Origin: a virus
IMG/VR virus record: IMGVR_UViG_3300050821_014614
DNA: 64,000 nucleotides
Strand: one strand, 5' to 3'
The notes beneath the pieces are model-generated. The model was not told the DNA's origin, did no database searches, and saw only the letters and a list, made by a program, of their open reading frames with translations. Shown piece after piece: positions 1 through 64,000 of the stretch. Each line of letters opens with the position of its first letter. Positions within the stretch are counted from its first letter, which is position 1. The position numbers were made by a program, and so were the translations under genes.

Positions 1-143
1 TTGCAGAATGATAGCTGTGATTTACGTTTGCGAGTGGTGCGAAAACAGCGACATTCCCGCCAGCAACCCGGAATTGTGCCGCGTTAGGTACTGTCAGCGC
101 TGCAGATGCGAGACCTGGCACTGGCCGAAACCAATCGTCCCCG

Positions 144-734
144 TCAGTTCAGATGCGCTGAAAACGTCGTGAGGCAGTTCGCGCCATCGTATGTGAAGGA
201 AAGAAGATCGATTGCGCTCGCGGCATTGGTAAGGGTGACCGCGCCCGCACCTGCCGACGCCACTTTCCAGACGCAGCCGGTGCCGAGAATCAGGCCTTCA
301 CCTCCGGTCGCGTCTTGAGTGAGCTCCAGTTTGTAATCGCCGCCGGCGACGAGGCCTGTAAGGTTCAGCGTGCGGCTGCCGGAATGCGCGGTGAACGTCA
401 GCGAAGCCCTGGCATTCAAAACGCCTGCGATAGCCCATGTCACAGTTGCGGCATCGGTAAGAACCGCGAGCACGTTCGGCCCGAGCATGGCGGGAGTGAC
501 CGCGGCAACGCCCGGCGCGATCAGATTCCAGTCATGGGACAATCCGCACACATACACGTTGGCGCCGGGAACGCCGTCCGAGGCCGTCGCCATATGCCCG
601 TTGTGACAGCCGCCGGCGAAAGTGGAGAAGGGCCTGAGCGGCATCGGCGCCACCCACTCGGCTCCCGAGTTATCGACCTTTTGCTGCGCCAAACAGGAGA
701 CCGCGAGAGCGAGGATAAGCAATAGAATTTTCAT
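144..734 (-). CDS. exported protein of unknown function (Sec-type signal peptide)
   Basis: 196 aa; N-terminus MKILLLILALAVSCLAQQ; start overlaps stop of upstream ORF (ATGA). Confidence 0.6.
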   Translation of the reverse strand: MKILLLILALAVSCLAQQKVDNSGAEWVAPMPLRPFSTFAGGCHNGHMATASDGVPGANVYVCGLSHDWNLIAPGVAAVTPAMLGPNVLAVLTDAATVTWAIAGVLNARASLTFTAHSGSRTLNLTGLVAGGDYKLELTQDATGGEGLILGTGCVWKVASAGAGAVTLTNAASAIDLLSFTYDGANCLTTFSAHLN

Positions 735-1705
735 GCGCGATTGAGTGTCCTTTGGAAAAACAGATTGCGATCGGGAAATTGCCCGCTCTGGAGAACCGGC
801 CCGGTTGTCGTCGGCGCTGCGGCGAGCGTGTAGCTTAAGGTCGCTATCGGGATCGGCGAAACGTTCTGTAGCGTAAGCGCTCCGCCGGTCGCCGCGGCAT
901 AGACATTCCAGCCGGAAGCGTTCAGCGGAACGACCTGGCCGTCGGCAATGCCAACCTTATCGGGCGCGCCATTCGGCGGATTGAGCCCGGCGATCGAGGC
1001 GGAAAGATGCTGCGATGCCGCGAGCTGGAAGGCGACGACGAGAGCGCCGGGTCCGCTTTCTCCGTTCCCTTTGACCGCGGGCGAAATGTACTGGCTCTGA
1101 TCGACGTATGTAATCGCGATGTCATAGAGCGCTGCGGCGGCGGATCCGCCGGCAACGCCCGAGACGCTGGAGGGTCCCCACGCGCCCGCGTTGACTGCAT
1201 GAAGAGCGCCAGGACATTCGAGCGGCCGGAAGACGATCGGCAGCCCGTTGGCTCGCAACGTTCCCCAGGCGCTCGCGGCGGCAGCTGCGTAGCGAATGAA
1301 CTTCGCCTCATACCGGTCTTTGATCTTGCGATTGGCCGCAGCCCGGTAGAAGTTGCGGAGCGCCAGATAAGAGAGCCAGGTCTGCAGGGATGAAACATCG
1401 TCCGCATAAGCTGAGCTGACAACAATCTGCGCTGGTTTAACCCGGGGGATTGAAGCGGCCGTATAACTGGCGCTGAGGACGGCCCAGGAACCGCCCCCGG
1501 CGAGAGAGGACGCGCCATACCAGGTGTTGTAAAGCTGCTGGGCCCGCAGGATCTCGTTTTTCGCCTCCGCCCATGCCTGCCGGATGATGCCGCCGGCGCC
1601 GTCGACGGTAATCGATTCGGCGGTGGCTACATCGCTGATCTCGCCGTCGATCTGCGTGAGATCCACCGCGGAGGTGATGACGTCGGAATCGGAGAAGAGG
1701 GCCAT
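731..1705 (-). CDS. hypothetical head-module protein
   Basis: Track ORF 731-1837 trimmed to ATG 1705 because a GC hairpin (1805-1828) lies in the longer N-terminus; same strand, downstream of capsid genes. Confidence 0.55.
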   Translation of the reverse strand: MALFSDSDVITSAVDLTQIDGEISDVATAESITVDGAGGIIRQAWAEAKNEILRAQQLYNTWYGASSLAGGGSWAVLSASYTAASIPRVKPAQIVVSSAYADDVSSLQTWLSYLALRNFYRAAANRKIKDRYEAKFIRYAAAAASAWGTLRANGLPIVFRPLECPGALHAVNAGAWGPSSVSGVAGGSAAAALYDIAITYVDQSQYISPAVKGNGESGPGALVVAFQLAASQHLSASIAGLNPPNGAPDKVGIADGQVVPLNASGWNVYAAATGGALTLQNVSPIPIATLSYTLAAAPTTTGPVLQSGQFPDRNLFFQRTLNRA

Positions 1706-1804
1706 CAGCGTTAAACTCGTTTCTTTGTGCAGGACAACCCCACAATGAAGCGGAGAAGCCGCGAGGCGAAGAATCCGCCGCAGCCCGCTGGCGGACCAGG
1801 GGAA

Positions 1805-1828
1805 GGCGGGAGTCGAGAGACTCCCGCC
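1805..1828 (-). terminator. GC-rich hairpin, possible intra-operon attenuator
   Basis: GGCGGGAGT-6 nt-ACTCCCGCC, perfect 9-bp stem between ORFs 1956-2327 and 731-1705; only a weak U-tract on the minus strand. Confidence 0.3.
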
Positions 1829-1955
1829 TTTCGTCACTCAGTAGCGATACAGCGCCTCATCGATGAGGTGCGTCTGGAACGCGAATCGCCCGGCGCCGCC
1901 TCTTTCGACCGCGCGCACAATCGGCACAACCGGTCATAGGCTGGCGGGGCGCCGC

Positions 1956-2327
1956 TTACTGCTCGAGCCAGGCCTGAACAAGAGCCGTCGGAGACCCCGT
2001 GACGACCTGCGCATTTAAGCGCAGTGCGGTATTGGTCGCCCCGAAGCGGCAGGCCGGGATCTGATAGCTCCGGACGGACTGCGTCGCGCCCTCGGCTTCA
2101 GCTACGCCCGCGAAGGTTACGGACCAGGGCTGCAGCGCATCCGAAAACGGGGTTACGTTGGCGGTGTCTTCGAGCGCGATTTGAATATTCTGCGCTGAAG
2201 TCAGCCCGCGCACGCGGATTTTGACAGTGAAGCCGCCGGTCAGCGCGGCGGTGTTGAGCGAGCCGGTGATGGCGCCGGTCGAGGTGACCGACTGCTCGCC
2301 GGTGGTGATTGCGGAGATTGTTGACAT
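1956..2327 (-). CDS. hypothetical head-module protein
   Basis: 123 aa ORF, Thr/Ala/Gly-rich, two genes downstream of the capsid gene. Confidence 0.6.
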   Translation of the reverse strand: MSTISAITTGEQSVTSTGAITGSLNTAALTGGFTVKIRVRGLTSAQNIQIALEDTANVTPFSDALQPWSVTFAGVAEAEGATQSVRSYQIPACRFGATNTALRLNAQVVTGSPTALVQAWLEQ

Positions 2328-2361
2328 GCGTTTTTAATTTCCTTTTGATTTGAATTTTGAT

Positions 2362-2748
2362 CTAGCTTCGCGCGGGCTTTTGGTCTGGCTTCGCGGGCTT
2401 CACGTCCCGATCCGCCAGCGCCACGGCAAGGGCGCGCTGCAGCTGATCGTCGGAGACCGCGGTTTCGAGGCGCACGGTCTGTTTCTTTTCGAGCTCTGTT
2501 CTGTTGATGGCGTCGGTGCGTGCTCTCAGCTCGGAGTGATAGCGGTCGATTTCGTCGACGGAAGCCAGCTTATGGGTGGCCCCGGCGATCCAGCGCGCGG
2601 CGTACTCCCGCGATGCGGCGCTCACTTTACCAGCAGCCGTACCCGCCAGTTCGTTGTCGATCGAGACGATATAAACCGGATCGTCGGGACCGCCCGGCAA
2701 CCCTTTTTCCGCCTCGCGAACCGCTCTCCAGTATTTATTGACATCCAT
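2362..2748 (-). CDS. hypothetical head-module protein
   Basis: Track ORF 2362-2814 trimmed to ATG 2748 (MDVNKYW...); immediately downstream of the capsid gene. Confidence 0.6.
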   Translation of the reverse strand: MDVNKYWRAVREAEKGLPGGPDDPVYIVSIDNELAGTAAGKVSAASREYAARWIAGATHKLASVDEIDRYHSELRARTDAINRTELEKKQTVRLETAVSDDQLQRALAVALADRDVKPAKPDQKPARS

Positions 2749-2821
2749 GGTGTGTCGTTTGATCCTTTGGCTTTCAGCGGACCGGAGCATTCCAGCCCGC
2801 TGAAAACGAAGCAAAAGCGAA

Positions 2822-3733
2822 CTAGGTGCTCTGGACGTCGACGGCGAAGTTCTGCCGCAACGGCGCGCAGCCGTAGAGAACGTCGACCGTGAACTGCTGA
2901 GCGAGCGTGTTCGGCTGATAGCTCATCGTGACGCGCATGCCGAAATTGCCCATCTCGGCATACTCGGCGATCGCGCCGGTGCCGGGAAGCGGCATCGGGA
3001 GACGGCGAACCACCAGGCCGATGGCATCACGGACGAAGGCCAGATTGTGATAGAGCGTCGAGACTTTCGTGATGTACTGCGAACGGAAGATGTCGAAGCT
3101 CGTTCCGCGTAGCACCATACCCTCAGCGATCGGGCTGGGCTGGCCATTGATGACATAGCCGGCCGTCTGCAGCTCGGTGTACCGCGGGATCTGGCGCAAC
3201 GCCGTATAGGGGTTGTCGCCCACGATCAGGATTTTGCGCTGGCCGCCGGGAATCTTGGCGTTGAAGAGCGCCTGCTCCGCGGCGTTCAGCACGGCTTCCG
3301 TGATGGCCGCTGAGCCGCCCACTGCTGCGTTGGCGGTGTAGAGCGAATACATTGCGAGCAGATCCGTTTCGATCTTCTCGGCAATCGCGATCACGGCCGG
3401 CTGCATATAGACTTTGAGCAGATCGGGCGTCGCCAGAATGCGCGTTACGTCCGGAATCTGGAACGTTGCTTCCATGTGCGTGTTCAGCACGATTTGCGCG
3501 TTGCCGAGTGCCGGGTTCTGTGTGGTGACGGTGCCGGCTTCAGCGATGTTGTTCGCTGTGAGCTTGGGCGAGATCGGCACATTGACCGTGTCGCCTGCGC
3601 TGGCGAGCGTGGGCTCGAAATCGCGGTTCACCAGGTTGCCCATGAGGAGATTACCGACGAGCGCCGGGAGGGCGTCGGCGGCGACGAGTTTGACGATGGC
3701 TTGCGCCACATTTGCTGACGTAATTGCTGGCAT
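2822..3733 (-). CDS. major capsid protein, P22-coat-like family
   Basis: 303 aa after the scaffold-like ORF; N-terminal pattern LVGNLLMGNLVNRDFEP..AGDTVNVPISP recalls P22-coat-type capsid proteins (from memory, not searched). Confidence 0.75.
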   Translation of the reverse strand: MPAITSANVAQAIVKLVAADALPALVGNLLMGNLVNRDFEPTLASAGDTVNVPISPKLTANNIAEAGTVTTQNPALGNAQIVLNTHMEATFQIPDVTRILATPDLLKVYMQPAVIAIAEKIETDLLAMYSLYTANAAVGGSAAITEAVLNAAEQALFNAKIPGGQRKILIVGDNPYTALRQIPRYTELQTAGYVINGQPSPIAEGMVLRGTSFDIFRSQYITKVSTLYHNLAFVRDAIGLVVRRLPMPLPGTGAIAEYAEMGNFGMRVTMSYQPNTLAQQFTVDVLYGCAPLRQNFAVDVQST

Positions 3734-3825
3734 GCTGATTCAGGCTCCTTTTGCCTTGTTGTGCTGCTGTGACACGCCTGGCTTAGGAGCCGTTGGCTGT
3801 GTTTTTGTTGACTGGAAAGGTGGGG

Positions 3826-4566
3826 CTACTTAATACCGGCGGCGGATCGCACGGCTTCCCAAGCGGCGTCGCGGGCCTTCGGATCCATGCCCGGCTTGAT
3901 GTCTTCGAACTGGACCTGGCGGCCGGCGATCATACCGACACCCTGGCGAGCGCCAGAGGAATCGACCTGTTTCGGCGCGAGAAGATGAGTTTTCAAGGCC
4001 ATGCGGGTTTTAATGAAATCGCCGACGGGAACGAAATCGCCGCCATAGAGCACGCCGTCGTCTCCTCGCTTCACTTCATCGCGGAGCGCGCGGAAAGCGT
4101 CTTCGCGGGCATCGTCGGACGCGAACTGGAAGTCGCCAAGCGAACTGCGAATAGCTGCATGGCGTTCCTTTTCCTCCGCCTGCGCGTTGGTCTTTTTGTT
4201 GAGCTCTTCCGTGGCCGCGTTCTTTTCCTCGAGCGCCTTGAAGCGGGCCGCGAAATCCTTGTTGGCGCGCTCGAGGGCTGCGTATGCGGGGTCGCGCTTT
4301 GCGGCAGCTGCGGCATCGGCGGCTGCAGTCGCAGCAGCGGCATCTGCCGCGGCCTGCGCGGCTGCATCGTCGGTTGACGCCTTTGGTGCGTATTTTGCCA
4401 ATTCGGCCGTGAACTTCCTATCGGAGGCCGTTTGCGATGCCGTGATGGCTTTCGTTACCTCGGCCATCAGCGAAGTCTGAAACGCGGCTGCATCGAACGC
4501 TCCGGTTCCTCCGCCGGTGCCGCCGGTTTCTTCGAAGAGTCGGGACATCAATCCAAAATGTTTCAT
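3826..4566 (-). CDS. scaffolding protein
   Basis: 246 aa, Ala/Lys/Glu-rich with coiled-coil character, between portal and capsid genes. Confidence 0.6.
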   Translation of the reverse strand: MKHFGLMSRLFEETGGTGGGTGAFDAAAFQTSLMAEVTKAITASQTASDRKFTAELAKYAPKASTDDAAAQAAADAAAATAAADAAAAAKRDPAYAALERANKDFAARFKALEEKNAATEELNKKTNAQAEEKERHAAIRSSLGDFQFASDDAREDAFRALRDEVKRGDDGVLYGGDFVPVGDFIKTRMALKTHLLAPKQVDSSGARQGVGMIAGRQVQFEDIKPGMDPKARDAAWEAVRSAAGIK

Positions 4567-4581
4567 TTTTCCTTTATGTGG

Positions 4582-6123
4582 TTAGCTCGAGTAGCCCGCG
4601 AGCGATTGCGAGAACAGCGCCTGCTGCGTTACCGCCGCGGCGGCCGCCAGATCGGAAATCGTCGGCGCGGCATCGATCTCGGCATCGATGGCGGCGTAAA
4701 CTGCCGGGTTCGCGTCCTGCAGCCCGATGCGCACGAGCTTTTTCTGTATTTCCTTTGCGAAGGTGTCGGACTGAACGTTCTCGGCCTGAATAGCGCTGAG
4801 GAATTCCACGTCCTCGGCTCCGCCCTTGTCGGCGAAATCGAACCCGCGAATGTCAGCCGCTATCTCTGCATAGCCGCGGATCGTCAGCACGTCATCGAGC
4901 ACGCCCTGCATATCGGTGCGGAGGTTGTCTCCAAAGCCTTCCTGCGCGTCCTTCGAAGGCGATTTATCCTGTTCCTTCGAAATGCCGGATTGCGCCGCGG
5001 GCGTTGCCCGCCCGCTTCGCGCCTGATCGATCAGATAGCAGGATCGATAGACGTCCTCGCGCAGTTCGTGTAAACGCTCACGATGCGTCTGCATGGCCTT
5101 GCCTTCCGGCTCAAGCCATTCGGCGCGCGTTTCCTTATCGGGAAAGTGCAGCCACGAGACCTCGCTCATCGTCGGCGTGTCGTCGTAGGGTCCGAAAATC
5201 GCCAGCATGGCGAGGGCGGACTGGAAGATCTGCCAGTCGAGCGCGTTCTCCATATTCAGGTGCTTCAGCAGCGGCAGCATGACGCGATCGCCGAACCACA
5301 TGCCCTCCGGCGCATCGCAGCGCCGCAATGGCACGCGCTGGTGATCGCTCAGCGCGTGGCGCCGCGGATAGCCCGCGACGAGGGCCGCGTTCTCTTCTTT
5401 TGCTGCCGCGCCCGGGCCAGCCTCAAATAAAACTTCGTATGCTGCTACCTGATCGGGCGTGTAGATATACCAGCAAACACGCACCTGGGTTTCGCCCAGA
5501 AGGGCAGCCTCGAACGTTTGCACCTTCAATACCACCCAGATCACATTGCCGTAATCATCCGTTTTCCAGTTGAGAACGCAGGTCGGGTCATAAGTCAGAA
5601 TGACCGGATCGAGAGCGCCCGCAGCTTCCTGTTGTGCCAGCGATCCATACTGCGCGCCGGCGGAATCGGGAAGATCGATCAGCAGCCACGACCTGCCGAA
5701 AACGATCTGGTGCGCCAATACCTGCCGCCACTTATCGGCATAGGCGCCACCGTGGTGATCGCAGTCGAGCTCCCACTGGGCGATCCACGCAGCCGTGTCG
5801 GCGGGCACGGCATCCTGCGCCGCTTTGATGTCCGCGATTGCGCTGACCCGGGTCAGGATATCCGGCTCACGCGCGAACATCGACGAAACGTACCAGCCGG
5901 CGATATTGCCAAGCAGGTTCGAATAGTTGAAGTTCTCCTGGCGCGACGCGAAGACGTCGGCATGCTCTTTTACCCGACGCATGAGAACCTCGCCACAGTT
6001 CTCCTTCAAGACCGAACCGCCACCATAGAGCAGGCCCAGCTTTCGCCAGGCACCCTTGTAGAGGCTATATTCGGGGTGCTCGGCATCGAGCGCCTTAATC
6101 GGAACTGCAGCTGGAAAGTCCAT
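4582..6123 (-). CDS. portal protein
   Basis: 513 aa ORF between large terminase and scaffold genes; call based on position and size. Confidence 0.7.
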   Translation of the reverse strand: MDFPAAVPIKALDAEHPEYSLYKGAWRKLGLLYGGGSVLKENCGEVLMRRVKEHADVFASRQENFNYSNLLGNIAGWYVSSMFAREPDILTRVSAIADIKAAQDAVPADTAAWIAQWELDCDHHGGAYADKWRQVLAHQIVFGRSWLLIDLPDSAGAQYGSLAQQEAAGALDPVILTYDPTCVLNWKTDDYGNVIWVVLKVQTFEAALLGETQVRVCWYIYTPDQVAAYEVLFEAGPGAAAKEENAALVAGYPRRHALSDHQRVPLRRCDAPEGMWFGDRVMLPLLKHLNMENALDWQIFQSALAMLAIFGPYDDTPTMSEVSWLHFPDKETRAEWLEPEGKAMQTHRERLHELREDVYRSCYLIDQARSGRATPAAQSGISKEQDKSPSKDAQEGFGDNLRTDMQGVLDDVLTIRGYAEIAADIRGFDFADKGGAEDVEFLSAIQAENVQSDTFAKEIQKKLVRIGLQDANPAVYAAIDAEIDAAPTISDLAAAAAVTQQALFSQSLAGYSS

Positions 6124-6443
6124 CAGGCCTGGATGTAAGAAACGAGCAGCCCGTCCGCCGCGGTGTCGGCGTCGATGTAATAGTCGGCGGCATTCATCTG
6201 ATTGCCGTCCGGACCGTTAACTTTCAGCGGGTCGACGATGCCCGTCGCTGTGGGCTTAAGGAACGCCTTGATGACGCCGACACCGGTCGATTTCACGAGC
6301 GTCGACACGCCGAAGTACGTATTGCCGGCATTTCCGGGCACCGGCGAGATGATGAGGCCGTAACATGGCGTCGGCGTCGCTGTGACGCGCACCGGCGTGC
6401 CGGGAGTGACGCAGGCGATCTTGCCGAGAGGGACGATAATCAT
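6123..6443 (-). CDS. hypothetical protein
   Basis: 106 aa ORF between terminase and portal; 1-nt overlap with the portal start. Confidence 0.55.
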   Translation of the reverse strand: MIIVPLGKIACVTPGTPVRVTATPTPCYGLIISPVPGNAGNTYFGVSTLVKSTGVGVIKAFLKPTATGIVDPLKVNGPDGNQMNAADYYIDADTAADGLLVSYIQA

Positions 6444-6598
6444 TAGGCGTCGGCCTTCTTTTGCTCCGCCTCGTCTTCGGGCAGGACCGGCGCGATGCCG
6501 GCTATCAAACGTTTTGCAGTGGCGTGCGTGTGCGGGTCGACCGCGTGCTTCGCGGCCTCGTTCAGCAGAAACAGAATTGCCTCTTCGATTGGGTGCAT
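6443..6598 (-). CDS. small hypothetical protein (51 aa, below track threshold)
   Basis: ATG 6598 preceded by GAGGA; MHPIEEAILFLLNEAAKH...; TAATG overlap with the next ORF. Confidence 0.4.
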   Translation of the reverse strand: MHPIEEAILFLLNEAAKHAVDPHTHATAKRLIAGIAPVLPEDEAEQKKADA

Positions 6599-6621
6599 TT
6601 TGTTGTATCCTCTATAACCGG

Positions 6622-7971
6622 TTAAAGAAGTACTTCCGATTGCGGGCCGCCGCGCTGCCGGACCGGAAACTCGCGATGAATCAAATAGCCCAGCGCGTCA
6701 GAAACATGGGTACGGCGCGGATCGCGCTTGTCCATTGAGGCCGTCAGGTTGCCCGAAGCATCCGGCTTCCACGACACCTGTTCAAAATCGCGGACCAATT
6801 CCCTGCACTTCGGATCCACAAAAAGCCGTGCCTCGCCGAGCGAGTTGCACAGCATCGAATTGACGGCCGTAACGCGGTCTTTAACCGGCGGATCCGCCGA
6901 TGGGACCTTGAAATTAAAAACGAACCGACGGTCGTTGCGGAAGTACTCGCGAACTAATTCCCAGTCCGATGCGCCCGCGTGCGTGCGGGCATTGCCGGCG
7001 GCGTCGCCGTACACGTTCACGCGGATCTGGCCGCGTTGTTCCGCCCAGGGACCGGCCCGTCTCGCAAATTCCGCGCAGACCTCGCGAATGTTCGAATCCG
7101 GAAGGCAGATTTCGCCCAGCACCCGAACCGTGGCGCCGCGCCTGCCCATCAGCGCTTCCGCTCGTGTTCCCGATTCCTCGATCTGCACGATCAGGCTGCA
7201 CATCGGGTCGACGTTGAAATCGAGTGTCCAGCAAAGCTGGTTCGAATACAGGAAGCCCTGCGGCGCGATATTCAGCGCGCGATTGAACGCATAGTAGATG
7301 GCGCCCGTCGCCATGTTCTCGAAGCTGCCCTGATATTCCTGGCGGAAAGTCTTCTCGTCCAGATCCGCCGCGGAGGACTGGATTTCCTCGCGCGAGACAT
7401 TTCCACCGTCTTCCGTTGTGAACTGAAACGCCGCCCAATCGAGCTTCAGCCGGGCTTCCTGCCAGAGGTCGTAAAAGAACCCCATGCCCTTCGGCGTGCC
7501 GATAAACAGGGCCTTCCCCATCCGGTCCGAAAGCATTGGCCGGATAACCTCGGTCCACGCCTGGGGATGCATGTCCGCTACTTCGTCCATCACGACGAAA
7601 TCGAGGCCTTCGCCGCGGAGGTTGTCGTAGTTGTCCGCGCCGCGCAGTGCGATGACCGCGCCGCATTTCAGCTCGATCGATAAATCGGTTTCATTCGGAC
7701 GCCTGCGCCAATACGGCCGGGTGAGAGCCTTGAGCTGCTTCCACGCCACCCGTTTCGCCTGCTTATAGGTAGGCGCTACATACCAACAAACGCGTTCGGA
7801 AATCGGTGTCTGGCTGAAATCCGGATCTATGGCGGCCCGCAGAAGTGCCACGCACGCCAGAAACGTCTTGCCGAATCGCCTGCCTGCGACCAACACGATG
7901 AAACGCTTCAGGCAGCTGAAAACATCGCCTTGCGGCGGCCGGAGTCTGACTTCGACAGGGCCGCGTCTCAC
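6622..7971 (-). CDS. terL: terminase large subunit
   Basis: 449 aa; Walker A-like VAGRRFGKT and Walker B-like LDFVVMDEV; upstream of portal. Confidence 0.85.
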   Translation of the reverse strand: MRRGPVEVRLRPPQGDVFSCLKRFIVLVAGRRFGKTFLACVALLRAAIDPDFSQTPISERVCWYVAPTYKQAKRVAWKQLKALTRPYWRRRPNETDLSIELKCGAVIALRGADNYDNLRGEGLDFVVMDEVADMHPQAWTEVIRPMLSDRMGKALFIGTPKGMGFFYDLWQEARLKLDWAAFQFTTEDGGNVSREEIQSSAADLDEKTFRQEYQGSFENMATGAIYYAFNRALNIAPQGFLYSNQLCWTLDFNVDPMCSLIVQIEESGTRAEALMGRRGATVRVLGEICLPDSNIREVCAEFARRAGPWAEQRGQIRVNVYGDAAGNARTHAGASDWELVREYFRNDRRFVFNFKVPSADPPVKDRVTAVNSMLCNSLGEARLFVDPKCRELVRDFEQVSWKPDASGNLTASMDKRDPRRTHVSDALGYLIHREFPVRQRGGPQSEVLL

Positions 7972-7992
7972 TCATTGCAGCGGGCACGGACA

Positions 7993-8562
7993 TCAACGCT
8001 GCTGGATGGTGACGATGAATGGAGGCGGGTCTGCATTGTCGTCAGATTTATTGAGATCGCGCGTGCCGTAACGGTCAGGGAAGCGGCCCCGCTGGCGGAA
8101 CATCAGCAGAGCGTCCGATTTCTTCCAGACGCCGAGGATCTCGCCTCGCGCAAACTTGAGAATCGTCCTCCCCGTGATCGGATCAGTGGTGGTGAGCTGC
8201 AAGCCAGTCTCGGGATCCAGACACGGAATCTGTTCATACGAAAACTGACCCTGAAACACGAGTGGCTCGAAGACACCTTTGTATGCGCGGACCGAAACCT
8301 CGTCTTCGTAAGCGTCATCGCCTTCCGCCATCGCTTTGGCGAACCGGTCCGGATAACGGGGATCGGCGTCCATCCACTTGTAGTGCGACGTCCTGCCGAC
8401 TTTAGCCTCTTCGGCCGCCTGCTTGATACTGCCGGTGATGGCGATCGCGGCGAGAAAAGCGCGCTGCTTATTGCGCAGCGGGGATTTGAGCTTTCGTTTG
8501 CGCTTCGGCGCGGCCGCTGCGGGCGGCGTTTTCGCAGCTCGCTTTGTCGTTTTCGGTTTCAC
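7993..8562 (-). CDS. terS: terminase small subunit (HTH)
   Basis: HTH-like GSIKQAAEEAKVGRTSHYKWM directly upstream of TerL; start set to GTG 8562 (GTGA overlap with upstream stop); track ORF runs to 8664. Confidence 0.6.
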   Translation of the reverse strand: MKPKTTKRAAKTPPAAAAPKRKRKLKSPLRNKQRAFLAAIAITGSIKQAAEEAKVGRTSHYKWMDADPRYPDRFAKAMAEGDDAYEDEVSVRAYKGVFEPLVFQGQFSYEQIPCLDPETGLQLTTTDPITGRTILKFARGEILGVWKKSDALLMFRQRGRFPDRYGTRDLNKSDDNADPPPFIVTIQQR

Positions 8563-8825
8563 TGTGAAACAACTGACTTTTCGCGCAGATCGAACAGCGC
8601 CTTCGCTGCTTCGCGCGATGCCTTCCACTCCCGGTAATCGATTGAGCCCAGCGCCGGCCGGCATTCAGCCACGTCCCGCGCGGCTGCCGGGCAACCCGTA
8701 TACGCCAAAAGAAACGCCTGCCAGTGCCGGGTGAACGTTAGAGCGTGTTCCATTAGCGCCGCATCTGGCTCGGCTGCTATCGATACCGCGAACAGCAGCA
8801 CGCCGAGGAGCGCATATCGCTTCAC
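8559..8825 (-). CDS. exported small protein
   Basis: 88 aa; MKRYALLGVLLFAVSIAAE signal-like N-terminus; no lipobox Cys; next to lysis genes. Confidence 0.55.
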   Translation of the reverse strand: MKRYALLGVLLFAVSIAAEPDAALMEHALTFTRHWQAFLLAYTGCPAAARDVAECRPALGSIDYREWKASREAAKALFDLREKSVVSQ

Positions 8826-9010
8826 CCGATCTCCGGCATAGCTTGCACAATCAACTGCAGCCGCTGCTTCAGGAGCGCTTTAAGCGCCGCATTTTCGCGC
8901 GCCTGCTTCATCGCCTCGGCGTGCCACGCTTCCGCGGTGGCCTTCCAGGCCGCGGCGTCTTCGAGAAGTGCGGCCTTCTCTTCGAGGGATAGCTTCCACA
9001 TTTCAGCCAT
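8822..9010 (-). CDS. small coiled-coil protein
   Basis: Track ORF 8822-9112 trimmed to ATG 9010 (MAEMWKLSLEEKAALLED...); 8-nt overlap with the endolysin end. Confidence 0.45.
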   Translation of the reverse strand: MAEMWKLSLEEKAALLEDAAAWKATAEAWHAEAMKQARENAALKALLKQRLQLIVQAMPEIG

Positions 9011-9443
9011 CAAGACTCGGATCCCACGCGCACTGCTGGCCGTTCGGTCCGTAACACCAGCGCGCCTTCGCGGCTCTCGTGTCGACGTGGATATACCCGC
9101 CGTGCACAGCAACGCCGATCCCGCCCGCGGCGAACGCCGGTACCTGCAGCGCCTCCCTGTACATCCCGGCCGGCGTCATGCCCTGAATTTTGATATCGGC
9201 GGCCATCCCGAGCTCGTGCTCGGAGTCCGGAACACCGCCAACCTTTGCGTTATGCCCGCAGTGCCCTGGGGTCGGGGGTTGCCCAGGAAGCGGCAGCGGA
9301 CACCGGCACGCGCAGTCGACGGCGATCGAGACGCCAACAATTACACGCAGCGCCTCCAGCGAGTCCACAAGAACCTGATGGCAGCGGCAAAAGCCGCATC
9401 CGCGACAAGCCAGTTCGGCCTCGCTGAAGTGGGCAGAGTGCAT
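9003..9443 (-). CDS. endolysin, peptidase M15 (zinc D-Ala-D-Ala carboxypeptidase-like) family
   Basis: 146 aa; motifs HN..VGG...SEHELGMAADI and GGIGVAVHGGYIHVDTR typical of M15-type phage lysins. Confidence 0.8.
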   Translation of the reverse strand: MHSAHFSEAELACRGCGFCRCHQVLVDSLEALRVIVGVSIAVDCACRCPLPLPGQPPTPGHCGHNAKVGGVPDSEHELGMAADIKIQGMTPAGMYREALQVPAFAAGGIGVAVHGGYIHVDTRAAKARWCYGPNGQQCAWDPSLDG

Positions 9444-9445
9444 TT

Positions 9446-9745
9446 TTAGGGGACCAGCGGCGCAACGGGAGCGGCAGCGGCGGGCGCTGGCTTGAATGCC
9501 TTGATGAGCGCGGCGAACAGATTCACGAGAAGCGCGCAGCTGGCCACCGTGGGATTCGGGGAGTTTTCGAGTGCGCCGCTTCCTACCTCGATGCCGACGA
9601 GGACCTTATTCAGAAGAACGGACTGCTTGGTTGCACCCGACACGGGCGGCGCGATGGTTTCGATTGCCTGCACTCCCGCCAGAAGAGCGGGCGCGTAGGC
9701 AAGCGCCTCGGATGTGATTTGATTTGTAACTGCAAGTGTGGACAT
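9446..9745 (-). CDS. small hydrophobic protein, holin candidate
   Basis: 99 aa with 2-3 hydrophobic stretches, immediately upstream of the endolysin. Confidence 0.4.
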   Translation of the reverse strand: MSTLAVTNQITSEALAYAPALLAGVQAIETIAPPVSGATKQSVLLNKVLVGIEVGSGALENSPNPTVASCALLVNLFAALIKAFKPAPAAAAPVAPLVP

Positions 9746-9748
9746 AAG

Positions 9749-10501
9749 TCAGGTGAGGGCGATCAGCGCGAGCGCTTCCGGCATCTTCGCGATTCCAGGC
9801 CCGTACGATGCCGGAAGCGAATGCTCGAAATGCGCGTCGAGCGCCTGGCCGACGCTGATGGCGTTCAGCCATCCGTCAAAAACCGCCGTCATGCCAGCGT
9901 GGATGAACTGCGGACGGGGTGGACAATGCGTAACGATGTCCTTCGTATTGGAAACTCGCACCAGGGTGATCTTCGCGTCGCAATGCGTCTTCCACGCCAC
10001 ATCGCCGACCCGCGGGCTGGCGAACACGATGCAGGTGACGGGCAGGGAAGTCCCGCCCGCGATACTCGCGGCCGCAAGGGTTGCGGCGGCAGCGCCCAGC
10101 GAATGGCCGATTACGCAGAATTGCGTGCCAGCGCGCGTGTCCGCGATCGCGGAACGGATCGAAGGCAAGAGCGCTTCGAGCAGGCGCTGAAAACCGGCGT
10201 GTACTTTAAACCCGCCGACGTCCTCAAGTACCGATTCGAAATCGTCGATCCATTCGTCCGGCGTTTCCGTGCCGCGGATCGCGATATAAACCACGTTGCC
10301 CGCGGTGGCCACGAAACCGAAGTAGGGGTTGTCCGGCGAGATCTTGCCGAGAGGGCGGTCAAGTTGAATTGACCGGATTGAAGCGTAACCTGCGGGCAGC
10401 GCCGGCGTTTCGGAAACCACGGTATACGCCGCCTCGGCCAGCGGCAGCGCTACTTCAAGCAGGAACGCTTTGTCGATCAGCATTTGTAATCGCGAATCCA
10501 C
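9749..10501 (-). CDS. class 3 lipase-like alpha/beta hydrolase
   Basis: 250 aa; nucleophile elbow VIGHSLGAAAATLAA (GxSxG). Confidence 0.75.
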   Translation of the reverse strand: MDSRLQMLIDKAFLLEVALPLAEAAYTVVSETPALPAGYASIRSIQLDRPLGKISPDNPYFGFVATAGNVVYIAIRGTETPDEWIDDFESVLEDVGGFKVHAGFQRLLEALLPSIRSAIADTRAGTQFCVIGHSLGAAAATLAAASIAGGTSLPVTCIVFASPRVGDVAWKTHCDAKITLVRVSNTKDIVTHCPPRPQFIHAGMTAVFDGWLNAISVGQALDAHFEHSLPASYGPGIAKMPEALALIALT

Positions 10502-10932
10502 GCGCGGATCAAGAGCTGCAGCGGGCTGATGTGGAACGCCTCCGCCTCCGCCATCGCCTGCGCATTGGTCCAGTGATCCACGCTCATCCGGTACGCCGCG
10601 ATTACGGCGCCGGTTCGATCCTCACCGTGTTTGCAGTGCACGAAGCAAACGAAATCCGGATCCGCGATCAGATCGAAGATCTGAGCAATCTGCATTTCCA
10701 TCGGCGGCTCGACACCGAAAGTAAGCTCCGTCGCGCCGATGGCGATATTGTGATGCGCCATCCCGAGCGTCTCGCAGTCGATCGATTCGTCGGTGCGGCC
10801 GAAAGGCTCGCGAAGATCGATCACGGTCGTTACGCCTAGCGCCTTCAGCTCCGCGAACTGCGCGTCGGTGGGTTGCGCGCCACGATAGAGCTTGCCTGGA
10901 ACGACGACGCCGAAGTTGGTGATGGTGGTCAG
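10477..10932 (-). CDS. CX5R protein tyrosine/dual-specificity phosphatase-like protein
   Basis: P-loop VHCKHGEDRTG. No ATG/GTG/TTG close to the domain start, so start provisionally placed at CTG 10932 (CTGA overlap with upstream stop). Track ORF extends to 11328 across another coding frame. Confidence 0.7.
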   Translation of the reverse strand: MTTITNFGVVVPGKLYRGAQPTDAQFAELKALGVTTVIDLREPFGRTDESIDCETLGMAHHNIAIGATELTFGVEPPMEMQIAQIFDLIADPDFVCFVHCKHGEDRTGAVIAAYRMSVDHWTNAQAMAEAEAFHISPLQLLIRAWIRDYKC

Positions 10933-11294
10933 AACGGATGCCCCGCGGCGTAAACCCGCGCCGCCAGGATGACGACGACAGCTACAACCAACGCGGCCGT
11001 CTTCACCGTTAGATTGAAGCGCGCTTTCCGCGTTAGCTTCGCCGGCGGCGCGACCGTCACTGCAATCGCGGGCCCGATGGGGCCAGCCACGCCGGGCTGC
11101 CCCGCGGCGCCGCCGTCGATCTCGACCGGGAGCGATACCGTATTCGGTATAACCTGCGATGCTCCATCCGTCGCCGGGACCAGCAGCGGACTGTCCGCCG
11201 GAATCTGCATCAGGGTGCCAGTCGGCCCAATCGGATCGCCCTGCTGTGCGAAGGCGCAAACAGCGAGGAGCGCGAAGGTAAGAAGGAGTTTCAT
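10929..11294 (-). CDS. exported protein with C-terminal membrane anchor
   Basis: Track ORF trimmed to ATG 11294; MKLLLTFALLAVCAFAQQ signal peptide; C-terminal TAALVVAVVVILAARVYAA helix. Confidence 0.6.
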   Translation of the reverse strand: MKLLLTFALLAVCAFAQQGDPIGPTGTLMQIPADSPLLVPATDGASQVIPNTVSLPVEIDGGAAGQPGVAGPIGPAIAVTVAPPAKLTRKARFNLTVKTAALVVAVVVILAARVYAAGHPF

Positions 11295-11467
11295 TCTTTT
11301 CGGTCGCCAACAGACTCGCGGAGCGCAAGCGCTACATGGCCCACATCCCGCCAGGTCGCCCTGATCTCGGGCGGAAGGTTTTTCCACGACGGGTAAACGT
11401 TTTGATCGCCCAGCCGCGATCTCAGCCACGTACGGAAGAGCTGCTCCGCGAACGCATCGCTGGTCAC
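11291..11467 (-). CDS. small protein, paralog of ORF 12438-12692
   Basis: 58 aa from GTG 11467 (GTGA overlap with sigma stop); shares an F.E.L...SR...P.W..P..RA.WR...AL.L pattern with the 84-aa ORF. Confidence 0.5.
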   Translation of the reverse strand: MTSDAFAEQLFRTWLRSRLGDQNVYPSWKNLPPEIRATWRDVGHVALALRESVGDRKE

Positions 11468-11994
11468 GCGGCAGCCCGCATAACCCTGAGCGCTCTGGCC
11501 TCGATCTGGCTTGCGCGGCATTCACTTACGCCAAAGGAGAGTCCGACTGCCTTCAACGTTTCTCCGCGCATGCGCCGGCGAACCAGTTCGCAATCGCGAT
11601 CCTTGAGGCCGCCCATGAGAGTCTCGACATCGAGCGCGGCTTCCATCGCGGGCCATGGATCCACGGCGGGGCCTTTGTTCACGCGAAGCTCGAGGTCTCC
11701 ATTTTTACGTCTGTACCCGGCATCGATAGATACCATCGCCCCATAGGCGAATCCCACACGGCGGTTACCGGTTTCCTGCCTGAGGGCATCCAGCGCCGCG
11801 AATCTCATTCGGCTGTGGACCCGGGCCTCTTCCGAACCCAGACCGTTCCAACTTCGAAAAGCGGGTATAGAGGCCATCAGAGCCTCCTGTTTCAGATCGT
11901 CGACAGGAATTCTGAAGCCCGTGATGCGGGAGATCCGCCAGGCAATACTTTGTGCGCGGCCCGCGTACTTCGCGACAATCTCGTCATCCGTCAT
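11464..11994 (-). CDS. sigma-70 family sigma factor (small, ECF/group-4-like)
   Basis: 176 aa; region-2-like DDLKQEALMASIPAFRSW and region-4.2-like LSFGVSECRASQIEARALRVMR. Confidence 0.75.
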   Translation of the reverse strand: MTDDEIVAKYAGRAQSIAWRISRITGFRIPVDDLKQEALMASIPAFRSWNGLGSEEARVHSRMRFAALDALRQETGNRRVGFAYGAMVSIDAGYRRKNGDLELRVNKGPAVDPWPAMEAALDVETLMGGLKDRDCELVRRRMRGETLKAVGLSFGVSECRASQIEARALRVMRAAA

Positions 11995-11997
11995 AAC

Positions 11998-12441
11998 TCA
12001 TTTAGTGAGCTGGTGGATATTACTGCCGACCGCGATGCCGAGCGGAACGGCTAACCCCGCGTTAACCACTGTGATCGTGAAAACATAGTTGGGCGTGCTC
12101 TTGCCGAGCCACACCGGAATCCACTCAGCCAGGCCGGCCGCAGCCACCGCGATCTTTACCCCGGTGAATCGCGGCACATCGATCTGGCATGGCGCCGAGA
12201 TAAGCAGCGGGTTCAGCTCACACCCGCCGGTGCCCGGGAACGCGCCCCGTCTGGTGGTGGCATAATCGCCGACGTTAATCATCTGCAGGATCGTGTCTGT
12301 GATCAGCATCCCGTCGAGAGACTTACGACTCGAATGGAAGCTGGCCACCGGATGTACAACCCACTTCAGCGGCATCGACACCGTGAGCGATGCGGCGTGG
12401 GCAGACAGCGCCAGGAAGGCGATAAGGAGTAGCATTTTCAT
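11998..12441 (-). CDS. exported/membrane protein
   Basis: Trimmed to ATG 12441; MKMLLLIAFLALSAHA signal peptide; two C-terminal hydrophobic helices. Confidence 0.6.
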   Translation of the reverse strand: MKMLLLIAFLALSAHAASLTVSMPLKWVVHPVASFHSSRKSLDGMLITDTILQMINVGDYATTRRGAFPGTGGCELNPLLISAPCQIDVPRFTGVKIAVAAAGLAEWIPVWLGKSTPNYVFTITVVNAGLAVPLGIAVGSNIHQLTK

Positions 12442-12692
12442 GGCTGGTGATACATCGCATTCGGGCCGACAGGCGCCCGGAGATATGCAGTCCGGACCTG
12501 CGGCGCCAATCTCAGCGCGGTCTCCGCGGCGGATCGCCACGCGGCTCTGACGCACGGCGACATGTCTTCAAATAGCGGGTTGACGTCGACTCCGGACTCC
12601 GGCGGGAAGCGCGATGCAAAGAACGCGGTATAGAGAAATTCGGTGAAGTCGGAAAGGCTGAGGCCTTCGGGCTTCGGAACGGGAACGGTCAC
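12438..12692 (-). CDS. small protein, paralog of ORF 11291-11467
   Basis: 84 aa from GTG 12692 (GTGA overlap); ATGA overlap with the next ORF. Confidence 0.5.
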   Translation of the reverse strand: MTVPVPKPEGLSLSDFTEFLYTAFFASRFPPESGVDVNPLFEDMSPCVRAAWRSAAETALRLAPQVRTAYLRAPVGPNAMYHQP

Positions 12693-12760
12693 GCGCGCGG
12701 CCTCCAGTGGAGGGCGAGTATCAGGGCCGAGAGGATCAGCACGGTGACGAGTTCTTTCAT
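12689..12760 (-). CDS. 23-aa hydrophobic micro-ORF
   Basis: MKELVTVLILSALILALHWRPRA; ATGA overlap upstream and GTGA overlap downstream. Confidence 0.3.
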   Translation of the reverse strand: MKELVTVLILSALILALHWRPRA

Positions 12761-12930
12761 TTGTGCAGCCCGTCGCGGCCCGTGGCGCCTGTCGCACCCA
12801 CGGCACCGGTGGCTCCTGTCGTTTTCGCCGCCTTCGCTTCGAGCTTCCGGACCCGGTGTTCGAGGACCGCACCGCAGAGCAGAAGCGCCATCACCGCGAC
12901 GCACAGCACCACCGTCATCGGGTCTGTCAT
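12757..12930 (-). CDS. 57-aa membrane micro-protein with short collagen-like tail (below track threshold)
   Basis: MTDPMTVVLCVAVMALLLCGAVLEHRVRKLEAKAAKTTGATGAVGATGATGRDGLHK; ATGA overlaps at both ends. Confidence 0.45.
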   Translation of the reverse strand: MTDPMTVVLCVAVMALLLCGAVLEHRVRKLEAKAAKTTGATGAVGATGATGRDGLHK

Positions 12931-13541
12931 TTCTTCGCCTTTGGCGCGTCCGCTTTCTTCACGTCCGCCGCTTCGATCTCAACCGGAGTATCGCGGCCGA
13001 ACATGGGCAACATTAAAGTGAGGAGCGTGCCGCCTTTGATTCGGGCGATCACGGCGGAGCGCCCCGCGAACGATCCGGATTTCACCGTGACCGAAGCACC
13101 TACCACATAAGGGCAGCATGCGTCGGGAACGGTTGACTCGATCACTTGTCGCAGGTCCGCGATTTCGCAATCAGGAATCGAAACGGGAATCTGGTCGATA
13201 CTCAAAATCGTTACAACGCCGCGCGCCCGGCTGATCGATGGCGCATCGGCCGGATCGAACCGCGCAAAGATATAGCCCGGGAACAAGGGCCGCGTCGTGA
13301 CCTTCTCACGATCGCTCCACTTCACGCGTTCATCCCAGGTCGGGAGAAATTCCTCGACGCCTTCGCCGCGGAGCTGGTCACGAACCGAAAATTCGAAACG
13401 CGATCTGGTCTGGATAGCGAACCAGGAAGGTGAAGCCGCTACGCGGGCGTCCGGGGAGAACGCAGACCTCTGCAGCGCGGGCGAAACGACGGGAATCTGA
13501 TGCACTACGTGCCCTTGAGTCCCGGATTCCACCTGGTGCAT
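12927..13541 (-). CDS. NusG/RfaH-family transcription antiterminator paralog (NGN + KOW)
   Basis: WFAIQTRSRFEFSVRDQLRGEGVEEFLPTW...PLFPGYIFARF (NGN-like) and GASVTVKSGSFAGRSAVIARIKG (KOW-like); start set to ATG 13541, the track TTG 13598 lies inside the promoter-like motif. Confidence 0.8.
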   Translation of the reverse strand: MHQVESGTQGHVVHQIPVVSPALQRSAFSPDARVAASPSWFAIQTRSRFEFSVRDQLRGEGVEEFLPTWDERVKWSDREKVTTRPLFPGYIFARFDPADAPSISRARGVVTILSIDQIPVSIPDCEIADLRQVIESTVPDACCPYVVGASVTVKSGSFAGRSAVIARIKGGTLLTLMLPMFGRDTPVEIEAADVKKADAPKAKK

Positions 13542-13570
13542 TTGAAGTTGCGTAACGGCCTCACGAGCCC

Positions 13571-13610
13571 TATCGGCGCGCGCCGGAAAAACGTGCAAAC
13601 GCGAATTTAG
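13571..13610 (-). promoter_or_regulatory. conserved motif copy A (TTGCAC-17 nt-CGATAG), promoter-like
   Basis: Minus-strand reading CTAAATTCGCGTTTGCACGTTTTTCCGGCGCGCGCCGATA; similar to copies at 14007-14050 and 50401-50444. Confidence 0.55.
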
Positions 13611-14002
13611 TTCTTCGCCTGCACTGCGTCGCCGAGGGCTTTTGTCACCCGCAAAAGCTTGTCGTTGATGTGATTGCCGATATCGATTGCAGTCGCGCTG
13701 GCATCGGTCGATTCCTGCACCTTGCTGACGATGTGGGCCTCGCTTGCGTCGCGCTGTATGACGGCGGCGGCGAATGCGAGGCGGACCTGTTCCGCCTGGA
13801 AGTCGCGCGATTCTTTTTCGCGCGCATAGCGGTTGGCTTCAGCGGCGCGGTCGGCGCGGCGATTGATGGCAGTCGTGATGATCGAGCAGAAACCGGCGAC
13901 GATGGTGCCATAGAGCGCGAGATGCGCGCCGTCGGGCTGCGCGAGGATCACCGCAACGCTGCCGAGGCTCGCTGCCTGCAAGGCTGAGGGTAGATGTTCC
14001 AA
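13607..14002 (-). CDS. membrane protein (two N-terminal helices, coiled-coil tail)
   Basis: 131 aa ORF with TTG start abutting motif copy B; the true start may be further in. Confidence 0.55.
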   Translation of the reverse strand: MEHLPSALQAASLGSVAVILAQPDGAHLALYGTIVAGFCSIITTAINRRADRAAEANRYAREKESRDFQAEQVRLAFAAAVIQRDASEAHIVSKVQESTDASATAIDIGNHINDKLLRVTKALGDAVQAKN

Positions 14003-14006
14003 GTCA

Positions 14007-14050
14007 GCTAATCGGCGCGCGCGGGGGAAACGTGCAAACGGGCGGTTTAG
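14007..14050 (-). promoter_or_regulatory. conserved motif copy B (TTGCAC-17 nt-CGATTA), promoter-like
   Basis: CTAAACCGCCCGTTTGCACGTTTCCCCCGCGCGCGCCGATTAGC on the minus strand, in the divergent gap between late and early blocks. Confidence 0.55.
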
Positions 14051-14158
14051 GGGGTGGGTTTATTTTCGCGGAATGACTTGACAACAAACCAGCAAAATGC
14101 TATTCTTAGGGAGTACCTGATTAGACCAGCCTGGCAACCCCGGGCGGAGAACAAAACA

Positions 14159-14317
14159 ATGACCAACGAAGAAATGCAGCACTCGATAGAGGCCCACGAC
14201 CGGCAAATCAATTCCGTGGTTGCGCTGCTGGCGACACTCGCGGAACGCCTTAACTCCCTGGTGCACCTGGCTGAAATCCAGAATCAGCGCATCACCCGGC
14301 TGGAAGGCAACGTATAG
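14159..14317 (+). CDS. small coiled-coil protein
   Basis: Trimmed to ATG 14159 with GGAGA 8 nt upstream; followed by a terminator. Confidence 0.5.
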   Translation: MTNEEMQHSIEAHDRQINSVVALLATLAERLNSLVHLAEIQNQRITRLEGNV

Positions 14318-14325
14318 GTAAGGCA

Positions 14326-14352
14326 GGGCGCGGCCTTCGCGCCCTTTTTTAT
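14326..14352 (+). terminator. rho-independent terminator
   Basis: GGGCGCG-GCCTT-CGCGCCC stem-loop followed by TTTTTTATT. Confidence 0.6.
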
Positions 14353-14386
14353 TCGACCAGCGCGGCATTCCGCGCGGAGGGAAAAG

Positions 14387-14632
14387 ATGATGAAGATTAC
14401 CAGCCTCACCCCAAGTCAAATCGCCGCTGGCATGACGATCGAGGATGTCGAGAAACAGCGCGCAGAATATTGGGAACGGCGCAAAATGGCGCGCATAGAA
14501 CGCAACCAGGCGATGCTCAATACGGGTATAGACATCTGGCCCGGCATGCCGAAAGACGGGATCTTCCGTGACGGCCAGGATCCCAGTAATGATTGCCGCG
14601 ATGACGAAGCATTAGGCGAGCCGGCACTGTGA
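14387..14632 (+). CDS. hypothetical protein
   Basis: 81 aa; GGAGGG Shine-Dalgarno 5-6 nt upstream. Confidence 0.55.
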   Translation: MMKITSLTPSQIAAGMTIEDVEKQRAEYWERRKMARIERNQAMLNTGIDIWPGMPKDGIFRDGQDPSNDCRDDEALGEPAL

Positions 14633-14994
14633 CACTCACCGTCATCATCACGAAGGATAACCAGCCTCGCAGCTTCCGCTGGGGCATTCGCGCGGGCGTC
14701 AACCAGCCGAACGAACTCGGCCTCTCCCGCGCCGAGGCGAACCCCGCCAAAGCCCGCCGCGCGGCCGAACGGGTGTTCGGCCCGCTCGAATGGATCGACG
14801 CCGCAGAAGCGGGCGCGGACGAGCGGAATTCATACGTCGTCGAGTGCGCGAAAGTAGATGCGGGCGCTGCCGCGCCTCTCTGCCCGAATTGCAAGCTACC
14901 CCTCGCTTATTTCGCTGGTCCGGAGAAAGGCGAGCGCGGCATGGTTTGCCAAACGCCAGGGTGCAACGATAAAAACGAATATGCCGTCGGCTAA
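14629..14994 (+). CDS. hypothetical protein with C-terminal Cys4 zinc-ribbon-like motif
   Basis: 121 aa; GTGA overlap with the previous stop; CPNC...CQTPGC. Confidence 0.55.
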   Translation: MTLTVIITKDNQPRSFRWGIRAGVNQPNELGLSRAEANPAKARRAAERVFGPLEWIDAAEAGADERNSYVVECAKVDAGAAAPLCPNCKLPLAYFAGPEKGERGMVCQTPGCNDKNEYAVG

Positions 14995-15166
14995 ACCCCT
15001 TTCCGCGATCCGCCGTGCCGCCTCGCTCTCCCGTAAGACGTTCAGTGGGGGAAGAGCCGGCGGCCGCCCAACGATCGCGGACCGCTGCCCGTGCGGATCG
15101 ATGACACGGGCGCGGGCGGAAAAACGCCGGCATCGGTGCGCGTCAAGCGGCGCGAAATCGGAGTAG
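14981..15166 (+). CDS. small basic Cys-containing protein
   Basis: 61 aa from ATG 14981 inside track ORF 14858-15166; GGRPTIADRCPCGSMTRARAEKRRHRC. Confidence 0.4.
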   Translation: MPSAKPLSAIRRAASLSRKTFSGGRAGGRPTIADRCPCGSMTRARAEKRRHRCASSGAKSE

Positions 15167-15176
15167 ACTTAGACGC

Positions 15177-15380
15177 ATGCACGGTCTCTCCAGCATCACT
15201 CTCCCCTCTGGCAACCTTCCGGTTCGCGGCGCGCTGAATAATATTCAGACGACGTCGAACGAAGCGCTGCGCTCGATCGCCGAGCAGGCGGACCAGCTCG
15301 TCTACTTCGAAGCCATCCGGCGATGGGCCGAGACGAACGCGAAATCGCTCAGCGGGAAGACGCAGGGCGCGACGGGTTAA
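15177..15380 (+). CDS. hypothetical protein
   Basis: 67 aa ORF, last gene of a short plus-strand run. Confidence 0.45.
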   Translation: MHGLSSITLPSGNLPVRGALNNIQTTSNEALRSIAEQADQLVYFEAIRRWAETNAKSLSGKTQGATG

Positions 15381-15925
15381 ACCCCGAGCGCGGCGCCCGT
15401 CGTTTTCGGCGCCGGCACTTCACCTTCGATAGCCTCCACGAAACGATCCTCGTCGTTCGCCACCGCGTAACAAAGCTGGCGGATCTGCGCCAGTGCGCCG
15501 AGGCCAGTCGGATCGGTGATGTGAATGGCCCCCCGGGTGACGGTCAGCGTTGCCGGCAGATCCGCCATCTTGGTGCGGCGCAGCTTCCGCGCATCCGTCT
15601 CCGGAGGCAGCTTGACCGCGTGAAGAAATAGATCGCTGACAGCGTCGTTCAGGGTTTCCCGCAGCTTGGCCCGCCGCTGAATTTCGGCCTCGACTTCTTC
15701 GCCATCGCCTCGCGCAATCGCCTCCAACCCGGCGATCAGCGCGCGCCGTTCCGCCATGCCGCCATATTCGGCCGAGGCGAAACGCGCCAGTAGCTTTTGG
15801 GCTACACGCAGGTTGAGCTTCAGGATTCCGGCCAGCGTTTTGGCGTCGACGACCACCGACGAAAGGCGCTTCAGCGCGCTTATCGATTCCGGAAGTCGTA
15901 CAATCCACTCAGCTTTGCGGGCCAC
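15377..15925 (-). CDS. hypothetical regulator, candidate lysogeny repressor (position-based)
   Basis: 182 aa lone minus-strand gene divergent from the early operon across a TTGCA-rich operator region. Confidence 0.5.
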   Translation of the reverse strand: MARKAEWIVRLPESISALKRLSSVVVDAKTLAGILKLNLRVAQKLLARFASAEYGGMAERRALIAGLEAIARGDGEEVEAEIQRRAKLRETLNDAVSDLFLHAVKLPPETDARKLRRTKMADLPATLTVTRGAIHITDPTGLGALAQIRQLCYAVANDEDRFVEAIEGEVPAPKTTGAALGV

Positions 15926-15990
15926 GTTGAAACCTCCTTTTATCCTCTACGTTCGTTCGCGTCGCGAATCTATGGACTACGATAGCTCGG

Positions 15991-16044
15991 GGTTGCAGTG
16001 CATTGCAAGAGGTTGCATATATAAGTTGCAAGGCGCTGCAACCC
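15991..16044. promoter_or_regulatory. operator-like cluster of five TTGCA / TGCAACC sites
   Basis: TTGCA at 15993, 16004, 16013 and 16026, plus CTGCAACC at 16036, in the divergent intergenic region. Confidence 0.55.
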
Positions 16045-16054
16045 TCGCTATACT
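16026..16054 (+). promoter_or_regulatory. sigma-70-type early promoter
   Basis: TTGCAA-17 nt-TATACT, then GGAGG and ATG at 16078. Confidence 0.6.
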
Positions 16055-16077
16055 CGCAGACGAACGGAGGCGAAGCG

Positions 16078-16368
16078 ATGGTCCATTACCGGCTTTTGCC
16101 CGTGTCACTTCAGGAAGGGATGCGGCGCTATATTGAGTTCGGCGTTCGACCCGGATCATTTCTCAACTCGTGCCTTGAGAACAATCTCGCCAGCGCAATC
16201 AGCCGCGCCGACGACGATAATCTGCGCGGGATATCGCGGGTCGTGAACTTCCTGCTCTACGAGGCGCCGGCCGGATCGTGGGGATCCGAGGCAGCGGTTC
16301 AGTACTGGGTTGATGCAGCTGCGGAACGGGAGCGTCAGCTCCGCGAAGCGCCGGCGGTGAACGTATGA
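16078..16368 (+). CDS. hypothetical early protein
   Basis: Track ORF 16003-16368 trimmed to ATG 16078 (MVHYRLLPVS...), which has a GGAGG SD. Confidence 0.55.
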   Translation: MVHYRLLPVSLQEGMRRYIEFGVRPGSFLNSCLENNLASAISRADDDNLRGISRVVNFLLYEAPAGSWGSEAAVQYWVDAAAERERQLREAPAVNV

Positions 16369-16676
16369 CGGCAGCACCGGTCCGCTTCGTACCCGGCGAC
16401 CGCGTCCGTATGTCCGCGACGAATAGCATCTGGAGCCGGCGAAGTGGAACGGTGGTTGCCCGCGTAGTGTCTAACGACGCTCTGCTTAGAGTGCGCTGGG
16501 ACGGTGCGAAGCATGAGCGCACGATCGCGGAGGATCGGCTGAAAAATAGTTACACGCCGTCACCAGAGCAGGCGCAAAAGAACTGCGATGATTTCCTTCT
16601 GGCGGGAACGAGACGCGAACGCGCCCTGCGCGAAAACGAGCGGCTGATGAAGAGCGGGACGGAGGCACCAAAGTGA
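16365..16676 (+). CDS. hypothetical early protein
   Basis: 103 aa; ATGA-type overlap with the previous ORF. Confidence 0.55.
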   Translation: MTAAPVRFVPGDRVRMSATNSIWSRRSGTVVARVVSNDALLRVRWDGAKHERTIAEDRLKNSYTPSPEQAQKNCDDFLLAGTRRERALRENERLMKSGTEAPK

Positions 16677-16942
16677 AGGCAACCGAGATTACGATCGGGA
16701 GGCAGTTCTATCTGGGCGTCGCGGGTCCGGCACAGACGCCGGAGACGCTGAGCGTCTCGATCAGCTGGAGCCTCGAAGGCGAAACAATCGAAGAGGCCGA
16801 AGCGAAGGCTGTCCCGAAACTCTACGAGATGGCGGAACGCGAGCGGCATCGGCGTTTCGAAATCATCAAGGCATGGAAAGCCAAACAGCCGGCGCGCACC
16901 GAACCGGTCGCGAAAGTCGAGGCCGCGAATGCCACACGCTGA
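16673..16942 (+). CDS. hypothetical early protein
   Basis: 89 aa; 4-nt overlap with the previous ORF. Confidence 0.55.
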   Translation: MKATEITIGRQFYLGVAGPAQTPETLSVSISWSLEGETIEEAEAKAVPKLYEMAERERHRRFEIIKAWKAKQPARTEPVAKVEAANATR

Positions 16943-16987
16943 ACCCGCGCAGGAACCGAGCCCTGAAGCGCCTTGCAGTGATGCGCA

Positions 16988-17024
16988 GCAACCCATTGCA
17001 ACCAACGACAACCCGCTGCAACCC
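16988..17024 (+). repeat. four direct GCAACC(C) repeats phased at exactly 10 bp (iteron/operator-like)
   Basis: GCAACCC 16988, GCAACCA 16998, ACAACCC 17008, GCAACCC 17018; related TTGCAG at 16973. Confidence 0.6.
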
Positions 17025-17033
17025 GAGGCGGCG

Positions 17034-17585
17034 ATGCTCACGAAACCGGAAGCCTGCGAGCTGCTCGGCAAGTCTGAGCGCACGGTGAATACTTACATGT
17101 CGAGCGGCCGCCTCGCGTTTCGAACGATCGGCGGCAAAGTCATTTTCGACCGCGCCAATGTCGAGCGGCTGAAGGCAGATCTCGAAACGCCGGTGGTGCG
17201 CGGTGCTGTGGCCAGGCCAGCATGGAACCCGCCGCCTATATCGCAAAAAAGTGATAACGCGGCTTTAGGGCCACACCAGGGACAAGATACCGGCGCGCTC
17301 GCGCGCATCGATCCGGAAAATGTGAAGACCGTAGCGGACGCGTTCGCCGCGGCGCTTCGAAGCGGGTTGCAGCCGCTCGAACCGAGGCCGGTGACGAAAC
17401 CCTGGCTCACGCTGGCTGAGGCGGTCGAGTATTCGGGCCTGCCGGCCTCATATCTGATGAGCCAGGCGAGAGCGTCGCAGGATGCCGATGTTACCACCGA
17501 CCGCGGGATTGTAGTGATCAATGTCGGCAGCGATAAACAGCATCGGTGGCGATTTCAGCGCGACTCGTTGGGAGGTGCGACATGA
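17034..17585 (+). CDS. DNA-binding protein with two MerR/excisionase-type HTH domains
   Basis: LTKPEACELLGKSERTVNTYMSSGRLAFRTIGGKVIFDRANVERL and WLTLAEAVEYSGLPASYLM...WRFQRDSL; alternative start 16929. Confidence 0.65.
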   Translation: MLTKPEACELLGKSERTVNTYMSSGRLAFRTIGGKVIFDRANVERLKADLETPVVRGAVARPAWNPPPISQKSDNAALGPHQGQDTGALARIDPENVKTVADAFAAALRSGLQPLEPRPVTKPWLTLAEAVEYSGLPASYLMSQARASQDADVTTDRGIVVINVGSDKQHRWRFQRDSLGGAT

Positions 17586-17830
17586 TATTTCCGACCCCGG
17601 AGGAACTGCGCGCGGCGCATGATTCCATCGAAAAGGACGGACCGAACGCGAATACTACAATGGCGCTGTCAATACTCATTCTGCGCGACCCGCACCTGAA
17701 AGCGGTTGTCGATCGCCTGACGCCGATCGGAGCGCCCATGGTGAGCCAGGGGATCATAATGGCCGCGATAGCGACGGGCCTGAACTACGCCCTCCGTGTC
17801 CACGAACAACGCATTGCGAGGGTGTCGTGA
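17582..17830 (+). CDS. hypothetical protein
   Basis: Trimmed to ATG 17582 (ATGA overlap, GGAGG SD). Confidence 0.5.
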   Translation: MIFPTPEELRAAHDSIEKDGPNANTTMALSILILRDPHLKAVVDRLTPIGAPMVSQGIIMAAIATGLNYALRVHEQRIARVS

Positions 17831-18006
17831 ATCTCGCGCCGCCCCAGCGCGTCGAGGCGAAGGCAGTGAAGCCCAATCCGGATGGCGGAGCCACTTGCCC
17901 GTGCGGTAAAGAATTCTCGGGTAAGTTCTGGATCTGTTTGAGGTTTTTCGGTTACGTCTGTTGTGACAGGTGTGGACGGGAATTCCAGGGAAAGGCGGCC
18001 ACATGA
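17827..18006 (+). CDS. 59-aa zinc-ribbon-like protein (below track threshold)
   Basis: GTG 17827 (GTGA overlap) to TGA 18006 (ATGA overlap); CPCG...CCDRCG. Confidence 0.45.
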   Translation: MNLAPPQRVEAKAVKPNPDGGATCPCGKEFSGKFWICLRFFGYVCCDRCGREFQGKAAT

Positions 18007-18242
18007 GCCAGCTCGATCATGAATCCGACGACCAATCTGCTGCAGCTAACGCGTTGGTCCGCAAGTTCGGGCCGCGCGGTTTAATAAGTGAGTCGGGGGA
18101 GCGCTGGCGCATCGGCTCGAAGATTCCTATCAATGTCTACGCGGGCGACCGACCCGTTTGTCAGTGTCATACCACCGACGATGCGAATCTGATCGTGTTG
18201 GCCGTTAATGCGCTGCTCGAAAGCCGGGAGCGTTTTAAATGA
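18003..18242 (+). CDS. hypothetical protein
   Basis: Trimmed to ATG 18003 (MSQLDHESDD...). Confidence 0.5.
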   Translation: MSQLDHESDDQSAAANALVRKFGPRGLISESGERWRIGSKIPINVYAGDRPVCQCHTTDDANLIVLAVNALLESRERFK

Positions 18243-18766
18243 GCTGCCCTTTCTATGGCGCGTCGCTTTATTTCAAGCCCGGCGTAAACGAAGGCGGCGT
18301 GCTGTTTAATTGCGGCGGGAACCGCTGCGCGTTAATCACATCGGCGCACTCTCCCTGCTGGATGGAGGTCGGCGAATCGCGCCCGCCCGACTGGGAGGCG
18401 TGCCCGCGCAATCCGGAATACCCGGCGCACGCCTTCGCAGAGTTCGCTGGCGATCCGAACGAGCGATTGCGTTTCTCGGATTGCGTTAGCTTCCTGGTCG
18501 GGATGCAGCGTTCCCGCGCCGAGTTCCGCGAGGTGGCGCAGCTGGCAAACCGCGCGGGGCTGGAGGGTTTCGAGTTTGAGGGGTTGGAGATGGGGCTCGA
18601 TAGCGATCTGGCTTTCAGTGCACCGCGTGACACGCCGCTCGACAAGCTTTGTAGCATCCGGGTCACGTATCGGAAGAGCCCCACGCGCTGCGGGCACTGC
18701 GGCGCGCCTGTCGCCGATCCGTCAAAGCACGCCTGCGAAGACGCGGGTCGAAAGGCGGACACGTGA
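18239..18766 (+). CDS. hypothetical Cys-rich protein
   Basis: 175 aa; coupled by 4-nt overlaps on both sides. Confidence 0.55.
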   Translation: MSCPFYGASLYFKPGVNEGGVLFNCGGNRCALITSAHSPCWMEVGESRPPDWEACPRNPEYPAHAFAEFAGDPNERLRFSDCVSFLVGMQRSRAEFREVAQLANRAGLEGFEFEGLEMGLDSDLAFSAPRDTPLDKLCSIRVTYRKSPTRCGHCGAPVADPSKHACEDAGRKADT

Positions 18767-18990
18767 AATTCCGTCAGAACCTCGATACGACCAACCGGCT
18801 GCTGAATGACCCCGCCACGACTGCGATGGGCGGCTATTCGATCGGCATTGTGTCTTCGCTGGCGGAGCAGGAAGGCGTCGTCGCGCCCGACGCGTTGCTT
18901 GAGGCCGCAGCGCAATGCCAGACCGTCAAGGAGGCAGTTGATCTGTTTCGGAGCTGCGTTGACCTCCGGAGGGGTAAGGCCTCCACGTGA
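18763..18990 (+). CDS. hypothetical protein
   Basis: 75 aa; coupled to the ATPase gene. Confidence 0.5.
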   Translation: MKFRQNLDTTNRLLNDPATTAMGGYSIGIVSSLAEQEGVVAPDALLEAAAQCQTVKEAVDLFRSCVDLRRGKAST

Positions 18991-20789
18991 AGGGACTTCA
19001 TCTCTCTGACGATCTGACGCTGCCTCTCGATGCGGTCACGTCCACGCTGATCGTTTACGGCGGGAAGGGAATGGGTAAGACAAATCTCGGCACCGTCTTC
19101 TGCGAGGAACTGTCCGCAGCGAACCAGCGCTTCTCCGTCATCGATCCGATGGGCGTGTTTTGGGGATTGCGCCATTCGGCCGACGGCAAAGGCCGCGGTA
19201 TCGAAGTTCTGATTCTCGGCGGTAAACACGGCGACATGCCGATCGAGCCCACCGGCGGCGCCGTCGTTGCCGACCTGGTGGCGGACGAATCGATCAGCGT
19301 CATTATCGACATATCCAGAAAACCGGATGGGAAGATGTGGGCGCGCGGCGAACGAACCCGCTTTGTCGCCGATTACTGCACGCGCCTCTATGAACGCCAG
19401 GGTGAACGCCGGCGGCCGCTGATGCAGATCATCGACGAGGCCGGCCGCTTTTGTCCGGAGCAGATCCGCAAGGATGAGATCGACATGGCGCGCTGTCTTG
19501 GCGCAGTGGCTTCGCTCGTGGAGGAAGCGAGAAACGTCGGCGTGGGGGTGATGCTCATAACCCAGCGATCGGCGCGCATGAGCAAAGCGGTGTCGGAACT
19601 CGCCGATGCGATGTTCGCATTCCGCACCGTGGGGCCCCGATCAGTGGATGCGATTCTCGACTGGTTCGGCGATCACGTGCCTAAGGAGCGCTGGAAGGAA
19701 CTGATCGGCCAGCTCCGGGCGCTCCCTCGCGGTACCGCGCTGGTCGTGTCGCCCGGCTGGCTGGAGTTTGAAGGCCAGGCTGCGATTCGCATGCGCGCAA
19801 CGTTCGATTCATCCGCTACGCCGAAGGCCGGCAAAGAACAGCACGCCTCCGGATCGGGCGCGATACCCGATCTTTCGCGTTATGCGGCGCGGATGGCGGA
19901 AACCATCGAGCGCGTCAAGGCGGACGATCCGCGCGAGCTCCGCCGCCAGATCGCGGAGCTGAAGAAGCAAATCGCGAAACCGCCGGCAGCAGCTGCTCCC
20001 GCGAAAGCGGCAAAGGCGCCTGCCGCGTCGAGAGAGGACCTGGACAAAGCCACAATGCGCGGCGCCATGCAGATGGCCAACCAGATGTCGCGGGAATTCA
20101 AGGTGATCATCGGACCGGTTCGCAAAGGGTTACTGCAAGGCATTGCAACCCTTCGCAAGGCTGCCGCTGAACTCGAGGCGGCGCTTCCGCCCGAAACGAT
20201 CGAATTCAAGGCGATGGTGAACCTGCCTACCGCCGCGCCTCCGGATCCGCCCGCAGTTCGGCCGCCGGCACGGCCCGTTGTCAGGCAACCGGCGCCGTCT
20301 GCAGTTCCGCGCGACAGCAGCAACGGAACGCTGCCTGGACCTGAACGCAAAATTCTGACCGCTCTCGCCCAGTATCCGGACGGCCTCACCAAGCAGCGGC
20401 TGGGCGCGCTGGCCGGATATACCGTCAATGGCAATTTCTATAACCTGCTCGGCGCGCTGCGGGCGAAAGGCGCCGTCACGCCGAAGGGAGTGGATCCGAT
20501 TGCGATCACGAACGAAGGACTGGAAACGCTCGGACCGTTCGAGCCACTACCGACAGGCCGCGCCCTTCGCGAATACTGGCTGAACAAAATCAGCGCGCCT
20601 GAAGCAAAAGTGCTGAAGGTTTTGTTCGATGCGTATCCCGCTGAGATGACGAAGGAAGATCTCGCCTCGCAATCCGGATACGTGGTCAATGGCAATTTCT
20701 ACAACCTACTCGGCGGGTTGCGAAGCCGCGGACTGATGACGCCGAAAGGCACGAGCCCGCGCGCCGCGCACGAGATGTTCGAAGAATGA
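18987..20789 (+). CDS. P-loop NTPase, HerA/FtsK-like, with duplicated C-terminal winged-helix-like module
   Basis: Walker A VYGGKGMGKT, Walker B LMQIIDEAGRF; C-terminal repeats ...GYTVNGNFYNLLGALRAKGAVTPKG and ...GYVVNGNFYNLLGGLRSRGLMTPKG. Confidence 0.7.
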   Translation: MKGLHLSDDLTLPLDAVTSTLIVYGGKGMGKTNLGTVFCEELSAANQRFSVIDPMGVFWGLRHSADGKGRGIEVLILGGKHGDMPIEPTGGAVVADLVADESISVIIDISRKPDGKMWARGERTRFVADYCTRLYERQGERRRPLMQIIDEAGRFCPEQIRKDEIDMARCLGAVASLVEEARNVGVGVMLITQRSARMSKAVSELADAMFAFRTVGPRSVDAILDWFGDHVPKERWKELIGQLRALPRGTALVVSPGWLEFEGQAAIRMRATFDSSATPKAGKEQHASGSGAIPDLSRYAARMAETIERVKADDPRELRRQIAELKKQIAKPPAAAAPAKAAKAPAASREDLDKATMRGAMQMANQMSREFKVIIGPVRKGLLQGIATLRKAAAELEAALPPETIEFKAMVNLPTAAPPDPPAVRPPARPVVRQPAPSAVPRDSSNGTLPGPERKILTALAQYPDGLTKQRLGALAGYTVNGNFYNLLGALRAKGAVTPKGVDPIAITNEGLETLGPFEPLPTGRALREYWLNKISAPEAKVLKVLFDAYPAEMTKEDLASQSGYVVNGNFYNLLGGLRSRGLMTPKGTSPRAAHEMFEE

Positions 20790-21085
20790 AGCCACTAACC
20801 CGCCGCCGACTTTTCGCCCTCCTCGCCGCATTCGCTGGCCGCCTGTTCGCGCAGCCGAAACCAAACGCGCTTCCGCTGCTGATCGATGTGGGGCCCGGCA
20901 AGAATGTGACGATCACGTTTCGCGGATACGATAACGCCAGCCTGACCGGAGTAGTCGTCGACGTGTTGATGTCCAGCGAAGACGCGGCCGCGCGGGCACG
21001 GCTGACACATGTCCTCGGAACGGCGACAGGGCTGACAGTGATTCTCACGACTAGCCGCGATAGAATCACGCCTGCGCCGAAATGA
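20786..21085 (+). CDS. exported protein
   Basis: 99 aa; MKPLTRRRLFALLAAFAGRLFAQ signal peptide. Confidence 0.55.
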   Translation: MKPLTRRRLFALLAAFAGRLFAQPKPNALPLLIDVGPGKNVTITFRGYDNASLTGVVVDVLMSSEDAAARARLTHVLGTATGLTVILTTSRDRITPAPK

Positions 21086-21145
21086 GCGCGCGCGGTCGCT
21101 GATATTTTCCTTACGCTCGGGCGCTGAACCTGTCAGACTTGGGCG

Positions 21146-21508
21146 GTGAACCTCTTCGGCTTCAGCGGCGCGACGACCAGCCAGATCGCGCTGCTTCAGG
21201 CGACGGCTAACCAGATCGTCGCTACCCTCCAAACCCTGCAAGCTCAAGGAGCTATTTTAATGGGCACCACCGCAAACATTCTCGCCGCGCAGCAAAAGAC
21301 AGCCGCTGACCTTACGGCCCTCTCAACCTCCACCAAGGCTTTAATTGCCGCGTTCGCTGCCGGAACTATTACACCCGCCGACGCAGCGACGATTCTCGCA
21401 AACGAAGCGGCGGAAGACACCGGCGCTAACACCCTCAATACCAGCATTCAGGCTGTGCTCAATCCGCCGGCAACCGGTGGCCCGCCCGCCTCGCAGCCAA
21501 CCGCGTAA
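21146..21508 (+). CDS. Ala/Thr-rich hypothetical protein
   Basis: GTG 21146; alternative ATG 21260 has a strong AAGGAG SD. Confidence 0.45.
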   Translation: MNLFGFSGATTSQIALLQATANQIVATLQTLQAQGAILMGTTANILAAQQKTAADLTALSTSTKALIAAFAAGTITPADAATILANEAAEDTGANTLNTSIQAVLNPPATGGPPASQPTA

Positions 21509-21510
21509 AT

Positions 21511-22275
21511 ATGAAGTGTCTGTTGTTATTCGCGCCGGCGGTGTTCTGCTTCGCGCAGACGCCGCCGCCCGCGGTCTCGCCGCCCGCGATCTCAGCTTTT
21601 TATCGCCTCGCGGGGCAGGCCGTTAGTCCGGACGAAGGTAAGACGTCGGGGTTCGTCCAGTACAAATGGGCGCTCGTCGACTCTCCGCTCACGTTCACGT
21701 TCGACCTTGCAGGCGCGCCACACCTGGGGGTTTCCGGCGCTGTCGGCGCAACAGGTCCGTCTGGCGCGGATGGCCTGCCGGGCACCGCAGGTCCTGCAGG
21801 AGCTTCAGGCGCGCCTGGCGCAACCGGTCAGCAGGGCGGCGCTGGTGCTGCAGGCGCGGCCGGAGCTGCAGGTCCGCCCGGCGCGACGGGCGCAGCGGGC
21901 TCCGTCGTCGGCATGACGGTCGAAACCGGCTGCGCTACTGCCGCTGGCTGTGTTGTACTCGGAACCGCGACCACGCTCGATGTCGAGCCCGGCATCGGCA
22001 CGCTCTGCGTACCGCAGCTCGATCCAACCAAAGGCGTGATGACGTTGCAGTGCAGCAGCGACACGTCGATCATCGCATATCGGGTTGATGTTCCCACCGG
22101 CGCCGGCCCTTGCGTCGATCCGCTTGATAAACACGCCTACGGTGCAAGCGTGTGGGCTTCAGACGCATCCGGCTTTTACACTTGTGTGCTGCCCCCCGGA
22201 ACGGTGTTGCCCTTGGCGCCAGGCGTGCCGCTGGTCCTCGTGTGGTCTCGCACCGCGGCGACTGTGAGCTGGTAA
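21511..22275 (+). CDS. secreted collagen-like repeat protein
   Basis: MKCLLLFAPAVFCFAQ signal peptide; about 60 aa of G-X-Y triplets (GAVGATGPSGADGLPGTAGPAGASGAPGATGQQG...). Confidence 0.7.
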   Translation: MKCLLLFAPAVFCFAQTPPPAVSPPAISAFYRLAGQAVSPDEGKTSGFVQYKWALVDSPLTFTFDLAGAPHLGVSGAVGATGPSGADGLPGTAGPAGASGAPGATGQQGGAGAAGAAGAAGPPGATGAAGSVVGMTVETGCATAAGCVVLGTATTLDVEPGIGTLCVPQLDPTKGVMTLQCSSDTSIIAYRVDVPTGAGPCVDPLDKHAYGASVWASDASGFYTCVLPPGTVLPLAPGVPLVLVWSRTAATVSW

Positions 22276-22371
22276 AGCGCCTATTTTTCTGTCGACGCGT
22301 GAGCTCCCGCGGGCACTGGCTGAAATTTGCCAAGCCGCAGCGGCCGGGTGAAACAGACGAAAGGCAAGGAA

Positions 22372-22605
22372 ATGAAGCACAGGCGCGCGATACCCTGGCA
22401 CGTAGAGTTGCGGACGCTTCTTCTGACGCCGCTCACAGGCAAAGAGATCGCGTTCCAGATGGGAATTACGCTCGGCACTTTGAAGGTCTACGCGGGCAGG
22501 CTCTATAGAACGCTCGGGGTGCACAACCGCATTGAGCTGATGGCCGGCGAGATCGACCGGATGAAAGCGTCAAATAGTCCTCTCCCGCTGGCTACCGGCC
22601 GGTAA
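22372..22605 (+). CDS. LuxR/GerE-type HTH regulator (HTH-only)
   Basis: Trimmed to ATG 22372 (AAGGA SD); LTGKEIAFQMGITLGTLKVYAGRLYRTLGVHNRIEL. Confidence 0.65.
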   Translation: MKHRRAIPWHVELRTLLLTPLTGKEIAFQMGITLGTLKVYAGRLYRTLGVHNRIELMAGEIDRMKASNSPLPLATGR

Positions 22606-22612
22606 GCGCCCT

Positions 22613-22759
22613 TTAAATTCGGTCGCGGCCAAACAGCACGAGCAGCACCACCACAAGCAGAACGATTCCGAGGCCGCCGCCGGCGCCCCAGTGGTTATAG
22701 CCGTAGTAGCCACCGCCGCCACCAAACACCAGCAACAGCAAAATCAGAAGTAGGAGCAT
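22613..22759 (-). CDS. 48-aa Gly-rich two-helix membrane protein, DUF3309-like (below track threshold)
   Basis: MLLLLILLLLVFGGGGGYYGYNHWGAGGGLGIVLLVVVLLVLFGRDRI. Confidence 0.5.
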   Translation of the reverse strand: MLLLLILLLLVFGGGGGYYGYNHWGAGGGLGIVLLVVVLLVLFGRDRI

Positions 22760-22792
22760 CAATCCAGTGTTTCAGATAATGCCGGACGATCG

Positions 22793-23422
22793 GTGGCGTC
22801 AGTGACGCATTACATGGGCCGCGTTGCTGATCACAGCCCGGCTCTGGTGATGACGGACCTTTCGAGCGCACAATGTACGCATGCGCATTGGTATCGAGAT
22901 GGCTGGCGGGACGGAAGGCAGAAGCTGCGATGTACGCGCTGCCGGATGGGTACGATCGTCGGAGTGCGACCCAGCCGGTTAGTGAAGCTTTCCATTCTCG
23001 GCCCGAATTATGTGGCCGGTTTGAGTATCAAACAGGCGATGAAAAAGACCGGCTATACCTACGGGTGCGTACAGCGAATCTATATACTGCTCCGCGCCAG
23101 AGCTAGCGTGCTTTGTCCATGCGGGCGGTCGGCAAGTCACAGCGGCCGATGCAGGGCGCGGCGGGAGAAGGAAGTGAAACGCGAAACACCCTGGCACGTG
23201 GAATTGCATGCCCTGCTACTCACAGACCTGAGTGGCAAACACATCGCTCGCGCGATGGGTATTACCTATGGCACGCTCCACAGTTATACGAATCAGCTTT
23301 ACCAGAAATTAAACGTGCATGATCGCGTGGACCTTATGTCGCGAGAAATCGAAAGACTGAAGGTTGCCGCTTCGCGTGCGAGTCCGGTGGATAAAAAATG
23401 GGACAACGATGACCAGCACTGA
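22793..23422 (+). CDS. LuxR-type HTH regulator with N-terminal zinc-ribbon/HTH extension
   Basis: C-terminal 65 aa paralogous to ORF 22372-22605 (TPWHVELHALLLTDLSGKHIARAMGITYGTLHSY...); N-terminal C..H...C..C motif. Confidence 0.6.
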   Translation: MASVTHYMGRVADHSPALVMTDLSSAQCTHAHWYRDGWRDGRQKLRCTRCRMGTIVGVRPSRLVKLSILGPNYVAGLSIKQAMKKTGYTYGCVQRIYILLRARASVLCPCGRSASHSGRCRARREKEVKRETPWHVELHALLLTDLSGKHIARAMGITYGTLHSYTNQLYQKLNVHDRVDLMSREIERLKVAASRASPVDKKWDNDDQH

Positions 23423-23616
23423 AGCGTATAAAGCCGGCATCGGCCCGACTACTCCATTACCTGAACTTTGCGGCCCTTCCTTTAGCGTCGCGCCATTCGA
23501 AGTTTCCTGTGCTTCGGCCGCGCGTCTGCGCGCCTCGATTCAAGCCGCGGCGTGATATTTCTGTGCGCGGTCACAAACCTGAAAAAGCTGTCTGCGAATT
23601 TAAGTATCATCTGGTC

Positions 23617-24672
23617 TCACGCCGCTTTCTTCGCCGGCGCCGCCGGCGTTCCGCGTTCGTAGCTCGTCACGGTGCGCGATCCGGTTTGCGCCACCGATGT
23701 AACGCTGGCCGCCACGTCCGCCGAAACGTGCTCGGCAAGATCCTTCAGTGTCGTCTGCGCAAATGTGCCGAACAGTTTGACTCCCACTTTTTTAATTAAG
23801 GCCGGGATATCGAAGCTGCTGACATTACTGCGCGGTCCGATCAGCACGGTGAAGCGATCGCCCGACGCTTCGAAGCCTCTGGTTGCATCGGCATCGTCGT
23901 AGAGCTCGCGCGCCCATTTGCGAAGATTCGTCTGCCGGGTGAGTTTCGATTTCAGTGGCGCGAAAAACTGGTCTAATTCGCCCAGCTCGTCGAGGTTCTT
24001 TCTGCGATCCGCCTCGAGCGCTGCAGCCGCGGATGTGGGGATAACTTTACTGGATTTGGGCACACCGCTATATCGGCGCGGCGCCTGCGAACCGTGCACG
24101 CCGGTGCGGAACCGCAACTCCGCGATCGCTTCGCTGTGCCGCTCTGCGACCCATCGCAGGGAATGGCCCATCGCCTTGGCGATCGCCGGCATCGTCATTT
24201 CGGCCGAACCGTAGCGCATCGATAGAATGCGCCGCTGATCGGCCGATAACCAGGTTGTGGCCGCAATCGTTTTCAGGAGTTGCTCACGGGTGTGCGCGTC
24301 CCGTTCCTGGTTGGCCACTGTCGGCGCACAGGCTACGCCAGGCGCGTCGTCTTCGTTTTCGCCGGTACTGAGCGGAAGACACGTGCCGGCGGTGTAGTGG
24401 CGCCCGGTGACAGCGTCCAGCATGGCGCCGCGGATCCGCTTACGGGCGAAACACACGAACGGCACGGGTTTCGGGAAGCCAGAGCGCTGGTGCGCGGCCG
24501 GGTTATATTGCGTGGCGGCGCGGAGCAGACCGATCACGCCTTCCTGTACGAGATCCTCGACCGGAAACGAAGGCGGCAGGGTTCGGCTCAGACCGCGGGC
24601 GATATGCCGGATCAGGGGCAGGTGCGCGTCCACAAGTTCGGTGTGGCACAATGTATTGTTTTTCACTGCCAT
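23617..24672 (-). CDS. sigma-70 family sigma factor (group-3/FliA-like) fused to a roughly 170-aa C-terminal domain of unknown function
   Basis: Region 2 EDLVQEGVIGLLRAATQYNP..FARKRIRGAMLDAV, region 4 LSADQRRILSMRY..TMPAIAKAMGHSLRWVAERHSEAIAELR; trimmed to ATG 24672. Confidence 0.7.
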   Translation of the reverse strand: MAVKNNTLCHTELVDAHLPLIRHIARGLSRTLPPSFPVEDLVQEGVIGLLRAATQYNPAAHQRSGFPKPVPFVCFARKRIRGAMLDAVTGRHYTAGTCLPLSTGENEDDAPGVACAPTVANQERDAHTREQLLKTIAATTWLSADQRRILSMRYGSAEMTMPAIAKAMGHSLRWVAERHSEAIAELRFRTGVHGSQAPRRYSGVPKSSKVIPTSAAAALEADRRKNLDELGELDQFFAPLKSKLTRQTNLRKWARELYDDADATRGFEASGDRFTVLIGPRSNVSSFDIPALIKKVGVKLFGTFAQTTLKDLAEHVSADVAASVTSVAQTGSRTVTSYERGTPAAPAKKAA

Positions 24673-24676
24673 ACTG

Positions 24677-25024
24677 ATGAACGAGATGATCGTACCGCGA
24701 AAAAAGGCCGTGCCCGCACACTGTAACCCCCGAGTGACAGGCCGCAACGGAGTGTCGCAGACGGTGGCGCGGACCATCCTCGTGTGGCTGGAGCGTATCG
24801 GGAAGAATCAGACCTGGCTTGCCGAAGAGTCAGGCTTGTCGCGCAAACGCGTAAACGAGATCGCCGCCGGACGGCAGAGTGAGATCCACGCCAGCACCCT
24901 TTTCCGGCTGGCGCTGGCACTTAAGCTCACGCCGAACGTGTTGTACGGGTACGCGCATCCGGATTATGTTGTGCACCCGAAGTTCACGCCAGGAGCGGCC
25001 CGGGTTTTTCACGGGCTGGTGTAG
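24677..25024 (+). CDS. XRE/Cro-CI family HTH regulator
   Basis: QTWLAEESGLSRKRVNEIAAGRQSEIHASTLFRLALAL. Start uncertain: ATG 24677 is only 5 nt from the divergent sigma start, and GTG 24752 is possible. Confidence 0.65.
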   Translation: MNEMIVPRKKAVPAHCNPRVTGRNGVSQTVARTILVWLERIGKNQTWLAEESGLSRKRVNEIAAGRQSEIHASTLFRLALALKLTPNVLYGYAHPDYVVHPKFTPGAARVFHGLV

Positions 25025-25025
25025 G

Positions 25026-25077
25026 ACAAACTCCGATTTCGGGGTTTGTGACGGTCACAAACTCGGTTCGGGTTTGC
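25026..25077. promoter_or_regulatory. nested palindromes built from ACAAAC/GTTTGT half-sites (operator-like)
   Basis: ACAAAC 25026, GTTTGT 25044, perfect 19-bp palindrome GTTTGTGAC-G-GTCACAAAC at 25044-25062, GTTTGC 25072. Confidence 0.5.
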
Positions 25078-25472
25078 GGCGGTTTTTCCCCGCCTGCGGT
25101 CGCAGCCGCCTCGTTCGGATCAGGCGCGGGAGGGTCGGAACGGCATCACGCCCATTTATAGGACGGGTTTTGCCCGGAGCTGGCACGTTGCCTGTCCATG
25201 ACTTAAAGAGTTCGGACGCGTAGCGGCCGTTCCTTTGGTTTTTAATTCAGAGCTGGATCTAAAACTGGTGGTCTGAGCGAAGCGATATCAATTCCGGAAG
25301 CGGAGCGACGCTTGCGGCGCGACTTCCTTAAATTCTGTCTCTTCTGTGAGAAACACCCACCCACCCGCAGGCCAGGGGGAGGGAGTCTTGAGCTTCAGAA
25401 TCTTCAATAAGGTATGTCGCCGCTAAGTAGTAGCTGTACTTCGTTTTCTGGCGTCTGCACTTCGCCAAAAGC

Positions 25473-25509
25473 GAACTGTAGTTCCGCGCAGTTCTGGAAC
25501 TGGAGTTCC
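25473..25509. promoter_or_regulatory. two GAACT-NN-AGTTCC palindromes with an extra half-site
   Basis: GAACTGTAGTTCC at 25473-25485 and GGAACTGGAGTTCC at 25496-25509, with AGTTC at 25490. Confidence 0.4.
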
Positions 25510-25561
25510 GCACTCAACGCAACACGGCTTTGCGCGTCGAAAGATTTGCGAGCGATCCGGA

Positions 25562-26902
25562 CTACTGAGGGTCGGCGGCCGGCAGAGGGGCCTCCACGAA
25601 ACGGACGTGCTCGATCCCGCGCTGGAGCGCGCGTGCGGTGTTATCGATCAGAGGCTGGAATTCATCTTCGAGGAAGATGATTGTTCCCTGGTCGGGGACC
25701 GCCACGATCAGTTGCGTGCCCTCCATGCCGATCTGTCGCGAACGGAGGATCCAGTTGTGATATCGCTCGTCGCTGAGCTGCGACTTTATCGCCCGCCGGA
25801 CGGCGCCCCAGTGCCCCTGATCGCAGTCCGACTCCGCGAAGAATAAGGCCATCGCCTTTTCGGTCGCTCGCCGGGCTTCCTGGAACTGGGTTTCTCTGGC
25901 TTCCTGCTCCTCTGCCGCGGCAAGGGCGGCCGCCTTGGCGGCCCATGCGGTTCGGACCGCTTCCTCGCGCCAGTCGCGGCCGCAATCGCGTGCCAGATCC
26001 TTTACCAGACCTGACTCCTTATAGACGCCCTTCCGGATCTTTTCCCGCACCCGCTCGGCGAGCATTTCCGCCGGCGCGCCATCAGAAAGCGCGACAACTT
26101 CGCCCAAAAGGCCGTCATCTGGCAGTTTACCGAATAGTTTCAGGAAGATAGGGTCTAGAACCGCGTGGAATGAGGCGAATAAAGGGCGAACCGTAGCGAA
26201 GTGAGTTCCGGTTTTTATGCTTTCTTTAGCTAAAACGCTGCCCTCTGGAATGGCTGGACCACGGTCGCGAGCGACCACGGAAACGACGTTGTTTTTGTCG
26301 ACCTCCCACGTGAACGCGACGGGCGCCGATGCCTCGCTGACTGCTCTGACAGACACCGCTGCCGGATCGATGCCCTTCAGCAGTCCGTCGATTAATGGGA
26401 TCGGCGTATCGCTCAGCGTGAAGCGGCCGGACTCATCGCGAGGGACGTGGTTCGGCACCGGCGACGGGTTGCCGCCGCGGTCATAGCGCGCTACGGATTT
26501 CAGATCTTCCGGAACGATCTTGCAGAGCCAGTGACGGCCCTCTTTTTTTCGGCGGAATAGTTGCCGGCCTTCCTTCTCGTTCGTCCCCTCGTTCAGTGCC
26601 AGTTCAAACGCCTTCGCCGTATAGTTGGCCCGCTTCGCCAATGGGCCGAATTTGATGAGCGCCCACTCGTGCACGCCGCGCTCGCGGCCGAACGTCCAGC
26701 GGACAATTTCCTGAGCCAGAATGGATTGCACGTGGCCCGAAAATTTATCGTGGTGCTCGAGCAAAAGATTGGGCGACGGCGACCAGCCTCCGACCTCGGC
26801 GAAGCGGTCGGTCGGCTTCATGGCCTCCAGTTCCGCTATGCGCTCGGGCGTCAGCGGCGGCGGTAACTTCTTTTCCTTTGTGGCACCGGTCCCCGCGCTC
26901 AC
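25562..26902 (-). CDS. candidate replication initiator/organiser with a DnaA-N-terminal-like C-terminal segment
   Basis: Start set to GTG 26902 (GTGA overlap); C-terminal ...YHNWILRSRQIGMEGTQLIVAVPDQGTIIFLEDEFQPLI... resembles DnaA domain I (from memory). Confidence 0.45.
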   Translation of the reverse strand: MSAGTGATKEKKLPPPLTPERIAELEAMKPTDRFAEVGGWSPSPNLLLEHHDKFSGHVQSILAQEIVRWTFGRERGVHEWALIKFGPLAKRANYTAKAFELALNEGTNEKEGRQLFRRKKEGRHWLCKIVPEDLKSVARYDRGGNPSPVPNHVPRDESGRFTLSDTPIPLIDGLLKGIDPAAVSVRAVSEASAPVAFTWEVDKNNVVSVVARDRGPAIPEGSVLAKESIKTGTHFATVRPLFASFHAVLDPIFLKLFGKLPDDGLLGEVVALSDGAPAEMLAERVREKIRKGVYKESGLVKDLARDCGRDWREEAVRTAWAAKAAALAAAEEQEARETQFQEARRATEKAMALFFAESDCDQGHWGAVRRAIKSQLSDERYHNWILRSRQIGMEGTQLIVAVPDQGTIIFLEDEFQPLIDNTARALQRGIEHVRFVEAPLPAADPQ

Positions 26903-27156
26903 GCCGTCGCCTTTCGCCTGCGCAGGTTCCGCAGCCGGAACCATTCGCGCTGGTGCGCCAAGCGGCATTTCTCGCAGCGCGTCCGCGGGTTGCCCGCCTG
27001 GGTATCGAAGATCTCACCGCACGCCACGGCTTTTCCTTTGGCGGTATAGCCCCCGCACTGCACGCGGTTTGCGGGCCACGCGAACCCGCCACGCCCCACG
27101 GGTGCATAGCGCGCCAGATAACCGGCTGGATGAGGATCGCGATACCGCAGCTTCAT
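26899..27156 (-). CDS. small basic Cys-containing protein
   Basis: 85 aa; coupled by 4-nt overlaps on both sides. Confidence 0.5.
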   Translation of the reverse strand: MKLRYRDPHPAGYLARYAPVGRGGFAWPANRVQCGGYTAKGKAVACGEIFDTQAGNPRTRCEKCRLAHQREWFRLRNLRRRKATA

Positions 27157-27362
27157 TCGCCGCCTTTCGCGTCGCCGGCGCCCGCATCATCGCGGTAGCT
27201 ATCAGCATCCGCGCCCGGCCGAGGTTGGGGAGCCGGCGCAGGCGCGGACGCGTCGCCGGGAAGAACCCCCGGCGCGCCGAACAACGCGACGGGGCCGGCG
27301 AGGGCGGGGAAGGTGACAGAGCCGGGGAAAGGAGCGGGGAAGCCTGACCAGCAGAAGCTCAT
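27153..27362 (-). CDS. Pro/Ala/Gly-rich small protein
   Basis: 69 aa; coupled by 4-nt overlaps; low-complexity sequence. Confidence 0.4.
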   Translation of the reverse strand: MSFCWSGFPAPFPGSVTFPALAGPVALFGAPGVLPGDASAPAPAPQPRPGADADSYRDDAGAGDAKGGE

Positions 27363-27616
27363 GGCGTCGGCCCTTTCGCATACTGCAGCACCAGCGCCTG
27401 CGCGCGGATGAGGTAGTCTTTCGCGTCGCGGAGGCGCTGCTCCTGTTCAAGCGAGGCTGCAACCTGCGCCGAACTGCCGCGCCACATATCGGGCCCCCGC
27501 CGCGATTCGATCTCGCGAATCTCGGCGAGCGCGCTCTCGATATCGATCTGCAGGCCGTCAATCGGGTGATAGCGGATTGCCGGCATAATCGCCAGAGCGC
27601 GCGCAGAGCTGCTCAA
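27359..27616 (-). CDS. hypothetical protein
   Basis: 85 aa; coupled by 4-nt overlaps. Confidence 0.5.
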   Translation of the reverse strand: MSSSARALAIMPAIRYHPIDGLQIDIESALAEIREIESRRGPDMWRGSSAQVAASLEQEQRLRDAKDYLIRAQALVLQYAKGPTP

Positions 27617-27879
27617 TTGCGTGCCCCCATGCCCAAAAACTCATCGACTATGGCCTGTGCGGCTTGCCTATGGGTTGCCGGCGTCACGATCGTGCCGACC
27701 ATCCTCGCGGAGCCTACCAGGGAATCCGATAGCGCTTGCGCCTCGGTAATGTCCCCATCGGACGGCTTCTCCGGTCTGGAAAACGAAAGCCTGACCGCGA
27801 TCGCTGGCCCGTTGCGTTCCAGCCTCCAGCGCACTATATTGCCGCTCGCGAGCATTTTCTCACCCGTCAATTGGCGCAC
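27613..27879 (-). CDS. hypothetical protein, tandem paralog of 27867-28124
   Basis: TGEKMLASGNIVRW vs SGEKTLTSGNVAHW N-termini and similar length. Confidence 0.5.
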   Translation of the reverse strand: MRQLTGEKMLASGNIVRWRLERNGPAIAVRLSFSRPEKPSDGDITEAQALSDSLVGSARMVGTIVTPATHRQAAQAIVDEFLGMGARN

Positions 27880-28124
27880 CCCCTTCCGATGAGCTCGCCG
27901 ATCCGGGCCTTCACGGACTGGACATCCTCCCGGCTGGCGTGTCCACGTTCAAGCAGCCTGGCTCCCGGTGGCCTCAACTCTAAAAGCAGGGCGAGAACCT
28001 CAACGTGATCGTCGGCGGAGCTGTCACGATCCAGCATGATCTCGACCGCGGCGAGGCCGCCGAGACCATCGGTGATCGACCAGTGCGCCACGTTGCCGCT
28101 TGTTAATGTCTTCTCGCCGCTCAT
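27867..28124 (-). CDS. hypothetical protein, tandem paralog of 27613-27879
   Basis: 85 aa; see paralog. Confidence 0.5.
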   Translation of the reverse strand: MSGEKTLTSGNVAHWSITDGLGGLAAVEIMLDRDSSADDHVEVLALLLELRPPGARLLERGHASREDVQSVKARIGELIGRGCAN

Positions 28125-28342
28125 AGGATCATCCTCAGCGGAAATGCGTTCGGCCCGAGCGATGGCGCGCGCTGTTCCGTCAGTTCCCGTTCGAATTGCG
28201 TCAGGTCCTGGCTCTCATGCGCCGCGATTCGCGTGATCAGACATTGCACCTGAACTCCGCTCTCAGTTCGGCCTTCCCAAAGGCGGCAGGGGACGTCATT
28301 GACGTAAGTTAGTGCCGTCGTGCTCTCGATGGTGATCCTCAT
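28121..28342 (-). CDS. hypothetical protein
   Basis: 73 aa; 4-nt overlaps. Confidence 0.5.
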   Translation of the reverse strand: MRITIESTTALTYVNDVPCRLWEGRTESGVQVQCLITRIAAHESQDLTQFERELTEQRAPSLGPNAFPLRMIL

Positions 28343-28842
28343 TGCTCGCTCCCGGTCCGCATCGCCCGGCGGACGTCGGCATCTGTAGCGAGCTGCGGAT
28401 CGTCGAGCAGCTCGGCGACTTCGCGACCGTGTTGGTTGGCGATACTATCGTTCCGGCCGGAGATGTTAGGTTCCGGGGCAGGTGGTCCAAAGATGCGCGC
28501 CCGATCATGGACGCCCTCAGCTCTGTCAGCTGCGGAATCCAAGGCCGACTGGTATCCGGTGCGAGGCGGGGCCGGGCCGTTCCGCGTCCATGCCCTGCGC
28601 AGGCCGGCGCGGGCCTGGGCGGCGCTGTAGCCCTCAGGGATGGGCGGTGAGTCGCCGAGCCGGCTGTGGCAAGCGCTGACCGCGCGCATGAAGCTTTCCC
28701 GTGTACGGTGACCGACGATCACAGAACCGGTGGCGCTGGCTCGCCTGTCCGGACGGATACTGCTGGAGTCGATGAATTCGCTATCGTCCGGATCATCCCG
28801 CAACCCGCGATGCTGTAAAGGCACGTGTCCGCGGGTTTTCAT
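28339..28842 (-). CDS. hypothetical protein
   Basis: 167 aa; 4-nt overlaps. Confidence 0.5.
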   Translation of the reverse strand: MKTRGHVPLQHRGLRDDPDDSEFIDSSSIRPDRRASATGSVIVGHRTRESFMRAVSACHSRLGDSPPIPEGYSAAQARAGLRRAWTRNGPAPPRTGYQSALDSAADRAEGVHDRARIFGPPAPEPNISGRNDSIANQHGREVAELLDDPQLATDADVRRAMRTGSEQ

Positions 28843-29018
28843 ATGCGCGCCCCCGGCCGCTGGCAGCAGTAGGCGTGATCGCCATCGCGCCCGTCGCAGA
28901 AGATACAGCGGGCATGCCGGCGGCGGTCGGCCCGGTAGCGTAACGCGACTTTGATCGCGAGGGCGGTGCCGAGCGCGGTGGCGGCGTAAATCAGACAGTC
29001 GAGAAAAAAGGTTGGCAA
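28839..29018 (-). CDS. 59-aa membrane/Cys-rich protein, first gene of the replication operon (below track threshold)
   Basis: TTG 29018 with AGGAGG 6 nt upstream; N-terminal helix, C-terminal C..C...H..CC; ATGA overlap downstream. Confidence 0.45.
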   Translation of the reverse strand: MPTFFLDCLIYAATALGTALAIKVALRYRADRRRHARCIFCDGRDGDHAYCCQRPGARI

Positions 29019-29340
29019 AATATCCCTCCTGATAACTGGGAAAATATCCAGGCCGAAAAAGTACTGTCGGGTCTTGCGGGAGGGAACGGCTGGCGGGTAA
29101 AATGTTTTTACGTTACGCTGGAAGAGCGTCGCGCAGATTACGCCTGCCTCCTCGCAAAACCTGCTAATTCACCCTGGAAAAGTTGTTAGCAGACAGCGCG
29201 CGGAAACGACGCTCTCACGGCGAATGGCTCTCGCCAGTCGCTTTCAATCCACGCGCATTCGCGCGACAACCACTTAGCTGAAAATTGGGGGAACTCGTGA
29301 CGGAGGAGAGGTGCGTCCGAACATGCCGCGTGGCGCGGCG

Positions 29341-29410
29341 TAATTTGACATAAGATGTGGCCTCGGAAGCTGCGCCACTAATTTGACATAATATGTGGCG
29401 TCGGAAGCTG
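29341..29410. repeat. two 32-bp direct repeats, each carrying TTGACA
   Basis: TAATTTGACATAAGATGTGGCCTCGGAAGCTG (29341-29372) and TAATTTGACATAATATGTGGCGTCGGAAGCTG (29379-29410), 30 of 32 identical. Confidence 0.6.
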
Positions 29411-29663
29411 TTTTGCGTTTTCGCCCATTGCGCGTTGGCGCAGCTGCGCACGGGGGTTATGCTGCGCTCTTGTCCAGGTCCTGCCTGCGGTTGGTTTGGT
29501 GTCATAGGCCCCCTACGATGGGGAAAGAGTGGGGCTGGTGATCGTAGCACCAGCCCGCGCCTCTCATCCGGACAACATCGCGACTGCACTTCGAAATGCC
29601 GCCGCGAAACAACAGTATGCGCCGCAGAGGCCCGGAGCGCAAGTACCATTTTCGGGGTAGTAC

Positions 29664-29900
29664 TCACGCGGCCTCCTTTACTTTTTCGAGCGCCTTCACT
29701 ACTGCCCATGCGGCCAGCATTCGGTCGCGCATGGCTTGCGCCGCTTTCTTGCGCTGGTCCGGATCCTTCCAGCGGGCGGCGGCAGCGACGCGGGCGCGCT
29801 TCTTACGGCTCATTCTGCGGGGAGGCTCCTTGTCCGGTTTGGAGCCGCGGATGGCGGTCTTTTTTTTGCGGCGCGGGGGCTCCCGGGGTGGGCCAGGCAT
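29664..29900 (-). CDS. small basic protein with ARW motif
   Basis: Trimmed to ATG 29900; RKKRARVAAAARWKDPDQRKKAAQAMR. Confidence 0.45.
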   Translation of the reverse strand: MPGPPREPPRRKKKTAIRGSKPDKEPPRRMSRKKRARVAAAARWKDPDQRKKAAQAMRDRMLAAWAVVKALEKVKEAA

Positions 29901-30025
29901 ATAGCGGCTATGATACTCCTGGCCCAAACACGAAATCAAGGGCCATTTGTAAGTTAACAAACGAGTTAGCATCTATATGCTAGCGATTATCCTTTATTTA
30001 ACAGGGGCTCTGTGCAATCCCGCCC

Positions 30026-30214
30026 TCATTTCTTCCACCGCGCCTCCGCCGCCTTTTTCGCCACCGCTTTCCGTTCTTCCGGGGTCATTTGAGCCGCCCT
30101 GGCCTTGCCGCCCATCTCCGCGATTTCGCGCCGTTCCGCTGCCGTCAGTACTGCTGCCCTCGCCTCGCCGCCCGCTGATTGCCGATCCGTACTAGAACCA
30201 TAAAGTAACCGCAT
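30026..30214 (-). CDS. small basic protein with GGKARA...AAEARWKK motif
   Basis: 62 aa; related to ORFs 42150-42386 and 43267-43467. Confidence 0.5.
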   Translation of the reverse strand: MRLLYGSSTDRQSAGGEARAAVLTAAERREIAEMGGKARAAQMTPEERKAVAKKAAEARWKK

Positions 30215-30298
30215 ATCTACTATCTACCATGCTTGCTTGCTACAGTCGAGAACGTGCCTGATGTCCAGATTCCGCGTACGACCGTCCATCGCCGGGAA

Positions 30299-30775
30299 AT
30301 GACGTTTGCGACGCTGCTTCTGCGCGTATATCCCCGGCGGGCCGTTGCGGCGTTCGAGGGACAGCGTCTCAAGCCTGGCGCGCTCATCGATGAGGCGGAG
30401 CTTTGGCCCACGCAGGAATACCCGTCCACACCGATCCTGCTCGAATACGCCGGCAGCGATCACTCCGGATGGGGTCACCGGCGTTCGAACGATATTTACC
30501 TGCTGTGGAAGTATGACAAGACGCGCGGCCGCTGGACTGAACTCGCGAGACACATAGGGCAGGGAGCGGAATGGCAGGAAGCTTTTAAGACCATCGCTTT
30601 TCGCGAGATCGCGCGCGATGCTCCGCCCATCGACGCCGCAACCGCGGCAGCCGTCAGCGGGCGAGTGCTCGGCGTTCTCGATTCCGAACTCGAACTGCTG
30701 GGCTCCGCGGACCGGCTCCTGGTGATGAACTATGTCTACCAGGAGTTTTCCGCGCGCGCCGTCCAATACGGCTGA
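30299..30775 (+). CDS. hypothetical protein
   Basis: Plus frame has normal composition compared with the mirror minus ORF; ATG 30299 preferred, TTG 30233 possible. Confidence 0.5.
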   Translation: MTFATLLLRVYPRRAVAAFEGQRLKPGALIDEAELWPTQEYPSTPILLEYAGSDHSGWGHRRSNDIYLLWKYDKTRGRWTELARHIGQGAEWQEAFKTIAFREIARDAPPIDAATAAAVSGRVLGVLDSELELLGSADRLLVMNYVYQEFSARAVQYG

Positions 30776-30781
30776 CATGAT

Positions 30782-31000
30782 TTACGCCGCTGCGCCCCCT
30801 CCCGTCTTCCTGCCGAGGCCCATGGCCTTGCCGTTGCCCTTCTTCGTCGACGCGTTTTTTGCTGCCGTGCCACCGCCGCCTTTGCCAGTGGTCCCCGAAC
30901 GCGAGGCGGGGGAGCTCGCCGCGGACCTTTTCGTTGCGCCGCGGGCGGGTGTGGATGCTGCTGCGCGGGCCTTCGCCGGCGCTTTTTTCGGAATTGCCAT
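30782..31000 (-). CDS. Lys/Ala/Gly-rich histone-H1-like small basic protein
   Basis: 72 aa low-complexity basic ORF; could be a GC-frame artefact. Confidence 0.35.
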   Translation of the reverse strand: MAIPKKAPAKARAAASTPARGATKRSAASSPASRSGTTGKGGGGTAAKNASTKKGNGKAMGLGRKTGGGAAA

Positions 31001-31087
31001 ACCACCAAAGTACTGCTTTTCCTGGGGTTGCGTTCAAAAATATTTATGGTTTCGCCTTCCATTCACCGCGCACCGAAAAACACCACG

Positions 31088-32008
31088 ATGATGACGACGA
31101 TCGATTCCGGCCGGGATTCCGGCTTAAGTAAGGCGGTCGAGGACTACCTCGCTTCGCTCGAGCGCCGCGACGAATCACCGCACACGATAAGAAACTACGG
31201 CGCGGATCTTCGGGAGTTCGCGGTCTATTTTTCGGCAGACGGAATCGCGCCGGCCGACTTCGATCTGCACTCGCTTCGCGGCTGGCTCACCCATCTCGGC
31301 ACGCGCGGGCTGCAGGCAGCCACGATCCGCCGCAGGGTAGCGTCTCTGCGCGGCTTCTTCCGTTTTCTTTCGCGGGAACGGCGGATCCCGTCCGATCCCG
31401 CGCGGCTGCTGCGATCGCCCAAAATAGCCGCGCCGCTGCCCCACGTTCCATCCTGCGAAACGACGAATGCTCTGGTGGACACGGTCGGCGCAGACGGTCC
31501 TGACCGCCCGCATCCGAGGAGGGACCGCCTGCTGTTTGAGATTCTCTATGGTTGCGGCCTGCGCATCAGTGAAGCGGTGGGGCTGAATATGGATGATATC
31601 GACCAGACCGAACGCTGGCTGCATGTCAGAGGCAAAGGAAAAAAGGAACGGCCGGTGCCGTATGGCTCGAAGGCCGCAGGCGCGCTCATCGTATATCTGG
31701 CGGAGAGGGCACCGGCGGACGAGTCCCGCGCGTTGTTTCTGAATCACCGCGGCCGGCGGATAACGGACCGTGGCGCGCGCAACATCGTCAAGTTCTACGC
31801 GACCTTCGGAGCAGGTGACGCATCAATACATCCGCATACGTTGCGCCACGCGTTCGCCACAGATCTGCTGAATAGCGGCGCCGATCTCAGGGCGATACAG
31901 GAACTGCTGGGCCACCGAAGCCTGTCCACTACTAACAGATACACGCGCGTTTCGCTGTCGGATCTGATGCGGGTCTATGATCGGGCGCATCCGAAAGGGA
32001 ACGGTTAG
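31088..32008 (+). CDS. tyrosine recombinase, XerC/XerD-like
   Basis: N-terminal SAM-like core-binding domain; catalytic motifs GLRISEA, HPHTLRHAFAT, LLGHRSLSTTNRYT; trimmed to ATG 31088. Confidence 0.85.
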   Translation: MMTTIDSGRDSGLSKAVEDYLASLERRDESPHTIRNYGADLREFAVYFSADGIAPADFDLHSLRGWLTHLGTRGLQAATIRRRVASLRGFFRFLSRERRIPSDPARLLRSPKIAAPLPHVPSCETTNALVDTVGADGPDRPHPRRDRLLFEILYGCGLRISEAVGLNMDDIDQTERWLHVRGKGKKERPVPYGSKAAGALIVYLAERAPADESRALFLNHRGRRITDRGARNIVKFYATFGAGDASIHPHTLRHAFATDLLNSGADLRAIQELLGHRSLSTTNRYTRVSLSDLMRVYDRAHPKGNG

Positions 32009-32017
32009 GCGCGCGGA

Positions 32018-32167
32018 TCAGTGCTCATCCTCATGCGGATCGTCGGCATCGATGCCGTCCCGATCCAATAGCTCCCTCGCATGGCAGATACACGCGCAAT
32101 CTTCGTAGTCGCATTGCGCGCAAAACTTCCGATCGAAGCACTCCGCGCTAACGGTATTCGCGTTCAA
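32018..32167 (-). CDS. 49-aa Cys-rich acidic protein (below track threshold)
   Basis: TTG 32167 (TTGA overlap); ...ECFDRKFCAQCDYEDCACICH... Confidence 0.35.
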   Translation of the reverse strand: MNANTVSAECFDRKFCAQCDYEDCACICHARELLDRDGIDADDPHEDEH

Positions 32168-32322
32168 TGGTCGCGTCTCTGGATGCGCCGCGTAAGTTCA
32201 TCGAGCATCGCAAACGGGTCGCTCATGATCAACTCTCTCGCTCCCTCCTCGTTGGCATCGAACTCGAAAAGCAGCTCCTGTAAAGCCTTTGCGGAATTTG
32301 TACGGCCGGCATCGAGAAGCAC
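32164..32322 (-). CDS. small hypothetical protein, start unresolved
   Basis: Frame is open from 32409 with protein-like sequence but has no canonical start before GTG 32322; preferred over the Ser-rich plus ORF 32081-32413. Confidence 0.3.
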   Translation of the reverse strand: MLLDAGRTNSAKALQELLFEFDANEEGARELIMSDPFAMLDELTRRIQRRDH

Positions 32323-32418
32323 TGGAATGATGGCGCGGGAGGCCTCGGCGATTTTCAGGAGTATATTCGATTTCCGGATCAGAATGGCGTCAAGTTTTTT
32401 ACCCTGCTCCTAGTGGTG

Positions 32419-32766
32419 TCAAAGGCCCGCCTTTCCCTGTTGGCGAATTCTGATGCCGAGCGAAATTCCGTCGGCTCCTTCGAGCACGCGATCCCACAAC
32501 TCCAGCTCGTAATAAAACGGTGCGCGCGCCGTCCCGATCGATGACCCTTTGGGGCTGGCCGCTGCCACCGCATCGACAAATTCCTGCCGGGTCGCGCGGC
32601 GCTTGATCGCGATGCAGCGTTCGCCGTCTTTGCCGACGATGAGGCCTTGGGCTATTGCCTCGTTCGCGCCGATAACGACCCGGCCGCCGCTGGCCAGTAA
32701 ATCCGCAATTTTCCTGAAGCCCACTCCTATCGTGGCTTCGCCCATGTCGCCGTCATTGATCTGCAT
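32419..32766 (-). CDS. hypothetical protein
   Basis: 115 aa ORF in the same-strand small-gene array. Confidence 0.5.
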   Translation of the reverse strand: MQINDGDMGEATIGVGFRKIADLLASGGRVVIGANEAIAQGLIVGKDGERCIAIKRRATRQEFVDAVAAASPKGSSIGTARAPFYYELELWDRVLEGADGISLGIRIRQQGKAGL

Positions 32767-33099
32767 CTACGCCCCGGCCCTCCGCGCGCGAAGGAAGCGA
32801 TCCGCTTCCGCGTCGGAGACGAGCTCGACCAGCGGCGCGTCGCGTTCGTCATCGGAAGGCTTGTTGAAGCCGCGCTCTAGCGCCGCCCGCATCTGTGCGG
32901 GGAACTCTTCGTTGCCATCCGTGCTGCCGTCATAACCAGCCATTTCTTCCGCGCAGAACGAACATATGCCGCCGCCATTTATCTGCATCACCGCGATGCC
33001 CGGGCCAGTCGGGATCGGCACCCACGAGCAACTCTCGCCCGTCGTCCCGTCCACGCAGGCGTTGTCATCGGTGCAGCCGCAGACGATGCAAGTGATCAT
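32767..33099 (-). CDS. hypothetical Cys-rich protein
   Basis: 110 aa; MITCIVCGCTDDNAC...CSFC. Confidence 0.5.
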   Translation of the reverse strand: MITCIVCGCTDDNACVDGTTGESCSWVPIPTGPGIAVMQINGGGICSFCAEEMAGYDGSTDGNEEFPAQMRAALERGFNKPSDDERDAPLVELVSDAEADRFLRARRAGA

Positions 33100-33437
33100 T
33101 CGATCGAGCTCCCCAACTTGAGCGGCGTCTCGCCCCTCAACAGATTAAACGTCTCTTTGGCCAGGCGCGCAGCTTGCCGCCTCGTCGCCCCGGGTGGATC
33201 CCCACGCGTGCCGCCGCAACATAAGCACTCGCCCAGCTGGTGCGCGGCTGAGCCGAGCGTCATCCTGATGAGGCACTCGTCGTGGACGCGGTCACGTCCA
33301 CCGTTGACCGAGCCGAAATGTTCGCCCTGCAGAATCGGTTCGTCGCAATAAAGGCAGATCATTCGATCGACCTCGCACTTCTGCCTGGTTGCAATCGAGG
33401 TCACCGCGGCTCGTTTTTTCCGCGCGAGCGCTTTCAT
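33096..33437 (-). CDS. hypothetical Cys-rich protein
   Basis: Trimmed to ATG 33437 (TGATG overlap). Confidence 0.5.
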   Translation of the reverse strand: MKALARKKRAAVTSIATRQKCEVDRMICLYCDEPILQGEHFGSVNGGRDRVHDECLIRMTLGSAAHQLGECLCCGGTRGDPPGATRRQAARLAKETFNLLRGETPLKLGSSIE

Positions 33438-33787
33438 CAGAAGAGCCTCTCCTGCTGTAGCTTCGCATCGCGGGCACTCATCCGCGGCGCCGCCCACGCC
33501 GGCGCCTGCTCGATCTCCGGAAGCAGCCACAATTGCCCGTATCGCCTCGCGCGGATCCGCCGCCAGATCGCGAGCCGGTGTGCAGCGTCATGGCGATTGT
33601 GATCAGCCGCGCACATGAGAGCGACGGCGGATGTCAGAGGATCGTGCGTGAGGTGGACGAGGTTCAGATAGCGCAATACCTCGCGGCCGCAAACGGAGCA
33701 GATCGGGCCGCGCTGCAGGATCAGCTCGCGTCGATACGCGCGCCATTTCGGACCGTAGAAAAGCCGGAACTCAGGGCGCAGCGCCAT
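33437..33787 (-). CDS. HNH-endonuclease-like protein
   Basis: Trimmed to ATG 33787; CSVCG...HLTHD...CAADHNRHD. Confidence 0.5.
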   Translation of the reverse strand: MALRPEFRLFYGPKWRAYRRELILQRGPICSVCGREVLRYLNLVHLTHDPLTSAVALMCAADHNRHDAAHRLAIWRRIRARRYGQLWLLPEIEQAPAWAAPRMSARDAKLQQERLF

Positions 33788-33788
33788 A

Positions 33789-34115
33789 TCACCCTTGCCC
33801 CATCCGCACGCGCATCTCGATTGTGATGCGCCGGCCTTCTTCTTCGCGCAGTGCGCCGTCCGGCTCGATGCGGAAGGCTCCAACGAGATCCGTCGGCCCG
33901 GCTTGAAACAGGAATCGCGCGAAGGCGCCGCCGGCGAGAAACTCGGCCGACGCGCCGGGAAGAAGAATCCCGTCGCGCGAATCCCGCGACATCGCCTCCC
34001 CAATAGTCTGGAAGATTCCTTCGAACTGCGCCTCCCGCTTCGCCATCACTCTCGACGCGCCACAATTCAGCACCACACGATCACCGAGCTGCAGGTCGTT
34101 AATGTGCAGCGGCAT
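33789..34115 (-). CDS. hypothetical protein
   Basis: 108 aa ORF. Confidence 0.5.
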   Translation of the reverse strand: MPLHINDLQLGDRVVLNCGASRVMAKREAQFEGIFQTIGEAMSRDSRDGILLPGASAEFLAGGAFARFLFQAGPTDLVGAFRIEPDGALREEEGRRITIEMRVRMGQG

Positions 34116-34327
34116 CAGTGCACCACCACCGCCGTCGATCCCGGATCCGAATCCGTTCCAAAGATGACGTATTCAAGACGACCGATCCTCGCGTGAGTGA
34201 GCGCGTTGACGGTGATCTGATGCCGGTTAATCGCACGCTGAAGCCTGGCCCACCAGACGGTCAGGACCAGCAAGGCAATCACGAGCACTACAACCAGGCA
34301 GCTAAGCGCGAAAGTCACAAAAGCCAT
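34115..34327 (-). CDS. single-pass membrane protein
   Basis: 70 aa; FALSCLVVVLVIALLVLTVWW helix. Confidence 0.5.
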   Translation of the reverse strand: MAFVTFALSCLVVVLVIALLVLTVWWARLQRAINRHQITVNALTHARIGRLEYVIFGTDSDPGSTAVVVH

Positions 34328-34719
34328 TACCGCTTCTCCGTTCGGCCGAGCGCTTCGAATCTCTCCGCGAATCCGCGCGCCGCCTTCGCTTTTTCCGTGA
34401 CTGATTCCGGCGTGTCGGATGCCTCACGCGGATCGTAATCGAGCGCCGGGTTGTCTCCCAGACCGATCAGTTCAGCGTGCGCGGTAAAACCACAGCGGAG
34501 GAGGCCGGCGCGGACATCGTCGATTAATCGTCTTGCGATCTGAGCACCGGGCCCGCTGTTTAGCGGATGCCGGAGTGCGAGCTGAAGATTGCCACACAGC
34601 GACATCAAGCTCGTCAGGTCGAGTTCGAATTGGATCTTCCAGTCCCCCGCGCGCTCCTGTTCTTCCAGCGCGCGGTGGACAAGGCGCGCCTTCGGCGCCG
34701 TTTCGCGGGCGTCGCTCAT
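34327..34719 (-). CDS. hypothetical protein
   Basis: 130 aa ORF. Confidence 0.5.
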   Translation of the reverse strand: MSDARETAPKARLVHRALEEQERAGDWKIQFELDLTSLMSLCGNLQLALRHPLNSGPGAQIARRLIDDVRAGLLRCGFTAHAELIGLGDNPALDYDPREASDTPESVTEKAKAARGFAERFEALGRTEKR

Positions 34720-34937
34720 AGAGGGTCATCCTCGTGCGCGCGGGCGTGGCAATAGGCGCGCCACCACAACAGTAGAGAAGCAGCAGACCCAATGATTGGC
34801 GTGAGCATGCCCAGCGGCCTTGCGTGCGCGAGCGCGTGAATCTCGGGCGAGAATGAGCGATCGATCAGAAAGTAACGCCAGTTCATATACGTCATGCCGC
34901 TTTGCATAGTCGCGAGGAATAGCCACATGGCCGTCAT
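34716..34937 (-). CDS. small membrane protein
   Basis: 73 aa; two hydrophobic stretches; 4-nt overlap. Confidence 0.45.
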   Translation of the reverse strand: MTAMWLFLATMQSGMTYMNWRYFLIDRSFSPEIHALAHARPLGMLTPIIGSAASLLLWWRAYCHARAHEDDPL

Positions 34938-35200
34938 CAGCCTTCCCCCGCGGCCTGATCCGCTTCATGCCGTCGCGGACCGATAACCGTGCCGTCGCCG
35001 AACGTCGCGCGCATCATAACCTCATGGCCCAGCTGATCCTTCAGCGGCGGGATGTAAATCGCAGCCACCCCGCGGGGCGCGTGCACCGTCGTCGACCATA
35101 CGACGGCGCCGGTGTCAGGATGGAGCGCTTCGAGGGTGAACGGATAGAGCGCGCGCGGAAGATCGTAACGCGGCGCCGCGGCGGTTCCCATGCCGGACAT
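34937..35200 (-). CDS. hypothetical protein
   Basis: 87 aa ORF. Confidence 0.5.
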   Translation of the reverse strand: MSGMGTAAAPRYDLPRALYPFTLEALHPDTGAVVWSTTVHAPRGVAAIYIPPLKDQLGHEVMMRATFGDGTVIGPRRHEADQAAGEG

Positions 35201-35220
35201 TGTAGCTCGAAAAGAGCGAA

Positions 35221-35238
35221 ACTGAAATGCGTTTCAGT
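35221..35238 (-). terminator. weak AT-rich hairpin with T-tract (attenuator candidate)
   Basis: ACTGAAA-4 nt-TTTCAGT, then TTCGCTCTTTTCG on the minus strand; overlaps the stop of ORF 35234-35482. Confidence 0.3.
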
Positions 35239-35482
35239 ACTTTCCCGCGTGCGTAATTGCCGAATTGGCATCCATTCGAGCCTCGCGGATCTTGCGAATA
35301 GCGGAACTCCGGTCGGGGCACGGCGGCGCGCCGGCGACGATTGCCTTCACCGCATCGGCGAGCGCGGTCCGGATCTTCGAACCCGCGATTGTCTGCTCGT
35401 CCGTCCATTTGTGATAGTCGAAGGCGTCCTCGATTTCGGCCTCGACTTCGGGAGTCAGGCCACGCGCGCGGGTGAAGTCCAT
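35234..35482 (-). CDS. hypothetical protein
   Basis: 82 aa, first gene of a minus-strand run. Confidence 0.5.
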   Translation of the reverse strand: MDFTRARGLTPEVEAEIEDAFDYHKWTDEQTIAGSKIRTALADAVKAIVAGAPPCPDRSSAIRKIREARMDANSAITHAGKY

Positions 35483-35518
35483 CTATTCACTCTACGCCTG
35501 TCACCGACAATTGGGGCG

Positions 35519-35698
35519 ATGTCCAGCAAACGGAGAATTCGGCGCAGGCAATGCGGCGCGAAAATCAGATTCGCTGACCAGACGCTGGCGGTCCGGGGCC
35601 TCAGAAGTTTTATGCGAACGGGCGCGTCGGGCATGAGCACGTATCGATGTCCTTTTTGCCGCGGCTGGCATTTCGGGCATTTCGGGCGCCGGCAATGA
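35519..35698 (+). CDS. 59-aa basic zinc-ribbon-like protein
   Basis: ATG 35519 within track ORF 34967-35698; RRRQCG...YRCPFCRGWHFGH. Confidence 0.45.
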   Translation: MSSKRRIRRRQCGAKIRFADQTLAVRGLRSFMRTGASGMSTYRCPFCRGWHFGHFGRRQ

Positions 35699-35991
35699 GC
35701 CGTAAGATCTGGATGGATCTAAACGAGCCCGTCGACCGGATCCCTGCCGCCGGCGATTACCTCGTGACCCGCGGCAAACGCGGGTGGGGTTCAGCGTACC
35801 TGATCGTCGCGTGGCGGGAAGTGCGGCGCGTCGGCCGAAAAACGCCGGAGCGAAGATTCGCCCTTACGGTTCAGCCGGGATATCCGATCGAAGAGGCGCT
35901 TCGCTTCCGGCCATGGGTACTGCGCTGGTATTCGCGGGCGGCACGCCTTCCTCGTAAGCCCGCGCGACCTGACTCTCGATCATCAATCTGA
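35695..35991 (+). CDS. hypothetical protein
   Basis: Trimmed to ATG 35695 (ATGA overlap); the 3-prime end overlaps the convergent ORF 35864-36127. Confidence 0.45.
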   Translation: MSRKIWMDLNEPVDRIPAAGDYLVTRGKRGWGSAYLIVAWREVRRVGRKTPERRFALTVQPGYPIEEALRFRPWVLRWYSRAARLPRKPARPDSRSSI

Positions 35992-36127
35992 TCGTCGCCG
36001 CTTCATCGGGCTGAAGAGGGCCGTTCGCCTCGATCCAATTCGCGGCACGCTCAATTCGTTCTGTGAGCTCGTACACGTCGTCGACAAGCGTCCACCCGCT
36101 CGTGATATGACTGAATCCCTGGCGCAT
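35864..36127 (-). CDS. hypothetical protein
   Basis: 87 aa; first 60 aa look protein-like; convergent overlap with 35695-35991 is unresolved. Confidence 0.4.
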   Translation of the reverse strand: MRQGFSHITSGWTLVDDVYELTERIERAANWIEANGPLQPDEAATIRLMIESQVARAYEEGVPPANTSAVPMAGSEAPLRSDIPAEP

Positions 36128-36224
36128 GACGCGAGTGTAGCGCCGCGGGGCTCACGCCATCATTTCCGCGCGCGCGTAGGACGTGTACCGTGGCGTTCGT
36201 CCGCACGCGGAGCGGCCCGGCATC

Positions 36225-36263
36225 AGAATGCCATAAGAATGCCAATGTTTTGCCTGTTTTTGC
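36225..36263. repeat. short tandem repeats in an AT-rich stretch upstream of the integrase (arm-site/attP candidate)
   Basis: AGAATGCCA twice (36225, 36236) and TGTTTT(T)GC twice (36246, 36255). Confidence 0.4.
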
Positions 36264-36339
36264 ATGATTTCCTGCCTTCGGCCGATATACTCGTTTGGAT
36301 GCGAATTCAACCTTACTCCTGGATAAAGAGGACACCCAA

Positions 36340-37068
36340 ATGAAAAACATTGGCAGAAAAGCGCGATTTCGGGCCCCAATTCAACCGTCTGTAGAGACTG
36401 TAGAATTCGCGGCCGAAACGCCGAAACCTAAGAAAAAGGCATTCAAACGAACAGAGCTCGATGAGAATATGTACCTTCAGCCGGAGGAAACGCGGGCTTT
36501 CTTTGAGGCGGTCGAGAGCAGGCGAGACCGCGCCATCTTCAGGGTTCTGTATCACTACGGTCTGCGCGCGCACGAAGTCGGCGTGCTCCAGATAAGCGAT
36601 TACAAAGACCGTGATGGCATGCTCTACATCCGGAGGGGGAAGGGAAGCGTCTCGCGCGACCACCGGCTGATACCGGAGGCGCTGAAGGCCCTGCGCAGCT
36701 ACATCAAGTTCGACCGGGGAACGCAGCCCGGTCCGCTGTTCCAGTCACGCAAGAATCACACGGCGCGTATTCCGCGATCGGTGCAGGAGTTGGATCTGGC
36801 CGCGCGGCGGGGACGCCTCGGCATCAGCAGGTTTATGATCTTCCGGCTGATGCGCCAGTATTGTAAGGCTGCAGGCATCCCTCCGGAGAAAGCGCACCCG
36901 CACGCCTGGAAGCATACGTGTGGAACGTCGATGGCGGACCGTGGCAATGATACCGATGCGATTCAGGACTGGCTCGGACATCGCGACTCCAAGAGCACTG
37001 AAATCTATAAGCACTTCAGCAGGTCGCGCCGCGATGAGTCAGTGGAGAAGAATCGGGACTGGAGTTAA
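36340..37068 (+). CDS. tyrosine recombinase/integrase, short form
   Basis: Catalytic-domain motifs HYGLRAHEV, HPHAWKHTCGT, WLGHRDSKSTEIY; trimmed to ATG 36340. Confidence 0.75.
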   Translation: MKNIGRKARFRAPIQPSVETVEFAAETPKPKKKAFKRTELDENMYLQPEETRAFFEAVESRRDRAIFRVLYHYGLRAHEVGVLQISDYKDRDGMLYIRRGKGSVSRDHRLIPEALKALRSYIKFDRGTQPGPLFQSRKNHTARIPRSVQELDLAARRGRLGISRFMIFRLMRQYCKAAGIPPEKAHPHAWKHTCGTSMADRGNDTDAIQDWLGHRDSKSTEIYKHFSRSRRDESVEKNRDWS

Positions 37069-37346
37069 GCGCTATGCCAGCAACCGCTGTAAAACGTATG
37101 GCAAAATCCGCAGTACCGAGTGGCGACGTCGTTCGGGTTGCGGCTGGTGTTGCGGCATGCGGCGCATGTGATCGAGTCGCCGGCGGGCGAGATCCAGCAG
37201 AGGATGCCATTGTCTACCAGGAATGCTGACGCGAGCCCTGCCATCTCGCGCGCCGAATCGGGGAAGTAAACCGCATGCGCCTTCTCCCACGCGACCGCCA
37301 GGATCGCGAGCTCTATTGCGGCGCGGCAGTTGACGGTCTCAGCCAT
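37065..37346 (-). CDS. hypothetical Cys-containing protein
   Basis: 93 aa ORF. Confidence 0.5.
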   Translation of the reverse strand: MAETVNCRAAIELAILAVAWEKAHAVYFPDSAREMAGLASAFLVDNGILCWISPAGDSITCAACRNTSRNPNDVATRYCGFCHTFYSGCWHSA

Positions 37347-37361
37347 TTCCTGATTGTTCTC

Positions 37362-37631
37362 TCAGTACCAGATGAAGACGAGCTCGGCCCAGTTGTGCTG
37401 GCGCGGATCATTCAACTCGGCCCAATATGCGGCCGCCTCGATGCGGCGCGTCTCGAACCGGGTTGGCGGCTTTTCCGGGTGAGGGCCGGGCGTTTCGCCC
37501 CGCGTTGCCTCGGAGTCGATGGCATAGTCATCAGACGTATAGATCCATTGCCTGGTTAGCTCCGGCTGTACATTGCTGCCTGGTATCAGGCCGCCGCGAA
37601 CCGTCCACGATGCTTTGAGTGCTACTGGCAT
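37362..37631 (-). CDS. hypothetical protein
   Basis: Trimmed to ATG 37631. Confidence 0.45.
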   Translation of the reverse strand: MPVALKASWTVRGGLIPGSNVQPELTRQWIYTSDDYAIDSEATRGETPGPHPEKPPTRFETRRIEAAAYWAELNDPRQHNWAELVFIWY

Positions 37632-37635
37632 GCCG

Positions 37636-37920
37636 CTATTCTCCCGCGTTCTGTTTCTGCTCCGAATCCCTGGCTTCGATCTGCACGATCTTAATCCTGC
37701 TGATGATGACGTTGCTTCCATAGCAATTCGAACAGCACACCCGGTCGAGGTCCTGCCCTATTGAAACATCGAGATAGTTCCAAAACGTCTGGCACCGGCG
37801 GCAGCGAAATTCAACCGGCGTGATCTGCTCACAGTTCTCTCTTTTTCTGACGTTCTCAAGGCGAAGCAACGTGCCCTTCGATCCGCATTTGATGCAGGAA
37901 GATATGACTAAGGTGGTCAC
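37636..37920 (-). CDS. zinc-ribbon protein
   Basis: Start GTG 37920 (GTGA overlap); CIKCGS...CRRCQ...CCSNC. Confidence 0.5.
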   Translation of the reverse strand: MTTLVISSCIKCGSKGTLLRLENVRKRENCEQITPVEFRCRRCQTFWNYLDVSIGQDLDRVCCSNCYGSNVIISRIKIVQIEARDSEQKQNAGE

Positions 37921-38120
37921 GGCGTTTCTCCCACATTCCGCTTCTGCTCCGCTTCGAGCCTGCGCTTCCCGCAAGCGTCGTCGTCGCGGCAGACGAGCAC
38001 TTTCTGCTTGGCATTCTTCGTCTGCCCGGGGAAGCCGCGCCAGTATGTCCCGAGCCGCATCTCCACCATCACGCCGTCAGAGAAGCCCTTCAGTTCGCAG
38101 CCGCAAAGCGCGCACGTCAC
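37917..38120 (-). CDS. small Cys-rich protein
   Basis: Start GTG 38120 (GTGA overlap with the micro-ORF stop); VTCALCGCELKG... Confidence 0.45.
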   Translation of the reverse strand: MTCALCGCELKGFSDGVMVEMRLGTYWRGFPGQTKNAKQKVLVCRDDDACGKRRLEAEQKRNVGETP

Positions 38121-38245
38121 GAGAACACCCGGCCGATCAATACCGCAATCAGCACCACCACAATCACGCCCGCGGCCGCGATGAGAAGCATCGCGAACGC
38201 CCGTCTGGCGAGGCGGCCGGCGCGGTGTTTGGCGGTTTCCAACAT
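38117..38245 (-). CDS. 42-aa single-pass membrane micro-protein (below track threshold)
   Basis: MLETAKHRAGRLARRAFAMLLIAAAGVIVVVLIAVLIGRVFS. Confidence 0.35.
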   Translation of the reverse strand: MLETAKHRAGRLARRAFAMLLIAAAGVIVVVLIAVLIGRVFS

Positions 38246-38270
38246 GCATTACTCCGTAAACGCGTCTCGA

Positions 38271-38492
38271 TCATCCGACCGGATACTCCCCGCAATACGC
38301 GGACGCCGGCAGCGGTTTCACGCGCTCGGCGTTGAGGCGCTTGAACTCCTCGAAATCGATCCCGCCGGCAAATCGCACGCCGAGTTCCAATAGCATCGGA
38401 TTCCAGCCTGGCCGCGATAGCGCCAGTTCGGCAAGCGCGAGAAGAATTACCTGGCGCTCGCCATCTGTGACGTCGATCATCATGGATTTCAC
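38271..38492 (-). CDS. hypothetical protein
   Basis: 73 aa ORF. Confidence 0.5.
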   Translation of the reverse strand: MKSMMIDVTDGERQVILLALAELALSRPGWNPMLLELGVRFAGGIDFEEFKRLNAERVKPLPASAYCGEYPVG

Positions 38493-38493
38493 C

Positions 38494-38667
38494 TTACCGC
38501 TTAACGTTCAGGCGCGGCAACAGCGGAATGTGCGACGGCAGAAGCGGCGCGACGCAACCGGTGAACGGCGTCGGTGGCACCGTGAGCACGGGAGGCGGAC
38601 AGAATATCGGCGGAAATGGCTTCGGCGGCAGGATTACGAGCAGCGCGAAAACGAGCAATTCGAACAT
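38494..38667 (-). CDS. small Pro-rich membrane protein
   Basis: Trimmed to ATG 38667 (MFELLVFALLVILPP...). Confidence 0.4.
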   Translation of the reverse strand: MFELLVFALLVILPPKPFPPIFCPPPVLTVPPTPFTGCVAPLLPSHIPLLPRLNVKR

Positions 38668-38743
38668 GACGGGTCCTTTGAGCAATGCGTTCAGGTGCAA
38701 GCCGGAATATCCCGCCGGCGCGGTGAATTCGTGCTTTCGTGCT

Positions 38744-38917
38744 TTACGGCTTCGGCGCGGGCTTCGGCATCGCGATCACTTCTGCCGGGCCAGCCGTGAT
38801 CTCGCGCGATTCGATCGTGTGAGTATGCTCCCAGCGCCGCGCGCCAATCGAGAAGATCACCTTCGTGACGCGGATCTCGTCGGCCGGATCCGGACGAGGG
38901 ATTAGAAGGCGGCTCAT
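38744..38917 (-). CDS. 57-aa hypothetical protein (below track threshold)
   Basis: ATG 38917 (ATGA overlap); MSRLLIPRPDPADEIRVTKVIFSIGARRWEH... Confidence 0.4.
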   Translation of the reverse strand: MSRLLIPRPDPADEIRVTKVIFSIGARRWEHTHTIESREITAGPAEVIAMPKPAPKP

Positions 38918-39270
38918 CCGCGCTCCGCTTCCAGCGCTTCGTGTGCCGCCTTCGCCGAGAAGCAGGTCGGGCAGTAGCCCGCGTGCCAGATGGCGACCGT
39001 GTAGATCTCGCAGGCATCGTTATTCCACGGCACGTAATGCGCCTGGCTCGCGCACTGGCTGATCTGCGGATACTCGGACGTGCCCATATCGTTCCAGTTG
39101 CGGATGGCCGTGTCCAGCGTCTTCTGCAGCGTGCCGCAGGCCTTGTATGCCTCACGCTGGAGATCGTCGCCGCCGTGCCGCGCCGCGACCTGATCGAGCT
39201 CGCCGATCGCGCGCCAGAAGCCCGCGGCCGTCTCGATGAATACCTGCAGTTCCGTCTTTGTTGCCGTCAT
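38914..39270 (-). CDS. hypothetical protein
   Basis: 118 aa ORF with normal composition. Confidence 0.55.
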   Translation of the reverse strand: MTATKTELQVFIETAAGFWRAIGELDQVAARHGGDDLQREAYKACGTLQKTLDTAIRNWNDMGTSEYPQISQCASQAHYVPWNNDACEIYTVAIWHAGYCPTCFSAKAAHEALEAERG

Positions 39271-39521
39271 TGAATTTGCTCCTTCGTGCTTGCCGCTTCC
39301 ACCTTCGCGGCTTCGGTCTTTGCTTTCGCCGGCGTGATCAGCCCTGCCATGATGCCATGCAGCAGAAACTCCAGGCGATTGATTCCTGCGCCCAATTCAT
39401 CGGGATACGTGCCGCTCTCGCGATAGACGCGGTTCTGATAGGCCACCAGTCGCCGGATCGCGAGGCGAAGCTCCGTCTTCGCCGCCGCGAGGATTTGATC
39501 GGACGTGGCCTTACCCGGCAT
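39267..39521 (-). CDS. hypothetical protein
   Basis: Trimmed to ATG 39521. Confidence 0.45.
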   Translation of the reverse strand: MPGKATSDQILAAAKTELRLAIRRLVAYQNRVYRESGTYPDELGAGINRLEFLLHGIMAGLITPAKAKTEAAKVEAASTKEQIQ

Positions 39522-39750
39522 ACTTTTCCCTGTATTCCGAAAGCTGTCTCTCGCGCCCACTCTCCGCGCCGAAGTCAGGCTCCCAATCATAGGGAATGTC
39601 GTAGTCGGGACCGTGCGGGCAGCCCATCACGTGCTCGTGGGCATCAAAGCATTCCCTGAGGCATTCCGGAGTGCCAGGGAAGTCATCGTCGTCCGGGTCC
39701 GGATCCAGATCTGCCCAGCGTTCGACATCGTCGATCATGCAGTTCTCCAC
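39511..39750 (-). CDS. acidic small protein
   Basis: 79 aa, Asp/Glu/Pro-rich. Confidence 0.5.
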   Translation of the reverse strand: MENCMIDDVERWADLDPDPDDDDFPGTPECLRECFDAHEHVMGCPHGPDYDIPYDWEPDFGAESGRERQLSEYREKYAG

Positions 39751-39933
39751 CTAGAACCCCCTCGCGATGCCGTAGATCAGCACCGCGCAACCGAGAGCCA
39801 TGACGATCAGCATCCAGCGATACCCCCGCGTGTGTCCGGGCTGGATAGTATCCAGCTCCGGATCGAGGCCGAAGTGCTCGCGCCACGTGGCCGGCACTTC
39901 CGGCTCCGGCTCCTTCTTCCATCTGCGCGTCAT
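39751..39933 (-). CDS. small C-terminally anchored membrane protein
   Basis: Trimmed to ATG 39933 (ATGA overlap); YRWMLIVMALGCAVLIYGIA helix. Confidence 0.45.
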   Translation of the reverse strand: MTRRWKKEPEPEVPATWREHFGLDPELDTIQPGHTRGYRWMLIVMALGCAVLIYGIARGF

Positions 39934-40490
39934 TGCGTCACCTCGAATTGGTACACGATGGTGAAAGTAGGCTCCATGTGGATCGTGAGCCCGCTCGTAT
40001 TCAGCGCTACGAACGGCTGGCATATCATCAGGCCGTCCGCGCCAAGCAGTCCGCCGGCCGATACTACGAAGTCGAACGTTGCCCGCGGACTCGAATTCTG
40101 CGACGTCACCACGTTCTGGATCCACGCGAACGAATTGTCGTAAGCGCTCGAACCCGGCGCGGTCGGATACGTGACCCGCGCACTGCCATCCGGCGCCGTG
40201 GTCTTCAACCCCCAGCCCACTTCGGCCGAAGTGCCGGGCGCGATAACCCCGGTCTTAGCCCACGCCACGAAATCCCCGTAGATTCGCAGGATACGCGTGT
40301 GGTAGCCAGCGGGTGCGTTGAACCGGATCGGGATCTGGATGCTGCCGGCAGATCCCCACGCGGCCGCGTCCACGGCTCCGGCGAGATCGATCGAGAAGTT
40401 CGACGTGGCGGAATACGGTCCGAGTATGGGCGTTGGCGTTTGCGCAGCGAGTGCAAAGGAAGCGAGAAAGAAAACGACGGGGGTTTTCAT
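39930..40490 (-). CDS. exported beta-rich protein
   Basis: 186 aa; MKTPVVFFLASFALAAQ signal peptide. Confidence 0.6.
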   Translation of the reverse strand: MKTPVVFFLASFALAAQTPTPILGPYSATSNFSIDLAGAVDAAAWGSAGSIQIPIRFNAPAGYHTRILRIYGDFVAWAKTGVIAPGTSAEVGWGLKTTAPDGSARVTYPTAPGSSAYDNSFAWIQNVVTSQNSSPRATFDFVVSAGGLLGADGLMICQPFVALNTSGLTIHMEPTFTIVYQFEVTQ

Positions 40491-40651
40491 TCGCCGCTCC
40501 TATCGGCCGGCTGTTCGCGTTTTGCGAACTTCGGCGGGGTCGGGATGCCGAGGCGCTGCTCGATCGTTGCGAGGCGCGCGGCTATTGCGCGCCCCTCGTA
40601 TTTGATCTTCATCGCGAGGTTGAAGATCTGCTTGCGGAGTTCTTCGCTCAT
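40487..40651 (-). CDS. 54-aa hypothetical protein (below track threshold)
   Basis: ATG 40651 to TGA 40487, ATGA overlaps at both ends; MSEELRKQIFNLAMKIKYEGR... Confidence 0.45.
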   Translation of the reverse strand: MSEELRKQIFNLAMKIKYEGRAIAARLATIEQRLGIPTPPKFAKREQPADRSGE

Positions 40652-41409
40652 GATCTGGACAGCCTTTCGCCCTGGACCAACCTGCAGCCGGGTACGGCCG
40701 CGGGATCCAGCTTGAGGGCCAGCTTAATCGCGGTGTTATCCGGAATCGGAAGCGGATGAGGCGGAGGCGGCGGTTCCGGCGTGCGCCAAAACTGTATCGG
40801 GATCCCGTCTTCGTCGTCGATGACGAGTTTGGCGGGATTCAGCTTCATCGATATCGCGGACGTATGACCTTCGAGCTTCTTGCCGCCGCTCCGTCTGATC
40901 GCCATGAGCAGGTACGATTCGAGATTCTCTTTCTGCTTTGCCAAACTCAACGCGCGCTTTGTGCATCGAGCAGCTTCCGCCTGAGCAAGAACGATCGACG
41001 ATTCATATTGCGAGAGCACCCAGCAGCTGCCGTCGATCTTCGCTTTCGTTCCGCTGACCGATTCGGTCAGCATCGCGGCCAGCTCTTCGCGGGCCTCGCC
41101 GTCTAGGTCTGCGTCGTCAAGGCCGGCCAGCGTTTCGTAGATCGCCTGCGTGTCTTCGAGGCGATCGATCAGCGAGCGCTTCGGAACGAGCGCAAGCGCC
41201 GGAGGCGCGGGCGCCTCCGCAACCGGCTCCAGTTTGTAAGTCGGAATGAAAGATGGATCCCCCTCGTGCCAATCTACCGGCGGCGCGAGCGTGATCCCGT
41301 TCGAGGGACCGCCTTCGGTCCCCCATTCGATCGGATCGGACGCGTACGCGTCGAGAAGATCCGGCGCGGACTCGAGAATCGCGAGAACCGCGGAGGCGGG
41401 GCGCTTCAT
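40648..41409 (-). CDS. Siphovirus Gp157-like protein
   Basis: Trimmed to ATG 41409; the coiled-coil middle and the C-terminal ...IPIQFWRTPEPP...PDNTAIKLALK...VPGCRLVQGERL recall the Gp157 family (from memory). Confidence 0.5.
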   Translation of the reverse strand: MKRPASAVLAILESAPDLLDAYASDPIEWGTEGGPSNGITLAPPVDWHEGDPSFIPTYKLEPVAEAPAPPALALVPKRSLIDRLEDTQAIYETLAGLDDADLDGEAREELAAMLTESVSGTKAKIDGSCWVLSQYESSIVLAQAEAARCTKRALSLAKQKENLESYLLMAIRRSGGKKLEGHTSAISMKLNPAKLVIDDEDGIPIQFWRTPEPPPPPHPLPIPDNTAIKLALKLDPAAVPGCRLVQGERLSRS

Positions 41410-42005
41410 CGCGCACCGCCGTTTCGGCAGGCGTCGATGTAGATCGAGAGGCCGATTGCTCTGACCGACTCCTCGGAGAAGGTGAGGCCGATACCGCGGC
41501 GCGTGGCGTAGGCCTGCGTTTCGATGATGGCGTCGACCGCGGAACACATCGCGGCCATCATGCAGCTGGCTGCGCCGCTGAGCTTTCGGGTCTGTTCGGG
41601 TGCCGGCGGCGGTGGCGGGGTAGTACCATTGCCGTTGCGTGATGTCGCGCTTTGAGCAGCCGATGTTGTAGTTTGCGCAATGGCGGGCGGCGTTGTTTCA
41701 GCAACGCTGCCTGCCCCAATTAAGTTCACCTGAATGGTGGCCTTGGCCTTCCCCATCTGCGTTATCTCAAACATCTGGTCCGCCTGGATTCGCAGGCCGT
41801 ATATCGTGTCCGCGACGATCTGCGGAACGTACCAGGGACGTCCGTTCCCGAGATCGAAAACAACCTCGCTCGGGCCGAACTCAGAGGCCACTAACCTGCC
41901 CGGCAGCGCTGTGATCGAGATCTGGTAAGTTACCCCGATCTGCGGCGTGAACTTCGGCGGGCGCGGTGGCCGTCCGTTTTGTGGCGCGTAATTTTGTGTG
42001 CTCAT
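41406..42005 (-). CDS. hypothetical protein
   Basis: 199 aa; first gene after the conserved leader copy 1. Confidence 0.55.
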   Translation of the reverse strand: MSTQNYAPQNGRPPRPPKFTPQIGVTYQISITALPGRLVASEFGPSEVVFDLGNGRPWYVPQIVADTIYGLRIQADQMFEITQMGKAKATIQVNLIGAGSVAETTPPAIAQTTTSAAQSATSRNGNGTTPPPPPAPEQTRKLSGAASCMMAAMCSAVDAIIETQAYATRRGIGLTFSEESVRAIGLSIYIDACRNGGAR

Positions 42006-42048
42006 CGTTCAGTTTCCTTTTCTCGGGGTTGACCCGTTTCCGATTGCG
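42006..42048. repeat. conserved 5-prime leader, copy 1
   Basis: GTTTCCTTTTCTCGGGGTTGACCCGTTTCCGATTGC, about 85 percent identical to 43091-43128; both abut the start of a minus-strand gene. Confidence 0.55.
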
Positions 42049-42149
42049 TACTGGATTACAAAACTATATTTACATGCTATCGTTAGCGTGTCAATACATG
42101 TGACGAGTTTATTTTCACGCTGGCCATACCGTGTTAATATCCTTAGAGG

Positions 42150-42386
42150 ATGGCTAGATTAAAGAAATCGATGACTACCGCGGCCGCTGGCCGGCTTGGT
42201 GGCCTCGCGCGCGCTGAGCGGTTGGCCGCCGGGGAGATTACGATTGAGCCAGCCGGAGCCGCGGTCCCCAAGCCCACCATCTGCCCGCGATGCGGAGTCG
42301 AACAACCGAGCGCGCGTGCGGCCTGGGTGCATTGCCGCAAGCCGCGGACGAAGAAGAAGGTCGGAAAGAAAGGCACGAAGTCATGA
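42150..42386 (+). CDS. small basic protein (GGLARAERL..., C-terminal Lys-rich, CPRC...C)
   Basis: 78 aa; a possible TTTTCA-17 nt-TAATAT promoter at 42112-42140. Confidence 0.5.
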   Translation: MARLKKSMTTAAAGRLGGLARAERLAAGEITIEPAGAAVPKPTICPRCGVEQPSARAAWVHCRKPRTKKKVGKKGTKS

Positions 42387-42775
42387 GTGAAGCCGATCAG
42401 CTGAACTGGGTTGAAAGGCGCCATCGCGCCGAGAAGAATCTTGCCGACTCGAAGGTGGGCCTTTGGCGCGACGTCTGCGCGGCCATCACGGACGCATCCA
42501 GAAGCTTCGGAGCATTGTACGAGACTTCGACTGAAGTTACGACCGTAAACGGGCACCGCCTCAGGATTATGCTTGGGACGGTGGATCGGATCGACGTCGA
42601 TTTTGATGAGAAGGGATGCGGGATCAACACGTCTTACGCCTCCCCTTTTCGCGTTCGCAACTTCAGGATCAGGGCCGATCACGTTTCCGCGTTCATCGTC
42701 GATGACAAGGGCAACCGCATGACGCCCGATGAAGTTTCCGAAAGCATTCTTGCCCCGGTGTTTTTCCCGCGGTAG
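42383..42775 (+). CDS. hypothetical protein
   Basis: Trimmed to ATG 42383 (ATGA overlap). Confidence 0.5.
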   Translation: MSEADQLNWVERRHRAEKNLADSKVGLWRDVCAAITDASRSFGALYETSTEVTTVNGHRLRIMLGTVDRIDVDFDEKGCGINTSYASPFRVRNFRIRADHVSAFIVDDKGNRMTPDEVSESILAPVFFPR

Positions 42776-42781
42776 CTGCAT

Positions 42782-43090
42782 TTACGCGGCCCTCCGCTCT
42801 TCAGTCGTCGCGATCGCGCCCGCGAAGATCCGCGAGATCTCGCCGTTGACGAACGCCTGCAGGCGCTGAGACTCCGCATGCAGCGCTTCCTCGCGGATCT
42901 CGAATTCGGCCTCCGATCCGCCGCGCGCGACAAACGCGTGGTAGCGGGCCATCGAGGCGTCGTGCTCGCGGTCTTCGGCCTCGCGGGCCTCCGCCCTCGC
43001 GCATTCGCGCTCGTGTTGCGTTTCGCGATCGAGGCGGTCGAGGTAATCGTCTTTCGTTTGGATGTGCGGTTTGATTGGTGCGGTTCGCAT
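42782..43090 (-). CDS. hypothetical charged coiled-coil protein
   Basis: 102 aa; preceded by conserved leader copy 2. Confidence 0.5.
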   Translation of the reverse strand: MRTAPIKPHIQTKDDYLDRLDRETQHERECARAEAREAEDREHDASMARYHAFVARGGSEAEFEIREEALHAESQRLQAFVNGEISRIFAGAIATTEERRAA

Positions 43091-43128
43091 CGTTGTTTCC
43101 TTTGCGGGGGTTGCCCGTTTCCGATTGC
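43091..43128. repeat. conserved 5-prime leader, copy 2
   Basis: GTTTCCTTTGCGGGGGTTGCCCGTTTCCGATTGC; see copy 1. Confidence 0.55.
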
Positions 43129-43140
43129 TTACAGAACCAT

Positions 43141-43189
43141 CTTATAACCGTGCGCACGATTAGTCAATAGGCGTGCGCACGGTTATAAG
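43141..43189. repeat. perfect 18-bp inverted repeat with 13-nt spacer (operator or hairpin)
   Basis: CTTATAACCGTGCGCACG-13 nt-CGTGCGCACGGTTATAAG; further GTGCGCA copies at about 43232 and 43245. Confidence 0.7.
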
Positions 43190-43266
43190 AGTTATTTTGA
43201 GCAAGGTTCTAGTACGCTTCTTCGTTGACAGTGCGCAACATCCGTGCGCATGGTAAAAAGGAATGC

Positions 43267-43467
43267 ATGACAGATAAAGCTGCATCTGACTTGGCGGCAA
43301 AGCGCTGGAAAAAAACCACGAAGGCTGAGCGGAGCGAAGTTGCGCGGAGTATGAGCACGTCGCGCTGGGCAAACGCGACGCCCGAAGAACGGACGGCGCA
43401 CGGTCAAATGCTGGCGGCGGCGCGAGCTAAGGCGCGGAAGAAGAAGGCAAAAGAGGCAAAAACATGA
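43267..43467 (+). CDS. small basic protein with AAKRWKK / TPEER motifs
   Basis: Trimmed to ATG 43267 (AAGGAA SD); related to ORF 30026-30214. Confidence 0.5.
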   Translation: MTDKAASDLAAKRWKKTTKAERSEVARSMSTSRWANATPEERTAHGQMLAAARAKARKKKAKEAKT

Positions 43468-44102
43468 AGACGAAAACGGTATTACAAATGATCGTGATCG
43501 TCGCGCTGGCTGCGAGTGCGTTCGCCCAGTCGCCATCGCCGACGCAACAGCCGAGGTCAGACGGGCCGTTCGGCTTCCGCCGTGGCATGACAAGGGCGCA
43601 GGTATTGGCGGCGGTCGGCCAATCGTCCGTTGATACCACGCTCGGGGGCGAAGACACTCTCGTTGTCACGGTCGCGCCGAGGCCACATCCCTCCTTCACA
43701 AAATACGTGATGATCATTTCCCCAACGGACGGGCTTCTCAAGATGTTGGCGTTTGGAAAGGACGTCGAGACCAACGACTTCGGGAACCAGCTACGCGATG
43801 AGTTCGATTCAATCGTCGCTGGCGTTACCTCGGCGTATGGAAAGCCCACAAGGGCCGACGGTCTACAGTCCGGCAGTATTTGGAACGCTCCAAACGAGTG
43901 GATGATGTCATTGCTTAAAAAGGAGCGGATTCTCCAGTACGATTGGGACGTATCTTCAACGAAACCGAACCGGATTGAGACGGTTACCGTCAGTGCGGTC
44001 GCAGTATCTGAGCACCACGGGTTTGTTGATCTCACCTATGAGTTCGATGGATTCTCCGCATACGCCGAGGCGGTTGTGGCGAAACGAAATCGAGCCTTTT
44101 AA
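43464..44102 (+). CDS. exported protein
   Basis: 212 aa; MKTKTVLQMIVIVALAASAFAQ signal peptide. Confidence 0.6.
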   Translation: MKTKTVLQMIVIVALAASAFAQSPSPTQQPRSDGPFGFRRGMTRAQVLAAVGQSSVDTTLGGEDTLVVTVAPRPHPSFTKYVMIISPTDGLLKMLAFGKDVETNDFGNQLRDEFDSIVAGVTSAYGKPTRADGLQSGSIWNAPNEWMMSLLKKERILQYDWDVSSTKPNRIETVTVSAVAVSEHHGFVDLTYEFDGFSAYAEAVVAKRNRAF

Positions 44103-44139
44103 TCCGGCCCCGCGCCCGCGGCGCAAGGAGAATTAACAG

Positions 44140-44418
44140 ATGACTATCGAACGCAGACTCATCGCCGGCATCGACGACATCAAGGGCGTCACGTTCGAGT
44201 GCCTGAATTGCTCCCTGCGCCACACCGTGCCGCCCGAAAAGATCGGCGATATCCCGGCGCAGTGCCCGCGCTGCCACCATACGTGGATCCCATTTCCGCC
44301 CGCGTCCCCGCTGGTCGATCTCGCGTCGGCGATCGAGCGGATCCGCGCCCTCGATAAGCAGGAGGGAAATAAGCCCGGGTTTCGGGTGCTCCTGGAGCTG
44401 GACGCGCTGAAGCTGTAA
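44140..44418 (+). CDS. zinc-ribbon protein
   Basis: 92 aa; CLNC...CPRC; AAGGAGAATT SD. Confidence 0.5.
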   Translation: MTIERRLIAGIDDIKGVTFECLNCSLRHTVPPEKIGDIPAQCPRCHHTWIPFPPASPLVDLASAIERIRALDKQEGNKPGFRVLLELDALKL

Positions 44419-44470
44419 CGCCGCGCCCCGCGCCCGCGCGGGGGCGAACGCAAATAAGGAGAATTGAGGT

Positions 44471-44854
44471 ATGGACTGGATCAGAGCGAGACGAAAATGC
44501 TCCATCGAGCACGCCTGGAATACTCTTTGCGAACGCATCCGCACCGATATCGACACCTGGCGCGAAGCTGACGATCTCGCAGCGACTGTTGAGTTTTCCA
44601 TGGACGCCAACGTCGCCATCGTGACGAAGAATGCCCGCGGGGCGAGTACAACGCGCATTACCCTGCGCCACAAGGCCCACCATATCGCTGTCGAATTGCC
44701 AGGTAACCAGGAGCACCAGCATTCGCTGATACTGACACCTCTCCTGAACGAAACCGGCGAATGCAGGTTGCGCGCGGGAGGCGAGGAACTCGAATTCTGG
44801 CAGGCATCGCGTAAGATCCTCGAAAAGTTCCTTTTCGCCGACGGCGAAGCATAA
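44471..44854 (+). CDS. hypothetical protein
   Basis: 127 aa; AAGGAGAATT SD. Confidence 0.5.
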   Translation: MDWIRARRKCSIEHAWNTLCERIRTDIDTWREADDLAATVEFSMDANVAIVTKNARGASTTRITLRHKAHHIAVELPGNQEHQHSLILTPLLNETGECRLRAGGEELEFWQASRKILEKFLFADGEA

Positions 44855-44946
44855 TGCGGTCGCTCCAAGCAATAGCGAACGGCCTTATCGTTGTGGGCAT
44901 CGGCGCGATGGTCTTCCTCTTCGTCCGAATTTTGAGGCGTCTGTAA
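44854..44946 (+). CDS. 30-aa hydrophobic micro-ORF
   Basis: MRSLQAIANGLIVVGIGAMVFLFVRILRRL; TAATG overlap with the previous stop. Confidence 0.3.
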   Translation: MRSLQAIANGLIVVGIGAMVFLFVRILRRL

Positions 44947-44951
44947 AACCA

Positions 44952-45188
44952 GTGAAGCGCTGTAAGGTCACCGTCGACGGCCGCACCATCACCGTGGAAG
45001 CGCGATCCCTCTTCTACGCGGCGATCGCCTATAACGCCGAGGCGATCTGCGGGGTCGGCGCCCGCCCGCCGAAGCTTACGCCCGACAGCATCTTAGAGAT
45101 CCTCGTCGAAGGCGAAGCAACCCCGCGGCGCGTGGCCTGGAAGCGCGTGCAGGAATGGTCGAACGCGCAAGGCCTCCCGAAACGCTAA
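44952..45188 (+). CDS. hypothetical protein
   Basis: 78 aa, GTG start. Confidence 0.45.
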   Translation: MKRCKVTVDGRTITVEARSLFYAAIAYNAEAICGVGARPPKLTPDSILEILVEGEATPRRVAWKRVQEWSNAQGLPKR

Positions 45189-45215
45189 AATACCGGGCAG
45201 GGAAGGCGGCGCAGA

Positions 45216-45638
45216 ATGATCGCGCGAATCAACGACGTCGATTATCACATCCAGTGGAGCTATGCGCGCCGCGAAGGCAAGCGCCACCGGCTAGCCCGCA
45301 ATGCGCCCGTTCCCGGCGTCACCGCGTGCGCGATCTGTTGGATCGGCGATGCCGGCAGGATTGTCAGCGCGCTCGGCCAGTCAGTCTGTTCTGCCGCGGA
45401 CAACTGGAACCGCGCCGAAGGCCGGGCGTGGGCATTTGAAGATGCGGTTCATCGCTGCGGGCTTCTTCGCGGCGATATTTCCATGGGGCTCGATCGTTGG
45501 TTCGCCCAGCGCTTTCCTCGGCACGCGCCTCCGGCGAAACGCGTAACCGTCCGCCTCTCCGACGCCGACATTGCATGGCGCAAAGAGGAGGGGCGCGCGC
45601 GGAAGGCGCAAGCCGCGCTTGCGGAGGGCGGCCAATGA
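45216..45638 (+). CDS. hypothetical protein
   Basis: 140 aa ORF. Confidence 0.5.
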   Translation: MIARINDVDYHIQWSYARREGKRHRLARNAPVPGVTACAICWIGDAGRIVSALGQSVCSAADNWNRAEGRAWAFEDAVHRCGLLRGDISMGLDRWFAQRFPRHAPPAKRVTVRLSDADIAWRKEEGRARKAQAALAEGGQ

Positions 45639-45751
45639 GGGCCTGGCTCGTTGTAGCGTTTGTTGCTATCCTACCCGACTGCATGGTGGAAGCGTTGACC
45701 AGGCAGATACGGTATCGGCGCCTGCGCGCGCAAAGGGCGGCAAAGGCATGA
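45635..45751 (+). CDS. 38-aa membrane micro-protein
   Basis: MRAWLVVAFVAILPDCMVEAL...; ATGA overlaps at both ends. Confidence 0.35.
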   Translation: MRAWLVVAFVAILPDCMVEALTRQIRYRRLRAQRAAKA

Positions 45752-45933
45752 CCGATTGCGTAACGCGACCGGAACCCCAGACGATCCAGCGGACGCCCAG
45801 CGCGTCATGCCCGGCGTGCAGAGCGATGCGGCAGCACGTCGACGCGGAGTGGGTGCAGTTCCATCCGGACGCCGGCCACGGGTTTCAGCAGGATCGCGGA
45901 TGGACAAAGCCCGGACTGGAGGGGAATCGCTGA
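45748..45933 (+). CDS. small hypothetical protein
   Basis: Trimmed to ATG 45748. Confidence 0.45.
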   Translation: MTDCVTRPEPQTIQRTPSASCPACRAMRQHVDAEWVQFHPDAGHGFQQDRGWTKPGLEGNR

Positions 45934-46367
45934 TGTGCGGGCAATGCGGAACGCGACCGGCTATATCTGATTCTGCTTTGTGCGGCGAATGTTTTCGCGC
46001 GTCTATCATCGCGCCTCCGGAGACCGACGCCAACGGGCGTTACATCCTCGAAGGGCATGAAGCGGTCCCTTGCGTCGATCTTCTGACATGGGGCCGGTGG
46101 CTCGAAGACCATCGCGCAGAGTGCGGCGTCGCGCATGAGCAGTTCGGCGATTACGAAGTAAGCACGATTTTCATCGGGCTGGATATGAATCTCTGGCGTC
46201 TGCGGGACGGCGACAACGCGCCACCGATGCTTTTCGAAACGATGGTCTTTTCCGGTTTCGACCGCGCCGGAGGAATTCAGGCATGCGCCCGGTGCTCCAC
46301 CTGGACGCAGGCGGAAATCCAGCACGAACGCCTCGCTCGGCAGTTCCGCCTCGCCGCGGTCTCGTAA
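45933..46367 (+). CDS. hypothetical protein with N-terminal Cys4 motif
   Basis: Trimmed to ATG 45933 (MCGQCG...CGEC). Confidence 0.5.
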   Translation: MCGQCGTRPAISDSALCGECFRASIIAPPETDANGRYILEGHEAVPCVDLLTWGRWLEDHRAECGVAHEQFGDYEVSTIFIGLDMNLWRLRDGDNAPPMLFETMVFSGFDRAGGIQACARCSTWTQAEIQHERLARQFRLAAVS

Positions 46368-46375
46368 ACGCAAAA

Positions 46376-46402
46376 CGCCCGCCCCCGGGTTAGGGGCGGG
46401 CG
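46376..46402 (-). terminator. strong GC hairpin terminator between convergent blocks
   Basis: CGCCCGCCCC-7 nt-GGGGCGGGCG; the T-tract (TTTTG) follows it only on the minus strand. Confidence 0.6.
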
Positions 46403-46463
46403 CGCGTGTCTGATGGGATTGCCGCTGTGACTACCAGCTTATCGCGCGGGCTGCGCGGATCGC

Positions 46464-48128
46464 TCAGTAAGTGACCCAGTTCGAGCCATTGCACATGACT
46501 GGCACGAAAGTTCCACCGCCGCTCACGTATGTACCCATGAACGTCGGACTGGCGGCATCGTACACCGTTTCCTTGTCATTCGCGAGTTGCCCGTTGCAGA
46601 CTGGAAGCGGAAAACCAGACGCGCCATAGAGCGAAATAGACTGCGAATTATGCAGAGTCACGTTCAGGGCGCCAGATCGGGTAATGAACTGCATTCCGTT
46701 GGAACCGGAGCCCGCGCTGTTTGAGGGGCCGTAGAGCATGTAGTCGATAGTTCCCGCCAGCTTGTTACCGGCGTCCACGATCAGGGAAGAGCTCGGCGCC
46801 ATCCAACTGGTGCCCCAGCTTTCTCCATCCATATGGAATTTAACCGGCACAACCGAGGAAGCCCCGGAGTCAACCGCGATCATAATTGGTGAACTCTCGA
46901 CCCGCGCGGATCCCTCGACGTCGTGATTGTAGGCGTAGAGATAGATGCCGGCATTACAGCCGTACAGGTATGGAGAGGTCATCAGGCCGTGTTCCCCGGG
47001 CACCAGGCAATGGTTCATGAACGCGACTTTGCCGCCAACCTCTAACTGCACGTTGTTGTATGCCTGCGGCATCCAGATACCGGTACTGCCGCCTGTCGGC
47101 GCGTTCCAGGTACAGCAGGGGCTTGCTACGTCCGGCGCAGAAGCAACAACAGTATGATTGCCAACGTGCGCCTGCAATGCGTTCGCGAGCATCAGGCCGT
47201 TTAGTTTCGTCTGGGCCGGAAGGCTCCAGTTCAGGTTATCGGTAACCAGATCCAGGCCTTCAAATATGCTCCCGAAGTTGCCGGAAGTCGCAGCAACATA
47301 GGGCGCTGCGGAGAAGGCTGAGTTACCTGACACATTCGGTGCGTCGCTAAAATCCAACGTCACGTTCGGCGCTTCACCGAGCAGCGTCACCGGGACCGGG
47401 AAACCATACCCGACGCTTTGCGGCACTGTCAGGATGCCGCCGGTCGCGGGGTCCGCCACACAATTCATGCGATAGTAGCCATCCGTTCCGGTCTGCCGGA
47501 ACCACACGATGCCACCGGCCCCTGTGTTGTAAGACGCTGCTATAGCAGCATTCGCCGAAGCGCAGTCGCTGTGCTTCACAGTTACCCCGGTGACGGCAAT
47601 CGTGCAGTTCACGGCCAGGGTGAAGATATTACCGGAAATCGCCGTGACCTTAGTCGCCAGGTTTCCATGGGGGTTTTGGGTTACGGTAGAAACGCAGCCG
47701 GGAATCCAGATACCGTGACCAACAGAAAATGTCGCCGCGCTGACTACGGTCAGAGAGTTTGTGTTGGCCGCTATCGTCCCTGTCGTCGTCGCCGCTGAGC
47801 CGCTTGCACTGTAGTTTGCGACAACGTCGTATTTGTAGAGCGACGAGGCGCCTGCGCCGCGCAATTGCCACTGCCCTGCCGCGACAGACGTGCAGGCCGG
47901 AGCCGGGGTGCCCGCTGCCGCGCCGCATATGTACTCCGCGACCGGGCTGGTGGCTGTGTTGAGGTAGCTGTCCTGCGAAAGATTGCCGGCTACAGATCCG
48001 GGAGCCCCGGCGCCGTTGAACGCGCGCGGAGTGACGGCAGAGATGGCAGGCGTATTCCGCTGCCCGATATCGCGGACCTGGCCAAAACAGGAAAGAGCGA
48101 TGAAGACGAGCGTGAGGGCGAGCTTCAT
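46464..48128 (-). CDS. exported beta-helix (pectate-lyase/tailspike-like) protein
   Basis: 554 aa; MKLALTLVFIALSCFGQ signal peptide; Gly/Asn/Thr/Ser-rich with ...GAGGIVWFRQTGTDGYY... segment. Confidence 0.6.
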   Translation of the reverse strand: MKLALTLVFIALSCFGQVRDIGQRNTPAISAVTPRAFNGAGAPGSVAGNLSQDSYLNTATSPVAEYICGAAAGTPAPACTSVAAGQWQLRGAGASSLYKYDVVANYSASGSAATTTGTIAANTNSLTVVSAATFSVGHGIWIPGCVSTVTQNPHGNLATKVTAISGNIFTLAVNCTIAVTGVTVKHSDCASANAAIAASYNTGAGGIVWFRQTGTDGYYRMNCVADPATGGILTVPQSVGYGFPVPVTLLGEAPNVTLDFSDAPNVSGNSAFSAAPYVAATSGNFGSIFEGLDLVTDNLNWSLPAQTKLNGLMLANALQAHVGNHTVVASAPDVASPCCTWNAPTGGSTGIWMPQAYNNVQLEVGGKVAFMNHCLVPGEHGLMTSPYLYGCNAGIYLYAYNHDVEGSARVESSPIMIAVDSGASSVVPVKFHMDGESWGTSWMAPSSSLIVDAGNKLAGTIDYMLYGPSNSAGSGSNGMQFITRSGALNVTLHNSQSISLYGASGFPLPVCNGQLANDKETVYDAASPTFMGTYVSGGGTFVPVMCNGSNWVTY

Positions 48129-49024
48129 TGTGTGATCGACCCTCCGTTTATCGTGCAGTTAGTGGTGCCACCCCCGGCTTCGACGAATTCGTAAAAGTAG
48201 CCGTTCGGTATAATTCCAACGATTTCCTGGTTAAAGCCGCCCACAATCTGAAACCAATTCGTGTTGACCGATACGGTTGGCGGTGACGCAGCCCCCGCTA
48301 AAACTGCCATCACCTGGCTGCTGCTGCAAAAACCGCCGCCCGCTACCGTCTGCGGCGCTCCCGACGTGTTCTGATAAATGGTTCTAATGGCGAATGAGAA
48401 ACTGGAGATAGCCGCAAAAGGCGCCGCACCGCATGTCGCCGTCACAATCTGCGAACTGGAATTCGTTCCCACGCAGGTTTGTGAAGCTGGCACGGCGGCG
48501 CTATTCACACTGTTAATCAACGTTCCGAACTGCGCAGGCGAAAGTTCCACTATCGCTGTCGCGCCGGCAGACGCCGATGTCAGAAGCGTGCCGATGATCC
48601 GCGTCGAGGTACTGATCGAGGCGGACGCCGTAGGGCCGGAAAACCCGGAGTCGCGGCAATCGATGACTGTGGACGTCCCGGGAATCACGAGATGGCCAGC
48701 CGTTGCGTTGTTGTCCATGACACACGCGACCTGCCCGTAACGCTGGACCTGCACGGACGCCGTAGCGATGGCCGTCGAGAGCGCTACACCGTGCGCGCCT
48801 GCGCCGGTTGCTGCGATGGCTTTCGCGGGCGAAGACGTGTCCGTTATTACGAGCGTATTCGCTGTCACGCCGCCTGAGCCGGCGATGAACGTTTCTGTCG
48901 CACACGCCTTTGCGTTGATCTCAGCTGCTGCTACCGTGCTGCCGCTGGCAGATGCCGAACACTGTCCGAAAAGTGAAGCTCCGGAAGCGGCGAGAATCAC
49001 CGCGAGAAATATGGTGTTTTTCAT
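48125..49024 (-). CDS. exported Ala/Ser/Thr-rich fibre-like protein
   Basis: 299 aa; MKNTIFLAVILAASGASLFGQ signal peptide; 4-nt overlap with the next gene. Confidence 0.6.
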   Translation of the reverse strand: MKNTIFLAVILAASGASLFGQCSASASGSTVAAAEINAKACATETFIAGSGGVTANTLVITDTSSPAKAIAATGAGAHGVALSTAIATASVQVQRYGQVACVMDNNATAGHLVIPGTSTVIDCRDSGFSGPTASASISTSTRIIGTLLTSASAGATAIVELSPAQFGTLINSVNSAAVPASQTCVGTNSSSQIVTATCGAAPFAAISSFSFAIRTIYQNTSGAPQTVAGGGFCSSSQVMAVLAGAASPPTVSVNTNWFQIVGGFNQEIVGIIPNGYFYEFVEAGGGTTNCTINGGSITQ

Positions 49025-49025
49025 G

Positions 49026-50156
49026 TTAGTTAGTCATCCCTGTCCATTGAGAATTTGTCGCGGCAGTCCATTGCGAATTGGTCATTCCGGTCCACGAAAG
49101 ACTCAGATTTGGACCGTTGCCCATTCCGGTCCATTGCGCATTTGTCATCCCTGTCCACTGCGCGTCGGTGAGCTGAGTCCACAGCAAAGAAGCGCCGCAC
49201 GAAGCCCAGCCGTACGCGTAAGACGGTCCGCTCGTGACGGTGACCTGCGGGCAGTAAACGCCAACGACCGATGGAGGCGAGCCGAACACACCGATGGACC
49301 CGGCAGGCCCTGTCGGCCCCGGCGCTCCCGTTGCCCCCTGCGCGCCAGTCGATCCGATCGCGCCCGTGCCGCCTCCGAGAATCGTTACCGATCCGGTGAA
49401 TCCGCCGGGCCAGGAGAATGTAATATTGCCCGACGAATCCGCGGACCAATCGCAGGCGATGGAGTGCGTTGAGGCGTCGAAACAAAAACCGGCCGGATGA
49501 ATGCCCTGCCCGTGCGTCGCCGCAGTGACCGTCAAAGTCGAAAGCGCGGTTACCGTTGCTGGGTAAGGCGCGTTGCCTGTGCCTGGAGGCCCGGTGCCGC
49601 CCACCGCGCCCACCGCGCCAGTTGCGCCGGCCGCACCCGCCGATCCGGCCGGGCCGGTGGGCCCCGGAGGTCCCCCGCTCGGGCCTCCCGGCCCGGTGGC
49701 GCCCGTCGCTCCCGTCGCGCCCGCCGCGATCACGACGTTCGGCGTCGTGAGGCACCCGATTGCGCCCGGAGTGCATTCGATCGCGCTGACCAGATAGGGG
49801 CCGCCCGAGGAAGGCACCGTCCAGTTACGGGTGAACTTGGTCGTGCCCACAATAGGCGGCGGGTTATTGACCGTATAGCTCGCCACCACGGTCGCGCCTG
49901 GGGGCACGCAAACGAGAGCGGCAGCGTTGTAGTAGAGAGTTCCCGCTTTAACCTGCACCTGCATCTGGCTCTGCTCCATCTGGGGATTCCCGGAGATGGT
50001 ATAGTTCAGCGCCAGGGCGATCGTGCCCGTCAGCGGACCCGCCAGTGTGCTGACCGGGCCGGTAATCTGGATGCCGGTCGGCGCCGCGCAGCTCTGGCCG
50101 TATAGCGGAATGCCCGGCGCCGCCAGAGCCACGAGTGCGAGCAGGAGTTTGGTCAT
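49026..50156 (-). CDS. exported collagen-like fibre protein with C-terminal Trp-heptad repeats
   Basis: 376 aa; MTKLLLALVALAAPGIPLYGQ signal peptide; two G-X-Y tracts; C-terminal (T/N)xxQWTGM repeats. Confidence 0.7.
   Translation of the reverse strand: MTKLLLALVALAAPGIPLYGQSCAAPTGIQITGPVSTLAGPLTGTIALALNYTISGNPQMEQSQMQVQVKAGTLYYNAAALVCVPPGATVVASYTVNNPPPIVGTTKFTRNWTVPSSGGPYLVSAIECTPGAIGCLTTPNVVIAAGATGATGATGPGGPSGGPPGPTGPAGSAGAAGATGAVGAVGGTGPPGTGNAPYPATVTALSTLTVTAATHGQGIHPAGFCFDASTHSIACDWSADSSGNITFSWPGGFTGSVTILGGGTGAIGSTGAQGATGAPGPTGPAGSIGVFGSPPSVVGVYCPQVTVTSGPSYAYGWASCGASLLWTQLTDAQWTGMTNAQWTGMGNGPNLSLSWTGMTNSQWTAATNSQWTGMTN
49029..49178 (-). repeat. in-frame 21-nt tandem repeats (heptads xxxQWTG)
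   Basis: WTQLTDAQWTGMTNAQWTGMGNGPNLSLSWTGMTNSQWTAATNSQWTGMTN at the C-terminus of ORF 49026-50156. Confidence 0.7.
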
Positions 50157-50174
50157 TTGGGGAATTCCGGGGAA

Positions 50175-50393
50175 TTACTTAGCTGATGGAGGAAGCCCAG
50201 CCGCATCGACGCAAATCAATTCCAGCGTCGGAACTCCGTCAATAAAGACGATCCCCACAATGCAGGGATATGGCTGCGCAGGCATCACCGGCGCGGGTGG
50301 CCTTGGCTCCGGGCGCCGCGGCATTGCTCCGGCCGTCGCCCCGATACAAGACATGCAGGCGGCCGCTAGCGATAGCCCGATGAACTTTTTCAT
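50175..50393 (-). CDS. small exported protein, possible lipoprotein
   Basis: 72 aa; MKKFIGLSLAAACMSC; the ATG lies only about 10 nt after motif copy C. Confidence 0.55.
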   Translation of the reverse strand: MKKFIGLSLAAACMSCIGATAGAMPRRPEPRPPAPVMPAQPYPCIVGIVFIDGVPTLELICVDAAGLPPSAK

Positions 50394-50400
50394 GTACCCG

Positions 50401-50444
50401 GCTAATCGGCGCGCAGGCGGGAAACGTGCAAAGGGCCCGGTTAG
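50401..50444 (-). promoter_or_regulatory. conserved motif copy C (TTGCAC-17 nt-CGATTA), promoter-like
   Basis: CTAACCGGGCCCTTTGCACGTTTCCCGCCTGCGCGCCGATTAGC on the minus strand, between the spike gene and the exported-protein operon. Confidence 0.55.
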
Positions 50445-51769
50445 CTCTGGGTGTGCGAGTGTGCCGGGGTCCCGTTGACTGAGGTAGCTGCGCCCTTTGT
50501 TGCGGTGTTCGCCATCATGCCAAAAAGCGTGCTGATGCTGCTGTTAATGCTGGCAATCAGCGTATCCAGCGAACCAGCCGTAATTGTCACGTCAGTAAAT
50601 GTCGGACTATCTGCCGTTCCAAGATTTTGAGCATGGACACCGCCAAGATTGCCCGAAAGACTCGTGTCGCCGTTGACGTTGAAATTCTTGTTATGCGCTG
50701 AGGTTCCGACAGCTACGGCAACCCCGAACTGCATCGAGGCCCCTCCCAGGGTATCGCCGACGCCGACAAGAGAGTTGTAACTGCCCGCCGAGGCCGTGCT
50801 CGCCCCAGGGAAGCTATTGACGAACCCGGTTGTCGCGCCACCCCAGAGCGTGCCGCTGATATTGCCGCTCAGGTCATTGAACGCGAACATGTTCACGTTC
50901 ACCGCATTCGCCAGGACGGCGAAGTTAGTCAGCGTGGCGGGGGTGTACATCCCCATCCCCATGATATTCACGACCCCGCCAGACAGGGCTAGAAATTGCG
51001 CGTAGTTGCCGCCTGTCGAGCGGTCTTGCTCGATGAAGCAGTCCGTCACCCGGACATAGTTGCCGTTGTTCGCGTCCACCACCAAAAACGTGTAATCGAC
51101 CGACCCGCCGAGGGCGAAATTCGGGTTCTCGAAATGGCAACCTGTGATGACCACCTGAGCAGCGGAAGTTCCCCCGTTTCCGATCCGGAGCTGCGCCTGG
51201 TCGAAAGAGCAGTGCGCAAAAATGATTTCCTGGCCTCCGCCCTGTATCCAGACTGAATTGGTGTGCGGCGCCGGCGCATCCGCAAAAGTCACGTGGTCAA
51301 ATTCGACATTTTCGCCCGCCTGTGTCATGCCGCTGGGCATCAGGACGTTGGTGCCTCCATCGCGAATCATGCCGTGCGAGAACCGGGTGATCCACGTATT
51401 CGAGGAGGTCTGAAGATTCACGCCGAACGACTGGATCTTGAAGTACTCGGCGCTCAGGCCGACCGCGCCATTGGCTCCGCCCACGATAACGCCAATTGTT
51501 GAGGTGGAGTTACCCGGCCCTGTCAGTGTGATATTTTTCAGCCCCGAGCAGAAATCGAAAGCAGCTCCGTTATTGAAAGTAATCGCGGTCCCGGTTGTCG
51601 GGGTGAAGATAAGTTCCACGGCATTGCCGAAACCCCGCAGCGTCGCCACCTTGCCCGGTACCGCTAAGACGATCGGAACCGTGAACGTTCCGCCCTGATC
51701 GATAACGATCTCACCGCCCTCTGGCGGCAACGCAGCATATGTTGTATTTACGAATGTTCCGATGTCCAT
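50441..51769 (-). CDS. tail spike/fibre with right-handed beta-helix-like repeats
   Basis: 442 aa, no signal peptide; ...NITLTGPGN..., ...VVITGCHFENPNF...; C-terminal SPTFTDVTITAGS fibre-like motif; follows the tail hub gene. Confidence 0.55.
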   Translation of the reverse strand: MDIGTFVNTTYAALPPEGGEIVIDQGGTFTVPIVLAVPGKVATLRGFGNAVELIFTPTTGTAITFNNGAAFDFCSGLKNITLTGPGNSTSTIGVIVGGANGAVGLSAEYFKIQSFGVNLQTSSNTWITRFSHGMIRDGGTNVLMPSGMTQAGENVEFDHVTFADAPAPHTNSVWIQGGGQEIIFAHCSFDQAQLRIGNGGTSAAQVVITGCHFENPNFALGGSVDYTFLVVDANNGNYVRVTDCFIEQDRSTGGNYAQFLALSGGVVNIMGMGMYTPATLTNFAVLANAVNVNMFAFNDLSGNISGTLWGGATTGFVNSFPGASTASAGSYNSLVGVGDTLGGASMQFGVAVAVGTSAHNKNFNVNGDTSLSGNLGGVHAQNLGTADSPTFTDVTITAGSLDTLIASINSSISTLFGMMANTATKGAATSVNGTPAHSHTQS

Positions 51770-51770
51770 G

Positions 51771-54700
51771 TTAGTTTCGCGGGTTTACGAGCGAGTGAAT
51801 AAGCAAAGGTGCGTCCGGGCTCGGCACGAAGACTTCCTGCCATGGCGCAAATCGCACCGGCGAGATATTGCCCTGCTTATCCTGCGTGACGACCTGCACG
51901 AGAAAAGACTGCGATCCCGCGCTCGAAAACGGAACCTGCAGCGCAGCAAGAACGGCTGTGCCGCCCCCGCCGAACGTGGCGGCGTCATACGTAGATGCCG
52001 CGGCCGGAATAGTAAGCGACGGCGCGGATTCGAGGATTGAGAAGACGCTGGTACCGTCAGGAATCGTAGTCCAGGCCTGCGTGATCGTCAATGTCGTGGA
52101 TGTATTCGAGGCGATATTGCGCCTTTGGCCAGCGCCGGTGCCTTTCATGATCCAGACGACTTTCCCATACTCCGCGTTGACGATCAGGCCGCCCGGCGCG
52201 AACTGATTCACAAAGGCCGAATCGCCGATCGTGGTCGCCGAGGCGATGTTCGCCATCGCGCGCATCACATAGGCATCCCCGGCATGGCCGAACGTCGCCT
52301 GCGTCACCGTCATATTGCCCGACGTGTCGTTCGCCGTGACGTTGAAATTCCCAGGCTGCGCGTAGCAGAGCCCCGCAAAGGTCTGCGGCCCGACGCCGCC
52401 GATCGGGATCGGCGTGGCCGAACCGTAGGCGGACAGAATACGGCCTGCCCACTGGCTCGCGGTGGGCGATGAAGGAATGGAGATGACGCCGGAAGCGATC
52501 GCCGATGCGCTGCTACCCCAGATGCCGCCGTGCCGGATCGGCGTGAGCAAAAGCATCACGTTCGTTTCGACAACGTCCGGGCGCCCCGGCCCGTCGGTTG
52601 ACCAGATGATTTCGGCGCCTATCGTGATGGTGGCTGCGACGGGGTTGTGAGCGAATGAGGGCGGCGGATCTACCAGCCACATATTCAGCGAATGCGGGCC
52701 GAGATACGCCTCATAGGTGACTGCCTTCGAATCCCAGACGATATTCGAAACCGTGATGGTGGATCCGGCCGAAGCCACGACCGCCTTCACGTTAGCGGAG
52801 GGCTGCGATTTAGAGCCCGCGGCGTCGATGCCAACGAGGGAAACGAGCCAGGTGCCCGCCGCGATCGCGCCGCCCGAGCCGACCGTCGCCTGCAGCGGCA
52901 CGCGTGGAGCCGAGGTCACCGATGAGGGCACATTCACGACTGGCGCCGACGCAATTGTGATCTGACCGTTGGTCGTGTAAAGCCCGATCGTTTCGAGCCC
53001 CGGAAAGAGCGCATCGTTCGATGGGTATGGGCTGTAGCCCGGCTTTAATGGCCAGGGCAGCCGGTTCGGCGCGGCCGAGAGCGGATTCTTCTGGTAGGGC
53101 GCCGGATCCTGACCGTACAGATCCGTATGCCACTGATCGAAATGCCAGCGGAACGCGAGGTCCCAATGCTCACCGTCCGTATTCGGCGTGGCGGAAAGCA
53201 GGCGCGCGAGCACCATGGAAAAACTCGCCTGCGCATAGATGATCCCGCATATGAAGCCAACCCGACTGGCGAGGTGCGCGGCCTTGACCGTCGTTTTAAA
53301 AGACGGAAGCTCAGTGCCGCCGGCGTCGAAGCGCGAATTACCGTAGAGCGCCTTGGCCAGCTCGATATTCGAAACGCGGGTGCCCTGGTCGAAATTGTCG
53401 ATACCCATCGGCGCGAACGATGCGGGAATCTCCTGATTGCCCGACGTGACGTAACCGTCCGGATCGATGGTTGTGATCGTGTCCTGAACGAACTGGTTCG
53501 CTTCATCCTGAAACGGAAACGTGATCGTGTTCGGCGTGTCGTTCAGCGTCCGCCCGCCCAGCTTGAAGGTGCCTTTCTCGATCGACGGTTGCACGGTCGC
53601 CGAGCCGCCATCGAAGAGATACGCGAGGTAGCCCGGCGTTGTAAGCGATGGAACCAGCGTCGTGCTCGTCGCCGGCATGGACGCCACGGCGGTCGAATAG
53701 TTCGAGCCCGAAATCGGCGCGCTCTGCTGGTCTGCCAGCGTCTGCTCGATGAAGCACTGGATTAATCCGTTGACCGGGTTGCGCGCGAGAATAATACACG
53801 CGCAGCCGCGTATCGCGAGCACCGCTTTCGCGAGCGATTGCCGCTGAGTCGTAGTCAGAGCGAGCGAGCAGCGGAAGCGCGCATGGGTGGCCGCGTTGTT
53901 ATTGATATCGGTATAGCCGATCTGCACTGCGCAGATCTGCGCCGCGGCGTACCAGCTGGCGGCGTCGATGTCGAGCGCCGTGAAAGGGCCCCAGCAGGCC
54001 AGCAGGTCCATCAGCGCCCAGACCGGGTTGGCCGCGACCGCAATGGTCGGAATGCCGCCGGCGCTGGGAACTACATCGCTGAAGCCATCATCGGAAGCTG
54101 CGATCGGATAGTAGAAGATACTACCGCCGGTTCCGTTAAAGTTGCCCGGGATGGTGATGGTGCCCGTTGTCGGCGAGACGGTTTGCGTGACGGCGGACGC
54201 TGTATAGGAACCGTTCGGGACGCCGGAGTTGCCGGCGAGAAAGAAGGCTTGTCCGGCGTTCACGCCCGCGTTGTAGTTGTTCCCTACACCGGCGGCAAGG
54301 TGGAGAATCGTATTGCCGCCGCCGCTATACACCGCGCTCGCGATCGGATAAGCGTGGAGGCACTGCGGGAACTGCACGAGGACCTGCACCGTCGGGATGG
54401 ATCCGGAGCCGGCCAGTTCCGCCGGTACCGTGACCAGGATCCAGCAGGTCGAGCCATGCGGATCGCCTTGCCCGTTGAGCACAGGGACCTGGCTTACCGT
54501 GCTCGATCTGCCGCCGCCCGATCTGACGACATATGTGAAATCGTTCGTAGCGGGAGCGTTCTCCGGAACCTCGACGCCGTTGACCAGAACTTTCAGGACC
54601 GTCGCCGGGCCGTTCGTGGCCATGCAAACGATGCACTCGGCAAGTAGGTCGTTCGATCCGGAGAATGGTTCGAGAACTGTCGCGTTGACCCACTGCGTGC

Positions 54701-55718
54701 CGTAGCCCTGGTTGTAATAGGTTGTTCCGGTGGGCGGATTCGGCGCGTTGAAGCCGTATTGCGTACCGGCGGACGGGTTAACATACTGCTTGCCCGACCA
54801 GCCCTGCGGAGAGACCCATGTGTCGCCCGTGAAGTGCCCGGTGGCGCGGTTGCCGCTGTCATTCGCGATATCGCCATCCGGGCCGCATGGCTTGCCGCCC
54901 GAGCCGAATGTCGTGGTGGCAGCATAGTTACCGAGCCGCGCCATGCAGCCCTGTGTGCGCGTGCCCCGGCCAGACCCGCAGGAGCGGGTGTAATCGCACA
55001 TCACATAGTTGCCTGCGCTATCGGTCAGCGCGGAGCCGTCAGGATTGGTGAGGTTAGCGGTAGTCGTATTACCGACGCCGCCAATACTGATCAGGTCGGG
55101 AGAGTAGCCACAGCCGAAAAACAGTGAGGTCGGATTGACCAGGCCATCGAGCCGCTGCGCCGCGTTCGCAGGGAACGTGTTGCCGCAGCGATTCTGGCGG
55201 GCGAAATTCGGGACGGTCAGCCGCGTCATCGACTGCCGCGCCTGCCCCGTGACCTTGATGACGCCGGCGCCGAAATCGACGCTCGGCTTGTCGAGAATGA
55301 ACGTCCACGTATAGGCGTTCGTCGAATAAGAGAAACTCAGAATGTCCCAGAGGACGAAAATCACGGTCAGCGTGCCGCCGCGCCACCCAAACGCGTTGGC
55401 GTGCGTGGTCCAGATCGTGAAATCGCCGTCCGCAATCACGAGCGAGATCGAACCCGGGATGTCGTAGCCCTGCGGGGACTGCGCCTGTATCTGTTCGATC
55501 GGGTTGCCCTGCAGGCGCGCTTCGTAAACGTTGCCGGCATACGTCAGCGTGTTGCCGCCGAGCCCCGGCGTAGTGGTCAGGTAAGTGACGTCGCTGCCCG
55601 AATCCACCAGCTTCGTCGCGGGGTTGATCGCCGCGAGCGCGCAGAGGATCAGCGGCTTCGGGATGACGTTCGCCTGGATGAGGCCGGTCTCTTTGCCGGA
55701 TTCGATGGTGAAGGACAT
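51771..55718 (-). CDS. tail hub / host-specificity protein (gpJ- or GTA-g15-like)
   Basis: 1315 aa, downstream of tape measure and distal tail genes; call based on size and position. Confidence 0.6.
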   Translation of the reverse strand: MSFTIESGKETGLIQANVIPKPLILCALAAINPATKLVDSGSDVTYLTTTPGLGGNTLTYAGNVYEARLQGNPIEQIQAQSPQGYDIPGSISLVIADGDFTIWTTHANAFGWRGGTLTVIFVLWDILSFSYSTNAYTWTFILDKPSVDFGAGVIKVTGQARQSMTRLTVPNFARQNRCGNTFPANAAQRLDGLVNPTSLFFGCGYSPDLISIGGVGNTTTANLTNPDGSALTDSAGNYVMCDYTRSCGSGRGTRTQGCMARLGNYAATTTFGSGGKPCGPDGDIANDSGNRATGHFTGDTWVSPQGWSGKQYVNPSAGTQYGFNAPNPPTGTTYYNQGYGTQWVNATVLEPFSGSNDLLAECIVCMATNGPATVLKVLVNGVEVPENAPATNDFTYVVRSGGGRSSTVSQVPVLNGQGDPHGSTCWILVTVPAELAGSGSIPTVQVLVQFPQCLHAYPIASAVYSGGGNTILHLAAGVGNNYNAGVNAGQAFFLAGNSGVPNGSYTASAVTQTVSPTTGTITIPGNFNGTGGSIFYYPIAASDDGFSDVVPSAGGIPTIAVAANPVWALMDLLACWGPFTALDIDAASWYAAAQICAVQIGYTDINNNAATHARFRCSLALTTTQRQSLAKAVLAIRGCACIILARNPVNGLIQCFIEQTLADQQSAPISGSNYSTAVASMPATSTTLVPSLTTPGYLAYLFDGGSATVQPSIEKGTFKLGGRTLNDTPNTITFPFQDEANQFVQDTITTIDPDGYVTSGNQEIPASFAPMGIDNFDQGTRVSNIELAKALYGNSRFDAGGTELPSFKTTVKAAHLASRVGFICGIIYAQASFSMVLARLLSATPNTDGEHWDLAFRWHFDQWHTDLYGQDPAPYQKNPLSAAPNRLPWPLKPGYSPYPSNDALFPGLETIGLYTTNGQITIASAPVVNVPSSVTSAPRVPLQATVGSGGAIAAGTWLVSLVGIDAAGSKSQPSANVKAVVASAGSTITVSNIVWDSKAVTYEAYLGPHSLNMWLVDPPPSFAHNPVAATITIGAEIIWSTDGPGRPDVVETNVMLLLTPIRHGGIWGSSASAIASGVISIPSSPTASQWAGRILSAYGSATPIPIGGVGPQTFAGLCYAQPGNFNVTANDTSGNMTVTQATFGHAGDAYVMRAMANIASATTIGDSAFVNQFAPGGLIVNAEYGKVVWIMKGTGAGQRRNIASNTSTTLTITQAWTTIPDGTSVFSILESAPSLTIPAAASTYDAATFGGGGTAVLAALQVPFSSAGSQSFLVQVVTQDKQGNISPVRFAPWQEVFVPSPDAPLLIHSLVNPRN

Positions 55719-55732
55719 GCGATGGTTGAGCT

Positions 55733-55984
55733 ATGGAAGGACTTGTAACGAGCGCCATTGCGCTGGGGCTGAGCAAGGAGTCCTACACCCAGGGGCAAAA
55801 GGATCTCATCGATTCGATGAGGGAAACGCTGGAGCTACTCAGGCCCACATACGGCCCCGCGCTAACACAAGCGATAGTGCAAATGCTGGACATTCAGGCG
55901 CGGGTGGTAGCCGGAACTCCCCTGGACGCCGCGATGCTCACCGCTCACCTCGCGCATGTGATCGTCACCGGTCCGCCGCAATGA
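55733..55984 (+). CDS. opposite-strand moron, hypothetical protein
   Basis: 83 aa plus-strand ORF between hub and distal-tail genes. Confidence 0.45.
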   Translation: MEGLVTSAIALGLSKESYTQGQKDLIDSMRETLELLRPTYGPALTQAIVQMLDIQARVVAGTPLDAAMLTAHLAHVIVTGPPQ

Positions 55985-56277
55985 ACCGCCGCCATTTCCT
56001 CGCGCCGGCCGGCGCGGCGGCGATAGCGCCCGCGCTGGCGAAACCCGCGCTGTTCGAGGACTACCGTGACTACGTCGCCACTGGCCGCACGCGCGTCAAC
56101 GGCAGAATAGGCGAATTCTCGATTACGGCGGCTCTCGACCTTGATTCGTCTGGCCGCCCGGAGGTGGGCGCCTATGTATTCCTCATCCGCCATGGAAAGG
56201 CCGATATGTGCCTGGGACGCGTTGAAACCGTCGACGTCACAGGTACTTCGATAACACTGTCAGGGCCGATGCCCTAG
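55981..56277 (+). CDS. opposite-strand moron, small exported protein (Tat-like signal)
   Basis: Trimmed to ATG 55981 (ATGA overlap); MNRRHFLAPAGAAAIAPALA. Confidence 0.5.
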   Translation: MNRRHFLAPAGAAAIAPALAKPALFEDYRDYVATGRTRVNGRIGEFSITAALDLDSSGRPEVGAYVFLIRHGKADMCLGRVETVDVTGTSITLSGPMP

Positions 56278-57050
56278 AACGTCTGCTCGAGGACAATCTT
56301 CAGACTCGAATCGTTCACCCCGCGATACGTAACCACCAAATCGTCCATCGCGTAATGCGTCTTCGCGTAAGGCACCGCATCCTCATCCGTGAACGTAAAC
56401 GAAAACGCCCGCCCCCAATTCGCGAGGAAGTGCGCGACCAGCGTGGCCGTGTCCGCATCCGAAACCATCGAAGCGTTGAACTCCCAGCCATTCAGACCGC
56501 CGGCACCCGGGTATCCGCTTAACCCGCCGCCGAATTCCGCGAACGTATAAATTGGACCCGCATCCACCTTCTGCGCGATAGTCTGGTACCGACGCTTCTG
56601 TACGTACGGCAGAATGCCGATCGCGCCGTTGGCGAGCGTGGGGAACGCGCCGCCGGGCGAGCCCGGCGTCAGGTTCTGCGTGATCGACTGTGTGAGGCGC
56701 AGCGGGCCGTTGTATTGCGTCGTTTTCGATTCGGTCGCGGCCCATTCGTCCGCATCGATGCCTAAATTGAAGAACGTCGCAAGCGATCCGCCGAAAGGCA
56801 GGCTGATTTCCAGGTTTTGCTCGAACCGGCCGGCGGCGCCGGCGAAGGCGGCTTTCACCGTGTTCTTCTGCGCCTGCGTCAGCTGCGCGTAAGGAATCGC
56901 GACTTTGATCAGTGCGCCCGGCTGCCGGATCCAGCGCTGCTGCGCGCCGTTCTGGAATTGGCCGATGCCGGTTAAAAAGCTATAGGTGACGTCGAACGGG
57001 TAGTTCGCCGCGGATGCGCCGTGGATTACGGGAAGCGGAGTTGACGACAT
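56274..57050 (-). CDS. distal tail protein (DUF2460/Dit-like)
   Basis: 258 aa directly after the tape measure gene; the N-terminal pattern recalls the DUF2460 family (from memory). Confidence 0.5.
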   Translation of the reverse strand: MSSTPLPVIHGASAANYPFDVTYSFLTGIGQFQNGAQQRWIRQPGALIKVAIPYAQLTQAQKNTVKAAFAGAAGRFEQNLEISLPFGGSLATFFNLGIDADEWAATESKTTQYNGPLRLTQSITQNLTPGSPGGAFPTLANGAIGILPYVQKRRYQTIAQKVDAGPIYTFAEFGGGLSGYPGAGGLNGWEFNASMVSDADTATLVAHFLANWGRAFSFTFTDEDAVPYAKTHYAMDDLVVTYRGVNDSSLKIVLEQTF

Positions 57051-57053
57051 CGG

Positions 57054-60000
57054 TTATCCGTTCGCTGTCCGATGTACTTCGGTCGCAAGCGCGCCGTGAA
57101 CGTTCTGGAGATTCTTTGCCGCCGCGTTGCCGATCGCGATGTGGTGTTTATCCGCGAAGTCCGCAAAGGACGCCACGTCCATCGCGTTCACGTTGATCAC
57201 GGTCGTTGGCTTCGCCGCGGTGGCAGGGTTGAACTGGCCGGTCTGCGTGCCCGGTACATCGTAGTACGTCGGCGGCGGCCCGAAAAGCCCGTGCGTCTGC
57301 TCCCAGACCGAGCCTTGCCGCACGGTTGGGACCGCGGAGAAATCGGACGTGCGGATCTGGCCACGCGCGTTAAAGTCGGTGAAATTGCCATTCGAGGACT
57401 GCGTTAGGTTCAGGGCCTGCGGAGCGATGTACTGGTTGGCGGAGAGCTCCTGGTTGATCTGATTGGCGCGCTGAACAGGGCCGCTGCCGAGCAGGCTGCC
57501 GATCAGTGGCAGCGCGATAGCGGCGATGGAGCCGATAATCGGTACCGCGCTGAGGAACGGGGTGGCAACGCTCATTAACTTCGCGACATTGGTCGTAATG
57601 GCCGCCGCCATTCCTACCGCGCTGCCGGCCGCTGTGAGCGCGCCACCCGCGCCTCCGGCATGGAGGCCGGATACGATTCCGAACGCGCCGGCGCCGAGCG
57701 TGGCCGCAAGGCCGACGCCTGACGCAATTGATTGTCCGGTTGTTGGCGCATAGCCTGGTAGCGCAACCGACATTCCGGCCAGCGGCCCGCTGAGGTTAGT
57801 CGTTGCTCCGGGCGTGCCGAGGCCGAGTACATTCGAAAGTGCGTTCCCGCTAAATACAGAGCCAATGCCGCCGCCGGCAAGCCCGAGGGCCTTCGTGATC
57901 GCAGCAAGCGGTCCGCTGCTCAACGCCGCGGGCAGGGAAGAGGTAGCCATTGCCGACATTGCGGACAGTGGATTCGTCAGCGGGTTCGCCGCCGCCATCG
58001 ATATCGCGGAGGCGGGGTCCGCGGACGATGGATCGGAGGCCGAGGTCTGTCCGCTGATTGTTTGGTAAATTTTCGCGAGCCAACCCACGGTTTTATCCGT
58101 GTTGGTCATGATCGCGGCCTGTGCGGCATCCGGAATCGCCTTGTTGCCGGGATCGAGCATCGTCCCCTTGAGTGTTTTCCCCCAGCTACCCGGGATCGCG
58201 CCCGCAACGCCCTGACCCGCCTGCTGCAGCATCGGCCCGACGACATTACCGAACAGCGTTCCGCCTTCGCTCAGCGCGTCTTTTTTGAGCAGCAACCCGA
58301 GCGCGCGGCCCGCGCCGACCTGGCGGTTCGTTAACGCGTCGAAAATCGAAACGGCGTCTTTGTGGTATTTTTCGAGATTTTTCTCGCGGAGCTCGTCGAG
58401 CGATTCTTCGTACTGCGCCTGCGCCTGGTAAACCGACTCGGCTGCCTGCTTCGCGTTGGCTCCGTTGTCTTTTATTTTTTGGTCTGCATCGTCATAAAGG
58501 TTGATGCGTTTTTGCTCGATATCGAAGATCTGTTTCGCCGCCGTCAGTTGCGCCTGCATATCGGCAGCCGCGCCCTGCGCTCCGCCGGGTCCGCCGCCGC
58601 GGGCGGAGTTCGCGCGGATCGTGGCCTGCAGCTGGCGACGCACCTGCGAGGAATCGGAGGCGGCGAGATCGCCGCCCGCGACGCGCTTCGCGGCTTCGGT
58701 TTTGTTGTACTCGTCGAATTCGTGCGGGTCGCGGCTGTGTTCGAGATCTTCGAGCAGGCCGCGGCGCTGGCGCTCTGCACTCGTTATCTGCCATTCGCCG
58801 AACGCGCTGGCGATGCCAACTGCGTCTTTGTCGAGCTTCACTTGATACTGCTTCAGTAGCTCTGCGGTGATGGCCTGCTCGACAGCAAGGCGCGCGGTCG
58901 TCAGAAGACCGTCGGCCTTTAGCTGGTCCTGAATGGCCTGACGATCGGCTTTGATCTTTTCGGTGTCCGACAGTTCCTTTGCCGACAGCGTCCCCAGTTC
59001 TTTGTTCGCGCCGATGACACCCTGATCCTGGCGCTTCTTCAGCTCGCGTGCTGGGGCTCCCGCTTCGCGCTGTTCCCGCGCCTCTTTGTCGTCTTGCTGC
59101 TTCTGCGCCGCTATTGTCTTCGCCTGCAGGTCGCCGACGTGACTGGTGTCCCTCGTAACAAGTTCACGCGCGGTTTCTAGTTGCGGCCTGAGCACGTCGT
59201 CGCGATGACGGAGAGCGGCGAGCGCGTCCCTGTCAAGTGTGTCGACTGCCTTACCGCTAGCGTCCCAGTTGCCGCGATTGGAGGTACCGGCTTTTATTTT
59301 GGCGTTATCCTCCGCAATACGTCGCTGTAAAATTGTCACAGCGTCTGTGTCGCTTACGAGGTCTGCCCCTGCGTATCCGCTTTCCGCGCGCAGGCGTTCG
59401 GCTTTTCCCTGCTCGCGCTCGATCTTGTCGAGCTTAAAAGTTCGGTCCTCGCTCGCTGCTTTGTCATACTCCGCATTGAGCTTCTTCATCTGCTCAAGCG
59501 CGAGTGTTTCCGCCTTAACCACCGGATCCCACTTATTGTAAAGATCGCCCACCTTGCCAATCATCTGGCCGAGGACCTCTACAAACGCCACCGCGCCGAG
59601 GAGCGGAAAAAGGCTCTGGAGGAGTGGCCCGAGGCCCAGTACATTCACCGCCATCTGCCCCAATGCGCGCGTGGGAAGGCGACCTTCCATGAGCGCAAAT
59701 TCCGCGTTCGCCGCAGCAATCGCCGGAACCATCCGTGTCGTGGCTTCCGTAACCTGAACCGTCGCGGCGGCCTGTGCTTCAGCAGCTTCCGACTGCTCTC
59801 TTGTCGCCGCTGTATATTCAACTTGTGCCGCGGTGGCACTCTTCGTCGCGGGTGTCAACGCTTCGAGCGACGCCTTGAGCTCCCGTTGCTTGACGACGAG
59901 GCCGTCCAGCGCCGCGCGTTCCTCCGTTGCTACTTTCGAGATCTCATCCGCAATCTTCGTATGGCCGGCGGTGACCGCCTCCGCCATCTGCTTTTCGGCA

Positions 60001-60140
60001 TCGGCGACGCGGTTCGCGGTCTGGCGCATTTCTAGCCCGGTCGCGGTGATCTGCGCCTTCATCACGGTCATCTTGGCCGTGATCTGGTCGATGGTCTCGG
60101 CGCCGGTTTGGGCGACGTTGAATTTGATATCGTAAGCCAT
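57054..60140 (-). CDS. tape measure protein
   Basis: 1028 aa; long coiled-coil N-terminal half, Gly/Ala-rich hydrophobic segment; follows the chaperone genes. Confidence 0.85.
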   Translation of the reverse strand: MAYDIKFNVAQTGAETIDQITAKMTVMKAQITATGLEMRQTANRVADAEKQMAEAVTAGHTKIADEISKVATEERAALDGLVVKQRELKASLEALTPATKSATAAQVEYTAATREQSEAAEAQAAATVQVTEATTRMVPAIAAANAEFALMEGRLPTRALGQMAVNVLGLGPLLQSLFPLLGAVAFVEVLGQMIGKVGDLYNKWDPVVKAETLALEQMKKLNAEYDKAASEDRTFKLDKIEREQGKAERLRAESGYAGADLVSDTDAVTILQRRIAEDNAKIKAGTSNRGNWDASGKAVDTLDRDALAALRHRDDVLRPQLETARELVTRDTSHVGDLQAKTIAAQKQQDDKEAREQREAGAPARELKKRQDQGVIGANKELGTLSAKELSDTEKIKADRQAIQDQLKADGLLTTARLAVEQAITAELLKQYQVKLDKDAVGIASAFGEWQITSAERQRRGLLEDLEHSRDPHEFDEYNKTEAAKRVAGGDLAASDSSQVRRQLQATIRANSARGGGPGGAQGAAADMQAQLTAAKQIFDIEQKRINLYDDADQKIKDNGANAKQAAESVYQAQAQYEESLDELREKNLEKYHKDAVSIFDALTNRQVGAGRALGLLLKKDALSEGGTLFGNVVGPMLQQAGQGVAGAIPGSWGKTLKGTMLDPGNKAIPDAAQAAIMTNTDKTVGWLAKIYQTISGQTSASDPSSADPASAISMAAANPLTNPLSAMSAMATSSLPAALSSGPLAAITKALGLAGGGIGSVFSGNALSNVLGLGTPGATTNLSGPLAGMSVALPGYAPTTGQSIASGVGLAATLGAGAFGIVSGLHAGGAGGALTAAGSAVGMAAAITTNVAKLMSVATPFLSAVPIIGSIAAIALPLIGSLLGSGPVQRANQINQELSANQYIAPQALNLTQSSNGNFTDFNARGQIRTSDFSAVPTVRQGSVWEQTHGLFGPPPTYYDVPGTQTGQFNPATAAKPTTVINVNAMDVASFADFADKHHIAIGNAAAKNLQNVHGALATEVHRTANG

Positions 60141-60626
60141 CTAAGCTCTGTTTATTGCCCGTTCCTGCGCATTTTCATCGCGCGCCTTCTGCGCTTTGAG
60201 AATCCCGACCGCGTCGTAAAATGATCCCGGCCACGCTTCGGCCGAACCGAATGGCGACTCGCCAACGGCCTGCGCCTGACTGAATATCTGGACCAGATCG
60301 TCAGCGCGCGTGTCGCGCAGCACGACCGATTTCGGGCACTCGGCCGAACGGATCTCATCGATATCGACGCGGATCCGTTTGATGCCTTTCGTGGTTTCGA
60401 GATCCAGCGGATAACCCGCGCTCCACCACTCGCGCGGATCCGGCCCATACTGATACCAAAAAGAAAGCCTCTTCAGGAAGACGCGCTTCGCCGGCTCTAC
60501 GTCCTCCGGATGCCGCGCTAAGCAGCGGCGGGCAATGTAGAGTCGGCGGGATTCGCAGGCGGCGCAATCGTACTCGTCAGTTCGCCATCCGCCTGCGCGC
60601 CGGAAGTGGAAGGCAAGGGTAAATTT
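60141..60626 (-). CDS. -1 frame extension of the tail assembly chaperone (GT-like fusion product)
   Basis: The -1 frame is open from the slippery site to 60141 with no canonical start until GTG 60323; the track shows only 60141-60323. Confidence 0.5.
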   Translation of the reverse strand, partial: KFTLAFHFRRAGGWRTDEYDCAACESRRLYIARRCLARHPEDVEPAKRVFLKRLSFWYQYGPDPREWWSAGYPLDLETTKGIKRIRVDIDEIRSAECPKSVVLRDTRADDLVQIFSQAQAVGESPFGSAEAWPGSFYDAVGILKAQKARDENAQERAINRA

Positions 60627-61108
60627 CGCGCCGCCGCGGCCGACAGATATCCGTTCCCGTTGATCGATTCCACCAGCTCATCGAAAAGCTCATCCGGGCC
60701 GTTCTCGACCAGTAGCGCCGCGCTGGCAGCTTTCCCGTCATAAGTCAGCGCTTCCGCGCCGCCGAAACTCTTCACGGCCGCCATGATGAACGCCGGATGA
60801 ATCTGCGCACGCACCAGCGCGGAGGCCTCATCGCTGATAGCCTGCAGCTCCATAGCCAGCACCAGGGTTTCGCCCCGGAGTTCCGCTTCGATCGGCCGGC
60901 CTTCCTCATCTCTCGGCGACAGCGCGATCGCCGCGACGAGTTTTTGCCGCACGTCTTCATGGCGCATCGATAGCTCGCGCTGCTTCGCGCGGGCAGCGGA
61001 AACGGAAAGCTCCACTTCCGCGCGGCGTTTCGGCCCCATTCGTTTCAGGGTCACGATAACGCCCGGGAAGGCGGTCGATTCGAGCGTGTAAGTCGATTTG
61101 AAATCCAT
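60518..61108 (-). CDS. tail assembly chaperone (G-like)
   Basis: 196 aa between the tail tube and tape measure genes; contains the slippery site near its 3-prime end. Confidence 0.6.
   Translation of the reverse strand: MDFKSTYTLESTAFPGVIVTLKRMGPKRRAEVELSVSAARAKQRELSMRHEDVRQKLVAAIALSPRDEEGRPIEAELRGETLVLAMELQAISDEASALVRAQIHPAFIMAAVKSFGGAEALTYDGKAASAALLVENGPDELFDELVESINGNGYLSAAAARNLPLPSTSGAQADGELTSTIAPPANPADSTLPAAA
60620..60626 (-). promoter_or_regulatory. programmed -1 frameshift slippery heptamer A_AAT_TTA
   Basis: In the zero frame of ORF 60518-61108 (codons CGA AAT TTA = R161 N162 L163); AAA TTT in the -1 frame. Confidence 0.5.
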
Positions 61109-61164
61109 TGGTCCTTTTTGAATGCGAATATCAGGTAGTGACCGAAGCCGAGGTAATAGACCTG

Positions 61165-61332
61165 ATGGTGTCGAGCCGTTCCGATGAGGAATGGAATGCC
61201 AACTGCGATGCGGTCAAGCTTCTGTTTGGCGGCTACTATCCGGACTTTTGGTACGCCGCGATCATCCGGTCCGGCTGCATGGCTCTGACCGTCGCGGGCT
61301 TTAAGTCAGCACCATATTCATTTCGTCCGTGA
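61165..61332 (+). CDS. opposite-strand small ORF
   Basis: MVSSRSDEEWNANCDAVKLLFGGYYPDFWYAAIIRSG... looks protein-like; lies in the gap between tail tube and chaperone genes; TTG 61108 is an alternative start. Confidence 0.4.
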   Translation: MVSSRSDEEWNANCDAVKLLFGGYYPDFWYAAIIRSGCMALTVAGFKSAPYSFRP

Positions 61333-62374
61333 CCGTGATGCTCGTTGCGTTCGCGCCCGAGCTGCCGAACTTGATGTTCAGGCCCGCGCCCGACTCTTCC
61401 CATGAATTCGCGCCGATCTGAACGTTGTTCAGGTTGATCGTCACGATGGAGCCGGCCACATTGCCGAATGTGAACGCCAGCGTTTGCGGCGCCTTCGTGA
61501 AGGCGGCCGCCTTCAGCGCGTTCAGGAGCGTGGAATCGGAATCGATGCAGGTGATGTTCGATACCGAAATCAGGCGCTCGCCGCCGAGGAAGCCGATCGT
61601 ATACGGATCGGTTACCGCATCGGACACACCTTCAACTCCCATCTCCATGTTGATTTCCGCGGTTCCGCGGACTTCATAAACCGTCGAGCCGCCGATCGAG
61701 AAGCCGGCGCCCGAGCCGAAGCCCGGAAGAATGTTGCCGTTGACTGTGACGGTCGGCTCCGCAGGGAAGGTGGTCAGGCCGCTCGCCTGAGAGCCCTTAC
61801 CCGCGAGCGGAGCATCGAAGCCGCTATAGGGGAAATTGACGCTGTCGCCGACACCCACGGCGCCGCCCGAAATTTCCATGTCGAGGAAATTCGCGCCGCC
61901 CGTAAACTTCACGCTCTGCGGAATGGCGCCCATAACGTAACGGTTGGTCGGATTCGTGAGCCCGGGCGTCTTGTTGTAGTCGAGGAAAAGCAGATAGTTC
62001 AGTGCGTCGGTCAGGCTATACGTCACGCTCACGCCCGCGGAGACCGCTCCCGTGGCGCCGAAGATGGCCTGCAGGATCGGATCGTCATCCGGACGCGTGC
62101 CCGCGGCGCCGGACGGGAAGAACGGCTTCTGGAGCGTCCACGAACCGCCCTGGCGGCCGCGAATTCCCTTCAGGCGCGACCGAAAGCCGGTCTTATATGT
62201 CGGTGAGTTCAGCCCGTTACCGGCGATCGGGCCGAAGGTATTGAAGCGGACCCGTTGAGCCGCGGCAGACGTCCAGACGCCTGTCGTGTTGGGTATAGTG
62301 CGCGGATCGGTGATGATCTGTGCATAGAGCGTTCTGTCGCGCGAATTGCTGAGATTCAGAGCGTAGTAGGACAT
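61301..62374 (-). CDS. major tail (tube) protein
   Basis: 357 aa immediately upstream of the chaperone/tape-measure set; position-based call. Confidence 0.55.
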   Translation of the reverse strand: MSYYALNLSNSRDRTLYAQIITDPRTIPNTTGVWTSAAAQRVRFNTFGPIAGNGLNSPTYKTGFRSRLKGIRGRQGGSWTLQKPFFPSGAAGTRPDDDPILQAIFGATGAVSAGVSVTYSLTDALNYLLFLDYNKTPGLTNPTNRYVMGAIPQSVKFTGGANFLDMEISGGAVGVGDSVNFPYSGFDAPLAGKGSQASGLTTFPAEPTVTVNGNILPGFGSGAGFSIGGSTVYEVRGTAEINMEMGVEGVSDAVTDPYTIGFLGGERLISVSNITCIDSDSTLLNALKAAAFTKAPQTLAFTFGNVAGSIVTINLNNVQIGANSWEESGAGLNIKFGSSGANATSITVTDEMNMVLT

Positions 62375-62474
62375 GTTTTGGTTTTTCCTTTAGGCCCGGC
62401 GGGCGCCGGGGTGAGATAGGTTGCGCGGGAACCGCCTCGCGTGGTTTGTTGAAGATCTGTGAGAGAGTTGAGCT

Positions 62475-62882
62475 ATGAGCGAATTCAGGTTTTTCGGAAG
62501 CGAAACGATCCTGCCCGGCGACATCGCGCTTTCGCGCTATGGGCAGATCGTCGAAATGGAGCCGGCTGCCGCAACCGCTCTGATCGTGGCGTCGCCGCCC
62601 GCACTATTGCTTCCGGCGGATCTGTGGGATGAGATCTTCCTGCCCGGGCCCGAGACCGACGCCGAGCTGGCTAAATGGGCCTCCGCGACGATCCACGCGA
62701 CCGTGCCCTCGGCTGATACGAATGCGCCCGGGGAGTTCCTCGCGCGTACTAAGGCTGTGCGCGACGCCTATCACGAATTCCGGCAAGGCCTGCTCGAATC
62801 CGTGGTGAAAGCCGCCAAAGATGGAACGCTGAAGACCACATTCGCCGAGGACCGCAAAACGGCTCCCGAACCGAAGCCGTGA
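62475..62882 (+). CDS. opposite-strand moron, hypothetical protein
   Basis: 135 aa plus-strand ORF divergent from the tail tube gene. Confidence 0.5.
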   Translation: MSEFRFFGSETILPGDIALSRYGQIVEMEPAAATALIVASPPALLLPADLWDEIFLPGPETDAELAKWASATIHATVPSADTNAPGEFLARTKAVRDAYHEFRQGLLESVVKAAKDGTLKTTFAEDRKTAPEPKP

Positions 62883-63070
62883 CAGCCCCGGGCAAATTGC
62901 AATGGCATCATTTCGACCCTGACGATGCGCCTGAGGTCCTGACCTCGATATCGCCGGAGTGCCAGGAGGGCCGTCACGCCGAGTGCCCCGGTATATACAA
63001 AGATCCCGACGCCGGCGGAGAGCTTATATTCTGCGTTCATCCGTGGCACAAGCTGCCCGGAGCCTGCTAG
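62879..63070 (+). CDS. opposite-strand moron, small Cys/His-rich protein
   Basis: 63 aa; CQEGRHAECPG...CVHPWH; 4-nt overlap with the previous ORF. Confidence 0.45.
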   Translation: MTAPGKLQWHHFDPDDAPEVLTSISPECQEGRHAECPGIYKDPDAGGELIFCVHPWHKLPGAC

Positions 63071-63603
63071 CCTCCGATATAGGCTTCGAACTGAGCGACG
63101 AATTTAATCGGCACGATCCAGTTCTCGCCGTCCTGTCCGCATTTACCCCGCGTGGATGAAATCTCGAACGCGTAGAGCTTCCCGGATCCCGTCAGATTCG
63201 CCTGTGCGCTGAAGCTGTTCATCGTGGTGATCATGGCGTCTTCGCCGGCATCCGCCCACGGCTCGAAATCGCGTACCTTCTCGCCCAGCACGCCCATATA
63301 CAGATCGAGATTGATCCGCACGTTGCCGGACCAGGTGGCATTGAAGAGCTTCTGATTGCCGCCGGCCACGAACGGGGCCGCGCCGGCGCCATACACCGCG
63401 AGCAGATTCAGATTCGCGACGCCCGAGTCTTCCGTGTCCACGTAAGCGATATTCGCCTGGATGACATTCTTACTTCCAGGTTGAAAATTGAAAACCACTG
63501 CGGGCACTCCATACGCTATGCACGAGGCGGCCAGATTAGGATTCAGCGCGAGCGACAGCTGCGCCATGACCGCGGCGCGCACAAGCGCAATGGGTGATGT
63601 CAC
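63067..63603 (-). CDS. tail completion/terminator-like protein (position-based)
   Basis: 178 aa upstream of the tail tube gene on the same strand. Confidence 0.4.
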   Translation of the reverse strand: MTSPIALVRAAVMAQLSLALNPNLAASCIAYGVPAVVFNFQPGSKNVIQANIAYVDTEDSGVANLNLLAVYGAGAAPFVAGGNQKLFNATWSGNVRINLDLYMGVLGEKVRDFEPWADAGEDAMITTMNSFSAQANLTGSGKLYAFEISSTRGKCGQDGENWIVPIKFVAQFEAYIGG

Positions 63604-63941
63604 GCCGCGCGGCCCCGCATGCGCATTTCGCTTCTCGCACCCATGTCGTTTTCCATCTCGTGAACGTCCTGATCGGAGGCGTCGAAAAAATGCCGGCGGG
63701 GCATCGTAAGGGTTGCCTTCGCGGCCTTCAGCCGGCGCGCATTACGCGGTTTGTAGCCGTAAGACGCTTCCTCGAATCCGCCATATCCGAGCCGTGTTCG
63801 AATCGTCGCGCCCTCGTTGTGGACTTCCGCCAGCAGCGCTGCGCGTTCATCGTAAAACGCCAGGCTGCCGTTGACCGCTCGCGTGTTCGAATCGCCGTCG
63901 TCGGTCAGGGATCCGGCAGTGGCCATAATCGCCTGCAGCAT
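63600..63941 (-). CDS. head-tail joining protein (position-based)
   Basis: 113 aa; 4-nt overlap with the next gene. Confidence 0.4.
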   Translation of the reverse strand: MLQAIMATAGSLTDDGDSNTRAVNGSLAFYDERAALLAEVHNEGATIRTRLGYGGFEEASYGYKPRNARRLKAAKATLTMPRRHFFDASDQDVHEMENDMGARSEMRMRGRAA

Positions 63942-64000
63942 GTGCGGAGCGTTGCGGCCGCGCAGATCGACGGTGCCTGCGCTGCGTCCGAATTTCTCCT

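Follow-up and report, generated by a model that had tools for sequence, protein, structure and literature searches.

The DNA analysed here, a 64,000-nucleotide stretch that we call the window, belongs to a temperate phage (marked as such by integrases at 31028-32008 and 36295-37068) whose host is a soil bacterium of the Acidobacteriota. At the end of its tail-gene operon, on the minus strand, lie four tightly coupled open reading frames, referred to below as the cassette: ORF1 (50175-50393, 72 aa), ORF2 (49026-50156, 376 aa), ORF3 (48125-49024, 299 aa), and ORF4 (46464-48128, 554 aa). An earlier sequence-only reading of this DNA had listed the same four, and the lengths and N-termini that it gave match ours. 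Directly upstream on the same strand is a gene for a 442-aa spike-like protein without a signal-like N-terminus (50441-51769), for which family searches gave no match, preceded by a gene that serves here as context and encodes a 1315-aa protein resembling Tal (the tail-tip protein) or a central fibre (51771-55718, minus strand). The 442-aa gene and ORF1 are separated by 47 nt, ORF1 and ORF2 by 18 nt, and ORF2 and ORF3 by 1 nt; ORF3 and ORF4 share 4 nt (ATGA). The tail operon ends in three, perhaps four, genes for fibre-like or capsule-depolymerase-like proteins with host-type secretion signals, and products that resemble virion parts are apparently exported from the cytoplasm.

The 47-nt gap in front of ORF1 holds a putative promoter, the promoter-like motif TTTGCACGTTTCCCGCCTGCGCGCCGATTAGC at 50401-50432 (minus strand; copy C), which in the orientation 50432-50401 has the form TTTGCACGTTT-N-GCGCGCCGAT(TAGC). 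Its presence had been claimed before and is borne out, with two further minus-strand copies in the window, at 14038-14007 (29/32 identical to copy C, E = 2e-6) and at 13599-13572, both at the head of the late operon. At the other end of the cassette, the GC hairpin terminator that had been proposed is present at 46375-46403 (minus strand), as a strong intrinsic terminator closing the late (tail) operon: a 12-bp stem with 10 G-C pairs is followed by TTTGCGTTT, and the element folds at -31.7 kcal/mol (z = -3.9), with 0/200 shuffles folding as well. No terminator was found between the cassette and the upstream tail genes, and because nothing of that kind insulates it, we regard the cassette as the distal part of the late operon, re-promoted from within, rather than as an isolated operon. 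The proposal of separate promotion is not supported either: the motif is shared with the late-operon head and is missing in relatives, in which the signal-bearing genes follow the upstream tail gene directly or run into it (spacing of -4 to 14 nt).

Signal peptides were scored with a home-made heuristic built on n/h/c architecture and the residues at -3 and -1, which looks for a positive n-region, a hydrophobic h-region of 7-15 residues, and, in the c-region, small residues at both of these positions. All four cassette N-termini score positive, in keeping with their earlier description as Sec-type signals, which they are predicted to be; the 442-aa, 1315-aa, Dit-like, and tape-measure proteins encoded upstream score negative, so that the spike-like protein is indeed signal-less, as had been said. 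Of the window's 408 six-frame ORFs with a length of 60 aa or more, only 12 are positive, nearly all of them in plausible genes, and shuffling whole proteins yields a signal-like N-terminus in 0.1-3% of trials; 4/4 cassette genes are positive as against about 8/84 other genes (Fisher p = 2e-4). Beyond the N-terminus, ORF2-4 contain no hydrophobic 19-residue window. Cleavage is predicted at LYG|Q in ORF2, LFG|Q in ORF3, and CFG|Q in ORF4, and the signal is conserved in 7/7 ORF2 homologues (where Q-(S/T)-C follows it each time), in 3/3 ORF3 homologues, and in the close ORF4 relatives L003, P0009, and P0041. Because the n/h/c architecture is retained in homologues despite sequence drift, these observations support reading the N-termini as genuine host-type Sec signals that are conserved and under selection. 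Across the loci, an [AGS]|Q cleavage site is predicted in 26 of the 33 signal-bearing proteins, and the predicted mature chain has an even Cys count in 26/33 (one-sided binomial p = 7e-4, for proteins that are homologous and not independent), with 8, 8, and 12 Cys in mature ORF2, ORF3, and ORF4. Export, cleavage, and disulfide bonding of the cassette products are predictions from these features.

ORF1 is a doubtful gene, possibly for a small exported Pro-rich peptide of 72 aa (MKKFIGLSLAAACMSCIGATAGA...) with a signal-like N-terminus. Its codon-position GC pattern is weak (0.62/0.56/0.63), no gene is called in its interval on L001 (the sole identical contig spanning it), a collection of 15 billion proteins does not contain its sequence, and family searches found no homologue. 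We also considered, and rejected, ORF1 as a lipoprotein or o-spanin: a PROSITE-like lipobox regex ([LVI][ASTVI][GAS]C) does not match it, and some 40 kb separate it from the M15 endolysin gene (9003-9443). ORF1 is not fibre-like, and the sequence-only reading, which had called all four proteins fibre-like, holds in this respect for the collagen of ORF2 and the depolymerase-type beta-helix of ORF4 but not for ORF1.

ORF2 is, judged by its sequence, a collagen-like fibre. Its signal (aa 1-20) and a conserved N-terminal domain (aa 22-145) are followed by two collagen G-X-Y blocks around a globular domain, and the C-terminus carries octad repeats of the form TN(A/S)QWTGM. Block 1 (aa 146-194; 49575-49721, minus strand) comprises G-X-Y runs of 18 and 30 residues at aa 146-163 and 165-194, and block 2 (49275-49373, minus strand) a single run of 33 residues at aa 262-294. 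Pfam Collagen (PF01391) finds its best stretch at aa 146-192, with E = 9.5e-5 and 22.5 bits, which is below the 27.2-bit gathering score; matches to PHROG tail-fibre families score down to 2e-13, and the homologue P0159 has a precomputed PF01391 match. The N-terminal domain is shared with L014_268 and L007_c617, and the C-terminal parts differ. ORF3 probably encodes a second fibre or a head protein, with a signal (aa 1-21), a conserved N-terminal domain (aa ~35-170), and a variable C-terminal head domain (aa ~200-299) that in L003 is fused straight to collagen repeats; its AF2 model is of low quality (pLDDT 29.7).

For ORF4, structure prediction confirms a beta-helix of the tailspike/capsule-depolymerase type, and the beta-helix noticed earlier is thereby borne out by a confident AF2 core together with Foldseek. 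A signal (aa 1-16) and an N-module with a Cys motif (aa 17-97) lead into a small beta-barrel and a right-handed beta-helix (aa ~95-500; core at 46629-47846, minus strand), for which pLDDT is mostly above 90 across aa 95-500, and then into a recurrent C-terminal domain (aa ~495-554). The best Foldseek matches in the PDB are Klebsiella phage K64-1 S2-4, KP34p57, and AP22 gp54 (E = 4e-5 to 2e-4), and those in BFVD are a tailspike and capsule depolymerases. These virion tailspike depolymerases, with Pseudomonas phage LKA1 gp49, are the best structural matches of the core, at low TM-scores (0.13-0.43) and about 10-14% sequence identity; like ORF4, they are encoded after the tail-tip protein and combine a conserved N-terminus with a variable C-terminus, but they bear N-terminal virion-adaptor domains and no signal peptide where ORF4 has a Sec-type signal and the Cys-motif module. 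No virion-adaptor domain was recognised in the cassette proteins, whose Pfam and PHROG matches are only the collagen-driven ones. PF12708 matches 8/30 ORF4 homologues and not ORF4 itself, and the alignment points to conserved columns at H186/D187/D188, E379/H380, E411, and E436. ORF4 and L015_625 share the conserved N-module and have swapped C-terminal parts, and L003 keeps the signal when read from a GTG start (MRSLFLILLASTCFGQ). Among wider homologues, about half lack a signal and bear ordinary phage-fibre N-termini; in several signal-bearing ones, the beta-barrel/beta-helix module begins about 25-35 residues from the N-terminus. ORF4 was also examined as a lipoprotein: the lipobox regex does match (MKLALTLVFIALSC), but orthologues have T, L, or V at -1, so that the conserved feature is C-F-G|Q and not a lipobox.

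We used the 1315-aa Tal protein to find the related loci L006, L007 (= L016), and L008; the same protein served to identify L014 and L015. The lineage, one of siphophages associated with Bryobacteraceae, has five members with the window included, and in each of them the tail operon ends in signal-bearing genes, 1 to 7 in a row. L007, a prophage in a Bryobacteraceae MAG contig, has seven consecutive signal-bearing genes after the Tal gene, large (~575-620 aa) alternating with small (133-135 aa), and L008 has a single one of 965 aa; in neither does a signal-less spike intervene. L014 instead has two signal-less genes (370 and 254 aa) followed by two signal-bearing ones, and L015 a signal-less Pect-lyase spike (902 aa) followed by a triple resembling ORF2, ORF3, and ORF4, so that with the 442-aa gene here, signal-less spikes stand between the Tal gene and the cassette in 3/5 members. 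Related genes also occur in other settings. L011 has a collagen and beta-helix pair, both signal-bearing, between capsid and lysozyme genes; L017 has the same gene order, with a signal shown only for the beta-helix protein P0015; and in L026, head-tail connector genes flank a collagen gene that resembles ORF2 and bears a signal. A chromosomal region (L009) contains a fibre and beta-helix pair (953 and 537 aa), each protein with a signal; it adjoins an acyltransferase-3 gene (Acyl_transf_3), and the surrounding DNA is free of phage genes for about 10 kb. This pair could be a decayed prophage end. The cassette fibre genes, alone or paired with a beta-helix gene, are mobile and independent of tail context.

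The reading that we favour, with a probability of about one half, is that the cassette encodes a Sec-exported, disulfide-bonded set of fibres and a glycanase directed at the host's surface polysaccharide late in infection, and not a part of the virion. ORF2-4 (and ORF1, if it is a real gene) would on this reading derive from tail-fibre and tailspike modules and would be transcribed late by read-through from the tail genes, probably boosted by the internal late-promoter-like motif. Sec would take each product across the inner membrane, signal peptidase I is predicted to cut at (A/G)|Q, and disulfide bonds would, judging from Cys content and parity, form in the periplasm on the Cys-rich mature chains. 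ORF2 would then assemble into a collagen-stalked fibre and ORF4 into a depolymerase-type beta-helix, with ORF3 probably a second fibre or head protein. From the periplasm or from outside, these products might bind and cut or remodel the host's own EPS, capsule, or LPS, and might thereby release new phage from the matrix, remove or hide the receptor on the dying cell and on its debris, or do both. The Acidobacteriota, though a dominant phylum, have been little studied, and very few of their phages are in culture. If the cassettes do encode exported cargo, as much as about 8 kb of DNA in the late operon (the seven signal-bearing genes of L007) would serve to remodel the host's polysaccharide envelope from inside. 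This might help phages to leave EPS-rich soil microcolonies or to avoid readsorption there, and the cassettes would be a source of secreted depolymerases.

Several observations favour this reading: the signals are conserved and recur throughout the lineage, fibre genes shift position among phages, a related fibre and beta-helix pair lies in a phage-free chromosomal region, and signal-less spikes precede the cassette in three of the five lineage members. Further support comes from the depolymerase-type fold of ORF4, from a second signal-bearing collagen protein that the same phage encodes outside the structural operon (21511-22275, plus strand), and from precedents in WceF (PMC7949094) and in phages of Porphyromonas gingivalis (PMC10367356). 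The sequence-only reading had raised export of depolymerase, adhesin, or envelope-remodelling cargo, and the export part gains from the mobile genes, the chromosomal pair, and the upstream spikes; the lysogenic conversion that it attached to this is not supported, as the motif points to late lytic co-expression more than to expression in the lysogen.

WceF of Pantoea stewartii is a Tat-exported EPS glycanase with a tailspike fold that acts on the producer's own exopolysaccharide (PMC7949094). By signal and fold it resembles ORF4, in that an export signal precedes a right-handed beta-helix of the phage-tailspike type; only the chromosomal ORF4 relative in L009 likewise adjoins a gene of surface-polysaccharide type (Acyl_transf_3). 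WceF carries a Tat signal and lies in a chromosomal EPS biosynthesis cluster, whereas ORF4, with its Sec-type signal and putative activity, belongs to a phage, where it closes a tail operon and accompanies genes for collagen-like fibres. The signal-peptide proteins of P. gingivalis prophages, which obey the Bacteroidetes Q-rule, have been read as cargo (PMC10367356). Like the cassette products, they are phage-encoded, with a host-type export signal and Gln at +1. Late-operon morons in or beside tail-fibre regions include lambda lom and bor, T5 llp, and cor. Both these and the P. gingivalis cargo have host-type export signals and are read, as here, as having envelope-modifying or exclusion functions, but they are single and mostly small, either without known function or of outer-membrane or lipoprotein type, whereas the cassette encodes large fibre-like or depolymerase-like proteins, up to seven in a row and conserved in a lineage. 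PblA and PblB of Streptococcus mitis phage SM1 are reportedly tail-fibre-like proteins that act on the bacterial surface without signal peptides, reaching it via phage lysis; they share with the cassette a surface role for fibre-like phage proteins and differ in the missing signals and in the lysis route. The mosaic adhesive trimer (MAT) fibres of Bdellovibrio are said to be phage-tail-fibre-like and exported. They are chimeric fibre proteins in cellular rather than virion use (PMC10769870), as those of the cassette would be. The MAT genes are chromosomal genes of a predator where ours are phage genes in a tail operon.

The products may instead be true virion side fibres or tailspikes that are exported by Sec, form disulfide-bonded trimers in the periplasm, and dock on cytoplasmic tails at holin lesions or upon lysis, although we consider this unlikely. 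The sequence-only reading had likewise named tail fibres with an unusual assembly route as an alternative. The domain set is typical of receptor-binding fibres, with collagen stalks and conserved N-terminal modules bearing exchangeable C-terminal parts, and the size alternation in L007 resembles fibre/chaperone pairs, all of which weakens the exported-cargo reading. So does the finding that each of the relatives examined has one or more signal-bearing genes behind its tail genes, a constancy unusual for accessory cargo; in the five lineage members these genes come last in the tail operon, often with their translation coupled to that of the Tal or spike gene, and L007 and L008 have no signal-less gene between the Tal gene and the signal-bearing ones. 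The signal-less half of the wider ORF4 homologues, with their phage-fibre N-termini, further implies that the module serves in virions elsewhere. Against this stand the signal-less spikes upstream in the other three members, the finding of cassette genes flanked elsewhere by capsid and lysis genes, by connector genes, or, in the chromosomal region, by no phage genes at all, and the homologues whose beta-helix module begins so near the N-terminus that no room is left for a virion-attachment domain. Docking after lysis would in addition have to compete with dilution. We know of no precedent among tailed phages for virion fibres exported by Sec. Should the products nonetheless be virion parts, tailed-phage assembly would gain a periplasmic branch, a two-compartment route unknown for tailed phages; as a general property of distal fibres and tailspikes in this Acidobacteriota phage lineage, with trimers joining the tails after holin opening or lysis, we hold such a route to be slightly less probable again. 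A missing signal peptide is the usual mark of virion proteins (PMC6199706) and is routinely used to separate virion fibres from cellular surface proteins, whereas a whole lineage here has signals on such genes. Host-range prediction pipelines, for their part, assign a receptor-binding role to each fibre-like or depolymerase-like gene that follows the tail-tip gene.

We are equally doubtful of classical lysogenic conversion, in which the cassette would be a moron expressed from its own promoter in the lysogen, its collagen-like adhesins and glycanase decorating the cell envelope and so altering aggregation or biofilm properties, or excluding superinfecting phages whose receptor they mask or remove. 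The phage is temperate and the relative L007/L016 is integrated in its MAG contig, the cassette lies between a promoter-like motif and a terminator, the insertion sites in other phages vary in a moron-like manner, a chromosomal copy exists without phage genes, and the P. gingivalis prophage proteins have been read in this way (PMC10367356). The motif, however, is the one that heads the late structural operon, which together with the sigma-70-family factor and NusG-like protein encoded by the same phage argues for late lytic expression; relatives have neither the motif nor intergenic space for it, and no terminator shields the cassette from tail-gene read-through.

Far less probable than either is that the hydrophobic N-termini arise by chance or from mis-assigned starts, or serve cytoplasmic virion proteins as structural helices or as anchors that stay uncleaved: the calls do come from our own heuristic, L or C at -3 with G at -1 is less canonical than A-x-A, and ORF1 is perhaps no gene, but signal-like N-termini are rare among the six-frame ORFs and shuffles, the n/h/c architecture and the site before Gln are conserved across divergent homologues, the ATGA overlap of ORF3 and ORF4 and the 1-nt gap between ORF2 and ORF3 set the starts tight against the upstream stop, and the high, mostly even Cys content fits an oxidising compartment.

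The four coupled ORFs proposed in the sequence-only reading are all present on the minus strand, tightly spaced at the end of the tail operon: ORF1 (50175-50393, 72 aa), ORF2 (49026-50156, 376 aa), ORF3 (48125-49024, 299 aa) and ORF4 (46464-48128, 554 aa). Upstream on the same strand lie the gene for a Tal-like tail-tip protein (51771-55718, 1315 aa) and, between it and ORF1, a spike-like gene without a signal peptide (50441-51769, 442 aa). The 442-aa gene is separated from ORF1 by 47 nt, ORF1 from ORF2 by 18 nt and ORF2 from ORF3 by 1 nt; ORF3 and ORF4 overlap by 4 nt (ATGA). The GC hairpin terminator proposed to follow the cassette is likewise there (46403-46375, minus strand; a stem of 12 pairs including 10 G-C, then TTTGCGTTT), with a folding energy of -31.7 kcal/mol (z = -3.9).

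The window spans most of a temperate siphophage genome, which is circularly permuted. Its late operon, on the minus strand, begins near 14 kb and wraps from the head genes, among them TerL (6622-7971), portal (4582-6123) and a P22-type coat protein (2822-3733), to the tail genes at 63.9-46.4 kb, which encode a tape-measure-like protein (1028 aa), a DUF2460-type Dit, Tal and the 442-aa protein. A 32-nt motif, TTTGCACGTTTCCCGCCTGCGCGCCGATTAGC, lies within the 47-nt gap before ORF1 (50401-50432, minus), and that strand carries two more copies, one at 14038-14007 (29/32 identical, E = 2e-6) and a looser one at 13599-13572. Taken together, the three copies read TTTGCACGTTT-N6-GCGCGCCGAT and stand a few nucleotides ahead of gene starts, so near that the transcripts may be leaderless or have very short leaders. 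Because the two other copies are found in the divergent region heading the late operon and directly before a NusG-like gene, we infer that the motif is a phage late-promoter or loading element; with a sigma-70-family protein containing regions 2 and 4 (23617-24777, minus) and the NusG/KOW protein (12927-13598, minus), it forms a candidate self-contained system for late transcription and antitermination. A scan for the sigma-70 consensus found no site in front of the cassette, and an Rfam search of 44000-52000 returned no known RNA. The motif was not found in the related phages described below, and we therefore rejected it as a conserved promoter of the cassette. The description of the cassette as separately promoted and terminated thus stands for the terminator and for a promoter-like motif, but no terminator isolates it from the upstream tail genes, and it is therefore at best additionally promoted.

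The N-termini bear out the proposal that all four products have Sec-type signal peptides, as called by our own conservative n/h/c plus -3/-1 heuristic rather than a dedicated predictor. ORF1-4 pass it, whereas the 442-aa protein, Tal, Dit and the tape-measure protein do not; only 12/408 of the window's six-frame ORFs with 60 aa or more are positive, almost all in plausible genes, and shuffling the whole proteins yields a signal-like N-terminus in 0.1-3% of trials. Signals are thus present in 4/4 cassette genes versus about 8/84 other genes (p = 2e-4). They are kept in homologues, in all seven for ORF2 (the sequences diverge, but the architecture persists, usually (A/G)↓Q and soon afterwards a Cys) and in all three for ORF3. 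ORF2-4 contain no further hydrophobic segment, and inspection of the C-termini by eye revealed neither PEP-CTERM nor an outer-membrane beta-signal. Mature ORF2, ORF3 and ORF4 would contain 8, 8 and 12 Cys (about 2-2.8%), and the predicted mature chain has an even number of Cys in 26/33 signal-bearing proteins, not all independent, from the collected loci (p = 7e-4); this content and parity fit disulfide-bonded extracytoplasmic proteins. The predicted cleavage sites in the cassette are LYG↓Q, LFG↓Q and CFG↓Q, and an [AGS]↓Q site likewise recurs in 26 of 33 such proteins (window and loci L003-L015; again not all independent). This cut before Gln resembles the 'Q-rule', which a paper that does not mention Acidobacteria assigns specifically to Bacteroidetes (PMC5837995), and suggests a similar rule in Bryobacteraceae-type Acidobacteriota and their phages.

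The label 'four fibre-like proteins' holds for ORF2, with its collagen repeats, and for ORF4, with its beta-helix. In ORF2 the signal peptide is followed by a conserved N-domain of ~120 aa, by two blocks of collagen G-X-Y repeats (aa 146-194 and 262-294) flanking a globular insert, and by a C-terminus with 4-5 octad repeats, TN(A/S)QWTGM (49026-49150, minus). The octad period is kept in the homologous proteins P0159-P0165 and in L012, with W replaced by L or M (e.g., LTNSQLTS, TNSQMATA). ORF3 combines a conserved N-domain with a variable C-terminal head, a type of head that in L003 is joined directly to collagen repeats. Its AF2 model, from a 4-sequence alignment, reached a pLDDT of only 29.7 and a PDB profile search gave noise only; our guess is a C1q-like head on a beta-barrel N-domain. 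ORF1 is a weak member, doubtful even as a gene: its GC content varies little between codon positions, a collection of 15 billion proteins does not contain its sequence, and no gene is called at its interval on L001, the sole identical contig covering it. We also rejected ORF1 as an o-spanin or lipoprotein, given its doubtful gene status, the absence of a lipobox by regex and its distance from the lysis genes.

ORF4 begins with a signal peptide and a Cys-motif module (aa 17-97; repeated internally in the homologues P0003 and P0005) and continues with a small beta-barrel, a right-handed beta-helix and a C-terminal domain of ~60 aa that many other proteins also have at their C-terminus. Structure prediction was successful here, with AF2 pLDDT >90 over most of aa 95-500. 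The best Foldseek matches in the PDB are capsule and O-antigen depolymerases of Klebsiella, Acinetobacter and Pseudomonas phages (E = 4e-5 to 4e-3, TM-scores low) and those in BFVD are a tailspike and capsule depolymerases; Pfam PF12708 is matched by 8/30 homologues. PDB sequence searches with ORF4 and the 442-aa protein gave no match. A lipoprotein assignment was rejected, as the lipobox is not conserved among orthologues. Close relatives are only a handful among 5.8 billion clusters; an exhaustive HMMER search returned 392 in all, and about half of the top 150 have signal peptides, the rest having ordinary phage-fibre N-termini. The closest (69% identical) is in L003, from the NCBI MAG GCA_040384345.1 (JAWVGX010015067.1, 1768-3240). 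Its public start is at an internal Met (461 aa), but the frame extends to a GTG overlapping the upstream stop (490 aa) and then encodes a signal peptide, MRSLFLILLASTCFGQ; mis-called starts of this kind may conceal the signals of fibre-like phage genes.

Relatives were found through Tal, or through ORF2 or ORF4 homologues. Viral scans with the ORF4 alignment and Dit, and a metagenome scan with the ORF2 N-domain, gave few useful loci (L026 was useful, L021-L024 uninformative), and the genome scan with the ORF4 alignment gave no confirmed locus. Gene order in the window phage, L007, L008, L014 and L015 shows that the final genes of the tail operon are signal-bearing in all five members of this lineage. 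L007 (= L016), a prophage within a 108-kb Bryobacteraceae MAG contig, has seven consecutive signal-bearing genes (14154-22380; 620, 135, 617, 133, ~575, 245 and 356 aa), the first overlapping the Tal stop; L008 has one, of 965 aa, 14 nt past Tal. In L014, Tal is followed by two genes without and two with a signal, and in L015 by a signal-less 902-aa Pect-lyase spike and then ORF2-like, ORF3-like and ORF4-N-module proteins, all signal-bearing. L012 has ORF2-like, ORF3-like and three more signal-bearing genes in succession. Pfam matched almost nothing among the signal-bearing proteins of L007, L008 and L012, only a weak Beta_helix in the 965-aa protein. We note in passing that the L007 genes alternate between large (~575-620 aa) and small (133-135 aa), resembling fibre/chaperone pairs, and that a recombinase-like gene follows the run at the prophage end.

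The cassette changes position between phages and can also occur outside any phage. In L011, from a different phage group, a signal-bearing collagen protein and a signal-bearing ORF4-like beta-helix protein lie between the capsid and lysozyme genes, and the gene following a 1307-aa Tal-like protein is likewise signal-bearing; L017, of the same group, has the gene order of L011, and the only signal confirmed in it is that of the beta-helix protein (P0015). A signal-bearing collagen protein of 532 aa that resembles ORF2 is inserted between head-tail connector genes in L026. Finally, a chromosomal neighbourhood in L009/L010 encodes two signal-bearing proteins, one of the ORF2 family (953 aa) and one homologous to ORF4 (537 aa; 46% identical in a pairwise BLASTP alignment and 48% in the library search). 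The neighbours are a TonB-type outer-membrane protein, Acyl_transf_3, LexA, NfeD, LipA and Lnt, with no phage genes within ~10 kb of the pair.

The data show proteins of apparent fibre and tailspike derivation with conserved, predicted host-type Sec signals. We favour, at a probability of about 0.5, the reading that they are exported and not part of the virion. Ahead of the cassette, three of the five lineage members already encode spikes that lack a signal; its fibre genes, on their own or together with the beta-helix gene, shift among unrelated positions and persist at a phage-free chromosomal site; and several signal-bearing ORF4 homologues leave no space for a virion adaptor between signal and enzyme core. 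There are also precedents: WceF is an exported bacterial EPS glycanase with a tailspike fold (PMC7949094), and P. gingivalis phages encode cargo whose signal peptides obey the cleavage rule of the host (PMC10367356). The main rival, that these are true virion fibres matured in the periplasm, would account for the constant presence at the tail-operon end, for a modular evolution like that of receptor-binding proteins and for L007 and L008, where no signal-less gene separates Tal from the signal-bearing genes; against the points just listed we consider it unlikely. We hold it equally improbable that these are conversion genes expressed in the lysogen, since the motif is shared with the late operon and relatives couple these genes tightly to the tail genes, both of which point to expression late in the lytic cycle. 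That the signals are non-functional seems very improbable, considering their conservation. On the preferred reading of non-virion export, late expression leads us to propose that during egress the products would act on the surface polysaccharide of the host itself, clearing matrix and stripping or masking receptors on debris; here, as at every functional step past sequence and fold, we infer.

We found no GenBank phage related to ORF4 or Tal, and full-text literature searches gave no paper that describes phage proteins of tail-fibre or tailspike type as having signal peptides; in one paper the lack of such peptides is used explicitly as evidence for virion origin (PMC6199706). Phage cargo with export signals and an exported tailspike-fold enzyme are already known kinds, and we give only a minority chance to the cassette being something categorically new.

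Elsewhere in the window, a second signal-bearing collagen-like protein (21511-22275, plus; 254 aa, Pfam Collagen 4e-9, six Cys in the mature chain) is encoded outside the structural operon, on the strand opposite to the cassette. Its neighbours are a 99-aa protein whose N-terminus, MKPLTRRRLFALL..., is Tat-like (20786-21085, plus), and a protein of 600 aa that weakly matches a TrwB-type P-loop (18987-20789, plus). In the head-to-tail part of the structural operon, a 196-aa protein (144-734, minus) without a family match has a strong signal peptide, MKILLLILALAVSCLA↓QQ, and its gene overlaps the upstream one by ATGA. The genome has two tyrosine-recombinase (Phage_integrase) genes (31028-32008 and 36295-37068, both plus). 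The lysis region includes an 88-aa ORF with a signal-like N-terminus (8559-8825), a Peptidase_M15 endolysin (9003-9443, minus) and, two genes upstream of it beyond a 99-aa ORF (9446-9745), a class-3 lipase/esterase (9749-10501, minus; Pfam Lipase_3, 2e-24). The latter is reminiscent of the mycobacteriophage LysB esterases and may help to break the outer envelope at lysis. Lastly, the Tal-like proteins of the window (51771-55718), L007, L008, L014 and L015 contain 13-23 Cys, nearly all in the N-terminal part where Tal is split (20 vs 1 in L007, 13 vs 0 in L015), a pattern that suggests metal clusters in a cytoplasmic virion protein.
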